Assembly: GCA_963817955.1 (NCBI GenBank) | Contig: CAWFQK010000008.1 | Span: 1 to 64,000, forward strand | Reading direction: 5' to 3' | DNA: 64,000 nt | Source of the DNA: an uncultured Gemmatimonadaceae bacterium | GTDB taxonomy: Bacteria; Gemmatimonadota; Gemmatimonadetes; Gemmatimonadales; Gemmatimonadaceae | Part shown: in pieces, positions 1 through 64,000 of the stretch | How positions within the stretch are numbered: position 1 is the stretch's first letter | Layout: the number at the start of each line of letters is the position of its first letter | Notes under the pieces: generated by a model | Database searches by the model: none | What the model was told of the DNA's origin: nothing | The model's input: only the letters and a program-made list of their open reading frames with translations | Program-made: the position numbers and the translations under genes

Positions 1-141
1 TAACACATTGTGGTGCAGGCACTTGCGACGGGTCCTCCGTCGCGTGAAAACCGATGATTGTTAGGCATCGGTCCTGCCTTTGGCGATGGTGCGCGGAATC
101 GTGAAGACATCTGCGCCACCCACCCCGGAGGCCAGGATGCC

Positions 142-528
142 GTGCACGCGAACACCTTGGTAGTGATCAGCCCAACGGGTGAACTTCGCCGATCGCTGGC
201 TGGAGCGCTGACCGACCCATGTGATGTTCTGGACGCACGTCCGGGTGCAGGGGTGCTCCGCGTGCTTCAGCGGGCTCGGCCATACCTGGTTATCGTCGAT
301 TGCATCGACGAGCGGCCGGAATCGGCGCAGCTCGAGATCGCGCTGGTGAAGGAACTGTGCCCGCAGGCGCGCGTCATTGCCGTCAGTCGGAATTCGTCGG
401 ACGCGGATGCGTTCGTCGTCGAACAAGGAATCTTCTGCTACGTCGCGGCGCCCTGCGAGGGAGAGTTGGTGCGGCTCATCCAAGCTGCCACGCGCGCCGC
501 CGACGCGGAGGCCATTCGAAACTCATGA
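142..528 (+). CDS. Single receiver (REC)-like domain protein, atypical
   Basis: ORF 58..528. Likely start is GTG at 142, after GGAGG. CheY-like pattern (LVIVD, VIAVS, 'YVAAP' lacking the conserved Lys). Stop overlaps the next ATG (ATGA). Confidence 0.55.
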   Translation: MHANTLVVISPTGELRRSLAGALTDPCDVLDARPGAGVLRVLQRARPYLVIVDCIDERPESAQLEIALVKELCPQARVIAVSRNSSDADAFVVEQGIFCYVAAPCEGELVRLIQAATRAADAEAIRNS

Positions 529-1457
529 GTATGCAGCGACGGGACTTTCTCAAATCGGGACTACTGGTGGCTGGCGGCGCAGCCGCCGGCGCCTTGGTGC
601 CCGGACACGCGGGGAACGCCTCGCCCGCAGCGCCGAATGGCCCAACCGCTGCGGCGACCTTGGCGCTCACACCAGACGGTGATCTCGTGGTGGCGCACAC
701 GCCGGGTGGCGTGAGGCCACAACCCACGTCGGCCGAAGTCCGGCGCGGAGTTCCTGGCAAGAAATGGGTCATGGTCATCGACCTGGCGAATTGCGACGGC
801 TGTGGCCAGTGCTCAAAGACTTGCTCGAAGAGTCACTTCGTTCCTCCCGATCGCGAGTGGCTCCGCATCTACAAGATGCAGGATGGGGAGAACACCACCC
901 CATACTGGCTGCCGCGTCCCTGCTTCCATTGCGACAACCCGCCGTGCGCGAGAGTGTGTCCAGTCGGCGCCACGTTCAAGCGCGACGACGGCATTGTGCT
1001 GATCGATAATGAGCGTTGTATTGGATGTCGGTTCTGCATGGCCGCGTGCCCCTATTCGGTGCGCACGTTCAACTGGAGCCGGCCCGCCGATCCGCCGGAA
1101 GCCGTCGCGCGCGGCTACTCGCCGGAATGGGGGTACCCACGGCGCGTCGGCACGGCGGAGAAGTGCGACTTCTGTCCCGACATGCTGCGCGAGGGAATGC
1201 TCCCGCACTGCGCCGGCGCGTGCCCGATGGGCGCGATCTATTTTGGCGACGAGAACGAGGACGCTGTCACGAATTCTCGCGGTGATACCGTGAGGCTCTC
1301 CAAGCTCCTGCGCGACCGCGCGGCGTTCCGCGAGCTCGAGGAGCTTGGCACCAAGCCACGCGTGTATTATCTGCCGCCCGACAACCGACACTATCCCGCG
1401 CCCGGCGATGCCGGCGCCAACACCGGCAACCAGAATACAGGCGTGGTGCAGAGATGA
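525..1457 (+). CDS. Tat-exported 4Fe-4S dicluster protein (NrfC/DmsB/TtrB family)
   Basis: ATG at 525 gives the twin-arginine signal MSMQRRDFLK. Four Cys groups: CDGCGQCSKTC, CFHCDNPPCARVCP, CIGCRFCMAACP, CDFC..CAGACP. C-terminal GTKPRVYY. Confidence 0.9.
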   Translation: MSMQRRDFLKSGLLVAGGAAAGALVPGHAGNASPAAPNGPTAAATLALTPDGDLVVAHTPGGVRPQPTSAEVRRGVPGKKWVMVIDLANCDGCGQCSKTCSKSHFVPPDREWLRIYKMQDGENTTPYWLPRPCFHCDNPPCARVCPVGATFKRDDGIVLIDNERCIGCRFCMAACPYSVRTFNWSRPADPPEAVARGYSPEWGYPRRVGTAEKCDFCPDMLREGMLPHCAGACPMGAIYFGDENEDAVTNSRGDTVRLSKLLRDRAAFRELEELGTKPRVYYLPPDNRHYPAPGDAGANTGNQNTGVVQR

Positions 1458-3430
1458 GCGCGAATACGCTACCCGGTCCCGTCGCAGGCGTTATGGACGA
1501 CCGCCTCGCCGTGACAGACATCGAGCGCGACATGCTCGCCACCCTGGAGCCAATGGGGCGGATGGGCCGTCTGTGGATCGCGAGCTTGCTCGGGGTCTGC
1601 GCGTTGGCGCTGGTCGCCTACGTCTACCAACTCGCGAACGGACTCCGCGTGACCGACATGCGGAACATCGTCTCGTGGGGCACGTACATGACGAACTTCG
1701 TGTTCTTCATTGGAATCAGCCACGCCGGAACGCTGATCTCGGCCATTCTCCGCGTGACAGACGCCGGATGGCGTCGCCCCATCACGCGTATGGCCGAGGC
1801 AATCACCGTCATCGCGCTGCTGGTCGGCGCGAGTATGGTGATGATCGACATGGGGCGCCCTGACCGCGTGTTGAACCTGCTGATCCACGGTCGTTTCCAG
1901 TCGCCCATCCTCTGGGATCTCGTGTCGGTGACTACGTATATCACGGGGAGTTTTCTGTACCTCTACGTGGCGATGATCCCGGATATGCCGATTCTCGCCC
2001 AGGCGGCACGGGCATCCGGCCGCTCTCCACGACTGGTTCGGTTCTACGAAGCGCTGTCGCTCGGGTTTCGTGAGACACCCGAGCATCGGCGCATTCTCGG
2101 ACGTGCGCTGGGCGCGATGGCGGTGATCATCATTCCGGTGGCCGTGTCGGTGCACACGGTGGTATCGTGGGTGTTCGGCATGACGCTCCGGCCCGGCTGG
2201 CACAGCACGATTTTCGGTCCCTACTTCGTGATCGGAGCGATCTTCTCGGGTACGGCGGCGATCATCACGGCGATGGCGTTGTTCCGGCGTGCCTACCACA
2301 TCGAGCGGTATCTGCGTCCGGAGCACTTCCATAAGCTCGCCAAGATCCTGCTCGTGCTCTCGCTGCTCTATGGGTACTTCACGCTGAGCGAGTATCTCAC
2401 CGCCTGGTATGGCGCCGCTGCTACTGAAACGCGTCTGCTCGAGCTCATCGCCGGCAACACGGCGTTCGGCCTGGTCTTCTGGTTGTGGGCCGCATTCGGA
2501 TTATTCGTCCCGATTGGATTGTTGCTATTCCCAAGCCGGCGCTCCCTCTCCTCAATCGTCACGGCGTCGGTGCTGATCAACATCGGGATGTGGTTGAAGC
2601 GGTATCTCATCATCGTTCCCACGCTGGAGACGCCGTACCTCCCCGCGTCGGCGGCAGGCATCAAGGTCCACTACTTCCCGAGCCTGGTGGAGTGCACGAT
2701 CACGGCGGGTGCGTTTGCCGCCTTCATGCTCCTGTTCACGCTGTTCTCGCGCCTGTTCCCAATTCTGTCCATCTGGGAGACGGCCGAGGATGCAGAGGAA
2801 GAAGCAGAGCGCGAGTCGATTCCGCGCTCGGCGAGCCACAAACCGGCCCTCGCCGCCCTCGGAATCGCCCTCGTCGTTGGCGCACTGGCGTCGTTCGGCG
2901 CAGCCCGCGGTGCCAGCGCTCAGACGCCGGCGGTCGCCGGCGCCGCCGCCGCCGCGGCAGCACGGCCGTCCACCGCCCAGATCACGATCACGCGCTCGAG
3001 CGAAGGGGGGCAGGACATGCTCATTGGGACGGTCACTTCCGACGGGCATCCCGTTGCCGGTGCCACCCTGGCGTTCTCGGTGACGCGAACGTTTGGAAAC
3101 ATGGCGCTCGGCACGGACCAGACGCTGAACGACGGCACCGCTGCCGTCGCGTTTCCGAAGGGTCTCCCGGGGGACACGAGCGGCCAACTGCAGGTGCGTG
3201 CGACGGTGCAGGCGCCGGCGGAACTGGTTGGGACGAGCGTGACCGCGGCGATTCCCGGCGGGACGCCGAGACGCACAACGAGCGATCCCGAGCCGCGAGC
3301 GCTCTGGTCCACGCGGCCGCCAATCGCGATGATTACGACGATCGGCTTTCTGCTCCTCTGTGTGTGGAGCACGTACGCCTTTGTCGTCAGGCAGCTCGTG
3401 GCGATGTCACACCTTCCACAGGAGAGTTGA
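1454..3430 (+). CDS. NrfD/PsrC (ActC-like) membrane quinol-interacting subunit with C-terminal extracytoplasmic extension
   Basis: WGTYMTNFVFFIGISHAGTLISAILR, WRRPITRMAE, DMGRPDR, SPILWD, VSVHTVVSW and WHSTIFGPYFV motifs. About 200 extra aa follow the NrfD domain. Confidence 0.88.
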   Translation: MSANTLPGPVAGVMDDRLAVTDIERDMLATLEPMGRMGRLWIASLLGVCALALVAYVYQLANGLRVTDMRNIVSWGTYMTNFVFFIGISHAGTLISAILRVTDAGWRRPITRMAEAITVIALLVGASMVMIDMGRPDRVLNLLIHGRFQSPILWDLVSVTTYITGSFLYLYVAMIPDMPILAQAARASGRSPRLVRFYEALSLGFRETPEHRRILGRALGAMAVIIIPVAVSVHTVVSWVFGMTLRPGWHSTIFGPYFVIGAIFSGTAAIITAMALFRRAYHIERYLRPEHFHKLAKILLVLSLLYGYFTLSEYLTAWYGAAATETRLLELIAGNTAFGLVFWLWAAFGLFVPIGLLLFPSRRSLSSIVTASVLINIGMWLKRYLIIVPTLETPYLPASAAGIKVHYFPSLVECTITAGAFAAFMLLFTLFSRLFPILSIWETAEDAEEEAERESIPRSASHKPALAALGIALVVGALASFGAARGASAQTPAVAGAAAAAAARPSTAQITITRSSEGGQDMLIGTVTSDGHPVAGATLAFSVTRTFGNMALGTDQTLNDGTAAVAFPKGLPGDTSGQLQVRATVQAPAELVGTSVTAAIPGGTPRRTTSDPEPRALWSTRPPIAMITTIGFLLLCVWSTYAFVVRQLVAMSHLPQES

Positions 3431-3433
3431 GCG

Positions 3434-3865
3434 ATGTCACGTTCGCGCATGGTGTCCGTGACCGCACGTTGTGCGGCATTGTCGTTCCTATTCTTGACGC
3501 TCGTGGGTCATGCATCCGAAGCGCGCGCACAGGCCGCGGTGTGGACCGCGCCCGAACGGGCGGCGCATCGTCCCAACCCCGTGGTGGCGACGACCGCCGT
3601 CATTGGGCAAGGGCAGATGGTTTTTCAGGGGACCTGTCAGCAATGTCACGGGGCAAAAGGCCATGGCGACGGCCCGATGTCGACATCGCTGCCGATCAAG
3701 CCGGCCGACCTCGCCTCGGCGAAGGTACAGGCGCAGACGGACGGCGCGATCTTCTGGAAGATCGAATCGGGGAAAGGCATGATGCCGAGCACGCAGACCA
3801 CGCTCAACGATGATCAGCGGTGGGCCGTGATCGGATATATCCGGACGCTCGCGGCGAAGAAATAG
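3434..3865 (+). CDS. Monoheme cytochrome c
   Basis: Signal peptide, CQQCH heme motif, TDGAIFWKI..G.GMMP axial Met region. Confidence 0.9.
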   Translation: MSRSRMVSVTARCAALSFLFLTLVGHASEARAQAAVWTAPERAAHRPNPVVATTAVIGQGQMVFQGTCQQCHGAKGHGDGPMSTSLPIKPADLASAKVQAQTDGAIFWKIESGKGMMPSTQTTLNDDQRWAVIGYIRTLAAKK

Positions 3866-3917
3866 CGGGCGGTAGTTCCGTATTACGCCCGGGGCCGGCG
3901 CGACATTTCGCCCGATC

Positions 3918-3969
3918 GGGAGTCGAATTCGAGAGTCGAATTCGAGAGTCGAATTCGGGAGTCGAATGA
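3918..3969. repeat. 13-bp tandem repeat x4 (GRGAGTCGAATTC)
   Basis: Units at 3918, 3931, 3944 and 3957; the last is imperfect. Confidence 0.9.
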
Positions 3970-3971
3970 GG

Positions 3972-4010
3972 AAGAGCATTGGCGGATCCTACGGATCCGC
4001 CAATGCTCTT
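3972..4010 (+). terminator. Perfect 18-bp hairpin, probable terminator of the redox operon
   Basis: AAGAGCATTGGCGGATCC-TAC-GGATCCGCCAATGCTCTT; only a weak U-tract follows. Confidence 0.6.
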
Positions 4011-4048
4011 TGCGTGTATATAGATCTGTGGTTTTGCCGGAGTGCACA

Positions 4049-4489
4049 ATGCGCGTACGAGACTTTATCGAACAGAAGCAGGCGACGGTGATCACGGTTC
4101 ACCCAGGAGACCCGCTCAGCCTGGCTATCGACCTTCTCATCGACCACAACATCGGAGGTCTTCCGGTTCTGTTGAAGGACGGCTCGGTGGTCGGCTTCGT
4201 CGCTGAACGTGACGTCGTGCGAGCCCTCCACGAGCACCGGAACGCGTTCGCGCAGTTGCGCGTTCAGGACGTCATGCAACGCGCGCCGCTCTGTGAGGCC
4301 GACGACTCCCTGGAACATGTGATGCGGCGCATGACGGCTCAGCGGCGACGGCACCTGGTGGCGGTCGAGAACGGTCACGTGATCGGAGTGATCTCCGTCG
4401 GCGACATCGTCAAGCACCGTCTCGACGAGTTGGAGATGGAGACCAGCGTGCTGCGCGACTATGTGGCCGCTGGGCGCGCGAGCCGATGA
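4049..4489 (+). CDS. CBS domain pair protein
   Basis: ATG at 4049. HNIGGLPV..GSVVGFVAERDVV and RRRHLVAV..GVISVGDIVK motifs. Confidence 0.9.
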   Translation: MRVRDFIEQKQATVITVHPGDPLSLAIDLLIDHNIGGLPVLLKDGSVVGFVAERDVVRALHEHRNAFAQLRVQDVMQRAPLCEADDSLEHVMRRMTAQRRRHLVAVENGHVIGVISVGDIVKHRLDELEMETSVLRDYVAAGRASR

Positions 4490-4512
4490 GATTGCGGGCC
4501 GGGACACGGGAT

Positions 4513-4563
4513 GCCTGTCATCCTGAGCGAAGGCCTGTCATCCTGAGCGAAGCGAAGGATCTC
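4513..4563 (+). repeat. REP-like palindromic repeat, left arm (CCTGTCATCCTGAGCGA x2 + AGCGAAGGATCTC)
   Basis: Inverted relative to the copies at 6430-6536 and 11148-11179. Confidence 0.8.
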
Positions 4564-4784
4564 GGTGGCCGGCCCAACAGCTTTAACGCAGAGGTCGCAG
4601 AGAACTGCAGGAGAACTGCAGAGACGTGCGGCACGTACCCCTCACTCGGCGCAGCGGAAGAACTATAAGGACCGTGAAGGATTGTCTCGCCTGGATGTCT
4701 TGGCTGAGGCCGTCGTGATGCTCCGATGGGGTCGCCCAGGTCGGGTGTATTGGTTCAGCGGAAATGGACTTTTGGGGGGTGGGT

Positions 4785-5803
4785 TTATAGGAATACGGCA
4801 ACAGCGGCTTGGGCGGTGGGTGAGGGGGTCTGCCACGAATCGCGTCGATGAGCCCGAGCCGCTTCGAGCTTCCGATCGCGCGCCGTCCGAATCTCCTCGG
4901 CGCGGCCGGCGAGCAGGGCCGCGGGCGGAATGTAGCCAATGCCGCTCTGAAGACGGTGGAAGTTGTAGTGCTCCACGAAGCGTGCGACGAGCTGTCGCGC
5001 TGCGTCGAGGGAGCCGGGAGACGCCGGACGAATGGTGGTGCATTTCAGGGTCTTGTTCCAGGCCTCGATCTTCCCATTCGATTGCGGATAATACGGGGAG
5101 GTCCGGACGTGGGTCATGCCCGCGAGCCGGATGAACGCCTTGAAGTCCTTCGCGATGAACTGCGGGCCATTGTCGGAGATCATCCGCGGCCGGACGTCGG
5201 GAAACTGTTCGCGCGCGCGCTGGAGCACCGTCTCGACGTCGGCCGTGGTCATCGCCTCGCGGATCTCCCAATGCACCAGGAAGCGACTCGCCCCGTCGAG
5301 GATGGCGCAGAGGTAGTAGAACGTCCCCGCCAGGTTGAGATACGTCATGTCGATGTGCCAATGCTCGTGGGGCCGAAGCGGCTGGACGAATCCCGTCCCC
5401 TTCTTGTTCGGTGAGCCCCTGCGATTCCAGCGATCGATCACGCCTGCGGCCCGCAGCACGCGATAGACGGTGGCCGGACTCACGGCGACCACATCGGCGT
5501 CGATCATCATGTAGGCCAAGCGGCGATACCCCTCGATGGGATGCGCCGCGTGATAGGCGAGAATGGCCTGGCGTTCCGCCGGCGTGAGCCAGTGGTCGCG
5601 GGAGATGAGCCCGTTGTGGGTGTTCGCTTGGCCGTACCGCGTGGTCCACCGACGGAACTGCCCGGCCGCAATGCCAAGCCGGTCGAGCACCCAACGCACG
5701 GGATGGTCGGTGCGCCGACCGAACGCGGTGACGAAATCCACGATCTCGTCTCGGAGCTCGCGCGGGACCCAGCGCCGTCTCAGCGGTCCCCAACTTTTTT
5801 TTT
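4785..5803 (-). CDS. IS3 transposase OrfB (DDE integrase core), reached by -1 frameshift
   Basis: WHIDMTY, ISDNGPQF and SNGKIEAWNKTLK motifs. The frame is open upstream to the A9G run (SWGPLRRRWVPRELRDEIVDF). Confidence 0.9.
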
Positions 5804-6124
5804 GAGCGCCAGGTACTCCTCCGAGATCTCGGCGATCACGGCGTCCTTTCTGGCCAGCGTCGCTTCGAGCGTGGCGATCCGCTGCCGGTCCACGCGGGCG
5901 GTCTGCTCCTCGCCGCGGCGCGTCCGCCCGTCTTGGAACGCCGGACTCAGATGCTCCAGCGCTTGGTGCAGCCAGTTGTAGAACAGGCTGGGTTGGAGGT
6001 GGTACTCATCGCAGAGGTCCGACACGGGGATCTTGTCGGCGAGATGCCGCCGGAGGATGGTCGCCTTTTCTTCAGGCGTGAACTTCCGACGCTGGCGTCG
6101 GGTGGTGCCGTTTGTTTGACTCAT
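5780..6124 (-). CDS. IS3 transposase OrfA (HTH)
   Basis: RRKFTPEEKATIL..VSDLCDEYHLQPSLFYNW; ends LKKKVGDR at the slippery site. Confidence 0.88.
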   Translation of the reverse strand: MSQTNGTTRRQRRKFTPEEKATILRRHLADKIPVSDLCDEYHLQPSLFYNWLHQALEHLSPAFQDGRTRRGEEQTARVDRQRIATLEATLARKDAVIAEISEEYLALKKKVGDR

Positions 6125-6429
6125 GGGCTCCTTGGTCCTCCGAAGTGTGGAGAGGGTAGGAGTCACATTTCAACTGAGGCAATACACGGGATCATCGACG
6201 ATATAGGCGGAATGCTTGTCGACTCGGCATCCACGGTTCATTCCACTGATACGCGCTTCCCTCTTCCGTACGCTTGCAGTTCTTTCTTGCAGTTCTCTTT
6301 TGCAGTTCTCTTTTGCAGTTCCCTTTTCCAGTTCTTTTGCAGTTCTCTGCAGTTCTCTTGCAGTTCTCTGCGTCCTCTGCGTTAAAGCTGTTGGGCCGCT
6401 CTGCGGTAGAAAGTGATCTGTCGGTCACA

Positions 6430-6536
6430 GAGATCCTTCGCTTTCGCTCAGGATGACAGGCGTCGCTCAGGATGACAGGCGTCGCTCAGGATGACAGGCC
6501 GTCGCTCAGGATGACAGGCCGTCGCTCAGGATGACA
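6430..6536 (-). repeat. REP-like repeat, right arm with five tandem 19-20 bp units (TCGCTCAGGATGACAGGC)
   Basis: Units start at 6444, 6463, 6482, 6502 and 6522, preceded by GAGATCCTTCGCTT. Reverse complement of 4513-4563. Confidence 0.85.
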
Positions 6537-6538
6537 CC

Positions 6539-7846
6539 CTACGACACCACGAACATCCCGACTGCCGCCACCGCCATCACGGCGGCTGCAACCCCGACCA
6601 GGATGCGTGCGCGCAGTGGGCTCGGTTGGCCCTGCATCAACGCGCCGTCGGACGCGGCGATCAAGATGCCGATCAACAAGAACGGAGCGAGCACACCGTT
6701 GATGACGGCCGTCCAGTATAGCGCGGCCACCGCATTGACGCGGGCGACGTTCATCGCGATCCCGAGTCCGATGGAGCAGATGAACGCCGCGTAGAATCCT
6801 GGCGCGCGGTTGTACGGCTCGTCCATGCCTTGCCGCCAGCCGAAGATCTCGGCGAATGCGTACGCACCGGCGCCGGCGAGGGTCGGAATTGCCAGGGCAC
6901 CAGTCCCCAGGAGTCCCACCGTATAGAGCAGGGAAGCGAAGCGCCCAGCGAGCGGCGCCAGTGCTTCAGCTACCTGCCGCGATGTCATCAGCCTCGTCAA
7001 GCCCGCGCGATGGAGCGTGAGCGCCGTTGCGAGAATGATGAAGAACATGGCCGCGTTCGAGAAGAACGTTCCGATGACGATGTCGACGGTGCGCGTGTGG
7101 ATCTCATACGCGTCGGCGCCGACGCGATCGGCGATTCGGCGGCGGCCGAGTCCCTTCTCTTCTTCGACTTCCTGTGAGGCCTGCCAGAAGAACAGATACG
7201 GTGAGATGGTCGTGCCAAGGATGGCGACGAGGGTGGCCCACGCACCGCCCAGGTGTGGCATTCCTGGAATGAACGTGTCATGCGCAACGACCGACCACGT
7301 CGGCCCAACGTAGAGGGCAGTGACGACGTACGCGAGCAGCACGAGCGCGAGCCACTTGAGCCCGTTCGCGATCGTGGCGTAGCGCAGCCGGATGGTTGCC
7401 ACCGCGATGACGACGCCGAGCACCACGACCCAGATGCGCGAATTGATGCCGGTCAGCAGCTCCGCGGCATCCGCCATTCCGTTGAGGTCGGCGCCAACGT
7501 TGATCGTGTTGGCAATGAACAGCGCGACGGCCGCGACGAGCAGCACCGAACGGGGGAACTTGTGTCGCAGCGCGCCGGCAATGCCCCGGCCGGTCACCAT
7601 CCCGATTCGCGCGCACATGTTCTGCACGGCGATCATGAGCGGCCAGGTGAACAGCGCGGTCCAGAGCAGGGCCGTGCCGTATTGCGCGCCGGCAATGGAG
7701 TAGGTCGCGATCCCCGACGGATCGTCGTCGGCTGCGCCCGTGACGATGCCCGGTCCCAGACTCCGCCAAAAAGCCCGGATGCCTACAGGACGCGCAGGCA
7801 CCCGCGGATCCTGCCGCCGCTCGCCCGCGCGTGGATCCGCCTTCAT
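6539..7846 (-). CDS. NRAMP-family divalent metal transporter
   Basis: LGPGIVTGAADDDPSGIATYS and LGTTISPYLFFWQ motifs; multiple TM segments. Confidence 0.9.
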   Translation of the reverse strand: MKADPRAGERRQDPRVPARPVGIRAFWRSLGPGIVTGAADDDPSGIATYSIAGAQYGTALLWTALFTWPLMIAVQNMCARIGMVTGRGIAGALRHKFPRSVLLVAAVALFIANTINVGADLNGMADAAELLTGINSRIWVVVLGVVIAVATIRLRYATIANGLKWLALVLLAYVVTALYVGPTWSVVAHDTFIPGMPHLGGAWATLVAILGTTISPYLFFWQASQEVEEEKGLGRRRIADRVGADAYEIHTRTVDIVIGTFFSNAAMFFIILATALTLHRAGLTRLMTSRQVAEALAPLAGRFASLLYTVGLLGTGALAIPTLAGAGAYAFAEIFGWRQGMDEPYNRAPGFYAAFICSIGLGIAMNVARVNAVAALYWTAVINGVLAPFLLIGILIAASDGALMQGQPSPLRARILVGVAAAVMAVAAVGMFVVS

Positions 7847-7867
7847 GGCGTGAGAGCGATGAGCGGC

Positions 7868-9085
7868 CTACTCGTATCGCAGCGCGGCGATCGGATCGAG
7901 CTGCGCGGCGCGACGTGCGGGCCACACGCCAAACACGATGCCGACGAGCGCGGAGAACGCGAACGCCAGGACGACGGACGACGCGCTCACCGTCGCGTTC
8001 CAGTGAGCCGACACCCGCATGACCTCGGCGCCGGCCAGGCCAAACAGCGCGCCGATGACGCCGCCGGCGAGTGAGAGGACCACGGCTTCGATCAGAAACT
8101 GGAGGAGCACGTTGTGTTTGGTGGCGCCCAGTGCTTTGCGAATGCCGATCTCATGCGTGCGCTCGGTGACGGACACGAGCATGATGTTCATGATCCCGAT
8201 TCCGCCCACGAGCAGGCTAACCGCGGCGATGCCGGCAAGCAAGCTCGTGAACGATTGCGTCGTTGCCGCGAACGCGTTCAGGAAATCCGCCTGATTCCGG
8301 GTCTGAAAATCATCGGGTCGGCCCGGCATGATGTGATGCGCGCGTCGCATGATACGCTCGATGTCGCCCATGGTCTTAGGAATCATATCCTCCGTGGGCG
8401 CCAGCACGCCAATGGTGCGCAGTTGGCGCGTGTCCATGACGCGAAAGCGGGCGGTGTTCAATGGAATGAGGATTTGATCGTCAGGATCCGAAAATCCCGA
8501 TGCGCCGCCCTTGGGCGCCAGCACGCCAATCACCGTGAACGGAATACTGTTGATACGAATGGTTGAATCGAGGAGCGCGGCCGGGGTCGTCTTGAGATTC
8601 GCAACGACCGTCGCGCCCAACACGGCGGCTCGCCGCCGGCCATTATCGTCGCTTGGCGTGAACATGACGCCCTGGGCCACCGTGTACCGGCGGATCTGCG
8701 GATAGTTCGACGTCGTGCCGATTACCTGCGTGCTGGTATTGGCGCCGTGAAACTGGATCTGGAGTTGACGCGCCATCTCCGGCTCCACGCCCGCGATGTT
8801 GTGACCTTGTGTGCGGAGCGCATCGGCATCCTCGACATACAACGGCGCGCGATCGCTCTGCGACACGATCCCTCCAACCGCGACCTGTCCGGGTACGACC
8901 ATGAGGAGTGTGGTGCCGAGCGCGGCAATCCGCGACGACACAGACTCCTGCGCGCCGCGCCCGAGTGCCAACATCGCGATGACGGCGCCCACGCCGATCA
9001 CGATGCCGAGCATCGTGAGCAGCGACCGAATCACATTGAGGCGCAGTGATGCGAGTGCGACGAGGATGGTCTCGACAAACAACAT
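7868..9085 (-). CDS. MacB/FtsX-type ABC transporter permease
   Basis: RSLLTMLGIVIGV and VGGIGIMNIMLVSVTERTHEIGIRKALGA motifs. Confidence 0.92.
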   Translation of the reverse strand: MLFVETILVALASLRLNVIRSLLTMLGIVIGVGAVIAMLALGRGAQESVSSRIAALGTTLLMVVPGQVAVGGIVSQSDRAPLYVEDADALRTQGHNIAGVEPEMARQLQIQFHGANTSTQVIGTTSNYPQIRRYTVAQGVMFTPSDDNGRRRAAVLGATVVANLKTTPAALLDSTIRINSIPFTVIGVLAPKGGASGFSDPDDQILIPLNTARFRVMDTRQLRTIGVLAPTEDMIPKTMGDIERIMRRAHHIMPGRPDDFQTRNQADFLNAFAATTQSFTSLLAGIAAVSLLVGGIGIMNIMLVSVTERTHEIGIRKALGATKHNVLLQFLIEAVVLSLAGGVIGALFGLAGAEVMRVSAHWNATVSASSVVLAFAFSALVGIVFGVWPARRAAQLDPIAALRYE

Positions 9086-9087
9086 GG

Positions 9088-10497
9088 TCAGCGCCCTCCG
9101 CCACCGCGGGCACCGCCGCCACCCCCACCGCCAGTCATCCCGCCAATGCCCGAACGGCTCTGTATGCGCTGCAGTGTCGTATCGCGACTGGCTTGCACGC
9201 GGACATCACTGAGCAACGCCACGCGCTCGCCGGGCACGAGCCCGGCCGTGACCTGCGTGACATCGTAGTTACCGCCGTTGAGCATGACCATGCGCGGTGC
9301 GAAGCGCTTGGTGACCGTATCCTGTACGAACACGATCCCGCGGCGCGGAGCCTGTGTCGCGGCCGCGCTCGCCGCACGTGGCATTCCGGCAAGCGCCACC
9401 TCCCCACCAGCGACGCCGCCGCGACCGCCGCGACCGCCGCGACCGCCGCGACCTCGTCCACCGCGCCCCGTGCTGCGCGCGGCGGCACCCACCGTGTCCG
9501 TGCGTCGCGCCGATGCTAGCTGCCGCACCGAGTCCGCCGTGGCGCTACCGATCCCAAGCACCGACGCGAGCTTCAGCGACTCCTCCAGCGAGGCGATCGC
9601 GTCGTTGGGCACCGTCGCGGCGCCGACCAACCGCGTGATGTTGATCGTTGCATCGCTGTTCATGCCAGGCAGCAGGAGACGCGCGGCATTGTCCAGCGAG
9701 ATCAACACCGGAAACATCGTGACGCTTTGCTGAACGATGGCCTGCGGCGAGATACGGATGACCTTGCCGCGAAAGGTCTGGTTCGGATACGCGGCGACCG
9801 ACACGTCCACATCCTGCCCGACCTTCACCTGTCCGATGTCGCTTTCGTTGACGAGCGCGCTATCCAGAACCTTGCCGAGATCGGCGATCGTTACGAGCGT
9901 CGTGCCCCCACCGACGACGTTCGTCGCCGATGCAATCACCTGACCGACTGAGACGCTCTTGTCGATGATCGTCCCCGCCATGGGAGCGACCACCGTGGCG
10001 TCGGCAAGGTTGATCGACGAGATCTGGACATTGTTCTGCGCGCTGGCCACGGCCGACTCCGCGTTGCTGAACGCGACGGCGGCGGTCTCATACTCCTGGC
10101 GCGTAATCGCGCGCTGGCGCAACAGCGTGTCCTCGCGTGCGAGCTCGATCTTCTGCGCCGCAAGATTGTCTTGCGCTGCCTTGAGCCCGGCCACGGCGGC
10201 GTCGTACTGGCTCTGCATTTGACGCGGGTCCACTTCCACGAGCAGATCGTTCGGCTTCACGAGCGAGCCGACGACCACCGGCATCTTGACGATCTGTCCC
10301 GAGGCTTTGGATTTCACCTGCACGGCGTCCACCGGCTCGATCAGACCCGTCGCCTCCACGTTGACGATGATGTCCTGCTTCACGACCGGCGCGGTCTCGA
10401 TGCTCGCCGTCGAGCTCGACGGACGGTTGCAGGCCGCGAGGGTGAGGAGGATCGAGGAGAGTGCAGTGGCGAAGGCCGCAGCGACGGCGTGTTTCAC
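9088..10497 (-). CDS. MacA-like efflux periplasmic adaptor subunit
   Basis: Probable GTG start at 10497 after GGAG. Lipobox-like LAAC; VQVKSKASGQI, APMAGTII, VNESDIGQVKVGQ and LLPGMN motifs; Gly/Arg-rich insert. Confidence 0.88.
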   Translation of the reverse strand: MKHAVAAAFATALSSILLTLAACNRPSSSTASIETAPVVKQDIIVNVEATGLIEPVDAVQVKSKASGQIVKMPVVVGSLVKPNDLLVEVDPRQMQSQYDAAVAGLKAAQDNLAAQKIELAREDTLLRQRAITRQEYETAAVAFSNAESAVASAQNNVQISSINLADATVVAPMAGTIIDKSVSVGQVIASATNVVGGGTTLVTIADLGKVLDSALVNESDIGQVKVGQDVDVSVAAYPNQTFRGKVIRISPQAIVQQSVTMFPVLISLDNAARLLLPGMNSDATINITRLVGAATVPNDAIASLEESLKLASVLGIGSATADSVRQLASARRTDTVGAAARSTGRGGRGRGGRGGRGGRGGVAGGEVALAGMPRAASAAATQAPRRGIVFVQDTVTKRFAPRMVMLNGGNYDVTQVTAGLVPGERVALLSDVRVQASRDTTLQRIQSRSGIGGMTGGGGGGGARGGGGR

Positions 10498-10725
10498 GAG
10501 GACGCTCCAATGTGCCTGTGAGTGAGACGCCGCGACGCGCACGGTGTTAGGTGCGGCGTCCCACTCGCAACGCGTCGTGCAAACGTACGTGCGCGGTTCA
10601 ATGCTACGCGTCAGGCGTCACGCGAACGACGGTCCGGAAATGCCGTACGCTGTTAGCGGACCGTTGAAATAGTGCTGGCCAGGAGTCAGATCAGTTCGAG
10701 GGCATGCGCATCAATTCGAGGGCCG

Positions 10726-11136
10726 GAACAGCTTTTGAACGCAGAGGTCGCAGAGAACTGCAAGAGAACTGCAGAGGACTGCAAAAGAGAACTACAAGAG
10801 AGAACTACAAGAGAGAACTACAAGAGAGAACTACAAGAGAGAACTACAAGAGAGAACTGCAAAAGAGAGCTGCAAAGGGGGGACCGCAAAAAAAGAACTG
10901 CAAGCGTACGGAAGAGGGAGGCGGGTATCGGTGGAATGACCCGTGATTGCCGAGTCCACAATCATTCCGCCGATATCGCTGATGATCCCGACCTGGGCGA
11001 TACCATCGGAGCGTCACGACGGCATCAGCCAACATCCAGGCGAGACAATCCTGCACGGTCCTCTGCAGTTCTCTTGCAGTTCTCTTGCAGTTCTCTTGCA
11101 GTTCTCTTGCAGTTCTCTGCAGTTCAAAAGCTGTTC
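10726..11136. mobile_element. Palindromic MITE-like element copy B
   Basis: Perfect 15-bp terminal IR GAACAGCTTTTGAAC / GTTCAAAAGCTGTTC. Internal AGAGAACT(A/G)CA microsatellites in both arms. Conserved core of about 165 bp. Confidence 0.78.
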
Positions 11137-11147
11137 TATCGGTCGCA

Positions 11148-11179
11148 GAGATCCTTCGCTTCGCTCAGGATGACAGGCG
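11148..11179 (-). repeat. REP-like repeat GAGATCCTTCGCTTCGCTCAGGATGACAGGCG
   Basis: Same family as the copies at 4513 and 6430; again adjacent to a MITE-like copy. Confidence 0.8.
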
Positions 11180-11203
11180 ATTCACTCGTAGCTCAACAGT
11201 CTG

Positions 11204-13909
11204 TTAGCGCCGCGAGAACAACCGGTCGAGCGCAGCCACATAATTCGTCACGACGACCATCACGCCCGTGCGCGGCGGTGCGGGCGTGATGAACGTTGTA
11301 TCGCCCGGGAGTACCGCGTAGCCCAATCCAATGTTGCGGGACACGAGGATCGGCTTCACCTGGCCGGCGATCAGCTCCCTCCCATCGACGATCGGCGCGG
11401 CGAAGAGCGTGTCGCCATTGACGTAGAATAGGTCGCGACCGCTGTGAGCAAAGCGCGGCATCGTACCGCCGTTCAGCGACACCCGCCGCTGCGTTCCGCC
11501 CGCGACAGGGCGTACGAACACCTCGACGCGCCCGCTCTCGTCCGACGTGAACGCCAGCAGCCTCCCGTCCGGACTCACGGCCGGTTCTGACTCGGCGTAT
11601 TCCGTTGCCACGACGGTGTCGAGTTTCGCCGGATTGTCGGGCGACAGGCGCATCAGATCGCCCGGCGGCGCGCCGCGCCCACCCGACGGTCTTCCGGCGA
11701 CGCGCACGATCACCTGGCCATTCGGCAACCACGCCATGGGGCCAAGGACTGCGCCGCGACCGCCGCCGGGTCGCGAGAGCATCGCCACCGGAATCGAACT
11801 GCCGTCCCACGTCCGGCGCATCAGCACGGACGTGGTGGGCGTATCGGTGCTCACGCGCACGAATGACAGCTCGCGCCCGTTCGGTAGCCACGCGGGGGCC
11901 TGATCGCGGTCATCGGAGCGCAGCCGCGTCACTCGGCCCGTGGCGAGCTCGTACACGTACAGGTTGTATGGCGGCGGTCCGTTCTGCGCCGAGCCCGCTG
12001 TCTGCGGCGGTGCCCCCTGCATGGCGAGCCGCTGCCCGTCCGGCGACAAGGCCATTCGGGTGAAGCGCAGCGTATCTGGAATGTTGGGCAGTGCGACCGT
12101 CGCGCCGCCAATCGAACGCGTGACGAGACTCGAGCCCGATTGTTCGGGTACCGGCACATACACGAGCACGTCTGCACTGGTCGCCAGATGGGTCACCCCG
12201 CCGCTCGGTACATCGAGGAAGGCCGCGGGCGGGCGCGAAAACGCGAGGCGGTCCATGTCGAACGGTGCGCCCCATATCGATGCGCCACGCGCGAAGAGGA
12301 CATACCCCGGCTCCACGAATTGGGCGAACGAACCGCTCACCCCGAGCGGCTTGAGCGTCTTCTTCCGCAGATCGAATGCGTCGAGCTCTGATGCGCCATT
12401 GCGAATCAGACCGACGATCAGTCCACGCCCCCGCGGCAACACGCAGATCTCTGTCGCGATCGCGTCAAACTTGACGAGGGTGTCCACGGCCCCACCCTCC
12501 GCGCGCACGCGCGCCAGACCGCGGACCGGCGACGCGGGATCGGCGAATGCGAAGTACACGTAGCCGTCGGTGCCCCACGCGCCGCTTCGTCCGCCCGCCG
12601 CCGTAAGCGAGCGCGCCGCACCACCGGCCAACGGAATGGCCGACACACCGCCGCGGCCGGAGGCCAGCGCGTTTGCGCCGTCGGGTGATAGGCCGCGCAC
12701 GGGTCCCGAGTTGGGTGTGGCGTCGCGCAACTTGCGGATGCCGAGGCTGTCGAGCCACCGCTCGTAGTATCCAGACCGTGCCGACCAGATCAGGCGGCGC
12801 CCATCGGGACTCAACACGACTTGCGCACCGAACGCGGAGTCCGGCACGGGAATCTCGAATCGCGCCGTGACATCCGCGCCGCGCCGCGCCGCGCGGGCCC
12901 AGCCGGCGATGGCGGCGGCGGCAAGCACCGCGATCGCGGCGAGGGCGGCCCATTCGCCCCCGCGCAGATACGGAAAGGCACGCCTCGGCGAACGCGCGGC
13001 CTTCCCGCTTGCTGCTGGCGCCGTGTACAGCGGATTCTCGAGCGCCGCGGCGAAGTCCGCGGCTGTGGCGAAGCGATCCGCCGGGACCTTGTTGAGCGCC
13101 GTCATCGTCGCGGCGGCGACATTCGATGGGGTGGAGCGCCGCAGCGTGGACACCGGCGCAGGCTCGACCGTCATCAGCTTGGTAATGACGGTCTGGGCTG
13201 TTGGACCGGTAAAGGGCGGCTCGCCCGTGAGCATTTCATACAGCACACAGCCAAGGGCATACACGTCGGCGCGCGCGTCGAGGGTGCGCTCGCCCATCGC
13301 CTGCTCGGGGCTCATGTATTGCGGCGTGCCGAGGGACATGCCGCTTTCAGTGATGCGTGTGCCGTCCGTGGATCGCGTGACGGCGAGGGCAATGCCAAAA
13401 TCGGCGACGAGCGGCTGTCCCTCGTGGAGCAGGATATTTTCGGGCTTGATGTCGCGGTGGATTACGCCACGCCGGTGCGCGTAGTCCAGCGCGCGCGCCA
13501 CGTCGACGGCGATGCGTGTGGCTTCGGGCACGGCGAGCTGTGTTTCGCGCGTCAGTCGTTGTCGCAGCGATTCGCCGTCGATGTACGGCATGACGTAGTA
13601 CACGGTGCCTTCGACAGCGCCGGAATCAATCAGTCCCAGAATGTGCGCGTGCTGCAGGTTGGCCGTCGTCTTGATCTCACTCAGAAAGCGCTCGACGCCG
13701 ACGGCGGCCGCGAGTTCGGGGCGCAACACCTTGATGGCGACGGGGCGATCGTGCCGCAGGTCGTGGGCGAGGTAGACGGTGGCCATGCCGCCGGCACCGA
13801 GCTCGCGCTCGATGCGGTATCGGTCGGCAAGGGCACGGGCCAAGGAGGAGGTCCTTGGCGAAACGCTTGCGACGGCTGCGGGATTACTGAAATCGGACAT
13901 GTCGGACAT
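11204..13909 (-). CDS. Ser/Thr protein kinase with TM segment and TolB/PD40-type beta-propeller
   Basis: LGAGGMATVY, VAIK, HRDIKPEN, DFG and GTPQYMSPE motifs; SPDG repeats in the C-terminal half. Confidence 0.92.
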   Translation of the reverse strand: MSDMSDFSNPAAVASVSPRTSSLARALADRYRIERELGAGGMATVYLAHDLRHDRPVAIKVLRPELAAAVGVERFLSEIKTTANLQHAHILGLIDSGAVEGTVYYVMPYIDGESLRQRLTRETQLAVPEATRIAVDVARALDYAHRRGVIHRDIKPENILLHEGQPLVADFGIALAVTRSTDGTRITESGMSLGTPQYMSPEQAMGERTLDARADVYALGCVLYEMLTGEPPFTGPTAQTVITKLMTVEPAPVSTLRRSTPSNVAAATMTALNKVPADRFATAADFAAALENPLYTAPAASGKAARSPRRAFPYLRGGEWAALAAIAVLAAAAIAGWARAARRGADVTARFEIPVPDSAFGAQVVLSPDGRRLIWSARSGYYERWLDSLGIRKLRDATPNSGPVRGLSPDGANALASGRGGVSAIPLAGGAARSLTAAGGRSGAWGTDGYVYFAFADPASPVRGLARVRAEGGAVDTLVKFDAIATEICVLPRGRGLIVGLIRNGASELDAFDLRKKTLKPLGVSGSFAQFVEPGYVLFARGASIWGAPFDMDRLAFSRPPAAFLDVPSGGVTHLATSADVLVYVPVPEQSGSSLVTRSIGGATVALPNIPDTLRFTRMALSPDGQRLAMQGAPPQTAGSAQNGPPPYNLYVYELATGRVTRLRSDDRDQAPAWLPNGRELSFVRVSTDTPTTSVLMRRTWDGSSIPVAMLSRPGGGRGAVLGPMAWLPNGQVIVRVAGRPSGGRGAPPGDLMRLSPDNPAKLDTVVATEYAESEPAVSPDGRLLAFTSDESGRVEVFVRPVAGGTQRRVSLNGGTMPRFAHSGRDLFYVNGDTLFAAPIVDGRELIAGQVKPILVSRNIGLGYAVLPGDTTFITPAPPRTGVMVVVTNYVAALDRLFSRR

Positions 13910-14083
13910 GGGTGATGCTTACATCGCGGAGGCGTTCGGCGCCAGCTGAACACGTCCTGATGATGTTTGCCGGGAGCGAGTGAAATTCGCGATCAAAGTG
14001 AAACTGCCCAACCAAACACGCCCGTAGGGTGTCCAAGCAATAGCCCAGTGCTCCAAGCCCCCTCTTCCGGACTGAACAGCGTG

Positions 14084-16663
14084 ATGATTGGCATGATGGC
14101 GGTCCTCGGACTTGTCCTTAATCTGCAGGTTCCACAGGGCAGCGAGGGGCGCGCGCACGTGCGCGCCACGGCTCCGTCCAAAGTTGTGCTGCCCACCGAC
14201 AGCAGTGCGGTCGCAACCCGCGCGACAGTTCCCCCCGTCATCGATGGCATCGACGACGACCAGGTGTGGCGAAGCGCTCCGCCCATCACAGGGTTCAAGC
14301 AATGGCAGCCTACAGAAGGGAAGGCGCCGCGCTTCCGCACCGAGGCCAAGGTCGCCTTCGATGCGGGGAATCTCTACGTGTTCGTGCGCGCGTTCGATCC
14401 GCACCCCGACAGCATCATCAAGCTGCTGGAGCGGCGGGATACGTTCACACCTTCTGACATGATCTGGCTGTTCGTCGACTCCTATCACGACCGGCGCACC
14501 GGCTATGAGTTCGGCGTGAACGCTGCCGGGGTAAAGATGGACCAGGCGATATACGATGGCGGCAACGAAGATGGCGCCTGGGACGCGGTCTGGGACGCAG
14601 CGACGCGGATCGACTCGCTCGGCTGGACCGCTGAGTTTCGCATTCCGTTGTCGCAAATGCGCTACAGCACCGATCGCGAGCACACCTTCGGCTTCACGAT
14701 CGACCGGGACATTTATCGGTTCGCGGAGCGCGTGAGCTGGCCGGCCGTCAGCCAGGCGAAACCGGACATCGTGTCGCAACTCGGCACGCTCGGCGGACTC
14801 GACGATCTCGAGGCGCCGCGCCGGCTCGAAGCCGTGCCATACATCGTCACGAAGAATGCCTCGCAGATCTCGAACAACCGATTCACGAATCCATCGAACG
14901 TCACCGTGGGCGGCGATCTGAAATACCGGGTTGCACCCAATCTCACGCTCGATGCCACCGTCAATCCGGATTTCGGCCAGGTGGAGTCCGATCCCGCAGT
15001 GCTCAACCTCTCGGCGTATGAATCGTTCTTCGACGAGCGCCGGCCCTTCTTCGTCGCCGGCCGTGGGCTGTTTCGCTTCGACGTCAACTGCAACAACGTC
15101 AACTGCAGCAACGAGGGCCTGTACTACAGCCGGCGAATTGGCCGCACGCCAGAGCTCGCGGGTATCTATGGTGACACCGTCCCATCGCAGCCGACGACCA
15201 TCCTGGGCGCCGCCAAGCTGCTGGGCCGGTTCCCCAGCGGCCTGACGTTCGGTGTCCTGGACGCAGCGACCCAGCGGACGTCGAGCCCCGGCGACACCAC
15301 CTTCGAGCCATCGACGAACTTCGCGGTCGCCCGCGCGCGGCAGGATCTGCGAAACGGCAACACCAGCATCGGCGGCATGCTCACTGCGGTCAACCGCAAC
15401 AACGACCGCTGGTCATCGCCCTATCTGGCGTCGCGTGCGTACGCGGGAGCGGTGGATTTCCGTCACCGCTTTTTCCAGAACAATTATGAAGTGTCCGGAT
15501 CGCTCGATCAGAGCCAGGTGCAGGGCAGCCGCGCCGCGATCCTCGCCGTGCAGACCGATGCCGTGCACTACTACCAGCGTCCAGACGCCGGACTTCCGCT
15601 CGACTCCACGCGTACCATGCTCGGCGGCAACGCCGAGGAATTCAAGTTCGGTAAAGTCGGCGGCCAGCATCTGATGTTCGAATCGGCGTATCAGCGCCGC
15701 TCGGCCGGGTTCGAGGTGAACGACCTCGGGTATCTGCGGCGGGCAGACCAGCAGTCGTGGAGCACGTGGGTAGGTTTCTTCGACCGCCAGGAGCGCTCAC
15801 TGTACAACCGGTTCCAGTGGAATAACAACTGGTGGCAGTACTGGACCGCGTCGGGGCTGCCGCTCGAGGCCGCGTACAACACCAATCTCCACCTCACGCT
15901 GAAGAACAATTGGTCGTGGAACGTGGGAAGTACGGTGGGTCAGCTTGGCACGACGTACGACGATCGCTCGGCGCGCGGTGGCCCGGCCGTGCGACAGGAC
16001 CGGTACATCTCGCCGTGGATCAATGTCGGCGGCAACGATCGCCGGTCGGTGGTGCCCTTCATCAACGGCAGCTACTTTCGTGGCGACGCGGGCCGCAATT
16101 CATCGTGGAGTGTGGGCCCGGAGGTCGACTATAAACTCCTCGGCCGATTCAGTTCGGCGGTAGCGTTCAACTGGTCGCACAACATCAGCGACAACCAGTG
16201 GTACGGGAACTTCACGGATGGCGTGGGCGCGACGCATTACACCTTCGCCCACCTCGATCAGACCACGACGTCGGCAACGGTGCGCCTCAATTACACCTTC
16301 ACGCCGAGTGTGTCGCTGCAGGCCTACGTGCAGCCATTCGTGTCGAAGGGCGTTTACACGGACGTGCGACAACTGTCGGCTCGTCCGCGCGCTTCGGCGT
16401 ACGACGATCGGTACATGGCATACGACAACCCTGCTGTGACCGAGAACCCCGGTGGATTCAACTTCAAGGAATTCCAGTCCAACATCGTCTTCCGCTGGGA
16501 GTACAGACCCGGATCGACGTTGTTCGTCGTGTGGAACGAAGGGCGGCAGGGGGCCTCGTCGGCCGAAGGGACAAACAGTTTTCAGGGCGACGTCCGCGAT
16601 CTGCTCCGGTTGCACCCGGCCAATACGTTTCTCGTGAAAGCCTCGTATTGGCTGAACAAGTGA
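14084..16663 (+). CDS. CBM9-like + DUF5916 outer-membrane beta-barrel protein
   Basis: PPVIDGIDDD..W, GWTAEFRIPLSQMRY, TVNPDFGQVESDPAVLNL and ERRPFF motifs; C-terminal KASYW. Start is approximate. Confidence 0.8.
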   Translation: MIGMMAVLGLVLNLQVPQGSEGRAHVRATAPSKVVLPTDSSAVATRATVPPVIDGIDDDQVWRSAPPITGFKQWQPTEGKAPRFRTEAKVAFDAGNLYVFVRAFDPHPDSIIKLLERRDTFTPSDMIWLFVDSYHDRRTGYEFGVNAAGVKMDQAIYDGGNEDGAWDAVWDAATRIDSLGWTAEFRIPLSQMRYSTDREHTFGFTIDRDIYRFAERVSWPAVSQAKPDIVSQLGTLGGLDDLEAPRRLEAVPYIVTKNASQISNNRFTNPSNVTVGGDLKYRVAPNLTLDATVNPDFGQVESDPAVLNLSAYESFFDERRPFFVAGRGLFRFDVNCNNVNCSNEGLYYSRRIGRTPELAGIYGDTVPSQPTTILGAAKLLGRFPSGLTFGVLDAATQRTSSPGDTTFEPSTNFAVARARQDLRNGNTSIGGMLTAVNRNNDRWSSPYLASRAYAGAVDFRHRFFQNNYEVSGSLDQSQVQGSRAAILAVQTDAVHYYQRPDAGLPLDSTRTMLGGNAEEFKFGKVGGQHLMFESAYQRRSAGFEVNDLGYLRRADQQSWSTWVGFFDRQERSLYNRFQWNNNWWQYWTASGLPLEAAYNTNLHLTLKNNWSWNVGSTVGQLGTTYDDRSARGGPAVRQDRYISPWINVGGNDRRSVVPFINGSYFRGDAGRNSSWSVGPEVDYKLLGRFSSAVAFNWSHNISDNQWYGNFTDGVGATHYTFAHLDQTTTSATVRLNYTFTPSVSLQAYVQPFVSKGVYTDVRQLSARPRASAYDDRYMAYDNPAVTENPGGFNFKEFQSNIVFRWEYRPGSTLFVVWNEGRQGASSAEGTNSFQGDVRDLLRLHPANTFLVKASYWLNK

Positions 16664-16834
16664 GGCCAGCCATCACTGGATGATCTCGTCTGGCGAACCC
16701 AGGCCGCGCGCGCGTGGCGGCCTGGGGAGTAGAAATTTCGAGGACGTTCATACGTTGTCGGACGGCGCGAAAGTAGCTATGTTTATAGCACGAGGCACTC
16801 CGACCATGTGGCACTCGGACAATTGACGTCCTGC

Positions 16835-16863
16835 AAGGGCCCAGCACTGCTCGGGCCTTTTTT
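16835..16863 (+). terminator. Intrinsic-terminator-like hairpin plus T6 upstream of the desaturase
   Basis: AAGGGCCCAGCA-C-TGCTCGGGCC-TTTTTT, about 80 nt before ATG 16942. Confidence 0.55.
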
Positions 16864-16941
16864 CATTCCTGGTGTCGCGTCCGCTTTGATGATTCGCTGG
16901 CACCAGCACGGCGCGGGGGGTACCCGCCCGAGGAGCAAACG

Positions 16942-17967
16942 ATGACAGATCTGACCAGTCAGACCTCCCGCACGGATTGGCGTGCGGTCGTGTCGCCCTA
17001 CCAGCGCTCTGAGATCGCCCGCTCGATTACACAGATGGCCACGACCCTCATCCCGCTCGCTGGCGTCTTTTACTTGATGTACCGCTCGTTGGCGTTGCCG
17101 TACTGGATGACCCTGCTGCTCGCGCTCCCTGCCGCCGGGTTTCTGGTGCGGACGTTCATCATCATGCACGACTGCGCGCACGGCTCGTTTCTCCCGTGGA
17201 AGCGAGCGAATGCGATCATTGGCTGGATCGCGGGCGTCGTGACGCTGACGCCGTTCGGTCAGTGGCGCCACGACCATGCGCTGCATCACGCCTCATCCGG
17301 CGATCTCGACCGCCGCGGGCACGGCGACGTCGAGACCTTGACTGTACGTGAGTACGCTGCGCTCGCGCGCAAGGCACGTCTGAAGTACCGCCTCCTGCGG
17401 AACCCGCTCGTACTCTTCGGTCTTGGCCCGATCCATTTCGTGCTCACGAACCGCCTTCCTCCGCGCGGTAACGAGTCGACGAAGCGGCTCCTCCGGAGCG
17501 TCTGGTCCACGAACATTGCGATCGCGGTGCTCGTCGCCGCGGCGTCGTTCTGGATCGGCTGGCGCGCAGTGTTGCTCATCTACGCCCCGGCGATGTACGT
17601 CGCGGCGGCGGCGGGCATCTGGCTCTTCTATGTGCAGCACCAGTTTGAAGGCACCTACTGGCAACAGCATGGCGAGTGGGACTATGCCGCCGCGGCAATC
17701 CACGGCAGCTCCTACCTCAAGCTTCCGGGGGTGCTGCATTGGTTCACCGGCAGTATCGGGCTGCACCACGTACACCATCTCGGACCGCGTATTCCGAACT
17801 ATGCCCTGAAACGCTGTCATGAGGAGAATGCAATGTTCCACGACGTCACGGTCATCACGCTTGCGCAGAGTGTGCGCACGCTGCGTCTCACATTGTGGGA
17901 CGAGACCCGCCAGCAACTGGTCGGGTTCCGCGACGTCGTCATCCCACGTCCAATGCAGGTGAGCTGA
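16942..17967 (+). CDS. Membrane fatty acid desaturase (Bacillus Des-like)
   Basis: His boxes HDCAH, HALHH and HHVHH; FYVQHQFE and RIPNY motifs; RBS GAGGAG. Confidence 0.92.
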   Translation: MTDLTSQTSRTDWRAVVSPYQRSEIARSITQMATTLIPLAGVFYLMYRSLALPYWMTLLLALPAAGFLVRTFIIMHDCAHGSFLPWKRANAIIGWIAGVVTLTPFGQWRHDHALHHASSGDLDRRGHGDVETLTVREYAALARKARLKYRLLRNPLVLFGLGPIHFVLTNRLPPRGNESTKRLLRSVWSTNIAIAVLVAAASFWIGWRAVLLIYAPAMYVAAAAGIWLFYVQHQFEGTYWQQHGEWDYAAAAIHGSSYLKLPGVLHWFTGSIGLHHVHHLGPRIPNYALKRCHEENAMFHDVTVITLAQSVRTLRLTLWDETRQQLVGFRDVVIPRPMQVS

Positions 17968-18323
17968 TGGCCGCGCCGAAATCGCACCCAGGTGGAAAGT
18001 TGGATCTCGTCGAGTTTCAGGATGGCGAGCGCACGTTCACATGCCGCGCCGAGTCTTCTCCCGCTACGCCGGGCACTCTCTGGTGGTGGATCAGTGTGAC
18101 GGGCGAGAACCAGCGCTACGCCGCCTTCCGCGCCGAGGTCGATGATACGGCGCCGACGCTGCGACCGCGCGTGCTCGCCTACTACGAGCAACTCCTCGCC
18201 GATCGCGCGCGCCCTCGCGAGATTCGCTCGCACTGGTCGCAGCGCCGCCCCGCACAGAAGGCGGCCGAGGCTGATGGAGCGGCTGCCGCGGACGGGATCG
18301 CGGACGGGATCGACGAGCCGTAG
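17967..18323 (+). CDS. Hypothetical protein (118 aa), coupled to the desaturase
   Basis: ATG overlaps the desaturase TGA. Globular-looking sequence (FTCRAESS..LWWWISV..RYAAF). Confidence 0.6.
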   Translation: MAAPKSHPGGKLDLVEFQDGERTFTCRAESSPATPGTLWWWISVTGENQRYAAFRAEVDDTAPTLRPRVLAYYEQLLADRARPREIRSHWSQRRPAQKAAEADGAAAADGIADGIDEP

Positions 18324-18446
18324 TATCAGGCCCGTCGAAGCTCCTACTAGCGCAGGCGGGGATTGGACTCCGGGCTCAATTCCGGCTGGTTGTCGCTGGC
18401 TGCTCCGTAGCGGTCGGCCCACCGGTCGGCGAGGTTCGAGTTTCCA

Positions 18447-18493
18447 GTTGTGAGTTGTGCGTTGTGAGTGTCTCGTGTCTCGTGTCTCGTGTC
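18447..18493. repeat. Heptamer tandem repeats (GTTGTGA-like x3, GTGTCTC x3+)
   Basis: Visible directly downstream of the stop of the minus-strand gene at 18518. Confidence 0.8.
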
Positions 18494-18517
18494 AGGACAA
18501 CGCGCAAGGCCTCGCGC

Positions 18518-19618
18518 TCACACGATGCCGGCGCCAGACCGATAGCGTAACCGCGCGACGATTCCGCCATGTATTTCCAGCCGCTGCTCGGCCTCGCCGG
18601 ATACCTCCTCGACGAGGGCATCTTGGTCGAGCGCTCGACGCACCGCTCGTTCCGCGTCCGCTGCGTGATCGGCGAGGTATCGCGGACTGATGTACAGTGC
18701 GCCGACGCACGACAGCTCCAGCGCGCGATCGGTCGCCACCGCTCCGACGACGCCAAGTGCCCCAGCCTCCGCCTGCTCCTCGATTGCGTCGATCTGCAGG
18801 GCATCCCAGGCGTTCCGAAGCGCTGAGGCACCAGTCCTTGCCACGTCGGCGATGTCGGCCGGAGTGGCATGGACATCGAGCGACGCCAGCCGCCCCACGC
18901 GTGCGGCAACGGGCGACAACAGTCTCGCCGCGTGGGCCACGACACGGGGTATGCCACCGAGCAGAATCCATCCGTCGCGGCCGGCGAGCGCAGTCGCGCG
19001 CTCGGCAACTTCGGCGAGCATTCGCTTCATTCCTTCGCGGCGCGACCGTTGTGCCACGTCGCGTCCAGCGGTGCCCCGCGCACCGACATGAAAGCCGACG
19101 CGTGGCGAATCTCCCATGTGCGACGGTGGCTCGACCACATGATGAGCATGCAGCGTCGCGACGTGATCCAACTCGCCCCATTGATAGCAATACAGCGACG
19201 CCTTCCTCGCGTCCATCACGGCAACGATGACCGGGCGGCTCTCCTTCAACGCTCGCATGTAGGGCGCGACGCACATTCCCGTGCTCCAGACGGCCATGGT
19301 CGGCATCGGCATGGGGACACGCTCGGCGTACTGCACGGCGTCGGACGTAATGAACGCGGCCCAGCCAAGCGCCCCAATACCCGCCCCAAACGCGCCGAGC
19401 TCGCTCTCGAGCCGGCGAGCGCAGTCCGCATACTCGGCCCGCTCCTCACGAGAGGAGTCGTCAAGCCAGGTCCTGAGATCAGCCAGGGCGTGATCCAGTT
19501 GTGCGCGCCAGCTTCGTTGGACCGCGGGATCGGTCGCGGATCCATCGAGGTACACGCTCAGTACACGAGCGCCGCGGTGGGATCGTTCGAGCATGACGAG
19601 CTCGCTGTAGCTCAGCAT
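18518..19618 (-). CDS. baeRF (bacterial archaeo-eukaryotic release factor / eRF1-like) family protein
   Basis: VLSVYLD at the N-terminus, WILLGG, eRF1 domain-3-like C-terminus (ALDQDALVEEV..GGIVARLRY). Confidence 0.7.
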   Translation of the reverse strand: MLSYSELVMLERSHRGARVLSVYLDGSATDPAVQRSWRAQLDHALADLRTWLDDSSREERAEYADCARRLESELGAFGAGIGALGWAAFITSDAVQYAERVPMPMPTMAVWSTGMCVAPYMRALKESRPVIVAVMDARKASLYCYQWGELDHVATLHAHHVVEPPSHMGDSPRVGFHVGARGTAGRDVAQRSRREGMKRMLAEVAERATALAGRDGWILLGGIPRVVAHAARLLSPVAARVGRLASLDVHATPADIADVARTGASALRNAWDALQIDAIEEQAEAGALGVVGAVATDRALELSCVGALYISPRYLADHAADAERAVRRALDQDALVEEVSGEAEQRLEIHGGIVARLRYRSGAGIV

Positions 19619-19826
19619 TGGTAGCTCCGCTGGTCAATGTCGTTCGCGAACACTGAGGATCACGCAGCACATAGCACACCATTGGGTACTCGAGCCGCGC
19701 CGGCCGGCGCGCGGGAGGCGCGCGTCGTCATTTCCCCCGCGTGAGGCACCCAATTGCCCGATGGATCGGCGCCGCCTCCAGCGCAACGTGAAAAGGGAAA
19801 CGCCACGAACCCACGCGACTGAGAAC

Positions 19827-22184
19827 ATGACGACCATTCAGACCACGCCCCGCGCCCCGAGTAAGGCTGCGCCCGCCGAACGCGCTGCCAGCGCGATGAT
19901 CGTACCGTTCGCCAACGCACGACGCACGGATACGCCAACGGTCGGCGGAAAGGGCGCGAATCTCGGGGAGCTGACCGCGGCAGGCCTGCCTGTACCGCCG
20001 GGATTCATTCTCACGATCGAGGCGTACCGACAATTTTACGAACGCAACGAGATCGGTCCGCGAGTGGCTGCGGAGCTGGAGCGTATCAATCCCGACGATC
20101 CCGCGGCGTTGGACCGCAGCGCCGGCGCCCTTCGTCAATTGATCCTCGACGGCCGTGTGCCCGATGCCCTGTGTGCGGCGATCGAGTCGGCATACGAGGC
20201 GCTCGTCCGCGATCAGACGCAGAACTCCCGCGTCGCTGTCCGCTCGTCGGCGACCGCCGAAGACACGACGCAGTTCTCCTTCGCCGGCATGTTCGAGAGT
20301 TTCCTCAACGTCTCTGGTGCACCCGCGCTCCTCGAGAACGTCAAAGCGTGCTGGGCATCGACGTTCGGAGCGCGCGTGCTGTTCTATCGGATCAAACAGG
20401 GCATGTCGCCGGAGATGCCGGTGGCGGTCATCGTGCAGCGCATGGTGGATTCCGAGAAGTCGGGCGTGATGTTCACGACCGATCCGGCGACGGGAGACGC
20501 CTCGCGCATCGTGATCGAGGCCGCGTGGGGCCTGGGCGAAGCCGTGGTGCAGGGTGCCGTGACGCCTGACCGTCACGTGCTCGACAAGGCATCGCTCGCG
20601 GCCCTCGTCACGGAGATTGCGGAGAAGGAGTTCCTGCTCACGCTGGACGAAGCGAAACAAACGACCGTTCGCATCGACTTGGCTGGCGATCCGCGCGCGA
20701 AGGCGCCGGTGCTCACCGCTTCCGAGATCGAGACACTCGGTATGCTCGCACGCAAGGCCGAAACCCATTACGGCGTGCCGCAGGACATGGAGTTTGCCAT
20801 CGCGGGAGGCAAGGTGTACGTGACCCAGAGCCGCCCGATCACGACGTTGGTGGCGCATCGCGAATCGAGCGCGCCGGCGACTCATGACGCACGTGCGGTT
20901 CTCGTGCGCGGCCTGGGTGCGAGCCCGGGACTTGCCAGTGGTGCAGTTCGCGTGCTCGACTCGCCGGCCGCCGATGCCGCGATGAGGAGCGGCGAGATTC
21001 TCGTGACCCGCATGACGTCGCCCGACTGGGTTCCGATCATGCGGCGAGCCGCAGCGATCGTCACGGACGCTGGCGGGATGACGTCGCACGCGGCGATCGT
21101 TGCGCGCGAGCTCGGGTTGCCCTGCATCGTCGGCGCGCATGACGCAACCCGCGTGCTCTCGACGGGCACCATCGTGAGCGTGGATGGGACCGCGGGCACC
21201 GTCACGAGCGGTGCGCGCGAACCACAGGCGGTGGGCACGGTTGCTGTCGGCGTTCCAGCGCCGAGTGTCGCGCCGGTGACGGCTACACGACTGTACGTCA
21301 ACCTGGCCGAACCTGAACGCGCGGCGGACGTCGCAGCGCGCGATGTGGACGGCATTGGCCTCCTGCGCGCCGAGTTCATGATGGTGGAAGCGCTCGAGCA
21401 TATGCATCCACGCGAGTTCCTCGCCACGCGCAGCGCCGACGAATTCGTACGCCGCATGAGCGAAAGCCTCCGGGTGTTCGCGCGCGCGTTTACCCCCCGG
21501 CCGGTCGTCTATCGCGCGATGGATTTTCGGTCGAACGAATTTCGCAATCTCACCGGCGGTGAGGCGTACGAACCGACTGAAGCGAACCCGATGATTGGCT
21601 ATCGGGGGTGCTTCCGGTACACCCGTGAGCCGGATCTCTTCGCCCTGGAATTACGGGCGCTCGCCGATGTGCGTCGCGATCACGACAATCTTCACCTGAT
21701 GATTCCATTCGTGCGCACCGAGCACGAACTGAAGACTTGCCTTCACCTGATTGATGAAAGCGCGCTGGGTGGCGATACGCGGATGGAGCGATGGATCATG
21801 GCGGAGGTGCCGTCCGTCGTCTACTGGCTGCCGCGTTACGCCGCGCTCGGCATCACCGGTGTGTCGATCGGCTCGAACGATCTCACCCAACTCATGCTCG
21901 GGGTCGATCGCGACAGCGAGTTGTTCGGGACTCTGTATGACGAGCGCGACCCGGCTGTCCTCGACGCCATTCGCTCGATCATTACCGAGTGCCGGCAGCT
22001 TGGGCTCAGCTGCTCGATATGCGGGCAGGCGCCCTCGGTGCATCCCGACTATGCCGAGCACCTCGTGCGGTGGGGGATCGACTCGATCTCGGTGAACGTC
22101 GATGCCATCGACCGCACGCGCCACAACATCGCGGTCGCGGAACAGCGGTTCGTGCTCGAGCGAACCCGAGCCACGCCGCCGTGA
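19827..22184 (+). CDS. ppsA: Phosphoenolpyruvate synthase
   Basis: VGGKGANLGEL, VAVRSSATAED, GGMTSHAAIVARELG (phospho-His), EANPMIGYRG, SIGSNDLTQL and SICGQAPS motifs. Confidence 0.93.
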   Translation: MTTIQTTPRAPSKAAPAERAASAMIVPFANARRTDTPTVGGKGANLGELTAAGLPVPPGFILTIEAYRQFYERNEIGPRVAAELERINPDDPAALDRSAGALRQLILDGRVPDALCAAIESAYEALVRDQTQNSRVAVRSSATAEDTTQFSFAGMFESFLNVSGAPALLENVKACWASTFGARVLFYRIKQGMSPEMPVAVIVQRMVDSEKSGVMFTTDPATGDASRIVIEAAWGLGEAVVQGAVTPDRHVLDKASLAALVTEIAEKEFLLTLDEAKQTTVRIDLAGDPRAKAPVLTASEIETLGMLARKAETHYGVPQDMEFAIAGGKVYVTQSRPITTLVAHRESSAPATHDARAVLVRGLGASPGLASGAVRVLDSPAADAAMRSGEILVTRMTSPDWVPIMRRAAAIVTDAGGMTSHAAIVARELGLPCIVGAHDATRVLSTGTIVSVDGTAGTVTSGAREPQAVGTVAVGVPAPSVAPVTATRLYVNLAEPERAADVAARDVDGIGLLRAEFMMVEALEHMHPREFLATRSADEFVRRMSESLRVFARAFTPRPVVYRAMDFRSNEFRNLTGGEAYEPTEANPMIGYRGCFRYTREPDLFALELRALADVRRDHDNLHLMIPFVRTEHELKTCLHLIDESALGGDTRMERWIMAEVPSVVYWLPRYAALGITGVSIGSNDLTQLMLGVDRDSELFGTLYDERDPAVLDAIRSIITECRQLGLSCSICGQAPSVHPDYAEHLVRWGIDSISVNVDAIDRTRHNIAVAEQRFVLERTRATPP

Positions 22185-22185
22185 G

Positions 22186-23190
22186 TCAATGCGCGTTGCT
22201 CATCCGTGAGTCCGGTGGACGAACGCGCCACGCCGCCAGCGCCGCGGTCGACTGCGCGCGGCGTAGGCGCGACAGCGCCTTTTCCTTGATCTGGCGCACG
22301 CGCTCGCGCGTGATCCCCATGAGGGCCCCGATCTCCTCGAGCGTCATCGGCTCGCTCTCGTCGAGCCCGAAGTAGAGCCGCAGGATCTTCGCCTCGCGCT
22401 CCTTCAAGTGCGACAGCGCTTCCGTGATCGACTCGGTGAGCGCCTTCTCGAACGTCTGCTCATCCGGTGTCAGGTTGACCGTATCGGGCAGATAATCGAG
22501 AAGATTGTTGTCCTCGCCAGGCGTCAATGGTGCATCGAGCGACAGATGCGTCTGGGAGATCGCCATGGTCGTGGCGACGTCTTCCTCGCTGATGTCCATG
22601 CCCTGCGCGATCTCCGCGTGTGTCGCGTCGCGCCCCAGCTCCTGGAGGAGGATGTTGGCGCGCTTGCCGATGCGATACAGCGTGCCCGCGCGATTGAGCG
22701 GCACGCGCACGATGCGCGACTGCTCGGCCAGCGCCTGGAGAATGGCCTGACGGATCCACCAGACCGCATAGGAGATGAACTTGATCCCCTTGGTTTCGTC
22801 GAATTTGTGCGCCGCGCGGATCAGACCGAGGTTGCCCTCGTTGATCAAGTCCGAGAGCGATACGCCTTGATTCTGATACTTCTTTGCCACCGAAACGACG
22901 AAGCGCAAATTGGAGCAGACGAGTGCGTCGATGGCAGCGGGGTCACCAGCGTGGAGACGCTCCGCGAGTGCGACTTCCTGCTCCCGCGTGAGCAGGTCGT
23001 ACGCCCGAATCTCGTCGAGATATTTCGACAACGGGTCTTGCTCGGCTCCGGAGCGCCGATGGCGGACGGTTGCGGCGCGCATGCTGCCTCCAGCATCATT
23101 CGACGGACGGAAGCTCGCCAGCGCGCGGTTCCGCGGCAGTCGGGGCGAACCCGAGACGCCATCGGGCAAATACGGACTTGGAGTTGTCAT
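22186..23190 (-). CDS. RNA polymerase sigma-70 factor, RpoD/SigA-like without region 1.1
   Basis: SNLRFVVSVAKKY, DLINEGNLGL, KFISYAVWWIRQAI and TLEEIG..TRERVRQI motifs. ATG 23190 overlaps the upstream stop; alternative start near 23082. Confidence 0.92.
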   Translation of the reverse strand: MTTPSPYLPDGVSGSPRLPRNRALASFRPSNDAGGSMRAATVRHRRSGAEQDPLSKYLDEIRAYDLLTREQEVALAERLHAGDPAAIDALVCSNLRFVVSVAKKYQNQGVSLSDLINEGNLGLIRAAHKFDETKGIKFISYAVWWIRQAILQALAEQSRIVRVPLNRAGTLYRIGKRANILLQELGRDATHAEIAQGMDISEEDVATTMAISQTHLSLDAPLTPGEDNNLLDYLPDTVNLTPDEQTFEKALTESITEALSHLKEREAKILRLYFGLDESEPMTLEEIGALMGITRERVRQIKEKALSRLRRAQSTAALAAWRVRPPDSRMSNAH

Positions 23191-24386
23191 TGTGCGGTCG
23201 TGCGGTGAAGAAGGCTGCCGCGTCCGCTGATGATGCGGGCGAACCGTATCCAGGCCGCGAGGTCGCGGGCATGCGTCCGCGCGCGCGTCATGAGTGGCGG
23301 GGTTGAGCCTTCGCGAAATACTTCTTTGTATCGCTCCGTCACGTGCCATGGGCGATCTGCACCGTGTCCAGAGTGTCGAGGCCGTATGCCCGCACTCCAC
23401 AGCAGCTCGGCGAGCTGTACCGAGGGGCACAGATCGAATACGGCTGACACGATGTACGCTCGCTCGAGCGCCTTGGTAACGAGTCGTGGTTGTGACGGAC
23501 GGAGCGCGGTGAGCACCTCCACCGGGACTGCGGCATTCACGAGTTTGCGTGACAGGGCGAGCGTCCAATACGCGGAGGTCGCCGCATGCGTCCGGCGCGC
23601 GAGGGGGATGAAGGCATCCCAATCGATGTCGCGCGTGGCCGCGAGAGTCGCGACGTCTCGGACGGCGCGGCCGATGCCGTGCACCAGCGAATGCGACCAG
23701 GCGAAGTGCACACAGAGATGCAGCAGTTGATGGAGATCAGACGGCACGTACGCGCGCGAGCTTCCAACACGCACCTCCGTCGCATCGTGCCACACGTCCG
23801 ACTCCGAGATGGCGAATGGCCCGGGATAGGGCATCATCGACCGGTGTATCTCGAGCACGATGCGCCCACCCGCAGGATCGACGAGCGGCTTCAGGTGATG
23901 GTACGCGGCGTGAAAGTCCGCCCCACCGTCCTGTTCGAAGCCCCAGCCAAGAACTCGCATGCGCGTCCATGCGTGAAGCGCCTGCTCGGGCGCCACGAGG
24001 ACGTCGAGATCGCTCATCGGCCGGCGCGCGAAGGACGGATACACGGAGTGCGCCAACGCGGCGCCCTTGAGCAGGAGCGACGGAATGCCTTCAGCGGCGA
24101 GCTGCGTGACAATCTGCTCGAGTGTGGCGCGCGTCGCCGCCATCCGAAACTCGATCACCGCGGTGCGGCGGCGCACGGCGCCTTCCAGGTCACGCGGCAT
24201 CGCATCGACCCGGCCACGCAACCCGTACCACATCACGGACAACATCTTTTCACGCTCGGCGATGTGCGCGAGCAGCTGCCAGTTGATGTCCGAGTTGGCG
24301 AGCGCCGCGAGCGGCGCCGTGTCGCCATCATCACGCGGTTTGATCGCCAGAAAGAATAGCTGTGCCTCTGGGGGAAGCAGCGTCAC
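23187..24386 (-). CDS. Nucleotidyltransferase family protein (NTP_transf_5-like)
   Basis: LLLKGAALAHSVY...RPMSDLDVLV, VLEIH and LLHLCVH motifs. GTG start at 24386. Confidence 0.85.
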   Translation of the reverse strand: MTLLPPEAQLFFLAIKPRDDGDTAPLAALANSDINWQLLAHIAEREKMLSVMWYGLRGRVDAMPRDLEGAVRRRTAVIEFRMAATRATLEQIVTQLAAEGIPSLLLKGAALAHSVYPSFARRPMSDLDVLVAPEQALHAWTRMRVLGWGFEQDGGADFHAAYHHLKPLVDPAGGRIVLEIHRSMMPYPGPFAISESDVWHDATEVRVGSSRAYVPSDLHQLLHLCVHFAWSHSLVHGIGRAVRDVATLAATRDIDWDAFIPLARRTHAATSAYWTLALSRKLVNAAVPVEVLTALRPSQPRLVTKALERAYIVSAVFDLCPSVQLAELLWSAGIRPRHSGHGADRPWHVTERYKEVFREGSTPPLMTRARTHARDLAAWIRFARIISGRGSLLHRTTAQ

Positions 24387-24394
24387 GGCTCTCG

Positions 24395-25195
24395 TCAGTA
24401 TTGAGTGAGCGTGCCCTGCGCGCGTGCGCGCCGGAGCGCAAACGATACCGCGACCGCTCCAAGCACGATGAGCGCCGCTGCGGTGCCCGCGAGCGCGACG
24501 AGATCCGGCGCCACCGCGGCAAGCGATGCGTTTTGCAGCAGCACGCGGCGGAGGGCGCGCAGGCCGTGGCTCAGCGGCAACACCGCGGAAATCGAGCGGA
24601 GCCAGGCCGGATTGGCGCTCGTCGGGTAATACACGCCGCCGAGCAATCCACTGATCATCAAGATCGCTTTCGGGAGCGGACCCGCCGTGCGGAACGCCAG
24701 GATCATGGCCGCGCCGAGCACACCCAATGGAAGGTGTGCAGCCACGATGAGGCCCAGGATCGCGATTGCGGGCAGCACTCGTCCGGGGATGATCGTGGCG
24801 CCGAGGAGTGACGCCGCGCCGACGAGTACGGCGGCACGTATCGCGGCAAGAACGAGGTCGAACGCATTCAGGCCTACGAGTAGCTCGATGAGCGACGTGG
24901 GTGTTGACAGGAGCGCCTCGAACACGCCGCTGTTGATCCGCTCGGCCACGGCCACGGGCAGCGCGTTCACCGCGACCGAGACCAGCGTGAACGCGGCAAG
25001 CCCCACCACGAGAAAGCCGAATGCGCTGCCGCCTTCCGTCTTGATGGAGCCGGCCATCACCGGTTGCACGGCTCCGGCTATGAAGTACAGCGGCACGACG
25101 CTCACGAGAATGCCGGTCATCGAGATGAGCGTCTGGACTCGATAGCTCCTCATCATTTGCCAATGCGCACGCATCAGCGCCAGGACGCGTGTCAT
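24395..25195 (-). CDS. ABC-2 type transporter permease
   Basis: ERINSGVFEALLSTP, LLGGVYYP and LPLSHGLRALR motifs; several TM segments. ATG 25195 is coupled to the ATPase stop. Confidence 0.88.
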   Translation of the reverse strand: MTRVLALMRAHWQMMRSYRVQTLISMTGILVSVVPLYFIAGAVQPVMAGSIKTEGGSAFGFLVVGLAAFTLVSVAVNALPVAVAERINSGVFEALLSTPTSLIELLVGLNAFDLVLAAIRAAVLVGAASLLGATIIPGRVLPAIAILGLIVAAHLPLGVLGAAMILAFRTAGPLPKAILMISGLLGGVYYPTSANPAWLRSISAVLPLSHGLRALRRVLLQNASLAAVAPDLVALAGTAAALIVLGAVAVSFALRRARAQGTLTQY

Positions 25196-26223
25196 GCGAC
25201 GCGCCCTCGTTCGACCAGACGTTCCACGAGATCGGCCAGTGACAGCGGGACGCGCGCAAATTCGGCGACGCGCACGCCGGTCGTCACCAACCGGTGTACG
25301 ATCGCGGTGGTGTTGGCGGGCGTGCCGTCGATCTCTCCTTCGAGCGACGTCCAGCCCGAGCCGATGTCGTCCGCTTCGGCGAACGTGGCCCAGCCGCACG
25401 AGGCGAGCGCCGCGCGCGCACGCTCATGGTCGGGCGCGGCGATGATTGCCCGGTATCGGTGCGCTCCGGCGAGATCGGCGAGTTCGCGCGTCGTGCCGGT
25501 CGCGACGACGCGGCCCTGGTCGAGCACGGCGAGACGATCGCAGAGCTCGAACGCCTCGTCCGCGTCGTGGGTGGCGAGGAGTACGGTGCAGCCCTGGCGG
25601 CCGACGACGTCTTCCTGAAGAAACCGGCGGAAGTCACGCGCGCTCACAGGATCGAGACTACGCGTCGGCTCGTCGAGCAGCAGCACCGACGGTTGTGACA
25701 ATAGCGCGCGCGCAATCAGCAGACGCTGCTTCATTCCCGACGAATAGGTCGCCACCATGCGGTCGCGGGCCTGTGTCAACCCGACGAGGTCGAGGAGCAT
25801 GCGCGCTCGATGAGCGGCGTCCGCGGTGTTGAGCCCGTACAGCGCGGCGAACAGCTGCAGGTTCTCCGGTCCGCTCAGCCGCCAGTAGAGACTGCGCTCG
25901 TCGGCGATCACGGGCGTGAGCGTCTGTCGCACGCGGCTCGCCTCAGCGACGACGTCGGCACCCGCGACGCTGACGCGGCCGGCGTCCGGGAGAACGACGG
26001 TCGAGAGGATCTTGAACAGCGTTGTCTTTCCGGCGCCGTTCGGGCCAAGCAGACCGAAGAACTCGCCGCGGCGCACGTGCAGCGAGACGCCGCGCAAGAC
26101 ATCAACGTATCGATGATCGAATGGGTGGCGGAGCGTCTGGCTCATGGACCGTCGCACCGCGAACCGCTTCATCAGCCCGTCGACGCTCACGAGCGCATCG
26201 TTCGAGGCGTCGTGGATCGTCAT
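25192..26223 (-). CDS. ABC transporter ATP-binding protein
   Basis: GPNGAGKTT, YSSGMKQR, LLLDEPT and ATHD motifs. Confidence 0.93.
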   Translation of the reverse strand: MTIHDASNDALVSVDGLMKRFAVRRSMSQTLRHPFDHRYVDVLRGVSLHVRRGEFFGLLGPNGAGKTTLFKILSTVVLPDAGRVSVAGADVVAEASRVRQTLTPVIADERSLYWRLSGPENLQLFAALYGLNTADAAHRARMLLDLVGLTQARDRMVATYSSGMKQRLLIARALLSQPSVLLLDEPTRSLDPVSARDFRRFLQEDVVGRQGCTVLLATHDADEAFELCDRLAVLDQGRVVATGTTRELADLAGAHRYRAIIAAPDHERARAALASCGWATFAEADDIGSGWTSLEGEIDGTPANTTAIVHRLVTTGVRVAEFARVPLSLADLVERLVERGRVA

Positions 26224-27173
26224 GATGACGCCGCGACGCCGGCCAACTCGGCGGCGTGCCACGACCACAAGGTGTCCGTCAGCTCATCGAGCCGATCGTA
26301 GTCGCGTGGAAGCTCGAGACGATAGACGGGGACCTGGGTGGCCAACGCCGAGAGCCGCTGGAGCAGCGTGGCTCGCAACGCTCGTCCAAGCAACGCGCCA
26401 ATCTTTGCCTGTCCGAGCAGCGCGAGCGTTGCGGGAACGTAGGGCAACCGTTCGCGACGGATGGTGCGGACGTTGTCTGGCCTGAAGGGCGCGAGCAGGT
26501 AGACGGCGGCGAACGGAACGGGCGATGCTGCATGACGGGTTGCGTCCCAGCCAATTTGCAGTTTGGGCGACGAGCCGTCGCCGCGAGCCGATGCGGATAC
26601 CCGGGCGACATGCTCGGCGGAGTCGTTCCAGAGTTGCACGACGGGCACACTCGGCAGCACGTGCGGGGCGTCGCCCGGCGTGACCGCGACGAGATCGTCA
26701 GCCAGCAACCGCCCGCCACGGTCGACGAGCGCTGCGGCCGTGGTGGACTTGCCGTGAAACTTCGGGGCAAGAAAAGCGATCGCCTCGTCGCCCACCTCAA
26801 CGGCGCTTCCATGCAGCGTTGTGATGCCTTCCAGCTCGAGACAGAGCGCGAACACGCGTCCGAGGACGTCCTTGCGCACCGAGTCGATATCCGGGTCGGC
26901 CGACGGGGTCCAGTCGATACGACGGCCGTCATTGGAGATGGCGAATGTACCGGTGTCGTCGAAGGCCAGGCGTAGCGAGTCCGCGCTCTTGTACAGCGTC
27001 ACCATGACGTTGGCCTCGACACGCTCGGACCCGAGCCACTCCAGCTCGGGTGGCGCGGGGGTGTCGGCGACGCGCGTGAAATGCCACTGCGGGTGTCGAG
27101 CCACGCAGGGCGTGAGCTCAGTGAATGTGAGATCGGAGCGAAGCACTCCGCCGAACACACGATAGTCAGGCAT
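26220..27173 (-). CDS. HPr-kinase-like P-loop kinase (lasso peptide kinase, PadeK/PsmK type)
   Basis: LHGSAV..IAFLAPKFHGKSTT..LLADD motifs; located in the lasso cluster. Confidence 0.8.
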   Translation of the reverse strand: MPDYRVFGGVLRSDLTFTELTPCVARHPQWHFTRVADTPAPPELEWLGSERVEANVMVTLYKSADSLRLAFDDTGTFAISNDGRRIDWTPSADPDIDSVRKDVLGRVFALCLELEGITTLHGSAVEVGDEAIAFLAPKFHGKSTTAAALVDRGGRLLADDLVAVTPGDAPHVLPSVPVVQLWNDSAEHVARVSASARGDGSSPKLQIGWDATRHAASPVPFAAVYLLAPFRPDNVRTIRRERLPYVPATLALLGQAKIGALLGRALRATLLQRLSALATQVPVYRLELPRDYDRLDELTDTLWSWHAAELAGVAASS

Positions 27174-27191
27174 GAGAGGGGGGCGGGTGCT

Positions 27192-27223
27192 GCGGACGAC
27201 GCCGGCAAGCCGACGTCGTCCGC
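27192..27223 (-). terminator. Strong stem-loop 3' of the lasso precursor (CUUG loop)
   Basis: Minus-strand GCGGACGACGUCGG-CUUG-CCGGCGUCGUCCGC with one G-U pair and no U-tract. Confidence 0.6.
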
Positions 27224-27231
27224 CGAATTGA

Positions 27232-27363
27232 TTAGGAGCGGGCGCCCAACGGACCATCGAGGAAGCCACTGCCGAGGATGCCGCCGTCCCCGTTCGCGCC
27301 GAAACCGACCAAGGTGAGCTCGCGCAGCGAGCCGAAACGCTGGACTTCTGGTTTCTGATACAT
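27232..27363 (-). CDS. Lasso peptide precursor (43 aa): MYQKPEVQRFGSLRELTL | VGFGANGDGGILGSGFLDGPLGARS
   Basis: Translated by hand. RBS GGAG; leader YxxPxVxxxGxxxxxT with Thr at -2; Asp at core position 8; lies between the cyclase and kinase genes. Confidence 0.88.
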   Translation of the reverse strand: MYQKPEVQRFGSLRELTLVGFGANGDGGILGSGFLDGPLGARS

Positions 27364-27374
27364 AAACACTCCAG

Positions 27375-29348
27375 TCAACGTTCACGGGCGACTGGCCCGC
27401 ACAGTTCACGGCCGTCTGCCGCGAAGTCTTCGCGAGTGCTCGGCTCGCGCCCGGCGATCGTCGCCGACCGTGTTTCGAGCCCTCGCAGCCAAAATTCAAC
27501 TTTCATCACATTGAAGAGATTGACCCGCAGGAATTCGTCGCCTTCGCCCGCGCAGACGCGATCCGCCTCGGCGCGGAGCTTCGCCGGCTCGACCATCCCG
27601 AGCTCGGCGACCAGGAGGGGTGCCGCGAACATGCGCGACACGAGTCCGGGGTAGGCCTCGCGCATCCGAAGCCGGGAAAACCCAATGGTGGATCCCGTGC
27701 GATACGACCGCCGTTCCAGCACACGGGGCGGCAGAAGGCCCTGCATCGACTGCCGCAGGAGTGTCTTCGTGTCGTACGTGCTCGCGCGCTCGTGGATCGG
27801 ACGCGAGAGCGCAAACTCCACCACTCGGCGATCGAGCAACGGGGACCGGTTCTCGACGCCTTCCTGGAGCAGCGGCCCCCGCATGTACGCCGCGCCCCAA
27901 CTCCAGATGGGCAGCGTGAGAAACAGCAGGCTTTCCGCGTGAGCGAGACTTGCCGTGCGCACTCCACGGAGGAGCGTCAGATCGCGTTCGCGTATCGCGT
28001 GGGCGCTGACGAACGAAGGCTGCATCCACGGCGCCACGTGACGCTCCAGGTAGTGCCGCGGAATATCCCTGCGTGCCATGACATCCACGGCGTCCATGAA
28101 ACGGTCCGGCAGCAATGGCGCGACGCCGAGCCGCAGGAAATGCCGCCACCCGCGACCGCGTGCGCGCGTGAGGCGTACGGCGTCGATCCAACGGCCACTG
28201 CGGAGGAGGTCGGCCAGTACGATGTCCGATACCTGGAACAGTTGGTCGCCGCCGCATCCGTCGAGGGACACGCGAGCGCCGGTGGCACGCGTGGCACGCG
28301 CCAATGCGCGATTCCAGAGTTCATACAAATGAGCCGGCGGCTCGTCGGATTCGGCGGCGCGCTGTTCCAGCGCGTCGAAGAGCGGAATGTCCGCGCTGGC
28401 CAGCCACTGTACCTTGGCACCCCAGAATGCCGCGACGAGATCGATCAACTCGTCTTCGCGTCCGGGATCGTCCTCTGGATAGCTGATCGACACCGGACGA
28501 AGGCGCGAACGATCGAGCGGATCGAGCGACTGTTGGCCAGCGGCAAACACCGCGGTGGAATCCCACCCGCCACTCATCCAGACCGTCGAACGGCCTGAGC
28601 CGATGCGGTCGGATACGGCCGTGCAGATCAACTCAGTGAGGGCAACGCGCGCGTCCTTCTCGTTCATCGGGTTGGCAGCGGGCGCCAGCGGTGGCCGCCA
28701 CACCCGCTCGATGCGCATGCGATCGCCCTCGGCAATGAGCACATGGGCCGGCGGGACGGCCTCCACACCGTCGTACGCCGTCTCGCCGCCGAGGGCCCAC
28801 GGGAGACCCGCGACCTGCGCACCGAGTGTGGCGAGATTCAAGGCCGTGCCGCGCCCGGCGAGTTCGGCGAGTGCGCGCGCTGATGACGCGACGGCCGGAC
28901 CGCCGCATTCGGTGTAGAACAATGGGCGCAAGCCGGTTCCGTCGCGCGCGGCCAACAGGCGACGGCGAGCGAGATCCCAAATCACGAATGCGTAATCACC
29001 GTTGAGTTGATCGGTGAGACGATCCCCCCAGGCGCGGTACGCCGCAGCGATGAGATGCGTGGGCGTGCTGCCGGTCGGACGCACACCGGCCGCGGCGAGG
29101 GCGGCGCGGAGCGATTGGAGATCATAGAGCGTGGCATCCGCGGCAACGACCACCTGATGGCCATGCAGAATCGTAGAACCGCCGCTGTACGCCTCGTCCG
29201 TCTCCCACGTCTTGCGCGTCAGGACGATCGTCACATCATGATTCGACCAGGAGTCGCCAACGTCGCCGCCGAGAAACCCGAGACAGCGGATGGCGGGCCG
29301 GAGTCGGCTCGGCGAAACGCGTTGGGTACTCGCCAGGAATCCGCTCAT
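27375..29348 (-). CDS. Lasso peptide cyclase (asparagine-synthase-like, C protein)
   Basis: MSG start without the catalytic Cys of AsnB. LNGDYAFVIWD, ARDGTGLRPLFY, MSGGWDSTAV, GCGGDQLF and RSPLLDRRVVEF motifs. Confidence 0.88.
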   Translation of the reverse strand: MSGFLASTQRVSPSRLRPAIRCLGFLGGDVGDSWSNHDVTIVLTRKTWETDEAYSGGSTILHGHQVVVAADATLYDLQSLRAALAAAGVRPTGSTPTHLIAAAYRAWGDRLTDQLNGDYAFVIWDLARRRLLAARDGTGLRPLFYTECGGPAVASSARALAELAGRGTALNLATLGAQVAGLPWALGGETAYDGVEAVPPAHVLIAEGDRMRIERVWRPPLAPAANPMNEKDARVALTELICTAVSDRIGSGRSTVWMSGGWDSTAVFAAGQQSLDPLDRSRLRPVSISYPEDDPGREDELIDLVAAFWGAKVQWLASADIPLFDALEQRAAESDEPPAHLYELWNRALARATRATGARVSLDGCGGDQLFQVSDIVLADLLRSGRWIDAVRLTRARGRGWRHFLRLGVAPLLPDRFMDAVDVMARRDIPRHYLERHVAPWMQPSFVSAHAIRERDLTLLRGVRTASLAHAESLLFLTLPIWSWGAAYMRGPLLQEGVENRSPLLDRRVVEFALSRPIHERASTYDTKTLLRQSMQGLLPPRVLERRSYRTGSTIGFSRLRMREAYPGLVSRMFAAPLLVAELGMVEPAKLRAEADRVCAGEGDEFLRVNLFNVMKVEFWLRGLETRSATIAGREPSTREDFAADGRELCGPVARER

Positions 29349-29809
29349 TGGGACAGTGCCGAGAAGTCGTGCAATGGGACGAAGCGCGCCACCCGCGAGG
29401 GATCGTCGCCGATGACACGGCCGCCCAACTCGATCCACGCATGCGCAAGCAGCGTGTCGCAATGGCGCTGGACACCAACGCGCACGGCGGCCGCTTCCAC
29501 ACCGGCGCGCTGGAGGAGTTGCTCGAGCGCGATTGCACGGACGAGGCAGGTTGGGCGAAAGAGCCCGAACCGCGCGGCACGGTCAACCGCCGTAGCCATG
29601 CGAGTGATCCAATGCACATCGCTGAGCCGCGGTGCCGTGTCCGGGGGTGCGACAGGGCGCAGCAGTTGGCCGCGCGGCCGTCGACGTATGGTCCAGAGGG
29701 CGGACAGTAGCATCCCTTGCGCGGCCGCGAGGTCGAGCACTTCCCTGAGAGGAAGTGCCAACAGTTGCCGCGTGCGGTGGGCGACGGCCCGCGATCGCCG
29801 TGCGTTCAC
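29345..29809 (-). CDS. Lasso peptide B2 leader peptidase (transglutaminase-like)
   Basis: TCLVRAIAL ... VRVGV ... AHAWIE Cys/His motif. Confidence 0.9.
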   Translation of the reverse strand: MNARRSRAVAHRTRQLLALPLREVLDLAAAQGMLLSALWTIRRRPRGQLLRPVAPPDTAPRLSDVHWITRMATAVDRAARFGLFRPTCLVRAIALEQLLQRAGVEAAAVRVGVQRHCDTLLAHAWIELGGRVIGDDPSRVARFVPLHDFSALSQ

Positions 29810-30081
29810 TCGGCCTCGACGACGAGCCGGTCGTCGTGAAGACGCTCGAGCAGTGCGATCACGTCCTCACGGATCGCCATTGCGTCAACGTCAGGATATT
29901 CCGCTGACAACGTCGAGCACAGATCGTCGAGCTCCATGCAATGGGGCGGCAGCAACTGCCAGACGCGCGCACCGACGGTGTTCAATCCGAAATAGATCTC
30001 GTCTTGCGTGTGAAGCAGGACTGCGCCGTCCGCGACAGACTGGTACATGACTGCGGGGTGGGGCGATGGAAGCATTTGCAT
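29806..30081 (-). CDS. PqqD-family RiPP recognition element (lasso B1)
   Basis: AVLL...YFGLNTVGARVWQLL...LSAEYPDV..IREDVIALLERL; about 90 aa. Confidence 0.9.
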   Translation of the reverse strand: MQMLPSPHPAVMYQSVADGAVLLHTQDEIYFGLNTVGARVWQLLPPHCMELDDLCSTLSAEYPDVDAMAIREDVIALLERLHDDRLVVEAE

Positions 30082-30149
30082 GATCGCGTCGTGAAGGTGC
30101 GGGTCCGGATCGCCGAGCGAGTCGCTTGCCGGCTGCTGGCCCATGTGAA

Positions 30150-30165
30150 GGCAATCGCCATTCCG
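30150..30165 (-). promoter_or_regulatory. Candidate sigma-54 -24/-12 promoter for the lasso operon
   Basis: Minus strand CGGAATGGCGATTGCC (GG-N10-GC with TTGC), about 70 nt upstream of the RRE start. Confidence 0.3.
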
Positions 30166-30488
30166 AACGCGGCGCGCGTGCCGCTGGTGCAGCAACTCGG
30201 TGTGGGCGCGCGGGTTAGCGTGGAACCGCGTGGCGTAGCAGGGTGGCGCGTTAGCGCCGGCAGTCGCGCGCATGCCGCACAACTGTGGCGCGAAGTCCGC
30301 ATGCGGTCGACAGCGGACGCGGCATTAGAGATATACTATGGTGTCTGCCGACGCGCCGCAGGACGTTGGGACCGCGTCAATTAGCGGCGCCTCCGCCAAT
30401 CGCACCGCGGCCCGCGCGGGACTTGCATGGCGCCCATGGCAGCAGGGCCGCGGGTTCGCGGTGCGCCTCTCTTCCCGGACACGTCATC

Positions 30489-31877
30489 ATGAAACAACAA
30501 TTGCTTGCGCGGATCGACCACCGCACCGCTGTGGTCGGTGTCATTGGTCTCGGATATGTTGGACTGCCGCTCGCAGTCGAGTTCGCCAAGGCGGGGTTCC
30601 CGGTCATCGGCTACGACGTCAACGCCGGGGTGGTGGAAGCACTCATGACGGGCGAATCACACATACAGGATGTGCCGAGCTCAGAGATCGCAGCCCTCGT
30701 GCGGAGCGGCCGCTTCGTCGCGACGACCGACGACTCGGCGTTGAGTGCCGCCGATGCCATCGCCATCGCCGTGCCCACGCCGCTCGTCAAGACGCGTGAT
30801 CCCGACATGCAGTACGTCGAGGCGGCGGCTCGTACCATCGCGGCTAACGCGCATCCCGGGTTGTTGGTGGTGCTGGAAAGCACCACCTACCCAGGCACGA
30901 CGCGCGAGCTGTTGCAGCCGATGCTCGAACGGCTCGGGTATGGGGTGGGGGTGGACGTGTTCCTGGCGTTCAGTCCGGAGCGTGTCGATCCGGGCAATGC
31001 CGTGTGGCAGACGAAGAACACTCCCAAGGTGATCGGCGGGGTGACGCCAGCGTGTTGCGACGTGGCGTGCGCGCTCTACTCGAAAGCGATCGATACGTTG
31101 GTGGCCGTCTCCAGTCCAGAAGCTGCGGAGCTCGCGAAGTTGCTGGAAAACACGTTCCGAAGCGTGAACATCGGGCTCGCGAACGAGATGGCGATCGTGT
31201 GCGATAAGCTTGGCGTGGACGTGTGGGAAGTGATCAATGCGGCGGCAACCAAGCCCTTCGGTTTCATGAGATTCACGCCCGGCCCTGGCATCGGCGGCCA
31301 CTGCATTCCACTCGATCCCCACTATCTCGCCTGGAAGATGAGAACACTCAACTATAAGACGCGATTCATAGACCTCGCGAGCGAGATCAACAGCCAGATG
31401 CCAGCGTTCGTCGTGGAGAAGGTGGCGCGCGCGCTCAACGATGATGAAAAGGCGGTGAAGGGAAGCCGTATCCTCGTTGTCGGCGTTGCCTACAAGGCGG
31501 ACATCGATGACCTCCGCGAAAGTCCGGCGCTCGACGTATTTCGTTTGTTGGAAGAGCGTGGCGCGCTGGTGGAGTATCACGATCCGTTCGTGCCGATCAT
31601 TCGCGAAGATGGCTACGTACGCCGCTCGGTCGCGTTGACCCCCGAAGTGCTGGAGGCGGCGGATGCCGTGGTGATCGTGACCGATCATCGCGTCATCGAC
31701 TATCAATTGCTTCGTGATCACGCGGCGATCGTGGTCGATAGCCGGAATGCCATGGCCGCCACCGTGCCGACGAATGCACGCGTGGTATCACTCTGCGCAC
31801 GGGTGCGAACCGCATCTGCGCGCGAACCCGTCGTGGCAGGAGTCGGAATGAACGGCGAAGACGTCTGGACGGAATAG
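30489..31877 (+). CDS. UDP-N-acetylhexosamine 6-dehydrogenase (WbpA/WecC family)
   Basis: GLGYVGLPLA, ESTTYPGTT, SPERVDPG, KLLENTFR, GIGGHCIP and DDLRESPA motifs. Confidence 0.93.
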   Translation: MKQQLLARIDHRTAVVGVIGLGYVGLPLAVEFAKAGFPVIGYDVNAGVVEALMTGESHIQDVPSSEIAALVRSGRFVATTDDSALSAADAIAIAVPTPLVKTRDPDMQYVEAAARTIAANAHPGLLVVLESTTYPGTTRELLQPMLERLGYGVGVDVFLAFSPERVDPGNAVWQTKNTPKVIGGVTPACCDVACALYSKAIDTLVAVSSPEAAELAKLLENTFRSVNIGLANEMAIVCDKLGVDVWEVINAAATKPFGFMRFTPGPGIGGHCIPLDPHYLAWKMRTLNYKTRFIDLASEINSQMPAFVVEKVARALNDDEKAVKGSRILVVGVAYKADIDDLRESPALDVFRLLEERGALVEYHDPFVPIIREDGYVRRSVALTPEVLEAADAVVIVTDHRVIDYQLLRDHAAIVVDSRNAMAATVPTNARVVSLCARVRTASAREPVVAGVGMNGEDVWTE

Positions 31878-32065
31878 TCGCGTGTAGTGTCCGGGCCACA
31901 CCGTGTTGTGGGTGAGCCACGACGGTGTGCGCTCGTACCGCCGATTGCCGCCGCGTACCATGCATGGTGCCATCAGCTTAGCACCTGGGTCCCAAGTCGC
32001 TCGCCCTGGCATGACCGCTGCCAAACGCTTGCATCGGATGCTCGTTCGTCCAACGCGGAGTCTGT

Positions 32066-33286
32066 GTGAACGTGAACGCCACTGCAACGATCGCGACGGT
32101 TCTCGCGATAGGGCTCCTGCCCGTCGCGCTCCTCCTGGTGCTTCCGCTGATCTCGGAGGCCTGTAGCCTCGTGGTGCTCGGTATGGCAGCACTGAGGCCC
32201 GGCGCGCCGGCGCGCCGCGTGGTGCCGCGGCAACGCCTTCTGGTGCTCGTGGCCGCCCACAACGAGGAACTGCTGATTGGCGACGCGGTGCGGTCCATGG
32301 TCGCCATGCATAAGCGGATCTGCGACTACGACCTCGTCGTCGTCTCGGACAACAGCAGCGATCGAACGGCCGAGCTCGCGGCCAGTGCCGGCGCACGGGT
32401 GCTCGAGCGCTTCGACACGGTGCGCCGCGGTAAGCCGTGGGCGCTGCAGTGGGCCATGGAGCGATTGCCCGTGTGCGAGTATGACGGTGTGGTGATCGTC
32501 GATGCGGACACGATCGTCGATCCAGACTTCGCGGACGCGTTCGCGCGCCACGGCCCGTTGCGCGGCAAAGCCGTGCAATCGTACTGCGCGATTTCGAATG
32601 TGGAGGATTCCTGGCTGACCGTGCTCGGCGGCCTGCTCGTATCCCTGCGGTATGACGGACAGTACGCGCTGAAGCGGCGGGTCGGGTTGAACTGTCCGAT
32701 CGGCAATGGATGGTGTCTCGGCACCGATCTTCTGGCAAAGGGCGGCTGGGCTCCGGAGTCGCTCACCGAGACGTGGGAGCTGTACGCGCGCTACACCACG
32801 ATTGGTGCACGAGTGGACTTCGCGGCAGATGCTGTCATGCGCGGCCAGGAAGCACATACGCTGGCGGAGGGCGCGATCCAGCGCCGCCGGTGGCAAGCGG
32901 GAAAGCTCGTCGTGTTCTCGCGCTATGGATGGAAGCTGCTGACGAGCTCGATGATCGGATGGCGCCAGAAGCTCGATGCCTTTGGCGAGTTGGCGGCGCC
33001 CGGCCCGGTCTTGCACGCGGCCGTCGCTGCGCCGCTCGCGGTGGCGCTCGCGCTGGCCCCGGGCCGCGTTCCGCACGTCGTCGCCGGCCTGTTTGCCGCA
33101 TCACTGCTCCCGACCATTCTCTGGACGGTGGGGACATGGTACCGGCAACCGCAGCGCGCGCGATTGCTCATGGCGCTGGCGCACATCCCTGTCTACGCCG
33201 CCTGGCGGCTGGTGGTTGGCGTGCAGGCATTCGGAACCGCGCGCCGCGGTGTCTGGCACCGTTCACCCAGACATATATCGGCATAG
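32066..33286 (+). CDS. Glycosyltransferase family 2
   Basis: AAHNEE, DNSSD, GKPWAL, VDAD and QRRRW motifs; TM segments. Confidence 0.88.
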   Translation: MNVNATATIATVLAIGLLPVALLLVLPLISEACSLVVLGMAALRPGAPARRVVPRQRLLVLVAAHNEELLIGDAVRSMVAMHKRICDYDLVVVSDNSSDRTAELAASAGARVLERFDTVRRGKPWALQWAMERLPVCEYDGVVIVDADTIVDPDFADAFARHGPLRGKAVQSYCAISNVEDSWLTVLGGLLVSLRYDGQYALKRRVGLNCPIGNGWCLGTDLLAKGGWAPESLTETWELYARYTTIGARVDFAADAVMRGQEAHTLAEGAIQRRRWQAGKLVVFSRYGWKLLTSSMIGWRQKLDAFGELAAPGPVLHAAVAAPLAVALALAPGRVPHVVAGLFAASLLPTILWTVGTWYRQPQRARLLMALAHIPVYAAWRLVVGVQAFGTARRGVWHRSPRHISA

Positions 33287-33296
33287 AGGAACTGAC

Positions 33297-34691
33297 GTGC
33301 GCACTCCGCTTGCTGTGGCGGTACGCGGCGACGACGCCGCCCCCGAAACTCGTGTCCTGTCTACCGCGGTGGCGGTTGGCATGCCGCGGCTCGCCGGTCA
33401 TGTGAGGCGGCGCCGCGAGGCAGTCCGCCGAATACGCTACCGGCCCGATGCGCTCTTGTGGGCGCTCGCGTTCATGAACGTCACCTATGTGTGGCGTCTG
33501 CCGAGCATTGTATCGGTACTCAAGCCGCTCCGCCTCGCCCTCGTCAGTGGGGCGCTGGCGCTTTGCCTGTTCCTGCTCGATCGCAGTCCGCGTCGCCGTG
33601 TAGTCGATCTCCCGATGACGCCCGTGCGACTCGTCGCCGCGTTCGTCGGGTTGATGATACTATCAACGCCGGCCGGGCTCTATCCCACGCATAGCGCCCA
33701 GTATCTGGTCCAGACCATCCTGCCCGCGTTGCTGTTGATGATCATGATTGCCGCGTCGATGCGGTCGCTCGCGGACATAGAGTGGTTCGCCATGGTGAAC
33801 ATGGTGGCGGCCGGAGGATACTGCTTGTTCGTGCTGTGGGTATTTCGTGTCGGCCGAGAGGGGCGGTTGGCAGAGCTGATCTACTATGATGGCAACGACC
33901 TTGCCTTGCACATGGTCGCGACGCTGCCGCTGACGGCGTACTTCCTGACGCGCGGCCAGCGGTGGACACGACGGCTGGTGGCCGGCCTATGTGCGCCGCT
34001 GTTTCTGCTGTTGCTCGTCCGAACGGGATCGCGCGGGGCCTTCGTCGGCCTCACCGTGGTCACCGCGAACATCGCGCTCTTCTATCGCGGATTCAGCCGC
34101 GTCAAACGGATGGCAGCCGTGACGTTCATCGCGATCGCGTTCGTCATTCTTGGCGGCGCCACCTATTTCTCCAAGATCCAGACGATCTTCAACCCGACCG
34201 CCGATTACAACTGGAGCGGTCAATCGCCCACCGGACGCCTGGAGATTTGGAAGCGCGGCTTCGGCTATCTGGCCCAGCGGCCACTGCTCGGGGTCGGCAT
34301 CAACAACTTCGAGCGCGCGGAGGGCAATCTGTCTGCCATGGGGCGAGATGCGCAGGCGCGCGGCCGCCCCTTCAAGTGGTCGGTGGCGCACAATTCATAT
34401 CTCGAGACCGCTACAGAATCGGGCATCGCAGCATTGGTGGTCTTTCTGGCTCTGTTCGCGACGACGTTCCAGTTGTTGCGCCGGATCACGCGCACTATGG
34501 GAGGTCTGCCCTTTATCGCGCGCGAGCATGTGCTCGCGCAAATACTCGGGGCGTCGCTGCTGGGATATCTCGTCTGTGCGTTCTTCCTGTCGGCCGAATA
34601 CTTCACGTATCCGTATGTTCTGCTCGGGCTGGCCCTGGCCCTCTACCGAACGTCGTTCCCCAACGCGCGCGTCGTCAGGCGGTCCCGATGA
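33297..34691 (+). CDS. O-antigen ligase / Wzy polymerase family protein
   Basis: Multi-TM protein with DGNDLA, TGSRGAFVG, GRLEIW..G..PLLGVG and AHNSYLE motifs. GTG start after GAGGA. Confidence 0.85.
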   Translation: MRTPLAVAVRGDDAAPETRVLSTAVAVGMPRLAGHVRRRREAVRRIRYRPDALLWALAFMNVTYVWRLPSIVSVLKPLRLALVSGALALCLFLLDRSPRRRVVDLPMTPVRLVAAFVGLMILSTPAGLYPTHSAQYLVQTILPALLLMIMIAASMRSLADIEWFAMVNMVAAGGYCLFVLWVFRVGREGRLAELIYYDGNDLALHMVATLPLTAYFLTRGQRWTRRLVAGLCAPLFLLLLVRTGSRGAFVGLTVVTANIALFYRGFSRVKRMAAVTFIAIAFVILGGATYFSKIQTIFNPTADYNWSGQSPTGRLEIWKRGFGYLAQRPLLGVGINNFERAEGNLSAMGRDAQARGRPFKWSVAHNSYLETATESGIAALVVFLALFATTFQLLRRITRTMGGLPFIAREHVLAQILGASLLGYLVCAFFLSAEYFTYPYVLLGLALALYRTSFPNARVVRRSR

Positions 34692-35605
34692 CGGCGACAC
34701 AGGCGATCAGACGGAGTGGCCACTGGATGCTGGCGCATGCAGGCGCGCCGAGGCTTGCGCGGTGGGTGCATCGTGACGCGCTGCTGGTGCTCACATATCA
34801 CAATGTGATCCCGAACGGCGGGCACGCAACGCGCGGCGAAGCGTCGTTGCATGTCGAGCAGGCGCAATTTGGCGAGCAGCTCGATGTGTTGCGGGAAACG
34901 CACGACGTGGTGTCAATCATTGACGTGCTGAATGGACGCCGCGCCAGCGGCGACCGGCCGCGCGCGCTGATCACGTTCGATGATGCCTATAGCGGCGCGG
35001 TGACGCTGGCCGTGGAGGAGTTGGCCAAGCGCCGACTCGAGGCGACCATCTTCGTTGCGCCCGCCTGCATCGGACGTGCGTTCTGGTGGGACGCGCTGGC
35101 CGGAGGAACTGGCGGCGAACTGCCGAGCAGCGTACGGAACTGCGCGTTGTTTGCGTATGGCGGTGACGAGAACCGCGTGCGCCAGTGGGCGGACGCGTCC
35201 GGTATGACCATGACGCAACCGCATGACGCCCAGAGATGCGCGACGCTGCTCGAGCTGCGCGCTGCCTCGCGGATTCCCGGCATCACGTTCGCCTCCCACA
35301 GTTGGTCGCACCCCGTGTTGGCGACGTTGCACACTGACGAGTTGAGTCAGGAGCTTGGACGGTCGCTGCGCTGGTTGCGTGACACGCTCGGCTCCATTGT
35401 GCCGGCGCTCGCCGTTCCATACGCGTTGAGCTGTCCGGCGGTCGAGATCGAGGCGCGCCGGCAGGGGTATGCTGCGGTGTTTCCCGGTAATCGCGGTTGG
35501 GTGTCGTCGCGCGGTCCGTTGCCGTTCGCCCTGCCGCGCCAGAACGTGCCGGCAGGATTGTCGCTGAACACGTTCAGGCTGCGCATTTCGGGGGTGCCGA
35601 CATGA
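34688..35605 (+). CDS. Polysaccharide deacetylase family protein
   Basis: VLTYHNV, ITFDDAY and SHSWSHPVL motifs. Confidence 0.88.
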   Translation: MTATQAIRRSGHWMLAHAGAPRLARWVHRDALLVLTYHNVIPNGGHATRGEASLHVEQAQFGEQLDVLRETHDVVSIIDVLNGRRASGDRPRALITFDDAYSGAVTLAVEELAKRRLEATIFVAPACIGRAFWWDALAGGTGGELPSSVRNCALFAYGGDENRVRQWADASGMTMTQPHDAQRCATLLELRAASRIPGITFASHSWSHPVLATLHTDELSQELGRSLRWLRDTLGSIVPALAVPYALSCPAVEIEARRQGYAAVFPGNRGWVSSRGPLPFALPRQNVPAGLSLNTFRLRISGVPT

Positions 35606-36780
35606 TGGCTGTGGCTGCGACGCCCGTCGCCCACCCGCGTCCGAGCGCGCGTCAGGTCAAGCGCCGCACACGCGTACTGCACGTAGTGCTCAACCTCGAA
35701 GCGGGGGGATTGGAGCGGCTCGTCGTGGAACTGGCGAACCGCGTGGATCCGCGACATTTCGAGAGCCACGTGCTCGTGCTGCAGTACCCAGGCCGGCATG
35801 CGAGCGAGTTGCGCGACGCCGCCAGCCTGCACACCAGCGGCCCGCTTTCCTCATGGTCGATGATCTGGCCATCCGCCCTCGCCGATACCGTGCGGAGAAT
35901 CGCGCCTGACATCATGCACACGCATAGCGGCGTGTGGTACAAGGCGTCGCTCGCCGCGCGAATGGCGGGAGTCCGCCGCACCGTGCATACCGACCACGGG
36001 CGGTTGATACCTGATCCCAGAGGCGACCGACTCACCGACGGACTCGCCGCGAGGCGGACGAGCCTGGTCGTTGCCGTGTCGGTGCCGCTCGCGCAGTACT
36101 TGCGCCGGGCCCTGCACGTGCCGCTGGCCAAATTGCGTGTGGTGCGCAATGGAGTCGATGCCGACGCGTTCGTCTCGCACGACGCCGGCGCGGCCGTGCG
36201 CGCCGAACTGGGGATAGCGCCTGGCCGGCCGGTGGTCGGCAGCATCGGTCGCCTCGACGGCATCAAAGCGTACGATCTCCTCATCGAAGCGTTTCGGCAG
36301 GTGCGCGCCGGTTGGACGGCGGAACGCGCACCCGTGCTCGTGATCGCTGGTGATGGGCCGGATAGAGCGCGCCTCGACGCGCTGCTCGCCTCACTGGACG
36401 AGACCGTTCGGCAGGACGTGCACTTGCTCGGGTGGCGCACCAACATCCGTGAGTTGCTCGGCGTGTTCGACGTGTTCGCGATGTCGTCGCGGAGCGAGGG
36501 CACGTCGGTAAGCCTGCTCGAGTCCATGAGCGCGGGTATCTGCCCGGTGGTGACGGACGTGGGCGGAAACGCCGACGTTCTGGGGTTGGAACTCCGCCAC
36601 CGGCTCGTTGCGCCGGACGACGCGAGTGCCTTTGCGCGCGCGCTCACGGACGTGCTTCGTGAGCCGGGGCAGCGCATGCGCGATGCGATGCTGGCGCGTG
36701 CGCGCGTCGAAGCCCAGTTCAGCGTGGCCGCCATGGTGCGCCAATATGAACAGTTGTATGCCGCTTTGTGGGCCACGTGA
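35602..36780 (+). CDS. Glycosyltransferase family 4
   Basis: GGLER, HTDHG, VRNGVD, SRSEGTSVSLLESM and TDVGG motifs. Confidence 0.9.
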   Translation: MMAVAATPVAHPRPSARQVKRRTRVLHVVLNLEAGGLERLVVELANRVDPRHFESHVLVLQYPGRHASELRDAASLHTSGPLSSWSMIWPSALADTVRRIAPDIMHTHSGVWYKASLAARMAGVRRTVHTDHGRLIPDPRGDRLTDGLAARRTSLVVAVSVPLAQYLRRALHVPLAKLRVVRNGVDADAFVSHDAGAAVRAELGIAPGRPVVGSIGRLDGIKAYDLLIEAFRQVRAGWTAERAPVLVIAGDGPDRARLDALLASLDETVRQDVHLLGWRTNIRELLGVFDVFAMSSRSEGTSVSLLESMSAGICPVVTDVGGNADVLGLELRHRLVAPDDASAFARALTDVLREPGQRMRDAMLARARVEAQFSVAAMVRQYEQLYAALWAT

Positions 36781-37523
36781 CGACCGACATCTACACCGCG
36801 GCGGCAATGAACTGGCTGTGGCTTGCTGACACAGAGGGACGCGAACGCGCCCTCGTCGTGTCGGAGTCCGGCGACGGGTGGACCGCGGCACTCCGCCGCC
36901 ATTTCGCGGCCGTCGATCGGCTGACGGTTACTACGCTTCACGACGCGCTGTGTACCACCCATCAGCCGGCTGATCGAATGCAGTCAGCGCTCTTGCCGTT
37001 CGATGATGCGCAATTCGATTGTGTGGTGCTCCCAGGATTCATCGGGAGTTGGCAGCGCATCGCGCGGGAAATGCCCGGTCGGGTGGTGCGCGCTCGAATC
37101 ATGCGCGAGTGCCGCCGAGTACTCCGGACCGGAGGGCTGTTGGTTGTCAGCGGGCGAAACCCGCAATGGTATGGGATGACGGATGATCGTCGCGCGCCCC
37201 GCGGCTGCTCCGAGTTGGCGGAGCGGGCCAATGGCGAGCCGGGCCCACCACTGCCAATTGGACAACGCCATAAGGTGTTTCCTTCGGCAGCAGATTTGCG
37301 GCTCTCGAACGTGATGATCGACGCCGGCTTTGACAGAGTCCAGCAGTACTTTGCCGATCCGTCGGACCTCATGCCCTCGGCGATCATTCCTGCCTGTCGT
37401 TCGGCGGCGCGCGCCTTTGAGCAACAGGAACACACGTTGCGCGGGCGAGCGCCGCGCCTGCTCACCGCGGCGGGTCTCCACGCCATGGCGTATCCGGCGC
37501 GAATCGTGATGGCATTCGCGTGA
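36777..37523 (+). CDS. Methyltransferase-11-like protein with divergent SAM motif I
   Basis: LPFDDAQFDCVV and ECRRVLRTGGLLVV motifs; GxGxG not evident. Confidence 0.6.
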   Translation: MTTDIYTAAAMNWLWLADTEGRERALVVSESGDGWTAALRRHFAAVDRLTVTTLHDALCTTHQPADRMQSALLPFDDAQFDCVVLPGFIGSWQRIAREMPGRVVRARIMRECRRVLRTGGLLVVSGRNPQWYGMTDDRRAPRGCSELAERANGEPGPPLPIGQRHKVFPSAADLRLSNVMIDAGFDRVQQYFADPSDLMPSAIIPACRSAARAFEQQEHTLRGRAPRLLTAAGLHAMAYPARIVMAFA

Positions 37524-38557
37524 ACGCTGCCGTCGCCGACCTCCTGGCCGCCTGCGGCGTGTCCAACGCGCGTGACACGGTGCCGTGGCGCCGCGTGCTG
37601 CTCGTCAACAACGTGGGCGGCGTGCCGGGTGAGGATGCCAGAGGTGACGTGGTGGCAAGCCGCGGATTCAATCTCATCGTGCTCGACGAGGGTGGAGCGC
37701 CGACACTCTTCTGCAAGTGTCGTCCCGCGTCCGCTGGCTGGAATCGTGGCAGCGCACTCGTGGCGCAGATGAGCGGAATACCGGAGCTCGCAACCGTGGT
37801 GGCGCCCACCTGGAGCGTTCACTCCGATATGATCGATGCCGAGGTGAGCCGGTATCTGCGTGGCGAGCTGCTGGAGCGTCGCATTCGGTCCATGACTGCG
37901 GTGCAGCTCGGCGTTGCGCTCGACGGAATTCTCGCTGCCGCCGCGAGGCTGGCGACGCATGCGGCCCGCGTGGAACCACAACTGGCGGGGGGCCTCGCTG
38001 GCATATCGCTGAGCGATGAGGCGTCGTGGATCATGCCGGCCGTCGTCGACGCTGGACTTGCCTCCGCAGACGCCGGCCGCCTCGAGGCTGCGCTCGCATG
38101 CGCGGGCACGCTGCCGCGCTGCCTGCAGCATGGGGATCTCTGGCCGCGCAATGCGCTCGAGGCGGATGGGCATTGGCATCTGCTCGATTTCGAAATGTAC
38201 GGACGCGTCCAGGTGCCGCTCTATGATGCATTCCATCTCGTGCGCACGTCGTGGGATGCACGCGCCGGGCGAAATGGGGCTCACCGCGCATGGCTCGATG
38301 GAATGCGCAGCAACGGGGCGGACAACGACGTGTTTCGCGCGACGATAGGGCGCGCCGCGCGCAAGGCGGGACTGAGTGCCGCGCAGGTTGGCGGCGCGCT
38401 CGTGTACTACGTTGTCCACTTCGCGGCGAGTCTGTATCGGCGCGGGATTCTGGCGCGAGATGTCGAGCCATACATGTTCGAGGTGTCCCGTCTTGCGGAG
38501 TGGATAGCTGACGGTAGACGCCCGGATGAGCTGTTGCTGCCGACGCGGCAGCCCTGA
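37520..38557 (+). CDS. Aminoglycoside-phosphotransferase (APH)-like kinase
   Basis: QHGDLWPRN..LLDFE...PLYD motifs. Confidence 0.75.
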   Translation: MNAAVADLLAACGVSNARDTVPWRRVLLVNNVGGVPGEDARGDVVASRGFNLIVLDEGGAPTLFCKCRPASAGWNRGSALVAQMSGIPELATVVAPTWSVHSDMIDAEVSRYLRGELLERRIRSMTAVQLGVALDGILAAAARLATHAARVEPQLAGGLAGISLSDEASWIMPAVVDAGLASADAGRLEAALACAGTLPRCLQHGDLWPRNALEADGHWHLLDFEMYGRVQVPLYDAFHLVRTSWDARAGRNGAHRAWLDGMRSNGADNDVFRATIGRAARKAGLSAAQVGGALVYYVVHFAASLYRRGILARDVEPYMFEVSRLAEWIADGRRPDELLLPTRQP

Positions 38558-38654
38558 CTGTACAAGTGACCTTCAGATAGGTCAGGTGACACTGCGTCGC
38601 ACATCGCGTTCTCAGCCAACGATGGCCACGGTTCAGCTAATATGAAGTGTAGGA

Positions 38655-38688
38655 ACGCGAACGGCCGCCCGAGGGCGGCCGTTCGCGT
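38655..38688 (-). terminator. Perfect 16-bp hairpin downstream of the island gene
   Basis: ACGCGAACGGCCGCCC-GA-GGGCGGCCGTTCGCGT, 33 nt after the stop at 38722. Confidence 0.7.
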
Positions 38689-38721
38689 GTACAGCGGATT
38701 GGGACCTGCTGGTGCGCCGAA

Positions 38722-39481
38722 CTACGCGGCCGACACCTCACTGGCCGGCGGAGGAGTCACCGGTGGCGTGGTGACGGGTGATGTGGTGACCGGTTGCGTG
38801 GTGACTGGCGGCGTCGTCGCCGCAGTCGTAGACCCGATCTTGACGCCCGGTTTGCGCGGAATGCGCTTGGCGGTCTGCCAGGCGGCGAGCAAGGCCTGGT
38901 CGGCGCCGATGAGCGGCAGGAGTTCCGAATCGAGCAGCTTGATCATGTTGCGTCCGCGCTGCTCCTCGATCGACAGTCCTGCCGTGGCGCCCCGTCGACG
39001 GACGCCGAATGTCGCTCGACCATCGAGCGATTCCTTCATCGTCTCCGCCGCTGCCTCGAGACGTGCAATGAAATTGGTCGACAGCCCGCCGTCGATCAGC
39101 ACGGCCTCGTGCCGCCGCGACGCCTCGGCCATGGCCGCCGCCGCAGCGAGCAACCGCTCCGTCGAGACATTGGCCCGCGGCATCGTCAGCGAGCTCGAAG
39201 TCCGGGACTGCCTTGAGCCGGATCTTCGCGACTGCCGCGATGCCCTGCATGTGATGCTTGCGGAGCGCGACCCGGAGCGCCTGCTGGCGCGTCGTCTCGC
39301 CCCGACTCGCGCGGCTGCCATCCTCCTGCGTCGCCGCGTGGGCCGTGAGTTGCGCGATCGTGTCGCTGAGCTCTCGTAGCGTCGTCGAGCCGCTCAGTGT
39401 GGCGAACGGGCCGGGATTCGCCGCGATGAATGCGTCGCTGCGGCGGAGCGTCTCCAGGGTACTGCCTTCACTGTATTTCAT
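38722..39481 (-). pseudogene. Alpha-helical hypothetical protein (about 252 aa) split by a +1 frameshift near 39190
   Basis: GGAGG RBS and ATG 39481 (MKYSEGSTLETLRR..HHMQGIAAVAKIRLKAVPDF). Continues in the adjacent frame (LTMPRANVSTERLLAAA..WQTAKRIPRKPG plus a PVTT tail). Length 760 = 3n+1. Confidence 0.7.
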
Positions 39482-39590
39482 ATGGCCTCCAAGTGGCCAT
39501 GAGGGCGCCAAAAGAAAACTGCACGCCGGCGGGCGCCCGACGCGCCGGCGTGAAGAGAGAGCAACAGACGTGAGATGTGTCGCGATCGCC

Positions 39591-39694
39591 GTCGGAAGTG
39601 ACGGAAGCGCGGCGGGAATGACGGAATGGTCGTCGGAACCGACGGAAGCGCAGTCGGGAATGACGGAATGGTCGTCGGAAGAGCGGGAGCTGCC
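39591..39694 (+). repeat. Degenerate tandem repeat of about 21 nt x5 (GTCGGAA..GACGGAA..)
   Basis: Units at 39591, 39612, 39632, 39653 and 39674. Confidence 0.75.
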
Positions 39695-39896
39695 TTCAGA
39701 CCTGTCGGAGTCGCCGAGGGACAGCGCGACGTGCCGCGTGCATTGGTCGTGTCTACGTGCCGCGCCAGCCATCCCCCGTGCGTCCGCGCGACTGGGTCCT
39801 ACAGAACAATCGATTACCTGTCGACAGGGATCTGTTCCATGTCGGCGCGGACGAGTCCCGCGTGGATCGAGCGGGAGAGGCTTCGAGGGCCGAGGC

Positions 39897-40739
39897 TCCG
39901 ATGGTGATGAGCGAGGGTTTGCTGTTGACCGGGACTACTCCTCGCGGGATGCCCGCTACTCCATCCTGCACGGCCGTGAGTCCGCTGTCGGTCGCGAGCG
40001 GTTCATGCTTGCACGCGACCGATTCGTGCTTGCACGCGACGGGTTCGTGCTTGCACGCGACAGGTTCGTGCTTACGCCGGCGCCGTTCCGTCTCACCACA
40101 GACCAATCATACCTGGACGGGCGTGGATTCGCTCTCGACAGGAAGGAATCCGACCTGACCGGGACACCATTCCACGTCGACGTCAGATCATTCCAGCGAA
40201 CCGAGCGGAGATTGCGGGTGGACGCGCGCGAGATGTGTGTGTACGCGCATCAGAGGCGCCTTGGCAAGCAGAGGTTCCATGGAGCGCGAGGGGCATTGTC
40301 ACTGGCGCGGGCGGCATTATCGGTCGACACCGGTGTGTTCGATCGGAACCGGAATGCCTCCGCCCTGATCCGTCGCTGGTGCGAGCTGGATGCGCCGGAG
40401 TCACTCCTCGATCGGCGCTCGTTCGATCGTGACGGGCGGGAGTTCCACCTGCGCAGGCGTGAGTTGGAGTGAGACAGCGAGGGATTCCCTATGAGCAGGC
40501 ATGCATTCCAGGTAAAGTCGCGGGAATTCGGTCTCGACCGCGATCAATTCCCTCGGGGCAGGATTGCATTCGATCTCAACACCGATCGATCCCACCTGGA
40601 CACGCGTCCATTCGGTCTGAACGATGATCGATTCCAGCTACACACGCGTGCATTCGAGCTAGACAACGATCGATCCCATCTCGACAGGCTCGCATTCGAT
40701 CTCGACACGATCGACTCCATCAGGGCGCCTGAGCGTTCT
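39897..40739. repeat. Strictly 21-nt-periodic degenerate array, about 41 units
   Basis: (A/G)TTC/TCC recurs at 39897+21n without indels, e.g. TTC at 40002, 40023, 40044, 40065, 40086, 40128, 40170, 40191, 40485-40569, 40611-40653 and 40695. Confidence 0.85.
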
Positions 40740-40882
40740 GTGATGAACATGCCTCTATATATTAGTTCCGAAAATTGGGGGTCGGCGCAAGGGCCAATAT
40801 GACCGATTGACCAAAACCGACATGTTTTGCTGATTTCGGCGTTAGTACAAGTAGAGAGATACGTCAGTCGTGAGGCCGCGGA

Positions 40883-40906
40883 CCCGTGTCCCGTGTCCCG
40901 TGTCCC
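40883..40906. repeat. Heptamer repeat CCCGTGT x3
   Basis: Directly after the flippase stop codon. Confidence 0.8.
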
Positions 40907-40908
40907 AC

Positions 40909-42447
40909 TCACCCGGCCGCGACGACGCGCGTCCGCCGTGGCGCCAACCGCGCGGCGATGGTGCGTCGCACCGTTGACCGCTCGGCTTCCGTCAGAATGC
41001 CGAGGTGCCAGATGGCCGTGAGGTAGGCGGCAAACAGCAGCGCGCGGATTGGCACCACGACGCTGAGACTTCTGTGTGGTCCGGCGAGTCCGAGCAGTGC
41101 CACGCCCACAGCCAACGTGACGAGCCGGCGGATCGGTTTCCAGTCGTATTGCACGGGTAGCAGACGGAGCGACAGCCGCAGAATGATCGCGTACCGAACC
41201 CCGAATGCGAGCACCGTGGCGATGGCCGCGCCCAGTCCAAGCCACCGTGGGATCAACACGATGTACCCGATGCACGCCACCGCCGCCGCCACCCAGTTCG
41301 CCATCGTGATGTACTCCGTGCGTTCGCGGAGGTGAATGCCAATGTCCTGCATGACCGTCCAACTCTGGAGGATGTAGGCGATCAGGATGACGGGCACGAT
41401 ATCCGCCGCGGGGTAGAACGCCGGCTGCGTCATGATCCGGAGGACACTGTCGACGAATAGCGTGATGCCAAGTGCCGCGCTGATCAACAGCAGGTTGAGG
41501 TACACAAAGGCCCGCGACAGTACGAAATCCCGATCTGGCCGTTCGGCAAGTGAGAAGCGAATCGGTTCCCAGACGAGGTCCACGGGCATGGCGCCCACCA
41601 TGGCGAGCAAGAAGCCGAACTGGTAGGCGAGCGCATAGAGACCGACCGTCGTCATGTCTGCCGCTCGCTGTAGGAAGAACCGGTCGCCGAACGTAGCGAT
41701 GAAGGTGGCGACCTGCGTGGCAACGAGCGGCAGTCCGTAGCGTACGAGCCGCTTCGCGGCGCCACCGGAAAAATGCAATCCAACCTCACCGACCAACCGA
41801 ATCGCCAACACGATCCCGACAACGCTGGCGGCGACGGCACTACTGATGAACACCGCCAGCGCCCCGAGATGCAGATGGACGAGCAGGACCAGATTCAGTG
41901 AAATCTGCAGCGCAAGCAGCACGGTATTCGCGGCGACGAACACGGACGATCGGCCGCGTGCCCGCGCGTAAGCGAGCGGCACGATGAACAGCGATTGTCC
42001 CGCCAACCCAACGGCTGCGACGCGCAGCAGCACGGCACGCGAGGGATCATGAAACACGAGTTGTGCCAGCGGCCCCGCGAAGAGGCACACGCCGCCGGAG
42101 ACGACGGCAAAGGCGCCGCAGATCAATACCATCGACGTCGACGTCACCGCTTGGCGTTCCTGCTCGTTCTTCGCGGCGTGATAGTAGCGAAAGACACCGA
42201 TGGCCAGCTTGGCGCCGGCAAGGATGGCGATGAAGTCGAGCGTCATCTCAACGAGCTGGATGACGCCATAGTCCGCCGGTGCGAGATGACGGCTGTAGAT
42301 GGGCAGCATGATGAACGCTGCTGCCCGATTGATCAGAATGCCCGCGGCATAGATTGCCGTGTCCCGTCCGATGCGCCGCATGGCGATCGGCGGCGGCGCT
42401 GCGGTTTCTGCGGTTTCAGTCGCGAGACGCTCAACAGCTGCCGACAT
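40909..42447 (-). CDS. wzx: Oligosaccharide flippase (Wzx)
   Basis: FIMLPIYSRHL.PADYG, YGLPL and DRFFL..VGLYALAY motifs; many TM segments. Confidence 0.85.
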   Translation of the reverse strand: MSAAVERLATETAETAAPPPIAMRRIGRDTAIYAAGILINRAAAFIMLPIYSRHLAPADYGVIQLVEMTLDFIAILAGAKLAIGVFRYYHAAKNEQERQAVTSTSMVLICGAFAVVSGGVCLFAGPLAQLVFHDPSRAVLLRVAAVGLAGQSLFIVPLAYARARGRSSVFVAANTVLLALQISLNLVLLVHLHLGALAVFISSAVAASVVGIVLAIRLVGEVGLHFSGGAAKRLVRYGLPLVATQVATFIATFGDRFFLQRAADMTTVGLYALAYQFGFLLAMVGAMPVDLVWEPIRFSLAERPDRDFVLSRAFVYLNLLLISAALGITLFVDSVLRIMTQPAFYPAADIVPVILIAYILQSWTVMQDIGIHLRERTEYITMANWVAAAVACIGYIVLIPRWLGLGAAIATVLAFGVRYAIILRLSLRLLPVQYDWKPIRRLVTLAVGVALLGLAGPHRSLSVVVPIRALLFAAYLTAIWHLGILTEAERSTVRRTIAARLAPRRTRVVAAG

Positions 42448-43465
42448 ACGCCGTCTCCGGTGTCGCGCGCGGGATGAGCCGCTCGGCCGCTTCGGACACC
42501 GTGGCGAATGAGAACGATTGTATCCCAGCCAGGCGGTCGAAGTATTGTTCCATGTTGGCGCGGAACCGGTCGCGCTCGGCCGAGCCGCTCACGAACGGAC
42601 TCAACCCCGATACCAGGCTCGGGCTGTGCCACGTGATGTGGATGAAACGCGCGCCATCGAGCAGGAGCAAGCGCGTCAGCATGAGCATGTCGTTCACGGT
42701 ATCGGTTTCGAAGCTGAGCTGCACTTTGCGTAGCAGGTGCGTGCGATAGGCCAGCGATGCGAGCGACAGCGGGCCGGCGCGCGATCGGAGGAGTTGCTCG
42801 TGCCGGTGATGCCAGCTCGCGAACGGACGTCGTGTGTACCCCACCGAGAGTGGTAGCTCGACGATCGGGCCATCGGATGTCGGAATTGTGATGTCGTCGA
42901 ACGACGGGTGATATGCTTCCAGCGGAGCGTCGCGGAAATCCGGGCCATCGTTGAATCGGCGCCAGTCGAGAAACGGCGTGACGCTGCTGTCCACGGTATA
43001 CCCTTGTTCGGAGATGGCCCTCATGCCGAGCGCGCCCATGCCGTATCGGCCGGCGCGAAAGGATGTAGGCCGGGATCCGAACACCGTCGCCAGCAGAGCG
43101 GTCAATTCGCGCAGCTTTGCCGCCTGCAATTCGCCGGATAGGTTCTTCATCACCGTGTTGCGCGGCACGAACAGCTCGCGTGCCGGGGGTGTGTTCCACG
43201 GATGCAGATGTGCGCCGATTTCCGCTCTGCCGTCGGAACTGAGATCGCTGAGGATACCGGCGGCCCATTCGACGGACGCGACCTGGTAGGATGTGAAGTA
43301 GGTCGGACGCACGCCGAAGCGCTCGAGCAACCGATGCACCGTTGGCAGCTCAGCGATGTTCGTCACCCGGATGTCGTTGCGCGACGGCTCCCAGTTGTCC
43401 TCCTCGGTGTCAATGGAGACGACGACGAGCAGCGGCGGCGCGGCGGGGTGGACGGCAGCAGTCAT
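42431..43465 (-). CDS. Polysaccharide deacetylase-like protein (WalW-like)
   Basis: VSIDTEED, RPTYF, EIGAHLHPWNTPP, SFRAGRYG and DSSVTP motifs. Confidence 0.8.
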   Translation of the reverse strand: MTAAVHPAAPPLLVVVSIDTEEDNWEPSRNDIRVTNIAELPTVHRLLERFGVRPTYFTSYQVASVEWAAGILSDLSSDGRAEIGAHLHPWNTPPARELFVPRNTVMKNLSGELQAAKLRELTALLATVFGSRPTSFRAGRYGMGALGMRAISEQGYTVDSSVTPFLDWRRFNDGPDFRDAPLEAYHPSFDDITIPTSDGPIVELPLSVGYTRRPFASWHHRHEQLLRSRAGPLSLASLAYRTHLLRKVQLSFETDTVNDMLMLTRLLLLDGARFIHITWHSPSLVSGLSPFVSGSAERDRFRANMEQYFDRLAGIQSFSFATVSEAAERLIPRATPETAYVGSC

Positions 43466-44619
43466 GCGGAAGTTCCCGGATCGTCGGGGGGCTGATCGCG
43501 CCGCGACATGTGATCGAACAGCACTCCTGCCTGTTCGGCCAGTCGCAGCATTCGTCCCTTTGCCGAGCGGCGGAATGCGATCAGCTGGTGAGTCCAGCGT
43601 GTGGTGCTCGTCCACTCGGCTTTGTAGGGCTCTGCGCCGCGCAAGAAGTCGAAGCGACGCACGCCGCGAGCGATCGCGCGTTGAATCATGATGCCAACGT
43701 GCACGCCTCCGACGCTGAACTTATTCCACGCCGGGGAGCGGCCGGCCTGATAGAAGTGCAGTGTCTTGGCGTCGGTGAATCCGTACCAGGCGGATATCGG
43801 TTCTCCGTCGACATCGATGGTGCTCAGCCACGTGTCATGGGAGCGTGCGAGCGATGTCGCGAAGCGCCGGTGGAGTGCGTCGAGGCGAGCGTCGAACGTC
43901 CCTTCGCCGCCCCAGCGGGCATCGTGTAGTCGTCTCAGATGCGCCCAGCCGCGATCGAGCGTGTCGTGCTCGTAGAACGTCACGGCGAGGTGTCCTCGCT
44001 TGGCGAGCGCCTGTTCGCGCCGCGCGATCACGTCTCGGCGTGAAGCGCTTCGAGTCTGGAGGTAGTCTTTCCAGGAGCGGGGCAGGTCGATGTACGGACA
44101 CGGCCACTGGGGTCGCATCATGGTGGCGAAGCCGCGCGCCTCGAGCGCCGCCTGGAGCCGCGGCGCGCCCACGGCGTCGCACGAGATCCCATCGAGCTGG
44201 AGCATGTCCCACTCCAGGTTATCGAGTGCAGCGGCGATGGCATTGAACGGAGTCGATGTGCTTGCGAGAACGTCGAGGTGGTCGGGACATCCGAGGTCCC
44301 CCACAGCCCACGTCAACGCTGTCGCCTGAAGCCGCCGGTGTGTCACGCGCCGCGGCGCGAGTGGAAGCGCCGTCTGAAGTCGGTGATCACCGTCGACGAT
44401 CGCCAGCACCACGGCGGCATTGCGCTCGTGTGCCGGGGCACTGGCGTGCCACGCATCGTGCCAGGCCCAGGTGGAGAACGGCGACGCCAACCCCGCTCGG
44501 GCACGCAATGATTCCCACCGCGATTCGCCGAGCGCGAGCGTGTCGGCGAGGGACATCACCGACACGCGCGCGGCCCGTGTGGATCCGACGCGTGCGTGAA
44601 CCTCGCCGATCGCTGTCAC
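43462..44619 (-). CDS. GNAT-family acetyltransferase (CelD/BcsL-like)
   Basis: PFSTWAW, CPYIDLP, LHDARW and FDFLRGAEPYK.EW motifs. Confidence 0.85.
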   Translation of the reverse strand: MTAIGEVHARVGSTRAARVSVMSLADTLALGESRWESLRARAGLASPFSTWAWHDAWHASAPAHERNAAVVLAIVDGDHRLQTALPLAPRRVTHRRLQATALTWAVGDLGCPDHLDVLASTSTPFNAIAAALDNLEWDMLQLDGISCDAVGAPRLQAALEARGFATMMRPQWPCPYIDLPRSWKDYLQTRSASRRDVIARREQALAKRGHLAVTFYEHDTLDRGWAHLRRLHDARWGGEGTFDARLDALHRRFATSLARSHDTWLSTIDVDGEPISAWYGFTDAKTLHFYQAGRSPAWNKFSVGGVHVGIMIQRAIARGVRRFDFLRGAEPYKAEWTSTTRWTHQLIAFRRSAKGRMLRLAEQAGVLFDHMSRRDQPPDDPGTSA

Positions 44620-44810
44620 GGGTGTCTACGGTCGAGCGCCGTGGTTCGCGACGCAGCGTGGTTGCGCGCGAGTCCCGGTCTTGGCGCATGGGCTATTCGT
44701 GCAACCTTCTCCGCGACATCGAGCCGAAAAAAGGGGGCAGTCGCGCGCGCCGCGTGCATGTGTGTCAGCCTGGTGAATGAGCGTTGAGGACTCCTCGCGG
44801 CTGAGGCAAA

Positions 44811-44826
44811 TGCAAACGAGACACCG
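44811..44826 (-). promoter_or_regulatory. Candidate sigma-54 promoter for the GNAT/deacetylase/wzx operon
   Basis: Minus strand CGGTGTCTCGTTTGCA (GG-N10-GC, TTGCA). Confidence 0.35.
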
Positions 44827-45081
44827 CGCGAGCAGTGGGGTGACGTAAGGGACTCAAACGTGGGAGCGACATGCACTTCCTTGATGTATGCATGGATGGA
44901 CGACGCACCGTCGCGATGTGACCCCGTTGCCGCGGCGCCACGGTTCCTTGCCGAGTGTGGCGACACGACGACAGTCGTACGCTCACGCGTGACGTGGCGC
45001 GCGGCGGCACAGGCGGGCTGAGTGCAAGCCGTGACGCCACTTACGACTCATTGTCGCGCCGCAGCGACGCGGAGCAACGCG

Positions 45082-45097
45082 TGGCACCTCGCGTGCG
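45082..45097 (+). promoter_or_regulatory. Candidate sigma-54 promoter for the AMP-ligase/GT operon
   Basis: TGGCACCTCGCGTGCG (TGGCAC-N5-GTGC), about 67 nt upstream of ATG 45164. Confidence 0.35.
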
Positions 45098-45163
45098 AAA
45101 CTCAACGGCAGACGCTTGGTGCGTCTGCTCGCTGACGCGCGATCCTTATCAGGAACTCGATTC

Positions 45164-46711
45164 ATGTTTGCCGGAACTGCCGCCCCGATTGCCTTGGCAC
45201 CGAGCATTGCCCATCTCCTGTGGGCGGCGGCGGCCGCGGACGGCGACCGTACGGCGATCGCGACGTGCGGCGGCGACATCAGCTATGCCGCTCTGACGGC
45301 GCGAGCCGCCGCATTCGCTACTGCGCTGCACGCGCGCGGGATCGTACCGGGAGATCGAGTCGGGATATTTCTCGAACGCAGCGTGGACGCGGCAGCCGCG
45401 TTCTTCGGAACGACGGCCGTGGGTGGAATTGCCGTCCTGATGGACGAAACACTCCGGCCGCGCCAGATCGAGCAGATTTGCCAGCACGCCAGTGCGAAGC
45501 TCCTCGTGTCGTCGGCGGACCTCCTCGCGCGCCAATCGCGCGAAGTGGCTCGCGGCCTTCCGCAGCTCGATTGCCTCGATGTGGCAATCGCTGACACATG
45601 GACGCCTTGTTCGCGAATTGGCAATGATGTCGCGCAACTCATCTACACCACGGGCCCGACCGGACTTGGCAAGGGCGTGACGATCAGTCACGCAAACCTG
45701 TGGGCCGGCGTGGCGTCCGTCGCCAGCTACCTGGAGCTTCGCCAAACGGATCGTTTGGCGAGCGTGCTGCCGTTCAGCTTCGATTACGGATTCAATCAGC
45801 TTCTCTGCGCGCTCTGGTGTGGAGGGACCCTCGTCATCGACCGCTCGCGCACACCGGAGGACATCGTCGCCACCGTGGTCGGAAGTCGCGTCTCGATTCT
45901 TCCCGCGGTTCCACCGCTGTGGATGCAACTGCTCGCCGTGCCAGCGTTCGCCGAGGTGATTCCATCGCTGCGGATCATGACGAACACCGGCGGCCGCCTC
46001 CCGACCGACGCGGTGCGTCGGATCCGCGCGTGTCAGCCGCAGGCACGGCTGTTCCTGATGTATGGCCAGACAGAGGCGTTTCGCGCCACCTATCTGCCGC
46101 CAGAGGAAGTGGACCTGCATCCAAGCTCGATAGGACGGGCCATTCCCGGCGCCGAGATCATGGTGTTACGCGACGATGGGGCGCGGTGCGACGTCGAGGA
46201 AGTTGGTGAACTCGTGCAGCGCGGTCCCACGGTGGCATTAGGATACTGGAACGATCCCACGAGCACCGCGGCAACCTACCGCCAGAATCCCTATCGCGTT
46301 GACGGCGCTCCGGACGCCGAGCGAGTCGTGTACTCGGGGGACCTGGTCCGACACGACGATTCGGGGCGACTCTATCTTGTCGGCTGCCGGAACGAGTTGA
46401 TCCAATCACTCGGGCACCAAGTGAGCCCGGATGAAGTCGCAGACGTCCTCTATGCGTCGGGAGAGGTTACCGAATGCGTCGTCACCGCTGAGCCGGACGG
46501 CATGCACGGCGAGCAGATTGTGGCCGTCGTCACGCTTGTCGCCGATGGATCGGTTGCCCGCCTGCGCGCCTTCTGCAAGACTCAACTGCCACACTATATG
46601 CAGCCGGCCCGATATCAGGTGGAGGATGACTTGCCGCGCGCAGCAAGCGGAACGTACGACGTCACGGCGATTCGCGCGCAGGTCGCCGCCTCGAGCCGCC
46701 TGTCCCCATGA
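45164..46711 (+). CDS. AMP-binding acyl-adenylate ligase (EPS-associated type) with degenerate catalytic motifs
   Basis: LPFSFDYGFNQL, MYGQTEAFR, SIGRAIP and SGDLV motifs. P-loop reads YTTGPTGLGKG and A10 reads LPRAASGTYD. Confidence 0.8.
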   Translation: MFAGTAAPIALAPSIAHLLWAAAAADGDRTAIATCGGDISYAALTARAAAFATALHARGIVPGDRVGIFLERSVDAAAAFFGTTAVGGIAVLMDETLRPRQIEQICQHASAKLLVSSADLLARQSREVARGLPQLDCLDVAIADTWTPCSRIGNDVAQLIYTTGPTGLGKGVTISHANLWAGVASVASYLELRQTDRLASVLPFSFDYGFNQLLCALWCGGTLVIDRSRTPEDIVATVVGSRVSILPAVPPLWMQLLAVPAFAEVIPSLRIMTNTGGRLPTDAVRRIRACQPQARLFLMYGQTEAFRATYLPPEEVDLHPSSIGRAIPGAEIMVLRDDGARCDVEEVGELVQRGPTVALGYWNDPTSTAATYRQNPYRVDGAPDAERVVYSGDLVRHDDSGRLYLVGCRNELIQSLGHQVSPDEVADVLYASGEVTECVVTAEPDGMHGEQIVAVVTLVADGSVARLRAFCKTQLPHYMQPARYQVEDDLPRAASGTYDVTAIRAQVAASSRLSP

Positions 46712-47097
46712 TTGACCGAGCTGATATGGCCGTGTCGCGGCCTGACATATCCTCTCACGCCCAACCCCGGGTTTCCGTCGTCATTACCTGGCCGCACACC
46801 ACCGATCGCCTGAGCGAGATGCTGACACAACGCGTGTCGCGACTCGGTCGGATGACAGTCGACACCATCGTCGTCACCGCCACCCACGTCGACGACAGCA
46901 TTGCTGCCGCGCATCCCGAGATCCGCTTCATCACGGCGACCGACGATTGCTCGGTCAGCCGAATGCGCAGCGTCGGCATGCAGTACGCCTTCGGTGACAT
47001 CGTGTTACTGATCGACAATCTCTATGACGAAGAAATGGTGGAGGCGGTGTTTGCGGGTCGGACCGCAGACGGCATCCGGCTCGTGGCGGCGCTATGA
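46708..47097 (+). CDS. Short GT2-like N-terminal-domain protein
   Basis: PRVSVVI..., RSVGMQYAFGDIVLLID; coupled by overlapping stop/start codons. Confidence 0.5.
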   Translation: MIDRADMAVSRPDISSHAQPRVSVVITWPHTTDRLSEMLTQRVSRLGRMTVDTIVVTATHVDDSIAAAHPEIRFITATDDCSVSRMRSVGMQYAFGDIVLLIDNLYDEEMVEAVFAGRTADGIRLVAAL

Positions 47098-48241
47098 TGG
47101 CCTCTCGGGCGGACCTCTCGGTCATCGTGCCACTCGCCGACGATCCGCAACACGCCGCCGAAATCTTCGATGCGCTCTCGGCGAGTGATCTGCCGCGTCG
47201 CTCGTGGGAACTCATCGTGGTGGCGGCGGGGCAGCCGAAGGCTGCCATCGAGGTCGCGGCGCAGCGCGCCGACGTGATCGTCAGACTTGATGGCTTGTGG
47301 ACTCGTGACACCGCTTACCGCTTCAACCGTGGTGCCGAGGTTGCGCGCGCCCCTGTCCTCGTCTTTCTCGAGTGCGATGTGATCGTGCGTCCAGACACGC
47401 TGCGTCGGATCCGCTGTGCCTTCGCCGATGATCAGGTCGATGCGCTCGTGGCCGGCGTCGACCCGGCTCCGCGGTCGGCGAGCCTTTCCACGCGCTACGT
47501 CACGCTCCTGCAGGACTGGGCGCATCGCCGCTGCGCGGGTGAATCGGAACACTTTACGATTCGGGCCAGCGCGATTCGTGCACGGGCGTTCCTCAGCGCA
47601 GGGTACCTCGACGAGTGGCAACGGCCGCCTCTCGAAGGCGCTGCCACTGAGCTTGGCTTGCGACTGCGTGCCCTGGGGTATCGTGTCGAGTTGCGCAACG
47701 AGGTACGTGTCGCGAATCGCGGATACACGCCCTGGGCCCGCGCCGCGCAGCCATCGGCCATCCAGCAATCGCCGCCGCGCTGGCTGCCCACGGAGGGTGC
47801 GCGGCAGGAGCGCACCGCCACGTATCAATTTCGGATGCGCGAGCGCCGGTTATCGATCGCAGCGTGGGCCGCGGCGGCGCTGTTTGTTGCCGCCGCTGGT
47901 TTGCGGTCCGCGAATGTGGCAACGGGTGGGATGCTGTGCGCCACGCTGGTCCTTGCCGCGGATGCCCCGCTCGCGGCGCATCTGGCCCGCGGGGGGGAAT
48001 AGGTGTCGCCTTGATCGCGATTCCGTTGCGCCTCGTGGCGCTTCTGGTGCAAGGCGCGCGAACAGTTGCGTACCATGTGCGCGTCCTATTGGTGGGCGAG
48101 CCACGGCCGGCAGCGGGTGTCGAGGCGTTGACGGAGGTTGGCGTCCAACACTGGCCGCCGACACCGGCGCGTCCACACGCTATCTCGGTTGACGGAGCCG
48201 GCACCGATTCGCGAGAGGACGGGAATGCAAGCCGCTCATGA
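47094..48241 (+). pseudogene. GT2-like protein with a frameshift in a G7 run (47991-47997)
   Basis: LSVIVP, WELIVV and NRGAEVARAPVLVFLECD motifs. The frame stops at 48002, but a TM segment and GEPRP..EVGVQHWPP continue in the other frame to 48241. Confidence 0.65.
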
Positions 48242-49430
48242 TTCGGCGCGGCCGCGAGTAGACGCTCAGGTGCTGGCCTTTGACCCGATGCGCGGTCGCC
48301 CCTGTTCAATTGTCCATGTCGTCAGCCCTGGAGCGATCGGCGGTCTCGAGACGGTCGTCTACGCGCTTGCGCGCGGCCATGCTGAGGTGGGACATCATGT
48401 CACCGTCGTTTCCGTGGCCGATGATGAGGCATCCTGCCGCTTCCTCGACCGGTTCGCCGGCAGCGACGTGCAAACGATGTCCCTCGGTGCGGGCGGGCGG
48501 GTATACCTCGGTGAGCGTATCGCAGCATGTTCGGCATTCGCGCGCATTCGGCCTGATGTCGTGCATACCCACGGCCTTCGTCCCGACGTCATCGATGCGG
48601 GTGCGGCCCGGTCGATCGGCATTGCGACTGCGACGACGGTGCACGGCTACACCGATTCAACGCTCCGGAATCAGGTGTACGGCTTCGTGCAGCGCATGTG
48701 CCTGCGATCGTTCGACGCCGTGGTGGCGGTGTCGACCCCACTCGCGCGCGTGTTGGCATCGTATGTCGAGCCGTCGCGGCTCCATGTCATCCCGAACGGC
48801 TTCATGCCGAGCGCCAGCCCGGCCGATCGATTGATTGCGCGCAGCCGGCTCGGCGTTCACGATGGGCGATTGCTCATTGGCTGGGTGGGCCGTTTGAGTC
48901 CGGAGAAAGGTCCAGACGTCGCGTTGCGCGCGCTTGCTCGTCTGGTGCAAGGGACCCATCCTGGACCGCTCGAGCTCGCGGTGCTGGGTAACGGTCCGGA
49001 GCGGCCGAATCTGGAGCGACTCGCCCGCCAGTATGGCGTCGAGTCGCTCGTACATTGGCACGGCACGCGGTCCGACGCCCCGCTCCTGATGGCGGCCTTC
49101 GACGTATTCGTGCTGAGCTCGCGCACGGAGGGCACACCGATGGTGCTCCTCGAAGCGATGTTCGCGAAGACGCCGATCATTGCAACGCGAGTTGGCGGCG
49201 TGCCGGACATGCTCACGGCAGAGGAAGCATTGCTGGTGCCGAGCAACGACCCCGACGCCCTCGCGTCGGCCATTCGCAGCGTGCTGACGAACCACGACGC
49301 AGCCAGCGTGCGCGCCCTCAAGGCGGCTGATGTGCTGGCGACCCGCTATGATGGCCGCGCATGGCTCGATCAGTATGCGGCGCTCTACGGGCAGTTGCGC
49401 GTGCTCACCCTTCGGAGACAACAATGCTGA
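48225..49430 (+). CDS. Glycosyltransferase family 4
   Basis: GGLET, VHTHG, IPNG, VGRLSPEKG and SSRTEGTPMVLLEAM motifs. Confidence 0.9.
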   Translation: MQAAHDSARPRVDAQVLAFDPMRGRPCSIVHVVSPGAIGGLETVVYALARGHAEVGHHVTVVSVADDEASCRFLDRFAGSDVQTMSLGAGGRVYLGERIAACSAFARIRPDVVHTHGLRPDVIDAGAARSIGIATATTVHGYTDSTLRNQVYGFVQRMCLRSFDAVVAVSTPLARVLASYVEPSRLHVIPNGFMPSASPADRLIARSRLGVHDGRLLIGWVGRLSPEKGPDVALRALARLVQGTHPGPLELAVLGNGPERPNLERLARQYGVESLVHWHGTRSDAPLLMAAFDVFVLSSRTEGTPMVLLEAMFAKTPIIATRVGGVPDMLTAEEALLVPSNDPDALASAIRSVLTNHDAASVRALKAADVLATRYDGRAWLDQYAALYGQLRVLTLRRQQC

Positions 49431-50632
49431 AAGAAATCGCCGTCGGCTGCGCGGTGGCGCCGGCGCTGTTCGGCTCGTACGCGTACGTCGGATATCCTGG
49501 CGTGCTCGCGCTCCTGGCACGACGCAGCGGCCGGCGCAATCCGCCATTGCTTGCGGACTGGCCAACCGTGAGCGTCGTGATTCCCGTGTACAACGAGGAA
49601 CGCGTCATTGCCGACACGCTGGAACACGTTCTCGCGCTGGACTATCCCAAGGATCGGTTGCAGGTCCTCGTGGTGTCGGACGCCTCGAGCGATCGCACGG
49701 ATGAGATCGTGCGTGCGTTTGCGGGTCGAGGGGTTGAGCTGCTTCGCATGCAGGAGCGGCGCGGAAAGACCGCCGGGGAGAATGCCGCCGGAGCCGTCGT
49801 GCGCGGCGACATCGTGGTGAACATCGACGCGACCGTGCACGTTCCCCGCCACGCGCTTCGGGCGCTCGTGCGGGCATTCGCCGATCCCTCCGTCGGTGTC
49901 GCCTCGGGCCGCGACGTCACCACCGGGAGCGCTGTCACCGAGGGCGCTCGCGGCGAAGAGCAGTACACCAATTACGAGATGCGAGTCCGCACGCTCGAGA
50001 CGCGCGTGTACTCGATCGTCGGCGCCAGCGGATGCTTCTTCGCCAGCCGGCGCGAGCTGTATCGTCTACCATTCCCGGAGCAGTTGAGCCGTGATTTTGG
50101 CAGCGCCCTCGTCGCGCGTGACCACGGATATCGTGCGGTGTCCGTGGACGACGCCGTGTGCGTCGTGCCGTGTACGCCATCGCTTCGTGTGGAGCGCCGG
50201 CGCAAGATGCGCACGATGACACGCGGTTTGGGCACGCTCTGGTACATGCGGCGACTCCTCAACCCTATGCGGTTCGGCGTATTCTCGTGGATGCTGTTCA
50301 GCCACAAGCTTGCGCGTTGGTCCGTCACGCTCAGTGCTCCTGTTGCGATTGGTGGTCTGGCGACCCTGGCCGTGCTGCCGAATGGGGGAGGCGTGGGCCT
50401 CGTCGCGCGGGCCATGCTCATCGCCACGGGTGTCGTCGGTGCCATTGGCTGGTCGGGTTTGGCGCTATCGGAACGCCGGACGTTGCCCCGCATCCTGGCG
50501 ATACCCGCCTTCATCGTGGCCGCGATCAGCGCCGGAACACAGGCCTGGACGCAGTGGCTGCTCGGACGACAGAAACCATTGTGGGAACCGACGCGCCGCC
50601 CACCGACCGACGTGTTACAGGCCGGCGCCTGA
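49424..50632 (+). CDS. Glycosyltransferase family 2 (PgaC/IcaA-like)
   Basis: YVGYP, PTVSVVIPVYNEE, SDASSDRT, GKTAGEN and SHKLARW motifs. Confidence 0.88.
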   Translation: MLKEIAVGCAVAPALFGSYAYVGYPGVLALLARRSGRRNPPLLADWPTVSVVIPVYNEERVIADTLEHVLALDYPKDRLQVLVVSDASSDRTDEIVRAFAGRGVELLRMQERRGKTAGENAAGAVVRGDIVVNIDATVHVPRHALRALVRAFADPSVGVASGRDVTTGSAVTEGARGEEQYTNYEMRVRTLETRVYSIVGASGCFFASRRELYRLPFPEQLSRDFGSALVARDHGYRAVSVDDAVCVVPCTPSLRVERRRKMRTMTRGLGTLWYMRRLLNPMRFGVFSWMLFSHKLARWSVTLSAPVAIGGLATLAVLPNGGGVGLVARAMLIATGVVGAIGWSGLALSERRTLPRILAIPAFIVAAISAGTQAWTQWLLGRQKPLWEPTRRPPTDVLQAGA

Positions 50633-50641
50633 GGCCACGGC

Positions 50642-51418
50642 TCAGAGACTGCCGCGCGCGAAGAGCATTACCGGAATTGTCTTGAGCATGATGCGAAGAT
50701 CTTCGAGCACACCCTGACGGCCCAGGTACTCGAGGTCATAGCGCACCTTCACCCGGACGTCGTCGATCGACATGTCGTACCGGTGATTGATCTGCGCCCA
50801 GCCGGTGATACCAGGGCGTCCCAGTTGACGATGCGGGTAGTCGTCAATCGATTCGCGAAGCCGGGCGAAGATGCTCGGACGCTCCGGTCGTGGTCCGACG
50901 ATGTTCATGTCGCCGCAGAGGACGTTGACCAACTGCGGCAGCTCGTCCAGGCGGGAGGCGCGGAGAATGCGGCCCAGCCGGGTCACCCGGGCGTCGGCCT
51001 TCCGGGCCCACACGGCACCGGTGCGCTCGGCATTGACGACCATGGAACGGAATTTATAAATATGGAATGCGGCTCCGCCAATGTTGCGCAGGCGACGGTC
51101 CTGCCCGAGGTCCACCGGCTGGCGCCGCCGCCGACGATCCACGCCGACGCGCGCCTGCACATAGATGATTGGACCGGGCGAGGTGAGCGCAACGAGCAGG
51201 CCGGTCAAAACGAGCACGGGAGCGAGAAGGGCGAGCGCGACGGACGCAACCAGAATGTTGACTAGCCGGTTGGCGATTTCGGACCGACGGCGTGGCGTGA
51301 AGCGCACCCGCCTGGGCGAAGGAGTCGTCTCGAGCTCTTGCCTGGTTTCGGTCTCGTTCTGATCGGCCTGCACCGTTGCGAGCGAGAGCGCTGGCGCGGC
51401 ATTGGATGGTGGGCACAT
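50642..51418 (-). CDS. Priming sugar transferase (polyprenyl-phosphate glycosylphosphotransferase)
   Basis: FHIYKFRSM, DARVT.LG..LR..RLDELPQL.NVL.GDM.IVGPRPERP and RPGITGWAQ motifs. Confidence 0.92.
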   Translation of the reverse strand: MCPPSNAAPALSLATVQADQNETETRQELETTPSPRRVRFTPRRRSEIANRLVNILVASVALALLAPVLVLTGLLVALTSPGPIIYVQARVGVDRRRRRQPVDLGQDRRLRNIGGAAFHIYKFRSMVVNAERTGAVWARKADARVTRLGRILRASRLDELPQLVNVLCGDMNIVGPRPERPSIFARLRESIDDYPHRQLGRPGITGWAQINHRYDMSIDDVRVKVRYDLEYLGRQGVLEDLRIMLKTIPVMLFARGSL

Positions 51419-51451
51419 AGGCGACGTAGGTCCTTCGTTGAGGACGACGTG

Positions 51452-52270
51452 CTAACGACGTACGATGTAGAGAATCGACACCACCAGACCGGAGACGGCC
51501 GCGCTCACCTGCGCGAGGGTCGACCAGTCGCGCTTCCCGCGTTCCTGCACCAGAATGTCGTCGCCGGAGTGAATGCCGAGCTGCGCGAGGGTTGCACCTG
51601 CCGCGAGCATTTCACGCAGTTGATCCTCATTCCATAAGGTCAGCCCGCCGTGCCGCACCACGGCGCGGTCAGGCGCCGCCATGGCGGTTGGCCCGCCAGC
51701 TGCCATCAGTGCGTCACTCACTGGGGAGTCGATGGCGAGTTGGTAGTACCCCGGGCGTGTCACCAGCCCGAGGACCCCGATGCGAACGAGCGTCGTCACC
51801 CGCACCTCACGATCGCGATAGTACTCACTGACGCGTTGCGCCACGCGTTCTTGAACCTCGGAGCGAAGCACACCCTTGAGTGAGACGTCTGGGACGGTGG
51901 GAAGCTTCAAGACGAGGCCGTCGCGCACCGTGAACGTGTCGGTCAGGGCGGCTTCACCGCGCACCGACAGTACCAGACGGTCACCAACCCGGAAGTCGCC
52001 ATCCTGCAGGCGGCTCCGGATGGAACTCGCTGCGCTCGCACTGCGCGCACGGTCTGCCGCCGGCCGTGACGCATCCGTCGCTTCCTGCTCGGCGGCCGTC
52101 GCGAGCGAGTCCAGGTCATGCCGGCCGGCCAGCCAGGGACGCGTGGTCCCGTCACGTTGCGTTTGACCTACAACAGTGTTGGGATGGACGAACAATTGGA
52201 TCAACCAGAGAAAGCTGGTACAGAGGATGATCACGCGGGGCCGCGATCGGCGAGAGCAGAGTGTTGTCAT
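51452..52270 (-). CDS. Polysaccharide export protein (Wza-like, SLBB domain)
   Basis: GDFRVGDRLVLSV, VLGLVTRPGYY, DALMAAGG and GDDILV motifs. Confidence 0.8.
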   Translation of the reverse strand: MTTLCSRRSRPRVIILCTSFLWLIQLFVHPNTVVGQTQRDGTTRPWLAGRHDLDSLATAAEQEATDASRPAADRARSASAASSIRSRLQDGDFRVGDRLVLSVRGEAALTDTFTVRDGLVLKLPTVPDVSLKGVLRSEVQERVAQRVSEYYRDREVRVTTLVRIGVLGLVTRPGYYQLAIDSPVSDALMAAGGPTAMAAPDRAVVRHGGLTLWNEDQLREMLAAGATLAQLGIHSGDDILVQERGKRDWSTLAQVSAAVSGLVVSILYIVRR

Positions 52271-52576
52271 GCTCGTGCCAAATGCAGTGTGCGTGCTACG
52301 CGTACGCCGACATGCCGGTGTGCGATAAGTGCATCAACCACATGCAAATGCACGCGCTGTCGTCCAGCGCAGGCCACGTGCAATGATGTGCCGCCGTGGC
52401 ACGCCCGCGACACTTCCGCCGCCGTTGTGCCACAAATCGTGGTTGATAATGCCTGGGCCACCGTTGGTCCGGTACCTGGGGAACAGCCGACTAGCCGCGG
52501 CGCATGAGTTGCGAGTGTAGGCCGTGCTCCCTCGGACCTGCCCCTTACTCGCCGCCCCTTGGGTGGACGAACACTC

Positions 52577-53539
52577 ATGATTGATCATGCTCCCGGCGCC
52601 ATCACGGCGCCGCCGGCGCTGGCGCTCGTCGTGAGCGCGAACGATTGGAACGCCCGGGCGGTCGAGAGCATTCTCGACCCGTCCGCTTATGTCACGCTGC
52701 GGGCGACAACGCGCAGTCAGGCGGTGCAGTTCGCCCGCAATGCCTCGCCGGACATTGTGATTGTCCATGGTGATGTCGCCGACCAGACGCTCGACGATAC
52801 CGTCCGCGCACTCGTCAACGACAATCCGCTTGGCCCTACCTGTCCGTTAATCGTCATTGCGACGAACGGTGGCCACCGGGAACGCCGTCTCGACCTCCAA
52901 CGCGTTGGTGCATGGTACGTCGTGGGTGATCCAATCGATTCCGAAGCGCTCGCGTTGCTGTTCGTCCGATTGCTCGGCGCTCGGCGCGAAGTGCGTCGCA
53001 TAGCCGACCGTGTCCACGTCGACGCCGAGACTGGCGTATACAATGAACGCGGACTCCTGCGCCGCGCCGCAGAGCTCGGGGCACACGCGACGCGGTTTCA
53101 CGAGTCGCTCGCGTGCATCGCGCTCCGTCCGCTCGCCGAAGGCGAGGAGCCGGGCCTTGCGGCACAGGCGGTATCCGTGGGGCCGATCGCCGTGCATCTC
53201 GCGCGTGTCATCGCGCCCCTCGTGCGCATGTCGGACACCCTCGGCCACCTGCGGCCGCGTGAGTTTGGCGTGGTCGCCAGCGGCGGCGGCGACCAGAGCG
53301 CGCTTCGTCTTGTCGAGCGGATGCGGTTGGCCGTCGAGAATTCTCCGCTCGTCATGGGCGGCCTCATTCGGCGCCTGTCTCTCGCTGCCGCGATCTGCAT
53401 GGTACCCGATTTTGCGGATTCAGCCGTGGCGGCGCCCGCCTTGTTGTCGCGGGTGGCGGACCTGATGCGCGACGGCGCGTCGCAGATGGAGCGGAACCCG
53501 ATTCGCGTCGTTGAGCCGGTGCCGCTGCGGCGCGATTGA
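52577..53539 (+). CDS. REC + degenerate GGDEF domain protein
   Basis: Receiver-like N-terminus lacking the phospho-Asp (DIVIVHG). DAETGVYNERG present; the signature reads HLRPREF. Confidence 0.7.
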   Translation: MIDHAPGAITAPPALALVVSANDWNARAVESILDPSAYVTLRATTRSQAVQFARNASPDIVIVHGDVADQTLDDTVRALVNDNPLGPTCPLIVIATNGGHRERRLDLQRVGAWYVVGDPIDSEALALLFVRLLGARREVRRIADRVHVDAETGVYNERGLLRRAAELGAHATRFHESLACIALRPLAEGEEPGLAAQAVSVGPIAVHLARVIAPLVRMSDTLGHLRPREFGVVASGGGDQSALRLVERMRLAVENSPLVMGGLIRRLSLAAAICMVPDFADSAVAAPALLSRVADLMRDGASQMERNPIRVVEPVPLRRD

Positions 53540-53563
53540 CCGTCGCGCCGCAGCGATCACCCG

Positions 53564-55981
53564 CTACTCTCCGGCGTTGAGCAGTCCGACGCGTGACGCG
53601 CGCTGTGGAATTGCCGTATCGAGATCTACGGTATCGTGCGTCAGGTAGTGCGAATACTCGTCTTCAGCGTGAGTCGGGCAGTCGTTCAACACCGCTCCAA
53701 CGACTTGCACTGGTAGCCGGTCCACCACCTCGAGCTTGGCCTTGGCCATGCGAACATCGCTGGCATCCATGCGAAGCACGATGGCCGCTGCGCCGGTGGC
53801 GACACTCTCCCAGAGCGCGTCCGACCCCACGCTGAGCGGTGGACTGTCTACGATGATGACGTCGTAGCTGCCGCGCGCTTCATTCAAGAGGGCCGAAAGC
53901 CTCGGGCCCGCGAGCATCTCCGGTCCCTGCCGGTACCTCGTGCCGCACGGCAGGATCGACAGCTGCGCGACCTCTGTCGCGACAACCGCCTCGTCCAATG
54001 TCAAGCCGGTTGACAGGCAGTCGAGCAACCCCGGTCGGCGCGACACGCCGAACATGCTGTGCAGATCGCCACGACGAATATCGCCGTCGACAAGCAGCGT
54101 GCGATACCCAGCTTCGGCGAACGAAATTGCGAGATTCGCCGAGACGAGTGATTTCCCGTCACCGACATTGGGACTCGTGATCGTGAGCTGGATGGGCATG
54201 TCGCCGCCGAGCGCGTATGCGATGCCAACGCGGATGGCCCGCATCGCTTCGACGAGCTGTGCGCTTTCTATAGAATGCACGTGTCCCTTGCGATGGCGGC
54301 GGAGACGCGGCACGGAGCCGAGCACCCAGAGATCGAGGTCGTCGCGCACCTGTTCTGGGCGACGCAGTCGTTTGTCGACGCCGTCCAGCAGCAGGGCAAA
54401 GAACAGTCCGCCGAAACCACCAGCGGTCGTGAATAGCGCCGCGAGTTGGAACGCGCGGCCGCCCGGGGCGTGCGCCGGCGCAACTGCTGGATCGAGCACG
54501 CTGACATCGGCCACTGTGCCCGCCTCGGCCAATTGTGCCGACTCGTATTCGTTCTGTATCTTGGCGAACATGTTCTCGGCGAGCGCCACGTTCCGGCGGA
54601 GCCGAAGCTCTTCGAGGGTGCGCGGTGGTATCCCCTCCAGCACGTGGGTGGACGCAGCAAGATTACCCTGCAGCTCGTGTTCGCGGCGGGTGATCTGATC
54701 GACGCGGGCTGCGACGAGACGGGGAATCGTCTCCAACCGCAGCTCGTTCGTCGCCTGGCGAAGATCTCGTACGATCTTGTTCTCGTCAGTGTAATCCCGA
54801 CGCGCCGCTCGCAGCGCGGTGTCTTTCGCGCCGAGTGTGACGACGGCGGCACGAACCTCCGGTGCATGCGTGGCGAGCATCGGAAGGGTCAGCACGTAAT
54901 CGACTGCTGCCGGATCCGCGCGGAGTCGGAGTTCGGCATCGTTCAACGTTGCGCGGTCAGACTGCAGTTGGTCCAGCTCCGTCTTGGCGTCGAGGTACCG
55001 GCTCAACAGCGGGTCCAGGCCGTTTGCGCGGGCGCCGGTTGCCGACGCGTCTGATGGGAGCGTGACGGAGGCGACACGAAACCGCTCGAGCGCCGTCTCT
55101 GCGGCGCGCAGCGAATTCTCGGCCGATTGCGCTTGATCGCGAAGTCGCGCCGATTGCTCCACGATGCTGCGCCTCTCGAGCTCTGCGCTCACCGAGATGA
55201 ACTCGTCGGTGATCATGTTGAGCATCGCGGTCGTTGCCTTGGGATCGCCGCCCGTCAAGGTGAGACGAATGAAGCTGGTCCCCTCGGGCTGCACGGTGGT
55301 GAGGCGCGAAGAAATGTCGTTTGCCGCATCGCGCGCTGACTGGACGGTGAACGCGTGCTCGGATCCGCCCGGCAGCAACGCCCGCGGCGGCTGCCACTGG
55401 AAGCCAATCGAACGGCCGATGGAATCACCCACTGCGCCGGTTTCGAGCACCGTGTTCGCCGCATCGACCAGTGTGTACCGGGATGCGGCGCTGTCCACTC
55501 GGATGGCCATGCGGCCGGCGCGCATCGTGTCGCGAACGATGAGGCCAGCGAAGAGAACGCGATCTTGCGGCGAGATGGGCAACGCGTGGAGTCCGGCGCG
55601 CCGGGCGACGCGCTCGAGGATCGCGTAGCTGCGCAGCAGGTCCACCCACGACGTCCCGCTGACGAGCTCGACGGTCCGGGCAACGTCGGTCGAGTGTTCA
55701 CGGCGATCGGTCGAGACCAATAAGGTCGCCTGAACGCTATAGGTTGGACGGATGCGGCGACCAGCAGCCACGCCAGCGGCCGCGCCGATGAGCGTCGCCA
55801 GAACAACGAGCCACTTGTACCGCCATATCGCGGACAGGTACCGAGCCCAGGGTACGCCGGGTTCGCCTGCTGCGCCGAGCGGTGTCGCTGAGGGCGCAGA
55901 GGACGCAGAAGTGACAACCGGCGCGACTGCGCTCGGTGCATTGGTTAGCGCGAGAGCATTCGGTTCATGAAACGTGGGCAC
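53564..55981 (-). CDS. wzc: Polysaccharide co-polymerase / BY-kinase
   Basis: Wzz-like N-terminus, coiled coil, Walker A SPNVGDGKS, LLVDGDIRRG, IIVDSPP and a C-terminal EYSHY. Start is approximate. Confidence 0.9.
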   Translation of the reverse strand: MPTFHEPNALALTNAPSAVAPVVTSASSAPSATPLGAAGEPGVPWARYLSAIWRYKWLVVLATLIGAAAGVAAGRRIRPTYSVQATLLVSTDRREHSTDVARTVELVSGTSWVDLLRSYAILERVARRAGLHALPISPQDRVLFAGLIVRDTMRAGRMAIRVDSAASRYTLVDAANTVLETGAVGDSIGRSIGFQWQPPRALLPGGSEHAFTVQSARDAANDISSRLTTVQPEGTSFIRLTLTGGDPKATTAMLNMITDEFISVSAELERRSIVEQSARLRDQAQSAENSLRAAETALERFRVASVTLPSDASATGARANGLDPLLSRYLDAKTELDQLQSDRATLNDAELRLRADPAAVDYVLTLPMLATHAPEVRAAVVTLGAKDTALRAARRDYTDENKIVRDLRQATNELRLETIPRLVAARVDQITRREHELQGNLAASTHVLEGIPPRTLEELRLRRNVALAENMFAKIQNEYESAQLAEAGTVADVSVLDPAVAPAHAPGGRAFQLAALFTTAGGFGGLFFALLLDGVDKRLRRPEQVRDDLDLWVLGSVPRLRRHRKGHVHSIESAQLVEAMRAIRVGIAYALGGDMPIQLTITSPNVGDGKSLVSANLAISFAEAGYRTLLVDGDIRRGDLHSMFGVSRRPGLLDCLSTGLTLDEAVVATEVAQLSILPCGTRYRQGPEMLAGPRLSALLNEARGSYDVIIVDSPPLSVGSDALWESVATGAAAIVLRMDASDVRMAKAKLEVVDRLPVQVVGAVLNDCPTHAEDEYSHYLTHDTVDLDTAIPQRASRVGLLNAGE

Positions 55982-56150
55982 GATCGCTTCCGTTGGTGTC
56001 GCATGCCGCAAATGCAAATTGCTGCCCGCAGCGCACCCCGCGTTTTCGCTCGCTAATGGCTGATTCGGCGTCGAGGCTGTCGCTCACATGCAACGAGGCC
56101 GTGGCATGTTCGCCACGGCCCACGTCGACAGAACCCGTCGTTCACACCCG

Positions 56151-59100
56151 TCAAGAGGACAGCAGCCCAATGCGCATGGCGAACGCGACGAGCTCGGCTC
56201 GCGTGTCGAGCCCGAGCTTGCGCATCGCCCGCGAGCGGTAGGTCTCGACGGTTTTCGGCGACAGAAAGAGCTTCTCACCGGCTTGCGCTGCCGTGTAGCC
56301 TTGCGCGGTGAGCGCCAGCACTTTGCGCTCGCGTTCGGACAGGTCGTGCAGGGCCGTAGCGGCGGCTTGCTCCGTCGGTACCCGGAGGCCGGCGCGGAGG
56401 AACTCCTTCAGCGACGGATCGATGAGCAGTTCACCGCGCGCCACGGCACGCAGCGAGGTCACCAGCTCGTCTTCATTGACTGTCTTGCGCAAATAACCAC
56501 GTGCCCCGGCCCGGAGCGCGGCTGCCAGCGTGCCTGGCGCCTCGTCGGCTGTCAGGACCAGCACGATCGCGTCGTCCGCTTGTCCAACAATGCGCCGCGT
56601 TGCCTCCACTCCGCCCATACCCGGCATCGACAGGTCCATGATCACGACGTCGGGATGTAGTTTCGGCACGAGATCTACCGCTTCTTCGCCTGTCGCCGCC
56701 TGGCCGATGACGACCATACCGGATTGTTGATTGAGGAGCTGGACGAGTCCTGACCGTGTCAGCGGATGATCCTCGACGACGAGCACGCGAAGATCCTGCT
56801 GCACCACCGGTGGTACCACCACGGACGCCGGAGGCAGCGGCGTATCCGGCACAGCACCGCGCCAGATGGGCAGCGTGAAGCTGAATGTTGAGCCGCGGCC
56901 CAGTTCACTCTCCACCCAGATCCGTCCCCGGTGCCCTTCGACGATGCCGTGCGCAATGGCTAACCCGAGACCTGCGCCAGTCTTGCGAGAGTGCGCGGCT
57001 TGCCAGAAACGCTCGAACACGTGCGGGACGTCATCCGGCGAAATGCCGGGCCCCGTATCGCCCACCGAGAACACCACGTCGTCATCGCGCGCAACAGCCC
57101 GCAGCATGAGCTTTCCGCCGCCGGACATGAAGCGGATGGCGTTCCCAATGAGATTGGACAGCACTTGGTGGATGCGCTCCGGATCTGCGTAGACGCGCGG
57201 CAGCTCGCCATATTCCACGCGGAACTCGACGCCTTTGGCACGTGCAGATTCCTCGAACATCTCGCGCGCCGTGGTGAGCAGGTACTCGGCGCGCACCGGC
57301 TCCTGCTCCACCCGTAGGTGTCCAGACTCGAGCCGCGTGATGTCCATGAGATCGGTGATGAGACTGCCCATCGCGTCACCGGCGGCGCGAATCGCCCCGA
57401 TGGCGCGACGCCGATCGTCGGCCGACGCCGTCGCTTCATCGAGGCGGGCTGCCCAGCGCGAGATGGCTGCAAGCGGATTGCGTAGATCATGCGCGACGAA
57501 CCCCAATACCTCGTCACGCAAACGAGTGGCGGCTTTGGCGTTGTCGTACAGGCGAGCGTTGTCGATTGCCAGCGCCGACGATGTCGCCAGATCCTCCATC
57601 ATGCGCAGATCCTCAGACGCGTAGTGGCGGCCCGACTCCGTGGCGGCCACGGTGATGGCTCCGATGATTCGTCCGCGGGCCGCCAATGGAACGATCATCC
57701 ACGAGACAGTGCCGAGCGCCCGGAGCATCTCGAGATGGGTGGCATCGCGCGCCATCCGCGTCAACACGTCGCTGCGCACGGTCGCCACCAATGAGGCCTG
57801 CCCGGTGCGAATGACACGACTGACCGGGTGATCGAACGAAAATGGCGCCAACGGATAGCGCGCCCGAATCTCGTTCAGAATCCGCTCTTTTTCCGAGTTC
57901 GCGGCCACGGCTTCCACGGCGCGCACGATGCCCGTCGTGCTGTCGAGCAGATCGATGATGCACCAATCGGCAATTCGCGGCACCAGCAAGTGCGCGATCG
58001 TGCGAAGGATCTCTTCCGAGTCCAGCGACGACGCCAGGACCTGGCTCGCTTCAGCGATGAATTCCGACGCCTCGCGCGCTCGCCGGCGCGCGGTGATATC
58101 CGGGACCTGCGACACGACGTACAGCGGCCGGCCATTCTGGTCGCACACCACGGTCCGCCTCAGGAGTGCCCAAACGACGTGTCCATCCTTATGGATATAG
58201 CGTTTCTCGATCTCGCAGGCCGTGATCTCGCCGGCAAATAAACGGCGCAACTGCTCAGTATCATCGTGCTCATCGTCCGGGTGTGTCACGGCGGCGGACG
58301 TCCGCTGCAGCAGTTCTGCCTCCGAATAGCCGAGCATATCACACAATGCGCGATTCACGCGCAGCCAGCGGCCCTCGGCGGTGACGACGCCCATGCCGAA
58401 CGGCGCGTGGGTCATGGCGTTGCGGAACAGTTCTTCGCTGGCTCTGAGCGCCTCGTCTACGGCATCGCGCTCCGTGACGTCCTCGATCACGCCTACTACA
58501 TGAGCCGGCGTGCCGGAGGATGTGCGCGATTCAATGCGAGTCGTCGCCTGAAAGGTGTGCTGCACGCCATTCACCGGCAGCGATCGGAACTTGATCGGCT
58601 GCACGTTGCCACTGCGATCGTGGAGGACCGCCTGGTAGGCCTCCTTCACGCGGTCGCGATCATCTTCGTGGACGCATGCGAAGAACTCGTCCATTGAAGG
58701 CGCGGGCCGGCCGGAATCGAAGTTGAAGAGCCGATACAACCCGTGGGACCACACCACTTGCTCCGTTGGTACATCCCACGACCAGGTACCTATCTGTCCC
58801 ACGCGCTCGATTGCGTCGAGGAGGGCCGTCTGGCGCTGCTCGGCCCGCTCGGCACGCCTGAGCGCCACCGCGCAGCCCACCGCGGTGTTCAGCCGATCGC
58901 TGTCAAGTCCCTCGAGCGTGAGGCAGGCACTTGCTCCCGCGGCCATTGCCTCGGCGCACCGTCCGTCGTCCGCGTGCGGCAGGACGGCGAGGATCGGGGT
59001 TGCCGGCGCAGTGGTCGTCAGTTCGTGGATGGTATTGCTCCACATGCTGTCGGGAGAAGCCGCATCGACGAACACGATGTCTGCGTTCCCGACCGCGAGC

Positions 59101-59252
59101 GTCTGGCTGGATCGCGCGGTGATCGAAACCGAAGGCGCGTAGGGTGTGGAGGCCAGTGACTGCCGCAACATGGCGGCGAGGCGTTGCGCAGATTCTTGCT
59201 CCTGGGCCACGATCAGGAATTCCAAGGGAGTTCCCTCATCGAGAGCTGGCAT
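56151..59252 (-). CDS. Hybrid sensor: REC-like/PAS/PAS/GAF/HisKA/HATPase fused to a complete NarL/LuxR response regulator
   Basis: VAHDLRNPL, NLIGNA, DTGPGI and GAGLGL kinase motifs, then VLVVEDH..DVVIMDLSMPG and LSERERKVL..LSPKTVETYRSR. Confidence 0.88.
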   Translation of the reverse strand: MPALDEGTPLEFLIVAQEQESAQRLAAMLRQSLASTPYAPSVSITARSSQTLAVGNADIVFVDAASPDSMWSNTIHELTTTAPATPILAVLPHADDGRCAEAMAAGASACLTLEGLDSDRLNTAVGCAVALRRAERAEQRQTALLDAIERVGQIGTWSWDVPTEQVVWSHGLYRLFNFDSGRPAPSMDEFFACVHEDDRDRVKEAYQAVLHDRSGNVQPIKFRSLPVNGVQHTFQATTRIESRTSSGTPAHVVGVIEDVTERDAVDEALRASEELFRNAMTHAPFGMGVVTAEGRWLRVNRALCDMLGYSEAELLQRTSAAVTHPDDEHDDTEQLRRLFAGEITACEIEKRYIHKDGHVVWALLRRTVVCDQNGRPLYVVSQVPDITARRRAREASEFIAEASQVLASSLDSEEILRTIAHLLVPRIADWCIIDLLDSTTGIVRAVEAVAANSEKERILNEIRARYPLAPFSFDHPVSRVIRTGQASLVATVRSDVLTRMARDATHLEMLRALGTVSWMIVPLAARGRIIGAITVAATESGRHYASEDLRMMEDLATSSALAIDNARLYDNAKAATRLRDEVLGFVAHDLRNPLAAISRWAARLDEATASADDRRRAIGAIRAAGDAMGSLITDLMDITRLESGHLRVEQEPVRAEYLLTTAREMFEESARAKGVEFRVEYGELPRVYADPERIHQVLSNLIGNAIRFMSGGGKLMLRAVARDDDVVFSVGDTGPGISPDDVPHVFERFWQAAHSRKTGAGLGLAIAHGIVEGHRGRIWVESELGRGSTFSFTLPIWRGAVPDTPLPPASVVVPPVVQQDLRVLVVEDHPLTRSGLVQLLNQQSGMVVIGQAATGEEAVDLVPKLHPDVVIMDLSMPGMGGVEATRRIVGQADDAIVLVLTADEAPGTLAAALRAGARGYLRKTVNEDELVTSLRAVARGELLIDPSLKEFLRAGLRVPTEQAAATALHDLSERERKVLALTAQGYTAAQAGEKLFLSPKTVETYRSRAMRKLGLDTRAELVAFAMRIGLLSS

Positions 59253-59619
59253 AAGCGTGCCGGGTAAGTGGAATGGGCAACGCGGGAAATTGCTGAATCT
59301 GTTGGTACAAGGCCAGCGGGAAAAGTTAGTCAGCAATTTCCCTAACAAGCAGACCCTGTCAGGAAAGATGTGTCAGCCGACGGATCGTGCCGCATGGGTC
59401 AGCTATTTGCATAGGCCAACCCCAACGGTCTCATCGTGCCCTGAGGATATCCCTGTCCGCAGGTCGCCGGAAACCCACAGGAAACATTGAATCAAAGAGT
59501 CCCAATGCTCCCGGCAGTCGAATGCGACCGCGGCCATAAGTTTTGCTGTGTCGACGCAACATGGCCGTGGCGGCCATGTCTGGTCTGTTGGCATGTGAAC
59601 CACAACCATCGAGTCTCCA

Positions 59620-61125
59620 ATGGCGGTGACTGACCTCTCCCCTCGCGCAGCCAAGTCGTCCTCCCCACGCGACGGGGCGGGACCGCAACCGCTGCAGATT
59701 CTCGTCGTCGATGATGATCGGACGCTCCGCGAAGGGTGCGTCTCCATGCTCAAGAGCGACGGGTACATCGTCGCGTCGGAGGGCCGTGGCGACGATGCGC
59801 GTGAGCTCCTGCGCCGGCGTCACTTTGACATTGTCCTGCTGGATCTCTTCATGACGCCCGTGCCGGGCATGGAGATCCTGCAGGCCATTCGTCAGACCAG
59901 CCGCGAGACCCTCGTGGTCATCATGACTGGGGAACCGTCGGTTGAGACGAATCTCGAGGCGCTCGATGCCGGTGCCTGGGAGTACATCCCTAAGCCGTTC
60001 AGTGCCACGCAGTTACACATTCTGATGGGCCGAGCAGGGCACATCATCGAGTCGCGTCGCCAGGAGCGTGCACCTGAAGAGCCTGCCGCAAGCACTCCGC
60101 CCAATGCTGGAGGCCGCGGGGTGATCCTCGGGGCATCACCGGCCTTTCAGCGTGCGCTCGCTCTTGCGCGGAGGGTGGCTGCAACGGACGCGTCCGTTGT
60201 GCTCATCGGCGAGAGTGGAACAGGGAAGGAGATGATCGCCCGCTTCATTCACGCCCACAGTCGCCGAGCCAAGAAGACGCTGATGGCTGTGAACTGCGCC
60301 GCGCTTCCGGACGCACTCCTCGAGTCCGAGATGTTCGGACATCGGCGCGGCGCGTTCACCGGGGCCGACCGCGACAAGCCAGGACTGCTCGAAACGGCAC
60401 ATGACGGGACGCTGTTTCTCGATGAGCTCACCGAAATGTCAGCCGCTATTCAGGCCAAGCTTCTTCGTGTGTTGCAGGATGGCCGGCTGCGCCGCGTTGG
60501 AAGCGAGGAGGAAGATCGCATTGTCGATGTCCGGATCATTTCGGCGACGAATCGTGATCCACAGCAAGCGGTGCGAGATGGCGTCCTCCGGCAGGATCTG
60601 TTCTTCCGGCTCTGGGTTTTTCCCATCCAGCTTCCTCCGCTCCGTGAACGGCCTGAAGATATCGCGCACCTCGCGCGCCACTTCGTCACTTTCTATTGGA
60701 TGAAGCATCGCGGCGCCGGAACGCGACCGCCCGTGCTCTCGCGCGATGCCTTGGAAGAGCTCATCAGCCGTCCGTGGCCCGGAAACGTGCGCGAACTCCA
60801 GAATTCGATGGAGCGCCTTGGTGTAACGGCTGAGCCCGGCCAGATCATCGAGCCCGGCGATCTGCCCACGAGTGAAGAACCCATGCAGGCGGCGAGTACA
60901 GCCGTGAGTCCCATCACAGCTCCTCTCCTGACGGCCTCGTTCCACCTGGCGAAGGAGCAGCTCGTCGCTGGCTTCGAACGAACGTACCTGGAGCACTTGG
61001 TGCAGCGCGCCGATCGGAACCTGTCGCGCGCCGCGCGACTTGCCAGCATCGATCGAACGACTCTCTATAGACTTCTCGAAAAACATGGGCTCCAGCGCAG
61101 TGACTTCGTCGATACCCAGGCGTGA
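59620..61125 (+). CDS. Sigma-54-dependent response regulator (NtrC family)
   Basis: REC domain (VVDDD, LLDLFM), GESGTGKE, GAFTGA, LFLDE, WPGNVREL and a Fis-type HTH. Confidence 0.93.
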   Translation: MAVTDLSPRAAKSSSPRDGAGPQPLQILVVDDDRTLREGCVSMLKSDGYIVASEGRGDDARELLRRRHFDIVLLDLFMTPVPGMEILQAIRQTSRETLVVIMTGEPSVETNLEALDAGAWEYIPKPFSATQLHILMGRAGHIIESRRQERAPEEPAASTPPNAGGRGVILGASPAFQRALALARRVAATDASVVLIGESGTGKEMIARFIHAHSRRAKKTLMAVNCAALPDALLESEMFGHRRGAFTGADRDKPGLLETAHDGTLFLDELTEMSAAIQAKLLRVLQDGRLRRVGSEEEDRIVDVRIISATNRDPQQAVRDGVLRQDLFFRLWVFPIQLPPLRERPEDIAHLARHFVTFYWMKHRGAGTRPPVLSRDALEELISRPWPGNVRELQNSMERLGVTAEPGQIIEPGDLPTSEEPMQAASTAVSPITAPLLTASFHLAKEQLVAGFERTYLEHLVQRADRNLSRAARLASIDRTTLYRLLEKHGLQRSDFVDTQA

Positions 61126-62329
61126 CGACGTATCGCTGATTCCCTCGTCCGTCGAGCGCGTCGGACCTGACACGCTCGACGGCGGCGAGTCGCGCGAACG
61201 TTCGCGAGTACGTGAGGAGGTCGCCGTTCTCCAGCGGGTCGCCGCGCGTTGTCGGCCGCCAGCTGACGGTGTCATGGCTGGCGAGCGCCAGCACGCGATG
61301 GAGGTGATCGAGCATGCACTCACCAAGGCATTGCTCGGCTCGCCGTTCGAGATCGACAGCGATGTCTCCAGCGACGGACTGAACGCCGCGCTCGATCGTG
61401 TCCGCGGCGAGATACGCAGCGAGCTCGCCCGGCGAAGCCACCGGGCCTCGGCCGATCAGGTGATCCACATGTGGTCGGCGTTCGAAACGGTGGCGCAAGC
61501 ACTCACCCGCCACCGGCGGACTGCCGATGTGCTGGGCGATGCGGAGTTGCAGTCGGTGAGTGAGGTGGTGCACGATCTGCGATCGCCCCTGTCATCGATT
61601 CTCTTGCTCTCCGACGCATTGTCGCAACGCTTTCACTCGCGCGGCGATGAAGTGGCGGATCGCCAAGCGGGTTTGATCCACGGCGCGGCGCTGGCGATGC
61701 ACGGACTTGTCACTGACCTCCGCGACATGGCGCGCGGTGCGCAAGCGCTCATGGACCCATCGCCGGTGACGTTCTCTCTCTCTGAAGTGATGTCGACGAT
61801 CGGCAGTCTGGTGCGGCCGCTCGCGGAGGAGAAGGGGCTCGCGTTCCGCGTCAGCATTCCCGAACGCGTCATCGCCATCGGATACCCTACCGCACTCACC
61901 CGCGTACTCCTCAATCTGGTGACGAACGGGCTCAAGTTCACGGACTCGGGATTCGTCGACATCACGGTGAGTTTTGCGACCCCCGACATAGGGCGATTCA
62001 CCATCCGGGACAGCGGAGATGGGCTGCCGGCGAGAATCACTGCACTGGTCGAGAACGCGTTGCCGCTTCGCACAAGGGCCGGCCCGGCCACTGTCAGCGG
62101 TGAGTTCGGCGTGGGTCTTGGCCTTTCGCTCTGCGTGCGGCTCGTGCATCTGATGCGGGGCACAATCCGCGTGCAGGAGACCGGTCGTACGGGAAGCTGC
62201 TTCGTCGTCGAGGTACCGCTCACCATTCCCGCGGCATCCAACACTGCCCCTTGGCCAGCGCCGCCGCAATTCGTCGTCGGCGGCCAATGCGCCGACATCA
62301 GCTATTCCGACGATTCGGGTATGCGCTGA
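61040..62329 (+). CDS. Sensor histidine kinase (start uncertain)
   Basis: VHDLRSPL, NLVTNGLKFT, DSGDGL and GVGLGL motifs. Confidence 0.82.
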   Translation: MPASIERLSIDFSKNMGSSAVTSSIPRRDDVSLIPSSVERVGPDTLDGGESRERSRVREEVAVLQRVAARCRPPADGVMAGERQHAMEVIEHALTKALLGSPFEIDSDVSSDGLNAALDRVRGEIRSELARRSHRASADQVIHMWSAFETVAQALTRHRRTADVLGDAELQSVSEVVHDLRSPLSSILLLSDALSQRFHSRGDEVADRQAGLIHGAALAMHGLVTDLRDMARGAQALMDPSPVTFSLSEVMSTIGSLVRPLAEEKGLAFRVSIPERVIAIGYPTALTRVLLNLVTNGLKFTDSGFVDITVSFATPDIGRFTIRDSGDGLPARITALVENALPLRTRAGPATVSGEFGVGLGLSLCVRLVHLMRGTIRVQETGRTGSCFVVEVPLTIPAASNTAPWPAPPQFVVGGQCADISYSDDSGMR

Positions 62330-62353
62330 GCGCGGCGCGGTCGCGCGGCGCGC

Positions 62354-63157
62354 TCAGTGCTTGCGTCCGCGAACCGCGACCGCGAAGCGAGTCTTCTCCA
62401 CGCCGAGTTGGTCAGCGAATACGAGTGGCCTCAGGAATGGAGCCATGAACGCCTGAAGCACCTTGTTACGCGTGGTCGGCTGGAATGGAAGACAGAAGAG
62501 GCTCGTCGCCAGTTCTCCGGTGAAGTACCCGAACGTCGGCAGATATTCGGTAACGGTCAGTCCCGCCTGTCCCACCAATGCGACGAACTCCTCCGCCGAG
62601 CGTTCGTCCGCGGTGTGCTCATGCTCGGCCCAATCATGAAACCCGCCGAGCCGTGTAGAGAATGGCACCGGAGTGCGGCGTATGGTCGGCACATGGAAAA
62701 AGAAATGGCCGCCGCTCACGAGTGTGCGACGGAGCGCTTCCATTACCGCCTGCTGCTCGACGATGTGCTCGAGCACGTCGATCGACACTACAAGATCAAA
62801 CCGTCCTACCCAGGGAAGGGACCTCAGGTCGCGAACCTCGAATGAAACATTCCTGATTCCAAGTGCCGACGCGATGCGCTGGTTCATAGCGATCCGCGAC
62901 TCGTCGATATCCAGCCCCACGACCGTTGCGTTGGGGTAGCGCTGCGCCAGGTAGATCGTGTGGTCTCCCCGTCCACACCCTGCGTCCAGGATATTCCGCG
63001 GGCTTGCGCCTCCCATTCGCGACAGCGCCCCGCGCAGATAGAGATGGTGGAGGTAGTGCGCAGGGTCGGCGACACCCATGGTCCGAAACAGCAGACGCTC
63101 CGCGGCGCCCGCATCTGGATGAACTAGTCGCCGTACGCCAAATCGTGGAGTAGTCAT
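62354..63157 (-). CDS. Class I SAM-dependent methyltransferase
   Basis: ILDAGCGRG, VVGLDID and FDLVVSIDVLEHI motifs. Confidence 0.88.
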   Translation of the reverse strand: MTTPRFGVRRLVHPDAGAAERLLFRTMGVADPAHYLHHLYLRGALSRMGGASPRNILDAGCGRGDHTIYLAQRYPNATVVGLDIDESRIAMNQRIASALGIRNVSFEVRDLRSLPWVGRFDLVVSIDVLEHIVEQQAVMEALRRTLVSGGHFFFHVPTIRRTPVPFSTRLGGFHDWAEHEHTADERSAEEFVALVGQAGLTVTEYLPTFGYFTGELATSLFCLPFQPTTRNKVLQAFMAPFLRPLVFADQLGVEKTRFAVAVRGRKH

Positions 63158-63197
63158 ATTCTCGTGTCCCGTGTTTGAATTCTTATTTACCGCAGAA

Positions 63198-63491
63198 GAC
63201 GAAACAGCCTTTTAACGCAGAGGTCGCAGAGAACTGCAAGAGAGAACTGCAAGAGAACTGCAAGAGAGAACTGCAAGCCTACGGAAGAGGGAAGCGCGTA
63301 TCGGTGGAATGAGCCGTGATTGCCGAGTCCACAATCATTCCGCTCATATCGCTATTGATCCCGACCTGGGAGATACCATCGGAGCGTCACGACAGCATCA
63401 GCCAAGACGTCCAGGCGAGATAATCCTTCACGGTCCTCTGCAGTCCTCTGCAGCTCTCTCTGCGACCTCTGCGCTAAATAGCTGTTTCGTC
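63198..63491. mobile_element. Palindromic MITE-like element copy C
   Basis: Arms GACGAAACAGC..TTAACGCAGAGGTCGCAGAGA / TCTCTGCGACCTCTGCGCTAAATAGCTGTTTCGTC; same core as copies A and B. Confidence 0.78.
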
Positions 63492-63505
63492 CTCTCCCGT
63501 GTCCC

Positions 63506-64000
63506 TCACTTGGTGCTCACGTAGATGTGGTCGAACCGCATCCACTGTGCGGCGGCGAGTCGGTCACCGCCGCCGCCCCAGATTGGTTCGATATCGATCA
63601 TCATGAATGGCTGCGATTCGCCCGCCGCGAGGTATTGGACGTCGGTGTAACGGCCGACTTCCACACCATCCATCCACAGATGGAATTCGCCATCCCGCAT
63701 GCCCGGCGTATTCGCTTTCACGACCATTTCCCACCGCTGCCACGCGCCCGGCACCACGTGGCCTCCGTTGCTCAGATTCGGCGGCAGCACCTCGCGTCCG
63801 CGCTGCAGATCGTCGGGAGTTCCTTGGAGCCGTCCGCTTGGCTGCAGCGCGTCGCTCCGTGAGCCTTCGGCGGATACGAAGAAGCGCGGCTGGCCATTGA
63901 TCCAGACGAAGAGCACCTTGTTGGTGCCCGTACTGTGCGCCTGCCAATTCGCAGACAGCTGGACCCAGACGCTCAGATACACTGACTGCGCCGGCGTGTC
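63506..64000 (-). CDS. 3' end of a gene with a beta-rich, possibly polysaccharide-lyase/jelly-roll-like domain (partial)
   Basis: Frame open to the window edge. WQRWEMVVKANTPG.RDGEFHLWMDG and IWGG..MRFDHIYVS. Confidence 0.5.
   Translation of the reverse strand, partial: DTPAQSVYLSVWVQLSANWQAHSTGTNKVLFVWINGQPRFFVSAEGSRSDALQPSGRLQGTPDDLQRGREVLPPNLSNGGHVVPGAWQRWEMVVKANTPGMRDGEFHLWMDGVEVGRYTDVQYLAAGESQPFMMIDIEPIWGGGGDRLAAAQWMRFDHIYVSTK

Follow-up and report, generated by a model that had tools for sequence, protein, structure and literature searches.

The value of lasso peptides lies in their great stability as scaffolds and in their use as antibiotics, and to our knowledge the soil phylum Gemmatimonadota has contributed almost no natural-product chemistry. 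Of the lasso clusters that carry a peptide kinase, that of paeninodin (Paenibacillus dendritiformis) and the kinases PadeK, ThcoK and SyanK are reportedly the subject of the primary study of Zhu et al. 2016. Few phosphate or phosphate-sugar tails have been characterised in the literature searched, namely those of paeninodin, the ThcoA and SyanA products and pseudomycoidin. According to the available review text, paeninodin is phosphorylated before leader removal (review), the lasso-tailoring kinases are reported to have a His-Lys-Asp-Asp motif (review), and the characterised ones act on the linear precursor, whose C-terminal Ser they phosphorylate (reviews; PMC6993621). The pseudomycoidin cluster of Bacillus pseudomycoides comprises psmC, A, K, B1, B2, N and D (Zyubko et al. 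2019, PMC6993621); in the accessible part of that report, D158/D159 of the kinase PsmK and D134/D136 of the nucleotidyltransferase PsmN are described as essential, and the PsmN fold is reported to match ANT(2'')-Ia and its relatives. PsmN is needed for the appearance of one or two hexoses on the phosphate, and its standing as the direct sugar transferase is presented as unsettled (PMC6993621; review). The bsf cluster of Bradymonas sediminis comprises genes A, B1, B2, C, D, K and N. Five hosts were tried for it, none of which yielded a product, and the mature peptide was never obtained, as far as the available text of its report goes (PMC10368454); this cluster is the only Gram-negative one of the K/N type attempted in the literature searched.

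The locus described here lies in a window of 64,000 nucleotides, the whole stretch of DNA that was analysed. At 23187-30081, on the minus strand, eight tightly packed or overlapping genes, among them one precursor gene, occupy 6.9 kb in the order B1-B2-C-A-K-D1-D2-N. Profile searches recovered all eight at the coordinates and in the order given by the original prediction. The features are as follows.

29806 to 30081, minus strand: B1, stand-alone RiPP recognition element (RRE, PqqD family), 91 aa from the ATG at 30081; PF05402
29345 to 29809, minus strand: B2, transglutaminase-like leader peptidase, 154 aa; PF13471, NF033537
27375 to 29351, minus strand: C, Asn-synthetase-like lasso cyclase, 658 aa from the ATG at 29351; PF00733
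27232 to 27363, minus strand: A, precursor, 43 aa; NF033521 lasso_leader_L3
27192 to 27223, minus strand: stem-loop 3' of the precursor stop, 14 pairs with a 4-nt loop
26220 to 27173, minus strand: K, HPr-kinase-like peptide kinase, 317 aa; assigned by motif, fold and context
25192 to 26223, minus strand: D1, ABC exporter ATPase (DrrA-like), 343 aa; PF00005
24395 to 25192, minus strand: D2, ABC-2 type permease, 265 aa; PF01061
23187 to 24386 (or to 24398), minus strand: N, nucleotidyltransferase, 399 aa from a probable GTG start at 24386; PF14907

Every class-defining protein family is present, and judged by its genes the locus is a complete, intact-looking lasso peptide cluster. It was compared with 80 related loci encoding 71 distinct precursor peptides; these loci come nearly all from Gemmatimonadota MAGs, in keeping with the probable Gemmatimonadota origin that had been proposed. 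A sigma-70 gene adjoins the cluster, its ATG overlapping the N stop, and was rejected as a member: only 2 of the 80 related loci have a homologue close to the cluster. Parts of the stretch are contained, as small shares, in three soil-metagenome DNA runs from one study, and no RNA run is listed as containing any.

By gene content, the cluster is a new, uncharacterised member of the paeninodin/pseudomycoidin/bsf kind. The gene set had been likened to paeninodin/pseudomycoidin-type clusters from Firmicutes; the kind stands, but the restriction to Firmicutes does not, as clusters bearing the kinase and nucleotidyltransferase are also described, in the source text available, from Proteobacteria (Sphingobium yanoikuyae) and Bradymonadales. 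No characterised Gemmatimonadota member of this kind was found in the literature searched. With pseudomycoidin, taken by its published description, the locus has in common split B1 and B2, a cyclase, an ABC exporter, a precursor ending in Ser, an HPrK-like kinase with an Asp-Asp pair and a PF14907-type nucleotidyltransferase with DxD. It differs in its exporter, made up of two genes, a DrrA-like ATPase and an ABC-2 permease, where psmD is a single gene, and in its predicted Val1-Asp8 ring as against Ala1-Glu9; the cores are unrelated, and gene order and phylum differ. With the paeninodin kind, taken from review descriptions, it has in common an HPrK-like kinase with His-Lys-Asp-Asp and a precursor with a conserved C-terminal Ser. 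The paeninodin cluster is without an N gene, on the available text of PMC6993621, whereas the present cluster has one; that kind comes from Firmicutes or Proteobacteria. In the present family, Arg stands before the terminal Ser in 43 of the 71 peptides. The gene set, a Gram-negative host, the YxxPxL spacing and a predicted ring from position 1 to Asp8 are common to the bsf cluster, the precursor of which has Ile at -2 and is phosphorylated at Ser3, whereas the present one has Thr at -2 and a terminal Ser (PMC10368454). The linear polyphosphorylated peptide (LPP) clusters of Bacillota (Nat Commun 2026, PMC13381572) were also considered, having in common an RRE, a kinase, related tailoring enzymes and the YxxPx leader motif; assignment to them was rejected, as LPP clusters are described without a cyclase and with a signal-peptidase-like protease, whereas a cyclase and B2 are found here. 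Taken together, we consider it likely that the locus is a functional operon for a lasso peptide of the phosphorylated kind.

The core maturation enzymes and the exporter were assigned by profile. B1 matched PF05402 (E 3.4e-15, 56.5 bits against a cut-off of 23.4) in a scan that began at 30087, two codons 5' of the ATG, and reached 45 bits with NF033530 lasso_PqqD, under the cut-off of 70. B2 was above the cut-off for both PF13471 (1.7e-20, 73.5 bits) and NF033537 lasso_biosyn_B2 (58.9 bits against 33), and its translation shows candidate Cys, His and Asp residues. The cyclase has a PF00733 domain (1.2e-24, 88 bits, over the cut-off), a GATase_7 domain (9.8e-20) and an SGGWDS PP-loop motif; its best NCBIfam match is the NF033535 lasso isopeptide cyclase (5.3e-52), at 177 bits under that narrow model's cut-off of 525. 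At the sensitivity used, the genome holds this single lasso-type cyclase and a single precursor. D1 matched PF00005 (1.7e-29) and, under its cut-off, TIGR01188 drrA (3e-71), and D2 matched PF01061 (1.6e-12) and PF12698 (1.3e-9).

The precursor gene reads exactly as originally quoted for 27232-27363, including its ribosome-binding site: a GGAG stands 7 nt before the ATG, within the 11-nt spacer 3' of the cyclase stop. It was said to have been missed by the ORF track, which is true of that track but not elsewhere, as the identical 43-aa peptide is already recorded as a called protein in a public collection, relatives being labelled 'hypothetical protein'. The peptide passes NF033521 lasso_leader_L3 (24 bits, cut-off 19) and consists of an 18-aa leader and a predicted 25-aa core (Val1...Asp8...Arg24-Ser25) that begins at Val19 of the precursor; the proposed boundary holds, with Asp as residue 8 of the core and hence the predicted acceptor for the isopeptide bond. 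The proposed YxxP..G..T leader is borne out by Tyr2, Pro5, Gly11 and Thr17, and Val7 stands in place of Leu, so that the residues fall at Tyr-17, Pro-14, Val-12 and Thr-2. For comparison, the bsf precursors follow a stated spacing rule with Tyr at -17 and Thr at -2 (Duan et al. 2023, PMC10368454), and the published recognition elements, in the part of that paper available, are Thr(-2) and Tyr(-17)/Pro(-14)/Leu(-12). Since the peptide has no cysteine, the predicted product belongs to class II. A loose leader pattern, run over all six frames of the 64-kb window, gave three matches, only one of which is a short ORF, the precursor itself. A precursor had been expected beside orthologous clusters in related MAGs, and a lasso precursor peptide with the same leader was found in 73 of the 80 related loci. 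The match is not due to chance, being the sole short-ORF match and recurring in those loci.

Among the relatives the leader is near-invariant and the core hypervariable. All 71 distinct peptides have Thr(-2) and the same leader length from Tyr to the predicted cut. Asp or Glu occupies core position 8 in 60 of the 71, position 9 in nine and positions 7 and 9 in one, with none in one. The closest locus is fully syntenic, its precursor orthologue being 86% identical; the whole B1-B2-C-K-D1-D2-N order recurs in 38 of 80 loci, and, where the flank is long enough (68 loci), 57 carry N. The family was found in 89 of 400 other genomes sampled, about one in five of those sampled from the phylum. On these comparisons the cluster is no one-off but belongs to a large family within its phylum.

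The predicted ring N-terminus is Val, Ile or Leu in 54 of the 71 relatives, and this mainly Ile/Val/Leu start is, as read from the peptides, the one unusual feature of the family. Ring starts with Leu and Trp are known, from citrulassin and fusilassin. The residues observed at ring position 1 are given by one paper, in the part available, as Gly, Cys, Ser and Ala (a 'such as' list) with Asn as new, Val not being listed there; no statement of a precedent for Val or Ile at this position was found in the literature searched. Cleavage one residue later, or trimming, would instead yield a 24-residue peptide with a 7-membered Gly1-Asp7 ring. In 64 of 71 relatives Gly stands second in the predicted core and in five more it stands first, and L075- and L073-type cores are near-identical, differing only by an extra Ala before this Gly; Gly is moreover the classic ring N-terminus, and a ring of seven lies inside the allowed range of 7-9 in the available text of PMC10368454. 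However, only a start at Val1 satisfies both Thr(-2) and Tyr(-17), which are published recognition elements (PMC10368454), the Tyr-to-cut length is the same in every relative, and the Val/Ile/Leu start gives a uniform ring size of 8 in 60 of 71. We thus regard the Gly start as quite unlikely and retain Val1 as the predicted first residue. The two forms have calculated monoisotopic masses of 2272.124 (Val1-start core minus H2O) and 2173.055 (Gly-start lasso). For the Val1 start, the corresponding values are 2290.134 for the linear core, 2352.090 and 2432.056 for the lasso bearing one and two phosphates, and 2514.143 and 2676.196 for the lasso bearing a phosphate with one and two hexoses.

Whether the tail would stay in the ring was considered from its composition. 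Nine of the 25 core residues are Gly, and bulky tail residues are few (Phe16, Leu17, Leu21 and Arg24). Such a tail is consistent with a ring that forms on an unthreaded, branched-cyclic product, or with threading only where a C-terminal phosphate and sugar act as a plug, and unmodified pseudomycoidin is indeed reported, in the accessible part of its description, as not threaded (PMC6993621). In the close subfamily, however, Ser14 and the stretch around Gly-Ser-Gly-Phe/Tyr-Leu-Asp-Gly are conserved, as is expected of a defined loop or plug region. We judge the unthreaded or plug-dependent outcome unlikely and keep to a threaded lasso as the prediction.

Direct profile scores of K were under the curated cut-offs: 24.8 bits (1.8e-5) with PF07475, against the Pfam cut-off of 33.3, and 7.5e-9 with TIGR04352. 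A profile of the K family matched PDB HPrK/P chains at 2.8e-5, and a structure model (pLDDT 90.7) found PEPCK and HPrK/P in Foldseek, 1kkl_B having an E of 4.8e-7 and a TM score of 0.62 on the target. H121, K142, D159 and D160 are invariant in 20 sequences, in agreement with the His-Lys-Asp-Asp motif given for lasso-tailoring kinases (review) and with the D158/D159 pair of PsmK (PMC6993621). Thus motif, HPrK/PEPCK fold and context identify K as HPr-kinase-like. N matched PF14907 at 3.6e-43; its model (pLDDT 90.8) found, in Foldseek, MenT1, LnuA, ANT(2'')-Ia and FKRP, which have the Pol-beta nucleotidyltransferase fold in common, and K107, G108, D126 and D128 are invariant in 19 relatives, the last two forming the DxD motif as D126-x-D128, the counterpart of D134/D136 in PsmN, whose reported fold resemblance to ANT(2'')-Ia is also seen here (PMC6993621).

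The presumed target of these enzymes is the terminal Ser. The precursor ends in Arg-Ser, and the final residue is Ser in 57 of the 71 distinct peptides. The kinase and nucleotidyltransferase might have a different target, whether a residue such as Ser14 or another substrate, or might serve in self-protection: BsfK phosphorylates Ser3 and not the terminal Ser (PMC10368454, available text), Ser14 is itself kept in the close subfamily, and 14 of the 71 peptides have no terminal Ser despite a kinase encoded beside them. Against this, the C-terminal Ser, mostly as Arg-Ser, is retained in cores that are otherwise hypervariable, it is the site in the characterised systems apart from bsf, as far as their descriptions are available, and K lies directly 3' of A in most of the related loci. 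A target other than Ser25 is in our estimate very unlikely.

Between A and K, a stem-loop of 13 Watson-Crick pairs and one G-U pair begins 9 nt past the precursor stop. The 81-nt stretch that holds it folds at -32.7 kcal/mol (z -3.27), as well as which none of 200 shuffles folded. The stem is not followed by a U-tract and does not fit the consensus of an intrinsic terminator. Of 77 precursors in relatives, 73 have an unbroken stem of 8 or more pairs within 80 nt on the 3' side, and the stem sequences differ. The conserved hairpin probably either makes the precursor portion of the transcript more stable or causes partial termination of transcription at that point.

We also examined the cluster region for signals of expression. 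No sigma-70 consensus promoter was found there, with 0 promoter-like sites, at or below shuffle expectation; the terminator scan gave one terminator-like site, inside the cyclase gene (28331-28343), also at or below shuffle expectation. Two genomes of the same genus, searched for K and the cyclase, gave no kinase match and no close cyclase (best 30% identity), from which it follows that the cluster is dispensable. Both carry the sigma orthologue (77-84% identity), and 1.5 kb on each side of it had no similarity to positions 19000-33500 of the window outside the sigma gene. The missing promoter consensus and the dispensability could be taken to mean that the cluster is silent or decaying and that nothing is made. 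Yet all eight frames are open, the catalytic motifs are all intact in the translations, and start and stop codons are coupled, several junctions being overlapping or very short (the B1 stop overlaps the B2 start as GTGA and, by coordinates, the D1 start overlaps the kinase stop). The promoter null carries little weight, because the promoters of this organism are probably not of the E. coli type. We hold a silent or decaying cluster to be highly improbable.

In the pathway that we propose for a functional operon, the 43-aa precursor would be translated just 3' of the cyclase gene, and the effect of the hairpin would be that precursor message outnumbers message for the downstream enzymes. B1 would bind the leader through the YxxPx(L/V) motif, B2 would cleave after Leu18, with Thr at -2, and the cyclase would join the Val1 amino group and the Asp8 side chain, closing a ring of 8 residues through which the 17-residue tail is threaded. 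The PF14907 enzyme may add a further group to the phosphate, by precedent one or two hexoses, and the two-gene ABC-2 exporter would pump the product out. The product is most likely a 25-residue Val1-Asp8 class II lasso peptide, predicted to be phosphorylated on Ser25, possibly glycosylated and then exported, with a probable role in competition or signalling. A joint reading for the family is more tentative, possible rather than probable: most rings would start with Val, Ile or Leu, so that the isopeptide bond would be formed on a bulky and mostly beta-branched first residue, and the phosphate on the conserved terminal Arg-Ser, with or without a sugar, would plug a Gly-rich threaded tail.

The cluster offers a clean, complete and compact example from Gemmatimonadota, and the combination of a near-invariant leader with hypervariable cores makes the family suited to systematic expression with one enzyme set. 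A genuine Val/Ile/Leu ring start would mean that lasso cyclases accept a wider range of substrates than is known. For the biology of the organism itself, this is an ordinary accessory secondary-metabolite cluster; if the joint reading is true, the phylum would have a large untouched phospho-lasso family with its own ring chemistry and locking strategy.

Eight minus-strand reading frames are packed tightly head to tail between 23187 and 30081, followed here with the hairpin found among them:

29806-30081 (-), B1, PqqD-type recognition element (PF05402, 3.4e-15)
29345-29809 (-), B2, transglutaminase-like peptidase (PF13471, 1.7e-20; NF033537, 58.9 bits, cut-off 33)
27375-29351 (-), C, Asn-synthetase-like enzyme (PF00733, 1.2e-24; top NCBIfam model the lasso cyclase NF033535, 5.3e-52, under that narrow model's cut-off)
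27232-27363 (-), A, 43-codon ORF (NF033521 lasso leader, 24 bits, cut-off 19)
27192-27223 (-), stem-loop, 14-pair stem and 4-nt loop, 9 nt after the precursor stop
26220-27173 (-), K, HPr-kinase-like protein (PF07475, 1.8e-5, under cut-off)
25192-26223 (-), D1, DrrA-like ABC ATPase (PF00005, 1.7e-29)
24395-25192 (-), D2, ABC-2 permease (PF01061, 1.6e-12)
23187-24386 (-), N, nucleotidyltransferase (PF14907, 3.6e-43)

The coordinates and precursor reading of the original prediction were reproduced exactly when the sequence was re-read. The B1 stop overlaps the B2 start in GTGA, an 11-nt spacer with GGAG separates the cyclase stop from the precursor ATG, K overlaps D1 and D1 overlaps D2 by their coordinates, and the first plausible N start is a GTG 8 nt from the permease stop. 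These junctions point to a single putative operon.

A loose leader pattern has three matches across the window's six frames, of which the one at 27232-27363 alone is a short ORF. Of the 29 loci returned by a kinase search (1.5-kb flanks only), 22 have a short ORF with this leader, one of them from unpublished G157. A kinase-alignment scan, with one genome per species, then yielded 80 related loci; its pattern was built from the Gemmatimonadota clade, and the tally is uninformative on other phyla. Almost all 80 are titled as Gemmatimonadaceae, Gemmatimonadales, Longimicrobiales or Gemmatimonadota MAGs, bearing out the proposed Gemmatimonadota origin. At least one precursor-type ORF was found in 73 of the 80, giving 71 distinct complete peptides. 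All 71 have Thr at -2; the acceptor Asp/Glu is at core position 8 in 60, at 9 in nine, at both 7 and 9 in one and absent from one; 57 end in Ser, 43 of them in Arg-Ser. The cores are otherwise hypervariable, with lengths of 17 to 41 residues. Leader conservation combined with core variability typifies RiPP precursors, and we take this comparative evidence as decisive for the small ORF being a real precursor gene. Conservation beside orthologous clusters, suggested earlier as a check, extends to the closest locus, L034, which matches in all eight genes and their order (62-75% protein identity) and has a precursor 86% identical. The precursor had been thought missed by the ORF track; its sequence stood, and the exact 43-residue peptide is nonetheless recorded as a called protein. 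Seventeen close relatives are on record, unnamed or as "hypothetical protein"; in this subfamily the core is kept through the ring and the eleven residues after it, and variation is confined to the last stretch before Arg-Ser.

Passages of the Bradymonas sediminis (bsf) paper place Tyr, Pro and Leu at -17, -14 and -12, with Thr normally at -2 (PMC10368454). Since both spacing rules agree, cleavage is predicted after Leu18, in line with the 25-residue core proposed at the outset, Val1 to Ser25 with Asp8 as acceptor; lacking Cys, it would be class II. Core position 1 is the single odd feature: across the 71 family peptides Ile leads there with 25, ahead of Val (17), Leu (12), Ala (8) and Gly (5). 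Lasso rings starting with Leu and Trp exist. Position 2 is Gly in 64 of 71 by our own count, so we retained the reading in which the mature peptide begins at Gly2 and closes a 7-membered ring; a 2025 paper lists Gly, Cys, Ser and Ala, with Asn newly reported, as ring starts seen experimentally. Set beside the two spacing rules, we consider this start improbable and keep Val1 as the predicted first residue.

Among the related cores, 61 of 71 carry two or three Cys (39 two, 22 three; loci L034-L113), so most family members would bear a disulfide; the core of the 27232-27363 precursor is Cys-free. Three loci (L048, L052, L076) encode His-rich cores, with 6-7 His amid Gly, Phe and Trp, which suggests a metal-binding variant; L052 and L076 have no cyclase match within the fetched flank, and L048 has its cyclase downstream of the exporter. 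A large subgroup (e.g. L069, L082, L085-L087, L095, L098-L103, L107, L111) runs 1-5 residues past the usual Gly/Pro-Ser position, ending in another Ser in some and in Gly, Val or Thr in others, which would imply that the peptide is either trimmed or phosphorylated internally. L055 and L056 have B1-B2-K-D1-D2-N, with neither a cyclase match nor a same-leader precursor in the fetched DNA, where the view is bounded by contig ends. L109, a locus of the otherwise Gemmatimonadota family from a MAG labelled Gammaproteobacteria, reflects either cluster transfer or a mis-binned contig.

Because its direct family scores were weak, K was tested in three ways. When 20 relatives are aligned, H121, K142 (inside GKST), D159 and D160 are invariant; a review passage describes lasso-tailoring kinases as sharing a conserved, essential His-Lys-Asp-Asp motif, and the pseudomycoidin kinase PsmK is reported to require D158/D159 (PMC6993621, in part). 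In the PDB, the family profile picked up HPr kinase/phosphorylase chains (2.8e-5). The structure model (pLDDT 90.7) resembles PEP carboxykinase and HPrK/P catalytic domains (1kkl_B: E 4.8e-7, TM 0.62 on target). The family is large: in a profile search of 1.84 billion proteins, a threshold of E <= 1e-30 leaves 1,394 cluster representatives and one of E <= 1e-10 leaves 16,192. Homologues (E <= 1e-5) occur in 90 of 401 same-phylum genomes with G000 included (89 of the 400 others), counts that take in unpublished G157, G057, G182 and G097, and in 51 of 147 genera; matches at E <= 1e-35 were counted by hand in 51 of the other genomes. For N, K107, G108, D126 and D128 are invariant, and its model (pLDDT 90.8) resembles nucleotidyltransferases of the Pol-beta fold, among them ANT(2'')-Ia, to which PsmN, with D134/D136 essential, is likewise related (PMC6993621, in part).

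The hairpin after the precursor folds at -32.7 kcal/mol (z -3.27), a stability that none of the shuffles reaches. Among relatives, 73 of 77 precursors have an unbroken stem of 8 pairs or more in the 80 nt that follow them, and z is below -2 for 60 of the 77 stretches against mononucleotide shuffles; their sequences differ. It lacks a U-tract, and a terminator scan makes no call there. The element may stabilise or attenuate the transcript, raising precursor message over enzyme message.

By precedent from characterised lasso systems (review passages and parts of PMC6993621), K would phosphorylate the linear precursor at its terminal Ser, B1 would present the leader for cleavage by B2, and the cyclase would form a Val1-Asp8 isopeptide round the tail. 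The addition of one or two hexoses to the phosphate would require N, and export would fall to the ABC pump. Against a terminal-Ser target, the bsf kinase BsfK is described as acting on Ser3 (PMC10368454, in part), Ser14 is conserved in the close subfamily and 14 of 71 related peptides lack a C-terminal Ser. Further points that count against the proposed pathway, or leave it in doubt, are the Gly-rich tail, the report that unmodified pseudomycoidin is not threaded (PMC6993621) and the failure of the bsf cluster to give a product in five hosts (PMC10368454). Paeninodin and pseudomycoidin are reported to have no antibacterial activity (PMC6993621), and for this reason the biological role is left open.

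Gene content equals that of the bsf cluster and of the pseudomycoidin cluster of Bacillus pseudomycoides, as had been claimed for the latter, whereas gene order, the split ABC-2 exporter, the Arg-Ser ending, the hydrophobic ring start and the phylum differ. Identity with the linear polyphosphorylated peptide clusters of Bacillota, as described in part of PMC13381572, was rejected given the cyclase and B2 peptidase present here. Among the papers listed by literature searches, judged mostly by titles and abstract openings, there was no characterised Gemmatimonadota lasso peptide, consistent with the peptide having been called uncharacterised; one survey of 29 marine MAGs goes no further than tallying their lasso clusters.

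The flanks are unrelated. Downstream lie a sigma-70 family gene (22186-23190, minus strand, 334 aa, regions 1.2, 2, 3 and 4) and then a PEP-utilising enzyme. The sigma-70 ATG overlaps the N stop in ATGA, so the gene may share a transcript with the cluster; of the 80 related loci, just 2 (L036, L097) have a homologue close by. Divergently upstream (30285-34691, plus strand) is a glycan cluster encoding a UDP-glucose/GDP-mannose dehydrogenase family protein, a family-2 glycosyltransferase and a Wzy_C/O-antigen-ligase-like protein; L034, too, has the dehydrogenase as its upstream neighbour (82% identity). Further away, 18518-19618 (minus strand) encodes a 366-aa protein matching PF18854 (2.4e-10), bacterial archaeo-eukaryotic release factor family 10.

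The cluster is accessory: both same-genus genomes searched lack the kinase as well as any close cyclase. It is genuine, complete and uncharacterised, and of a kind already known. Its logic is ordinary, and it is moderately interesting as a way into a large family as yet unexplored.

Follow-up and report, generated by a model that had tools for sequence, protein, structure and literature searches.

A dispersed module in a Gemmatimonadaceae genome couples a gene for an elongated helical protein to a hypervariable, phase-locked 21-bp array

A repeated module among polysaccharide-synthesis genes

We analysed a window of 64,000 nucleotides from a contig of an uncultured Gemmatimonadaceae bacterium, in which positions 38651-40885 constitute one copy of a module of ~2.2 kb that is present in ~20 copies in the genome. 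The module consists, in order, of a terminator hairpin, a gene on the minus strand that we call H, a leader hairpin, an array of ~56 units of 21 bp and a 116-bp AT-rich tail. H and array matches coincide at 15 loci genome-wide, with a further seven array-only and eight H-only loci, and BLAST searches returned 22 matches for the leader and 21 for the tail, the query copy counted. The original prediction had described the locus as an island; with this copy number it is no one-off. A copy on a second contig, C2, which is 97 % identical, delimits the module, homology to it starting at ~38651 (the left end, minus strand) and stopping at ~40885 (the right end, within 40873-40906). Heptanucleotide repeats, (CCCGTGT)n, lie past the right end at 40883-40906, and the same heptamer run is found 3′ of several other tail copies.

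The flanking genes of the window copy are convergent and belong to polysaccharide synthesis, in agreement with the convergent EPS operons described at the outset, with a GT4 glycosyltransferase, a methyltransferase and an APH-like kinase on the left and a Polysacc_synt flippase on the right. The content of the module is limited to H, array and tail, and no replication initiator or partition NTPase is linked to it. Across the dispersed copies adjoining genes occur in either orientation, many copies carry a decayed H, and the ends (hairpin and tail) are more conserved than the interiors. Where module ends were compared between copies, we saw neither a transposase nor terminal inverted repeats or target duplications, and H itself matched no transposase family. 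The flanking flippase had no match in five genomes of the same genus (E ≤ 1e-20). Among public sequencing runs, four soil/sediment DNA runs of one study each contained less than one fifth of the sampled words, and no RNA run was listed as containing this sequence.

Structure of the 21-bp array

The array extends over ~39570-40757, as determined by autocorrelation and Tandem Repeats Finder, and includes a proximal block at 39590-39680 built of a different 21/42-nt unit, which Tandem Repeats Finder reports as a 42-nt repeat and which the original prediction did not list. Autocorrelation of 39897-40739 averages 0.265 (sd 0.048) for lags 1-90 but rises to 0.47 at lag 21 and to 0.483 at lag 42, and the lag-21 value is still 0.404 over 39500-39896; no comparable lag-21 peak is present in two neighbouring genes. 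Chance can be excluded as the source of this periodicity because, when 1,136 windows of 252 nt were sampled from the genome, just 6 satisfied the same period-21 criterion. Phasing from 39897 reproduced the 41 consecutive units without indel that had been proposed for 39897-40739, as well as the anchor T in 39 of them (position 1 of the unit, the exceptions being the units at 40233 and 40254). Local duplications noted at 39992-40075 are recovered by Tandem Repeats Finder at 39993-40073 (period 21, 3.9 copies, 90 % matches), and the 42-nt super-period noted near 40565-40710 is recovered at 40567-40714. The phased span of the original prediction was correct as far as it went, but periodicity begins nearer to H, at ~39570-39590, so that the array comes close to the leader of the gene.

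A per-position logo, which together with autocorrelation had been suggested as a check, bears out both the 21-nt period and the constrained positions. T occupies position 1 in 91-95 % of units, position 2 is T, C or G and almost never A, C-T is found at positions 7-8, GAC at positions 10-12 and A or G at position 21, certain positions being held at 91-97 %. The units abut without spacers and each is a degenerate form of one 21-mer, a different pattern from the repeat-spacer organization of CRISPR. Rfam gave no match within 38000-41500 at E ≤ 1, and no Watson-Crick covariation was found within or between units. We considered and rejected a within-unit hairpin suggested by complementary frequencies at positions 1-3 and 19-21, the Watson-Crick fraction being 0.37 versus 0.33 expected (positions 2-20).

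As had been stated from the letters, none of the frames read across the array is fully open. The plus-strand frame in which the unit reads TTC-nnn-CTN-GAC (FxLD) carries one stop, the TGA at 40470-40472, and the minus-strand frames carry several (4, 12 and 11 over the 1.45 kb upstream of H).

Gene H encodes a rod-like helical protein

Gene H occupies 38722-39481 on the minus strand in the list of ORFs, its frame being broken in the window by one extra base near 39196 relative to the intact C2 copy (98-100 % identical), which encodes 257 amino acids. A set of 15-nt repeats at 38759-38814 encodes the Pro/Thr-rich tail of the protein. AlphaFold2 models H as an elongated, all-helical protein with two helices of ~55 residues (pLDDT 89.4), and H represents a new family of rod-like helical proteins. 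A profile search of public data recovered 5,102 representative clusters of this family (E ≤ 0.001), and the nearest clusters in the ESM Atlas are unnamed hypothetical proteins. No family match was obtained in Pfam, NCBIfam, PHROG or PADLOC, and no DNA-binding domain or fold could be recognised in Pfam, NCBIfam or PHROG or by fold searches, which returned generic helical bundles only, an outcome still compatible with DNA binding. Foldseek gave nothing at E ≤ 0.001, the best VIA Z of 9.4 is within noise for helical bundles, and a sequence-profile comparison with the PDB gave nothing below E 0.39. Six pairs of H paralogues have dN/dS values of 0.21-0.42, showing that the gene is under clear purifying selection.

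Conserved hairpins around H

A GC hairpin with terminator-like features follows the stop codon of H on the minus strand (38651-38689, stem ~38654-38689) and forms the left end of the module. It is nearly identical in all 10 copies compared, although the H proteins are only ~57 % identical, and its loop switches between CTCG and CGAG among copies. The ribosome binding site of H, GGAGG (the complement of 39486-39490), lies inside a short hairpin (ATGGCC...GGCCAT) at the start codon (39482-39500, minus strand). Both elements could be read directly, in keeping with the strong RBS and the gene-specific terminator originally ascribed to this gene. The 5-bp GGCC core of the RBS hairpin is paired in 95 % of cells across 12 copies; since this core never varies, it yields no covariation evidence.

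A scan for minus-strand terminators identified a terminator- or attenuator-like leader element at 39510-39552. Its hairpin has arms at 39522-39531 and 39543-39552, and TTTTCTTTT comes next on the H-sense strand, at 39510-39519. In 12 copies 91.6 % of cells in this hairpin pair, versus at most 51.7 % when the partners are slid; one pair is found as CG, GC and UG among copies, and 13 cells are G-U, a combination that pairs in RNA of the H sense but not of the opposite one. Three loci of other genomes were inspected and lacked a recognisable counterpart of the element. A sigma-70 promoter scan returned nothing in 38300-41100, and inspection by eye of units and leader for an ECF-type motif (GGAAC...CGTC) gave no convincing spacing.

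The tail and its association with ECF sigma factors

The AT-rich tail (40755-40872, plus strand, 116 bp) is present in 21 BLAST-detected copies in the genome at 81-100 % identity, is better conserved than H or the array, and contains TATATATT. AT-rich sequence had been seen to follow the array at 40750-40860; it is indeed there, although it is no mere spacer but the best-conserved part of the repeated module (40755-40870). In the C2 copy, the fullest one, the tail runs directly into an ORF of 237 amino acids, followed by another ORF. The 237-aa product has a weak match to Sigma70_r4_2 (E 1.2e-4, below the cut-off), and its ATG aligns with the GTG at 40870-40872 of the window. No sigma gene adjoins the module in the window, where 40870-40885 retains homology to just the first few codons of one.

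In relatives an ECF sigma gene lies beyond the array at eight retrieved loci, some of which have TonB-related genes downstream. Such a neighbour is found only in a minority, 4 of the 22 best loci, and one genome (G177) has it at 5 of 10 loci and once more in an enlarged locus. In these alignments the tail is the 5′ (putative control) region of a divergent ECF-sigma-like gene that has been lost from the window copy. Because the C2 copy runs from the tail into an ECF-sigma-like gene and relatives show H, array and ECF sigma together, the window copy is a truncated duplicate with its sigma gene missing and its H frameshifted. The tail DNA was present in none of 200 other genomes of the family, and the tail pattern had no match in two public collections (genome contigs and metagenome contigs). 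We also considered the tail as a structured small RNA and rejected this, since three copies folded on both strands gave z values between -0.17 and -2.2 and thus no unusual stability. No promoter was recognised in the tail on the H strand.

Linkage of H and the array across genomes

Within this genome 21-nt periodicity lies directly upstream of H at 20 of 23 paralogue loci. The same check on the flanks of H homologues, proposed together with the original prediction, found periodic arrays in other genomes as well. There the upstream flank of H contains two or more period-21 windows at 16 of 22 and 12 of 26 loci, whereas the downstream flanks used as a control gave period 21 in 0 of 22 and 0 of 25. 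Additional loci with upstream period 21 numbered 14 of 20. H is present in 27 of 201 genomes of the family and in 58 of 301 genomes of the phylum, a tally that counts one unpublished genome (G252), and all of these belong to two families of one order. Linkage of H to an array is maintained in both families while the sequence of the unit is replaced. Period 21 is kept in ~45 arrays, and one array has a period of 22 nt instead.

Array evolution differs from that of a protein gene

Ten array pairs have dN/dS values of 0.34-1.84, or about 1, compared with the 0.21-0.42 of H. In the codon-position test, one of the checks that accompanied the original prediction, array substitutions numbered 2592, 3304 and 2858 at codon positions 1, 2 and 3, most of them at position 2 and with no third-position excess of the coding type. 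In the anchor codon the second base changes (giving F, S or C and almost no Y) while the first and third are retained, A makes up 44-64 % at a third codon position, and the codon-usage score is +0.015 compared with +0.35 for real genes. Among the copies compared there is no conserved start codon or shared in-frame start for the array frame, the first in-frame ATG, GTG or TTG lying 120-290 nt into it at a site that differs between copies, and in subfamily I (the FxLD-type arrays, which include that of the window) no Shine-Dalgarno sequence precedes the candidate starts. The open frame in arrays of other genomes is on the far strand, on the H strand or absent, and the plus-strand frame is open in only two of eight sigma-linked arrays of relatives. 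AlphaFold2 modelled the longest array ORF with a mean pLDDT of 28.4 (six-row alignment), a poor model that is still compatible with the existence of a protein, and a homologue search with this ORF gave one match, from the same genome. From these comparisons we conclude that the array is unlike a protein gene in the way it evolves. No intact heptad-repeat ORF under purifying selection emerged in relatives, given the dN/dS values, the lack of a conserved start and the inconsistent strand.

Length changes follow the unit. Of 65 indels between close copies, 44 have a length divisible by 21 and a single further one has a length divisible by 3, indels of 21 and 42 nt being seen and none of 3 or 6 nt. 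In 11 of 16 arrays the phase holds without small indels for ~1 kb, even though pairs differ by 17-270 substitutions. Copies that are 98.6 % identical can still differ in unit number. In one and the same module pair dS is 0.53 for the array versus 0.12 for H, indicating that arrays diverge faster than the silent sites of H. The H-sense strand has A>T in 26 of 31 arrays, and GC skew relative to H shows no consistent direction.

Certain features of the array are nevertheless those of coding sequence, and these we count against a non-coding reading. Stops in the FxLD frame number 6 versus 19.8 expected from position-specific composition in subfamily I and 2 versus 15.5 in subfamily II, counts that are not independent among arrays because the arrays share ancestry; in subfamily I the remaining five frames contain roughly the expected number of stops. 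A stop or frame slip is nonetheless found in 8 of 10 subfamily I arrays. Arrays of this genome have strong 3-base periodicity, and the TGA of the window at 40470-40472 is CGA in paralogues. Two arrays are open for 407 and 474 codons, the latter on contig C4, though their H genes have decayed, which fits either selection on the frame or binding by H in trans. Counting in the other direction, the register between array frame and tail varies from copy to copy.

Weighing the explanations

The explanation that we tentatively favour, at a little short of an even chance, is that the array is a non-coding binding lattice with a repeat of two helical turns, filling a divergent control region. Since 21 bp correspond to two turns of B-DNA, the few constrained bases of each unit would lie on one face of the helix, and since units come and go whole, the phase would never break. 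The array may be bound cooperatively as a protein lattice, for which H, having stayed linked to the array in two bacterial families, is the leading candidate. A coat of the bound protein would extend to promoters at both ends of the array and so set how strongly H is expressed, as well as the sigma operon where there is one, and fast turnover of unit sequence would give every paralogue its own variant. A more specific form, in which the H rod polymerises on the satellite in a paralogue-matched manner and the filament switches the divergent ECF-sigma operon, a kind of system not yet described in bacteria, we consider unlikely. Weighed against the lattice were the absence of a recognised DNA-binding domain or fold in H, the stop depletion, the 3-base periodicity and the open arrays beside decayed H genes, together with the equivalence of 21 nt to seven codons and the presence of a sigma neighbour in a minority of loci.

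Translation of the array as a hypervariable plus-strand heptad-repeat ORF, whose FxLD product would be a fast-evolving, unstructured partner of H or which would act as a long upstream ORF controlling the sigma gene through its translation, is doubtful in our judgement. The window copy would then be in decay, having acquired a nonsense TGA and slipped in phase by 1 nt, and the CGA of its paralogues agrees with this. The period equals seven codons in nearly all arrays, FxLD is the best of the six frames for both stops and codon score, its depletion of stops in subfamily I (6 vs 19.8) is confined to that frame, base composition by codon position is gene-like (0.67/0.47/0.69) with strong 3-base periodicity, frames of 405-474 codons are open in some paralogues, and in the C2 copy the frame stops within the tail, 70-100 nt short of the sigma start. 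However, dN/dS is about 1 without third-position excess alongside an H under purifying selection, and neither a conserved start codon nor a ribosome binding site is present. The treatment of the anchor codon and the lack of 3- and 6-nt indels are equally uncharacteristic of a reading frame, as are the low pLDDT (28.4) and the restriction of homologues to this genome. Furthermore the plus-strand frame is open in only 2 of 8 sigma-linked arrays, other genomes have an H-strand frame instead, and copies are not consistent in how the frame is set relative to the tail.

A long non-coding leader RNA on the H strand, carrying ~56 protein-binding motifs and ending at the hairpin and U-run before H, is quite improbable; read-through or antitermination, perhaps by H binding its own leader, would here set H expression. 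It accounts for the terminator-like hairpin with TTTTCTTTT located on the H strand 30 nt before the RBS, a distance too short to leave room for a promoter between them, for the retention of that hairpin in 12 copies with 13 G-U cells that pair in H-sense RNA only, for the short hairpin covering the Shine-Dalgarno sequence and for the strand bias of A over T (26 of 31 arrays). It sits poorly with the lack of Rfam matches and of covariation within or between units, with the tail, which has no recognised promoter on the H strand and makes better sense as the 5′ region of the sigma gene on the plus strand, and with the three loci of other genomes where no terminator-like hairpin was found, which indicate that it is not a general feature of the module. 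We likewise regard as improbable a functionless minisatellite whose register is kept by whole-unit slippage or unequal exchange and which spread with a duplicated or mobile segment. Dispersed copies with ends more conserved than interiors, neighbours in either orientation, the many decayed H genes, unit numbers that vary even between nearly identical copies and the excess of array dS over that of H (0.53 vs 0.12) would all be expected of such a sequence. A neutral repeat should however have been lost, whereas the link of H and array is kept across two families despite replacement of the unit; some unit positions are held at 91-97 %, small indels are absent from 11 of 16 arrays in spite of 17-270 substitutions per pair, and transposase, terminal inverted repeats and target duplications were not seen at the ends compared. 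The proposal that this is a candidate undescribed system and not an ordinary pseudogene stands on both counts, homologues of H having periodic arrays beside them and relatives having no intact heptad-repeat ORF under purifying selection.

Comparison with known systems and implications

Repeat arrays with dedicated binding proteins are known from plasmid Rep-iterons, parC-ParR of plasmid R1 and tubC-TubR. The present array resembles such iteron- or centromere-like arrays in its head-to-tail direct repeats (~10-22 bp) in helical register, in adjoining the gene of the proposed coating protein and in its variable unit number. It differs in having 20-60 highly degenerate units in place of ~4-10, in being chromosomal with ~20 copies and no partition ATPase or replication gene nearby, and in its candidate binder, H, a long helical bundle in which no ribbon-helix-helix or helix-turn-helix was detected. 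In-frame coding minisatellites and heptad-repeat proteins share the seven-codon period, the single frame with few stops and the whole-unit indels, but the array lacks purifying selection, a conserved start, a predicted fold and a fixed strand for its open frame. In the C2 copy and several relatives an ECF-type sigma gene starts immediately downstream of the array, an arrangement that recalls the cell-surface signalling loci of ECF sigma and FecR-type anti-sigma factors, although the window copy has no sigma gene. We know of no described ECF group with a phased repeat array of 0.4-1.4 kb and a divergent helical-protein gene in its control region, and the titles and abstract openings returned by a full-text literature search contained no description of such arrays.

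Gene callers render these arrays as spurious proteins or as N-terminal extensions of H, which annotators should bear in mind. The H family comprises 5,102 public clusters without a name or Pfam entry, and in two families of Gemmatimonadota its members are tied to a DNA element that holds an exact 21-bp register while its sequence changes more rapidly than silent sites do. Were the array translated, it would represent a set of hypervariable heptad peptides that are not subject to selection of the ordinary kind. If it is a binding lattice, it would constitute a new build of bacterial control region and a new class of regulator for ECF sigma systems.

The 21-nt array belongs to a multicopy module

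The phased array of the original prediction was recovered as described, with 41 units of 21 nt running from 39897 and T at the first position in 39 of these. At lags 21 and 42 the base autocorrelation reached 0.47 and 0.483, respectively (mean 0.265, sd 0.048), and two neighbouring genes had no comparable peak. Tandem Repeats Finder detected both anticipated features, namely recent duplications spanning 39993-40073 and a super-period of 42 nt spanning 40567-40714, together with an additional 42-nt repeat at 39590-39680. The periodicity therefore starts some 90-110 nt away from the initiation codon of the helical-protein gene H; the array as a whole spans roughly 39570-40757. An Rfam search of the array region returned no family match. 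By eye, GATC and TCGA palindromes are dense in the distal array (40490-40740, e.g. CGATCGATTCGATCTCGAC), apparently far above base-composition expectation.

When the array translation and two halves of H were used as queries against the window's own genome (4.53 Mb, 9 contigs), many of the matches were paired, and a tblastn census located array and H together at 15 loci, the array alone at 7 and H alone at 8. Strong 21-nt periodicity extends over 400-1400 bp directly upstream of H at 20 of 23 H loci in this genome, including paralogues only 25-35% identical to the H of the window. The array is therefore established as part of a multicopy module. One copy, on contig C2, matches window positions 38651-40885 at 96-98% identity, which fixes the ends of the module. 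A few substitutions separate the two copies, and their indels of 42 nt and 21 nt are whole array units, while one of 15 nt is exactly one unit of the Pro/Thr repeat of H, where 15-nt repeats (38759-38814) encode a Pro-Val-Thr-Thr tail. An extra single base near 39196 breaks H in the window; H of the C2 copy is intact at 257 amino acids.

Module structure

A GC hairpin lies 3′ of the H stop codon (38654-38689) and hardly differs among the 10 copies compared, whose H proteins are about 57% identical; its loop (38670-38673 in the window) reads CTCG in some of the ten and, inverted, CGAG in others. H itself occupies 39481..38722 on the minus strand, preceded by a GGAGG ribosome-binding site within a small hairpin (39482-39500) and by a leader hairpin (39522-39552), after which the H strand reads TTTTCTTTT. 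Across 12 copies of the leader hairpin 91.6% of cells pair, compared with at most 51.7% with slid partners; one pair is found as CG, GC and UG, and thirteen G-U cells are able to pair only in H-sense RNA.

Beyond the array lies an AT-rich tail of 116 bp (40755-40870), present in 21 copies in the genome at 81-100% identity and conserved better than either H or the array. Its frame relative to the array differs between copies, indicating that it is not coding. A run of CCCGTGT heptamers (40883-40906) closes the module. Heptanucleotide runs (CCCGTGT/GTGTCCC) were also seen after the tails at C4:1408314, C4:1542961 and C5:102149 of the same genome, with similar 7-nt runs in further intergenic flanks, and may be either junction marks or a separate genome-wide microsatellite. 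The module at C4:116610 ends beside sequence resembling the 3′ portion of a tRNA gene.

Protein H and its linkage to periodic arrays

No family match to H was found in Pfam, NCBIfam, PHROG or PADLOC, and PDB sequence profiles gave nothing below E 0.39. An AlphaFold2 model built on a 29-row alignment (mean pLDDT 89.4) shows an all-helical fold with a pair of helices each about 55 residues long and a disordered Pro/Thr-rich tail following a conserved W-x-x-A-K-R segment. Foldseek returned no match to this model at E ≤ 0.001, and the best hits of an exhaustive structural comparison were generic long helical bundles (Z 9.4), within the tool's stated noise for such folds. Among 1.84 billion representative proteins, 5,102 matched in a profile search at E ≤ 0.001, of which 1,033 reached E ≤ 1e-30. 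Within its own family 27 of 201 genomes carry H, often as several copies, and across the phylum 58 of 301 (a tally that includes one unpublished genome, G252), all from two families of one order; by family it occurs in 6 of 69 and 51 of 125 genomes, with 0 of 106 across ten other families. H paralogues (dN/dS 0.21-0.42 with a third-position excess) are under ordinary purifying selection. Elsewhere in the window, a 394-aa minus-strand ORF adjoining the flippase gene (42431-43615) had no Pfam match at E ≤ 0.1.

The expectation that homologues of H would be flanked by 21-nt periodicity was borne out in other genomes. Scoring a locus as positive when at least two windows of 252 nt had a best period of 21 at z ≥ 3, we found upstream arrays at 16 of 22 H loci in other genomes of the family and 12 of 26 in the wider order, against 0 of 22 and 0 of 25 for the downstream flanks; of 1136 windows drawn from throughout the window's genome, 6 reached the single-window criterion. 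A further 20 loci from three genomes contributed 14 positives. One H homologue (L039, G186:C54) is preceded by about 600 nt with a period of 22 nt and 4-5 stops in every frame, and the other H loci of that genome have 21-nt arrays. Between genomes the units diverge widely in sequence, sharing the period alone. Linkage of H to the array is established and conserved beyond the window's genome.

Sigma factor genes beyond the array

The tail of the C2 copy leads directly into a 237-aa ORF, the ATG of which aligns with a GTG at 40870-40872 in the window, and which matches Sigma70_r4_2 only weakly (E 1.2e-4; 22 bits, under the 25.7-bit cut-off). A second ORF follows on the same strand and by eye resembles a FecR-type anti-sigma factor. 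Homology between window and C2 stops near 40885, a few codons inside the sigma-like gene, which marks the window copy as a truncated duplicate. No paralogue of this gene was found beside other modules of the genome, and past the tails of these the neighbouring genes occur in both orientations. In a genome of the same genus (G177) a matching ORF lies past the array, divergent from H, at 5 of 10 H loci examined. Eight enlarged loci picked for their match to a sigma query (five from G177 and one each from G030, G046 and G111) all contain a Sigma70_r4_2 gene, five of them with Sigma70_r2 as well, and in some TonB-related genes lie downstream. Among the best loci from 22 other genomes, four have a sigma domain within 1.5 kb. 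Sigma is established as a recurrent, not constant, neighbour of H-array loci, and its position past the array in the C2 copy and in relatives points to H, array and then sigma operon as the likely ancestral layout. A Sigma70_r4_2 match of 36.2 bits, above the cut-off, was also seen at 56214-56366 of the window, within a 1073-codon minus-strand open frame that is unusually long for a sigma factor.

Coding potential and evolution of the array

Read as plus-strand codons the unit is TTC-nnn-CTN-GAC-nnn-nnn-nnn (x-x-F-x-L-D-x), and the single stop already noted in this FxLD frame is an internal TGA at 40470-40472. Where its paralogues have CGA, the window array has TGA at 40470, and near 39860-39920 its phase slips by 1 nt relative to theirs; both changes are also present in the C2 copy. 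Of 16 arrays, 11 hold their phase unbroken for about 1 kb, and those with broken phase belong to modules with decayed H. Between close array copies we counted 65 indels, comprising 44 multiples of 21, one other multiple of 3 and 20 non-multiples of 3, all 20 of which involve four phase-slipped arrays; pairs of constant-phase arrays differ by 17-270 substitutions and zero small indels. Constraint on the array acts at the level of the unit. Array divergence outpaces the silent sites of the adjoining gene, with an array dS of 0.53 compared with 0.12 for H within the same module pair.

A translated, hypervariable heptad ORF on the plus strand is an unlikely but serious alternative. The arrays of the window's genome have strong 3-base periodicity, and the FxLD frame has the fewest stops, a gene-like composition by codon position and the top codon-usage score among the six frames. 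In subfamily I, the FxLD-type arrays that include that of the window, 6 stops were found where position-specific composition predicts 19.8, and in subfamily II (unit C/S/F-R-L-D/A/G-x-L-x) 2 against 15.5, counts that are not independent as the arrays share descent; the other five frames of subfamily I have stops at 0.84-1.23 of expectation. However, differences between paralogous arrays fall on codon positions 1, 2 and 3 in the ratio 2592/3304/2858, and dN/dS is 0.34-1.84 in ten pairs (median about 0.9), so the codon-position comparison called for at the outset gave no gene-like purifying pattern of the kind seen in H (0.21-0.42). The anchor "codon" has T first in 91-95% and C third in about 74%, with T, C or G and almost never A in second place, giving F, S or C without Y; one third-position column is 44-64% A in a genome of 64% GC; and codon usage scores +0.015, where H and a control gene score +0.35. 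The arrays have no in-frame start codon or Shine-Dalgarno sequence in common. The longest open frame (contig C4, 474 codons) has a single relative in the database, from the window's own genome, and its repeat part is modelled at pLDDT 28.4.

Nor was purifying or frame-specific selection on the arrays reproduced across genomes for the H-array family. Elsewhere it is sometimes the far strand of the array that is open, sometimes the H strand and sometimes neither, and among sigma-linked arrays of relatives the plus-strand frame is open in only 2 of 8. Gene callers also yielded H proteins with heptad-repeat N-terminal extensions in the H-strand reading, as in P0050 and P0043 from the profile search, where the additional 70-190 residues are probably read-through of the array. 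This evolution is not gene-like, and on these sequence comparisons we consider the array probably non-coding. Two non-coding alternatives seem improbable: a functionless minisatellite carried in a spreading segment, and, at least as doubtful, an H-sense leader RNA ending at the leader hairpin, the structure whose G-U cells pair only in that sense.

A candidate binding lattice

The array is confirmed and extended into a multicopy module, and the suggestion of an undescribed system holds. No such module was encountered in the portions of the literature available to our search. It comes closest to iteron or centromere arrays with their binding proteins, to coding minisatellites and to ECF-sigma control regions, but misses at least one tested defining feature of each. 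We tentatively propose a binding lattice, a mechanism that is plausible but unproven and to which we give a little under an even chance. The array would be a phased lattice, its 21-bp period equal to two turns of DNA, filling a divergent control region and coated cooperatively by a protein for which H, because its linkage to the array is conserved, is the best candidate. Such a coat would reach the promoters at both ends of the array.
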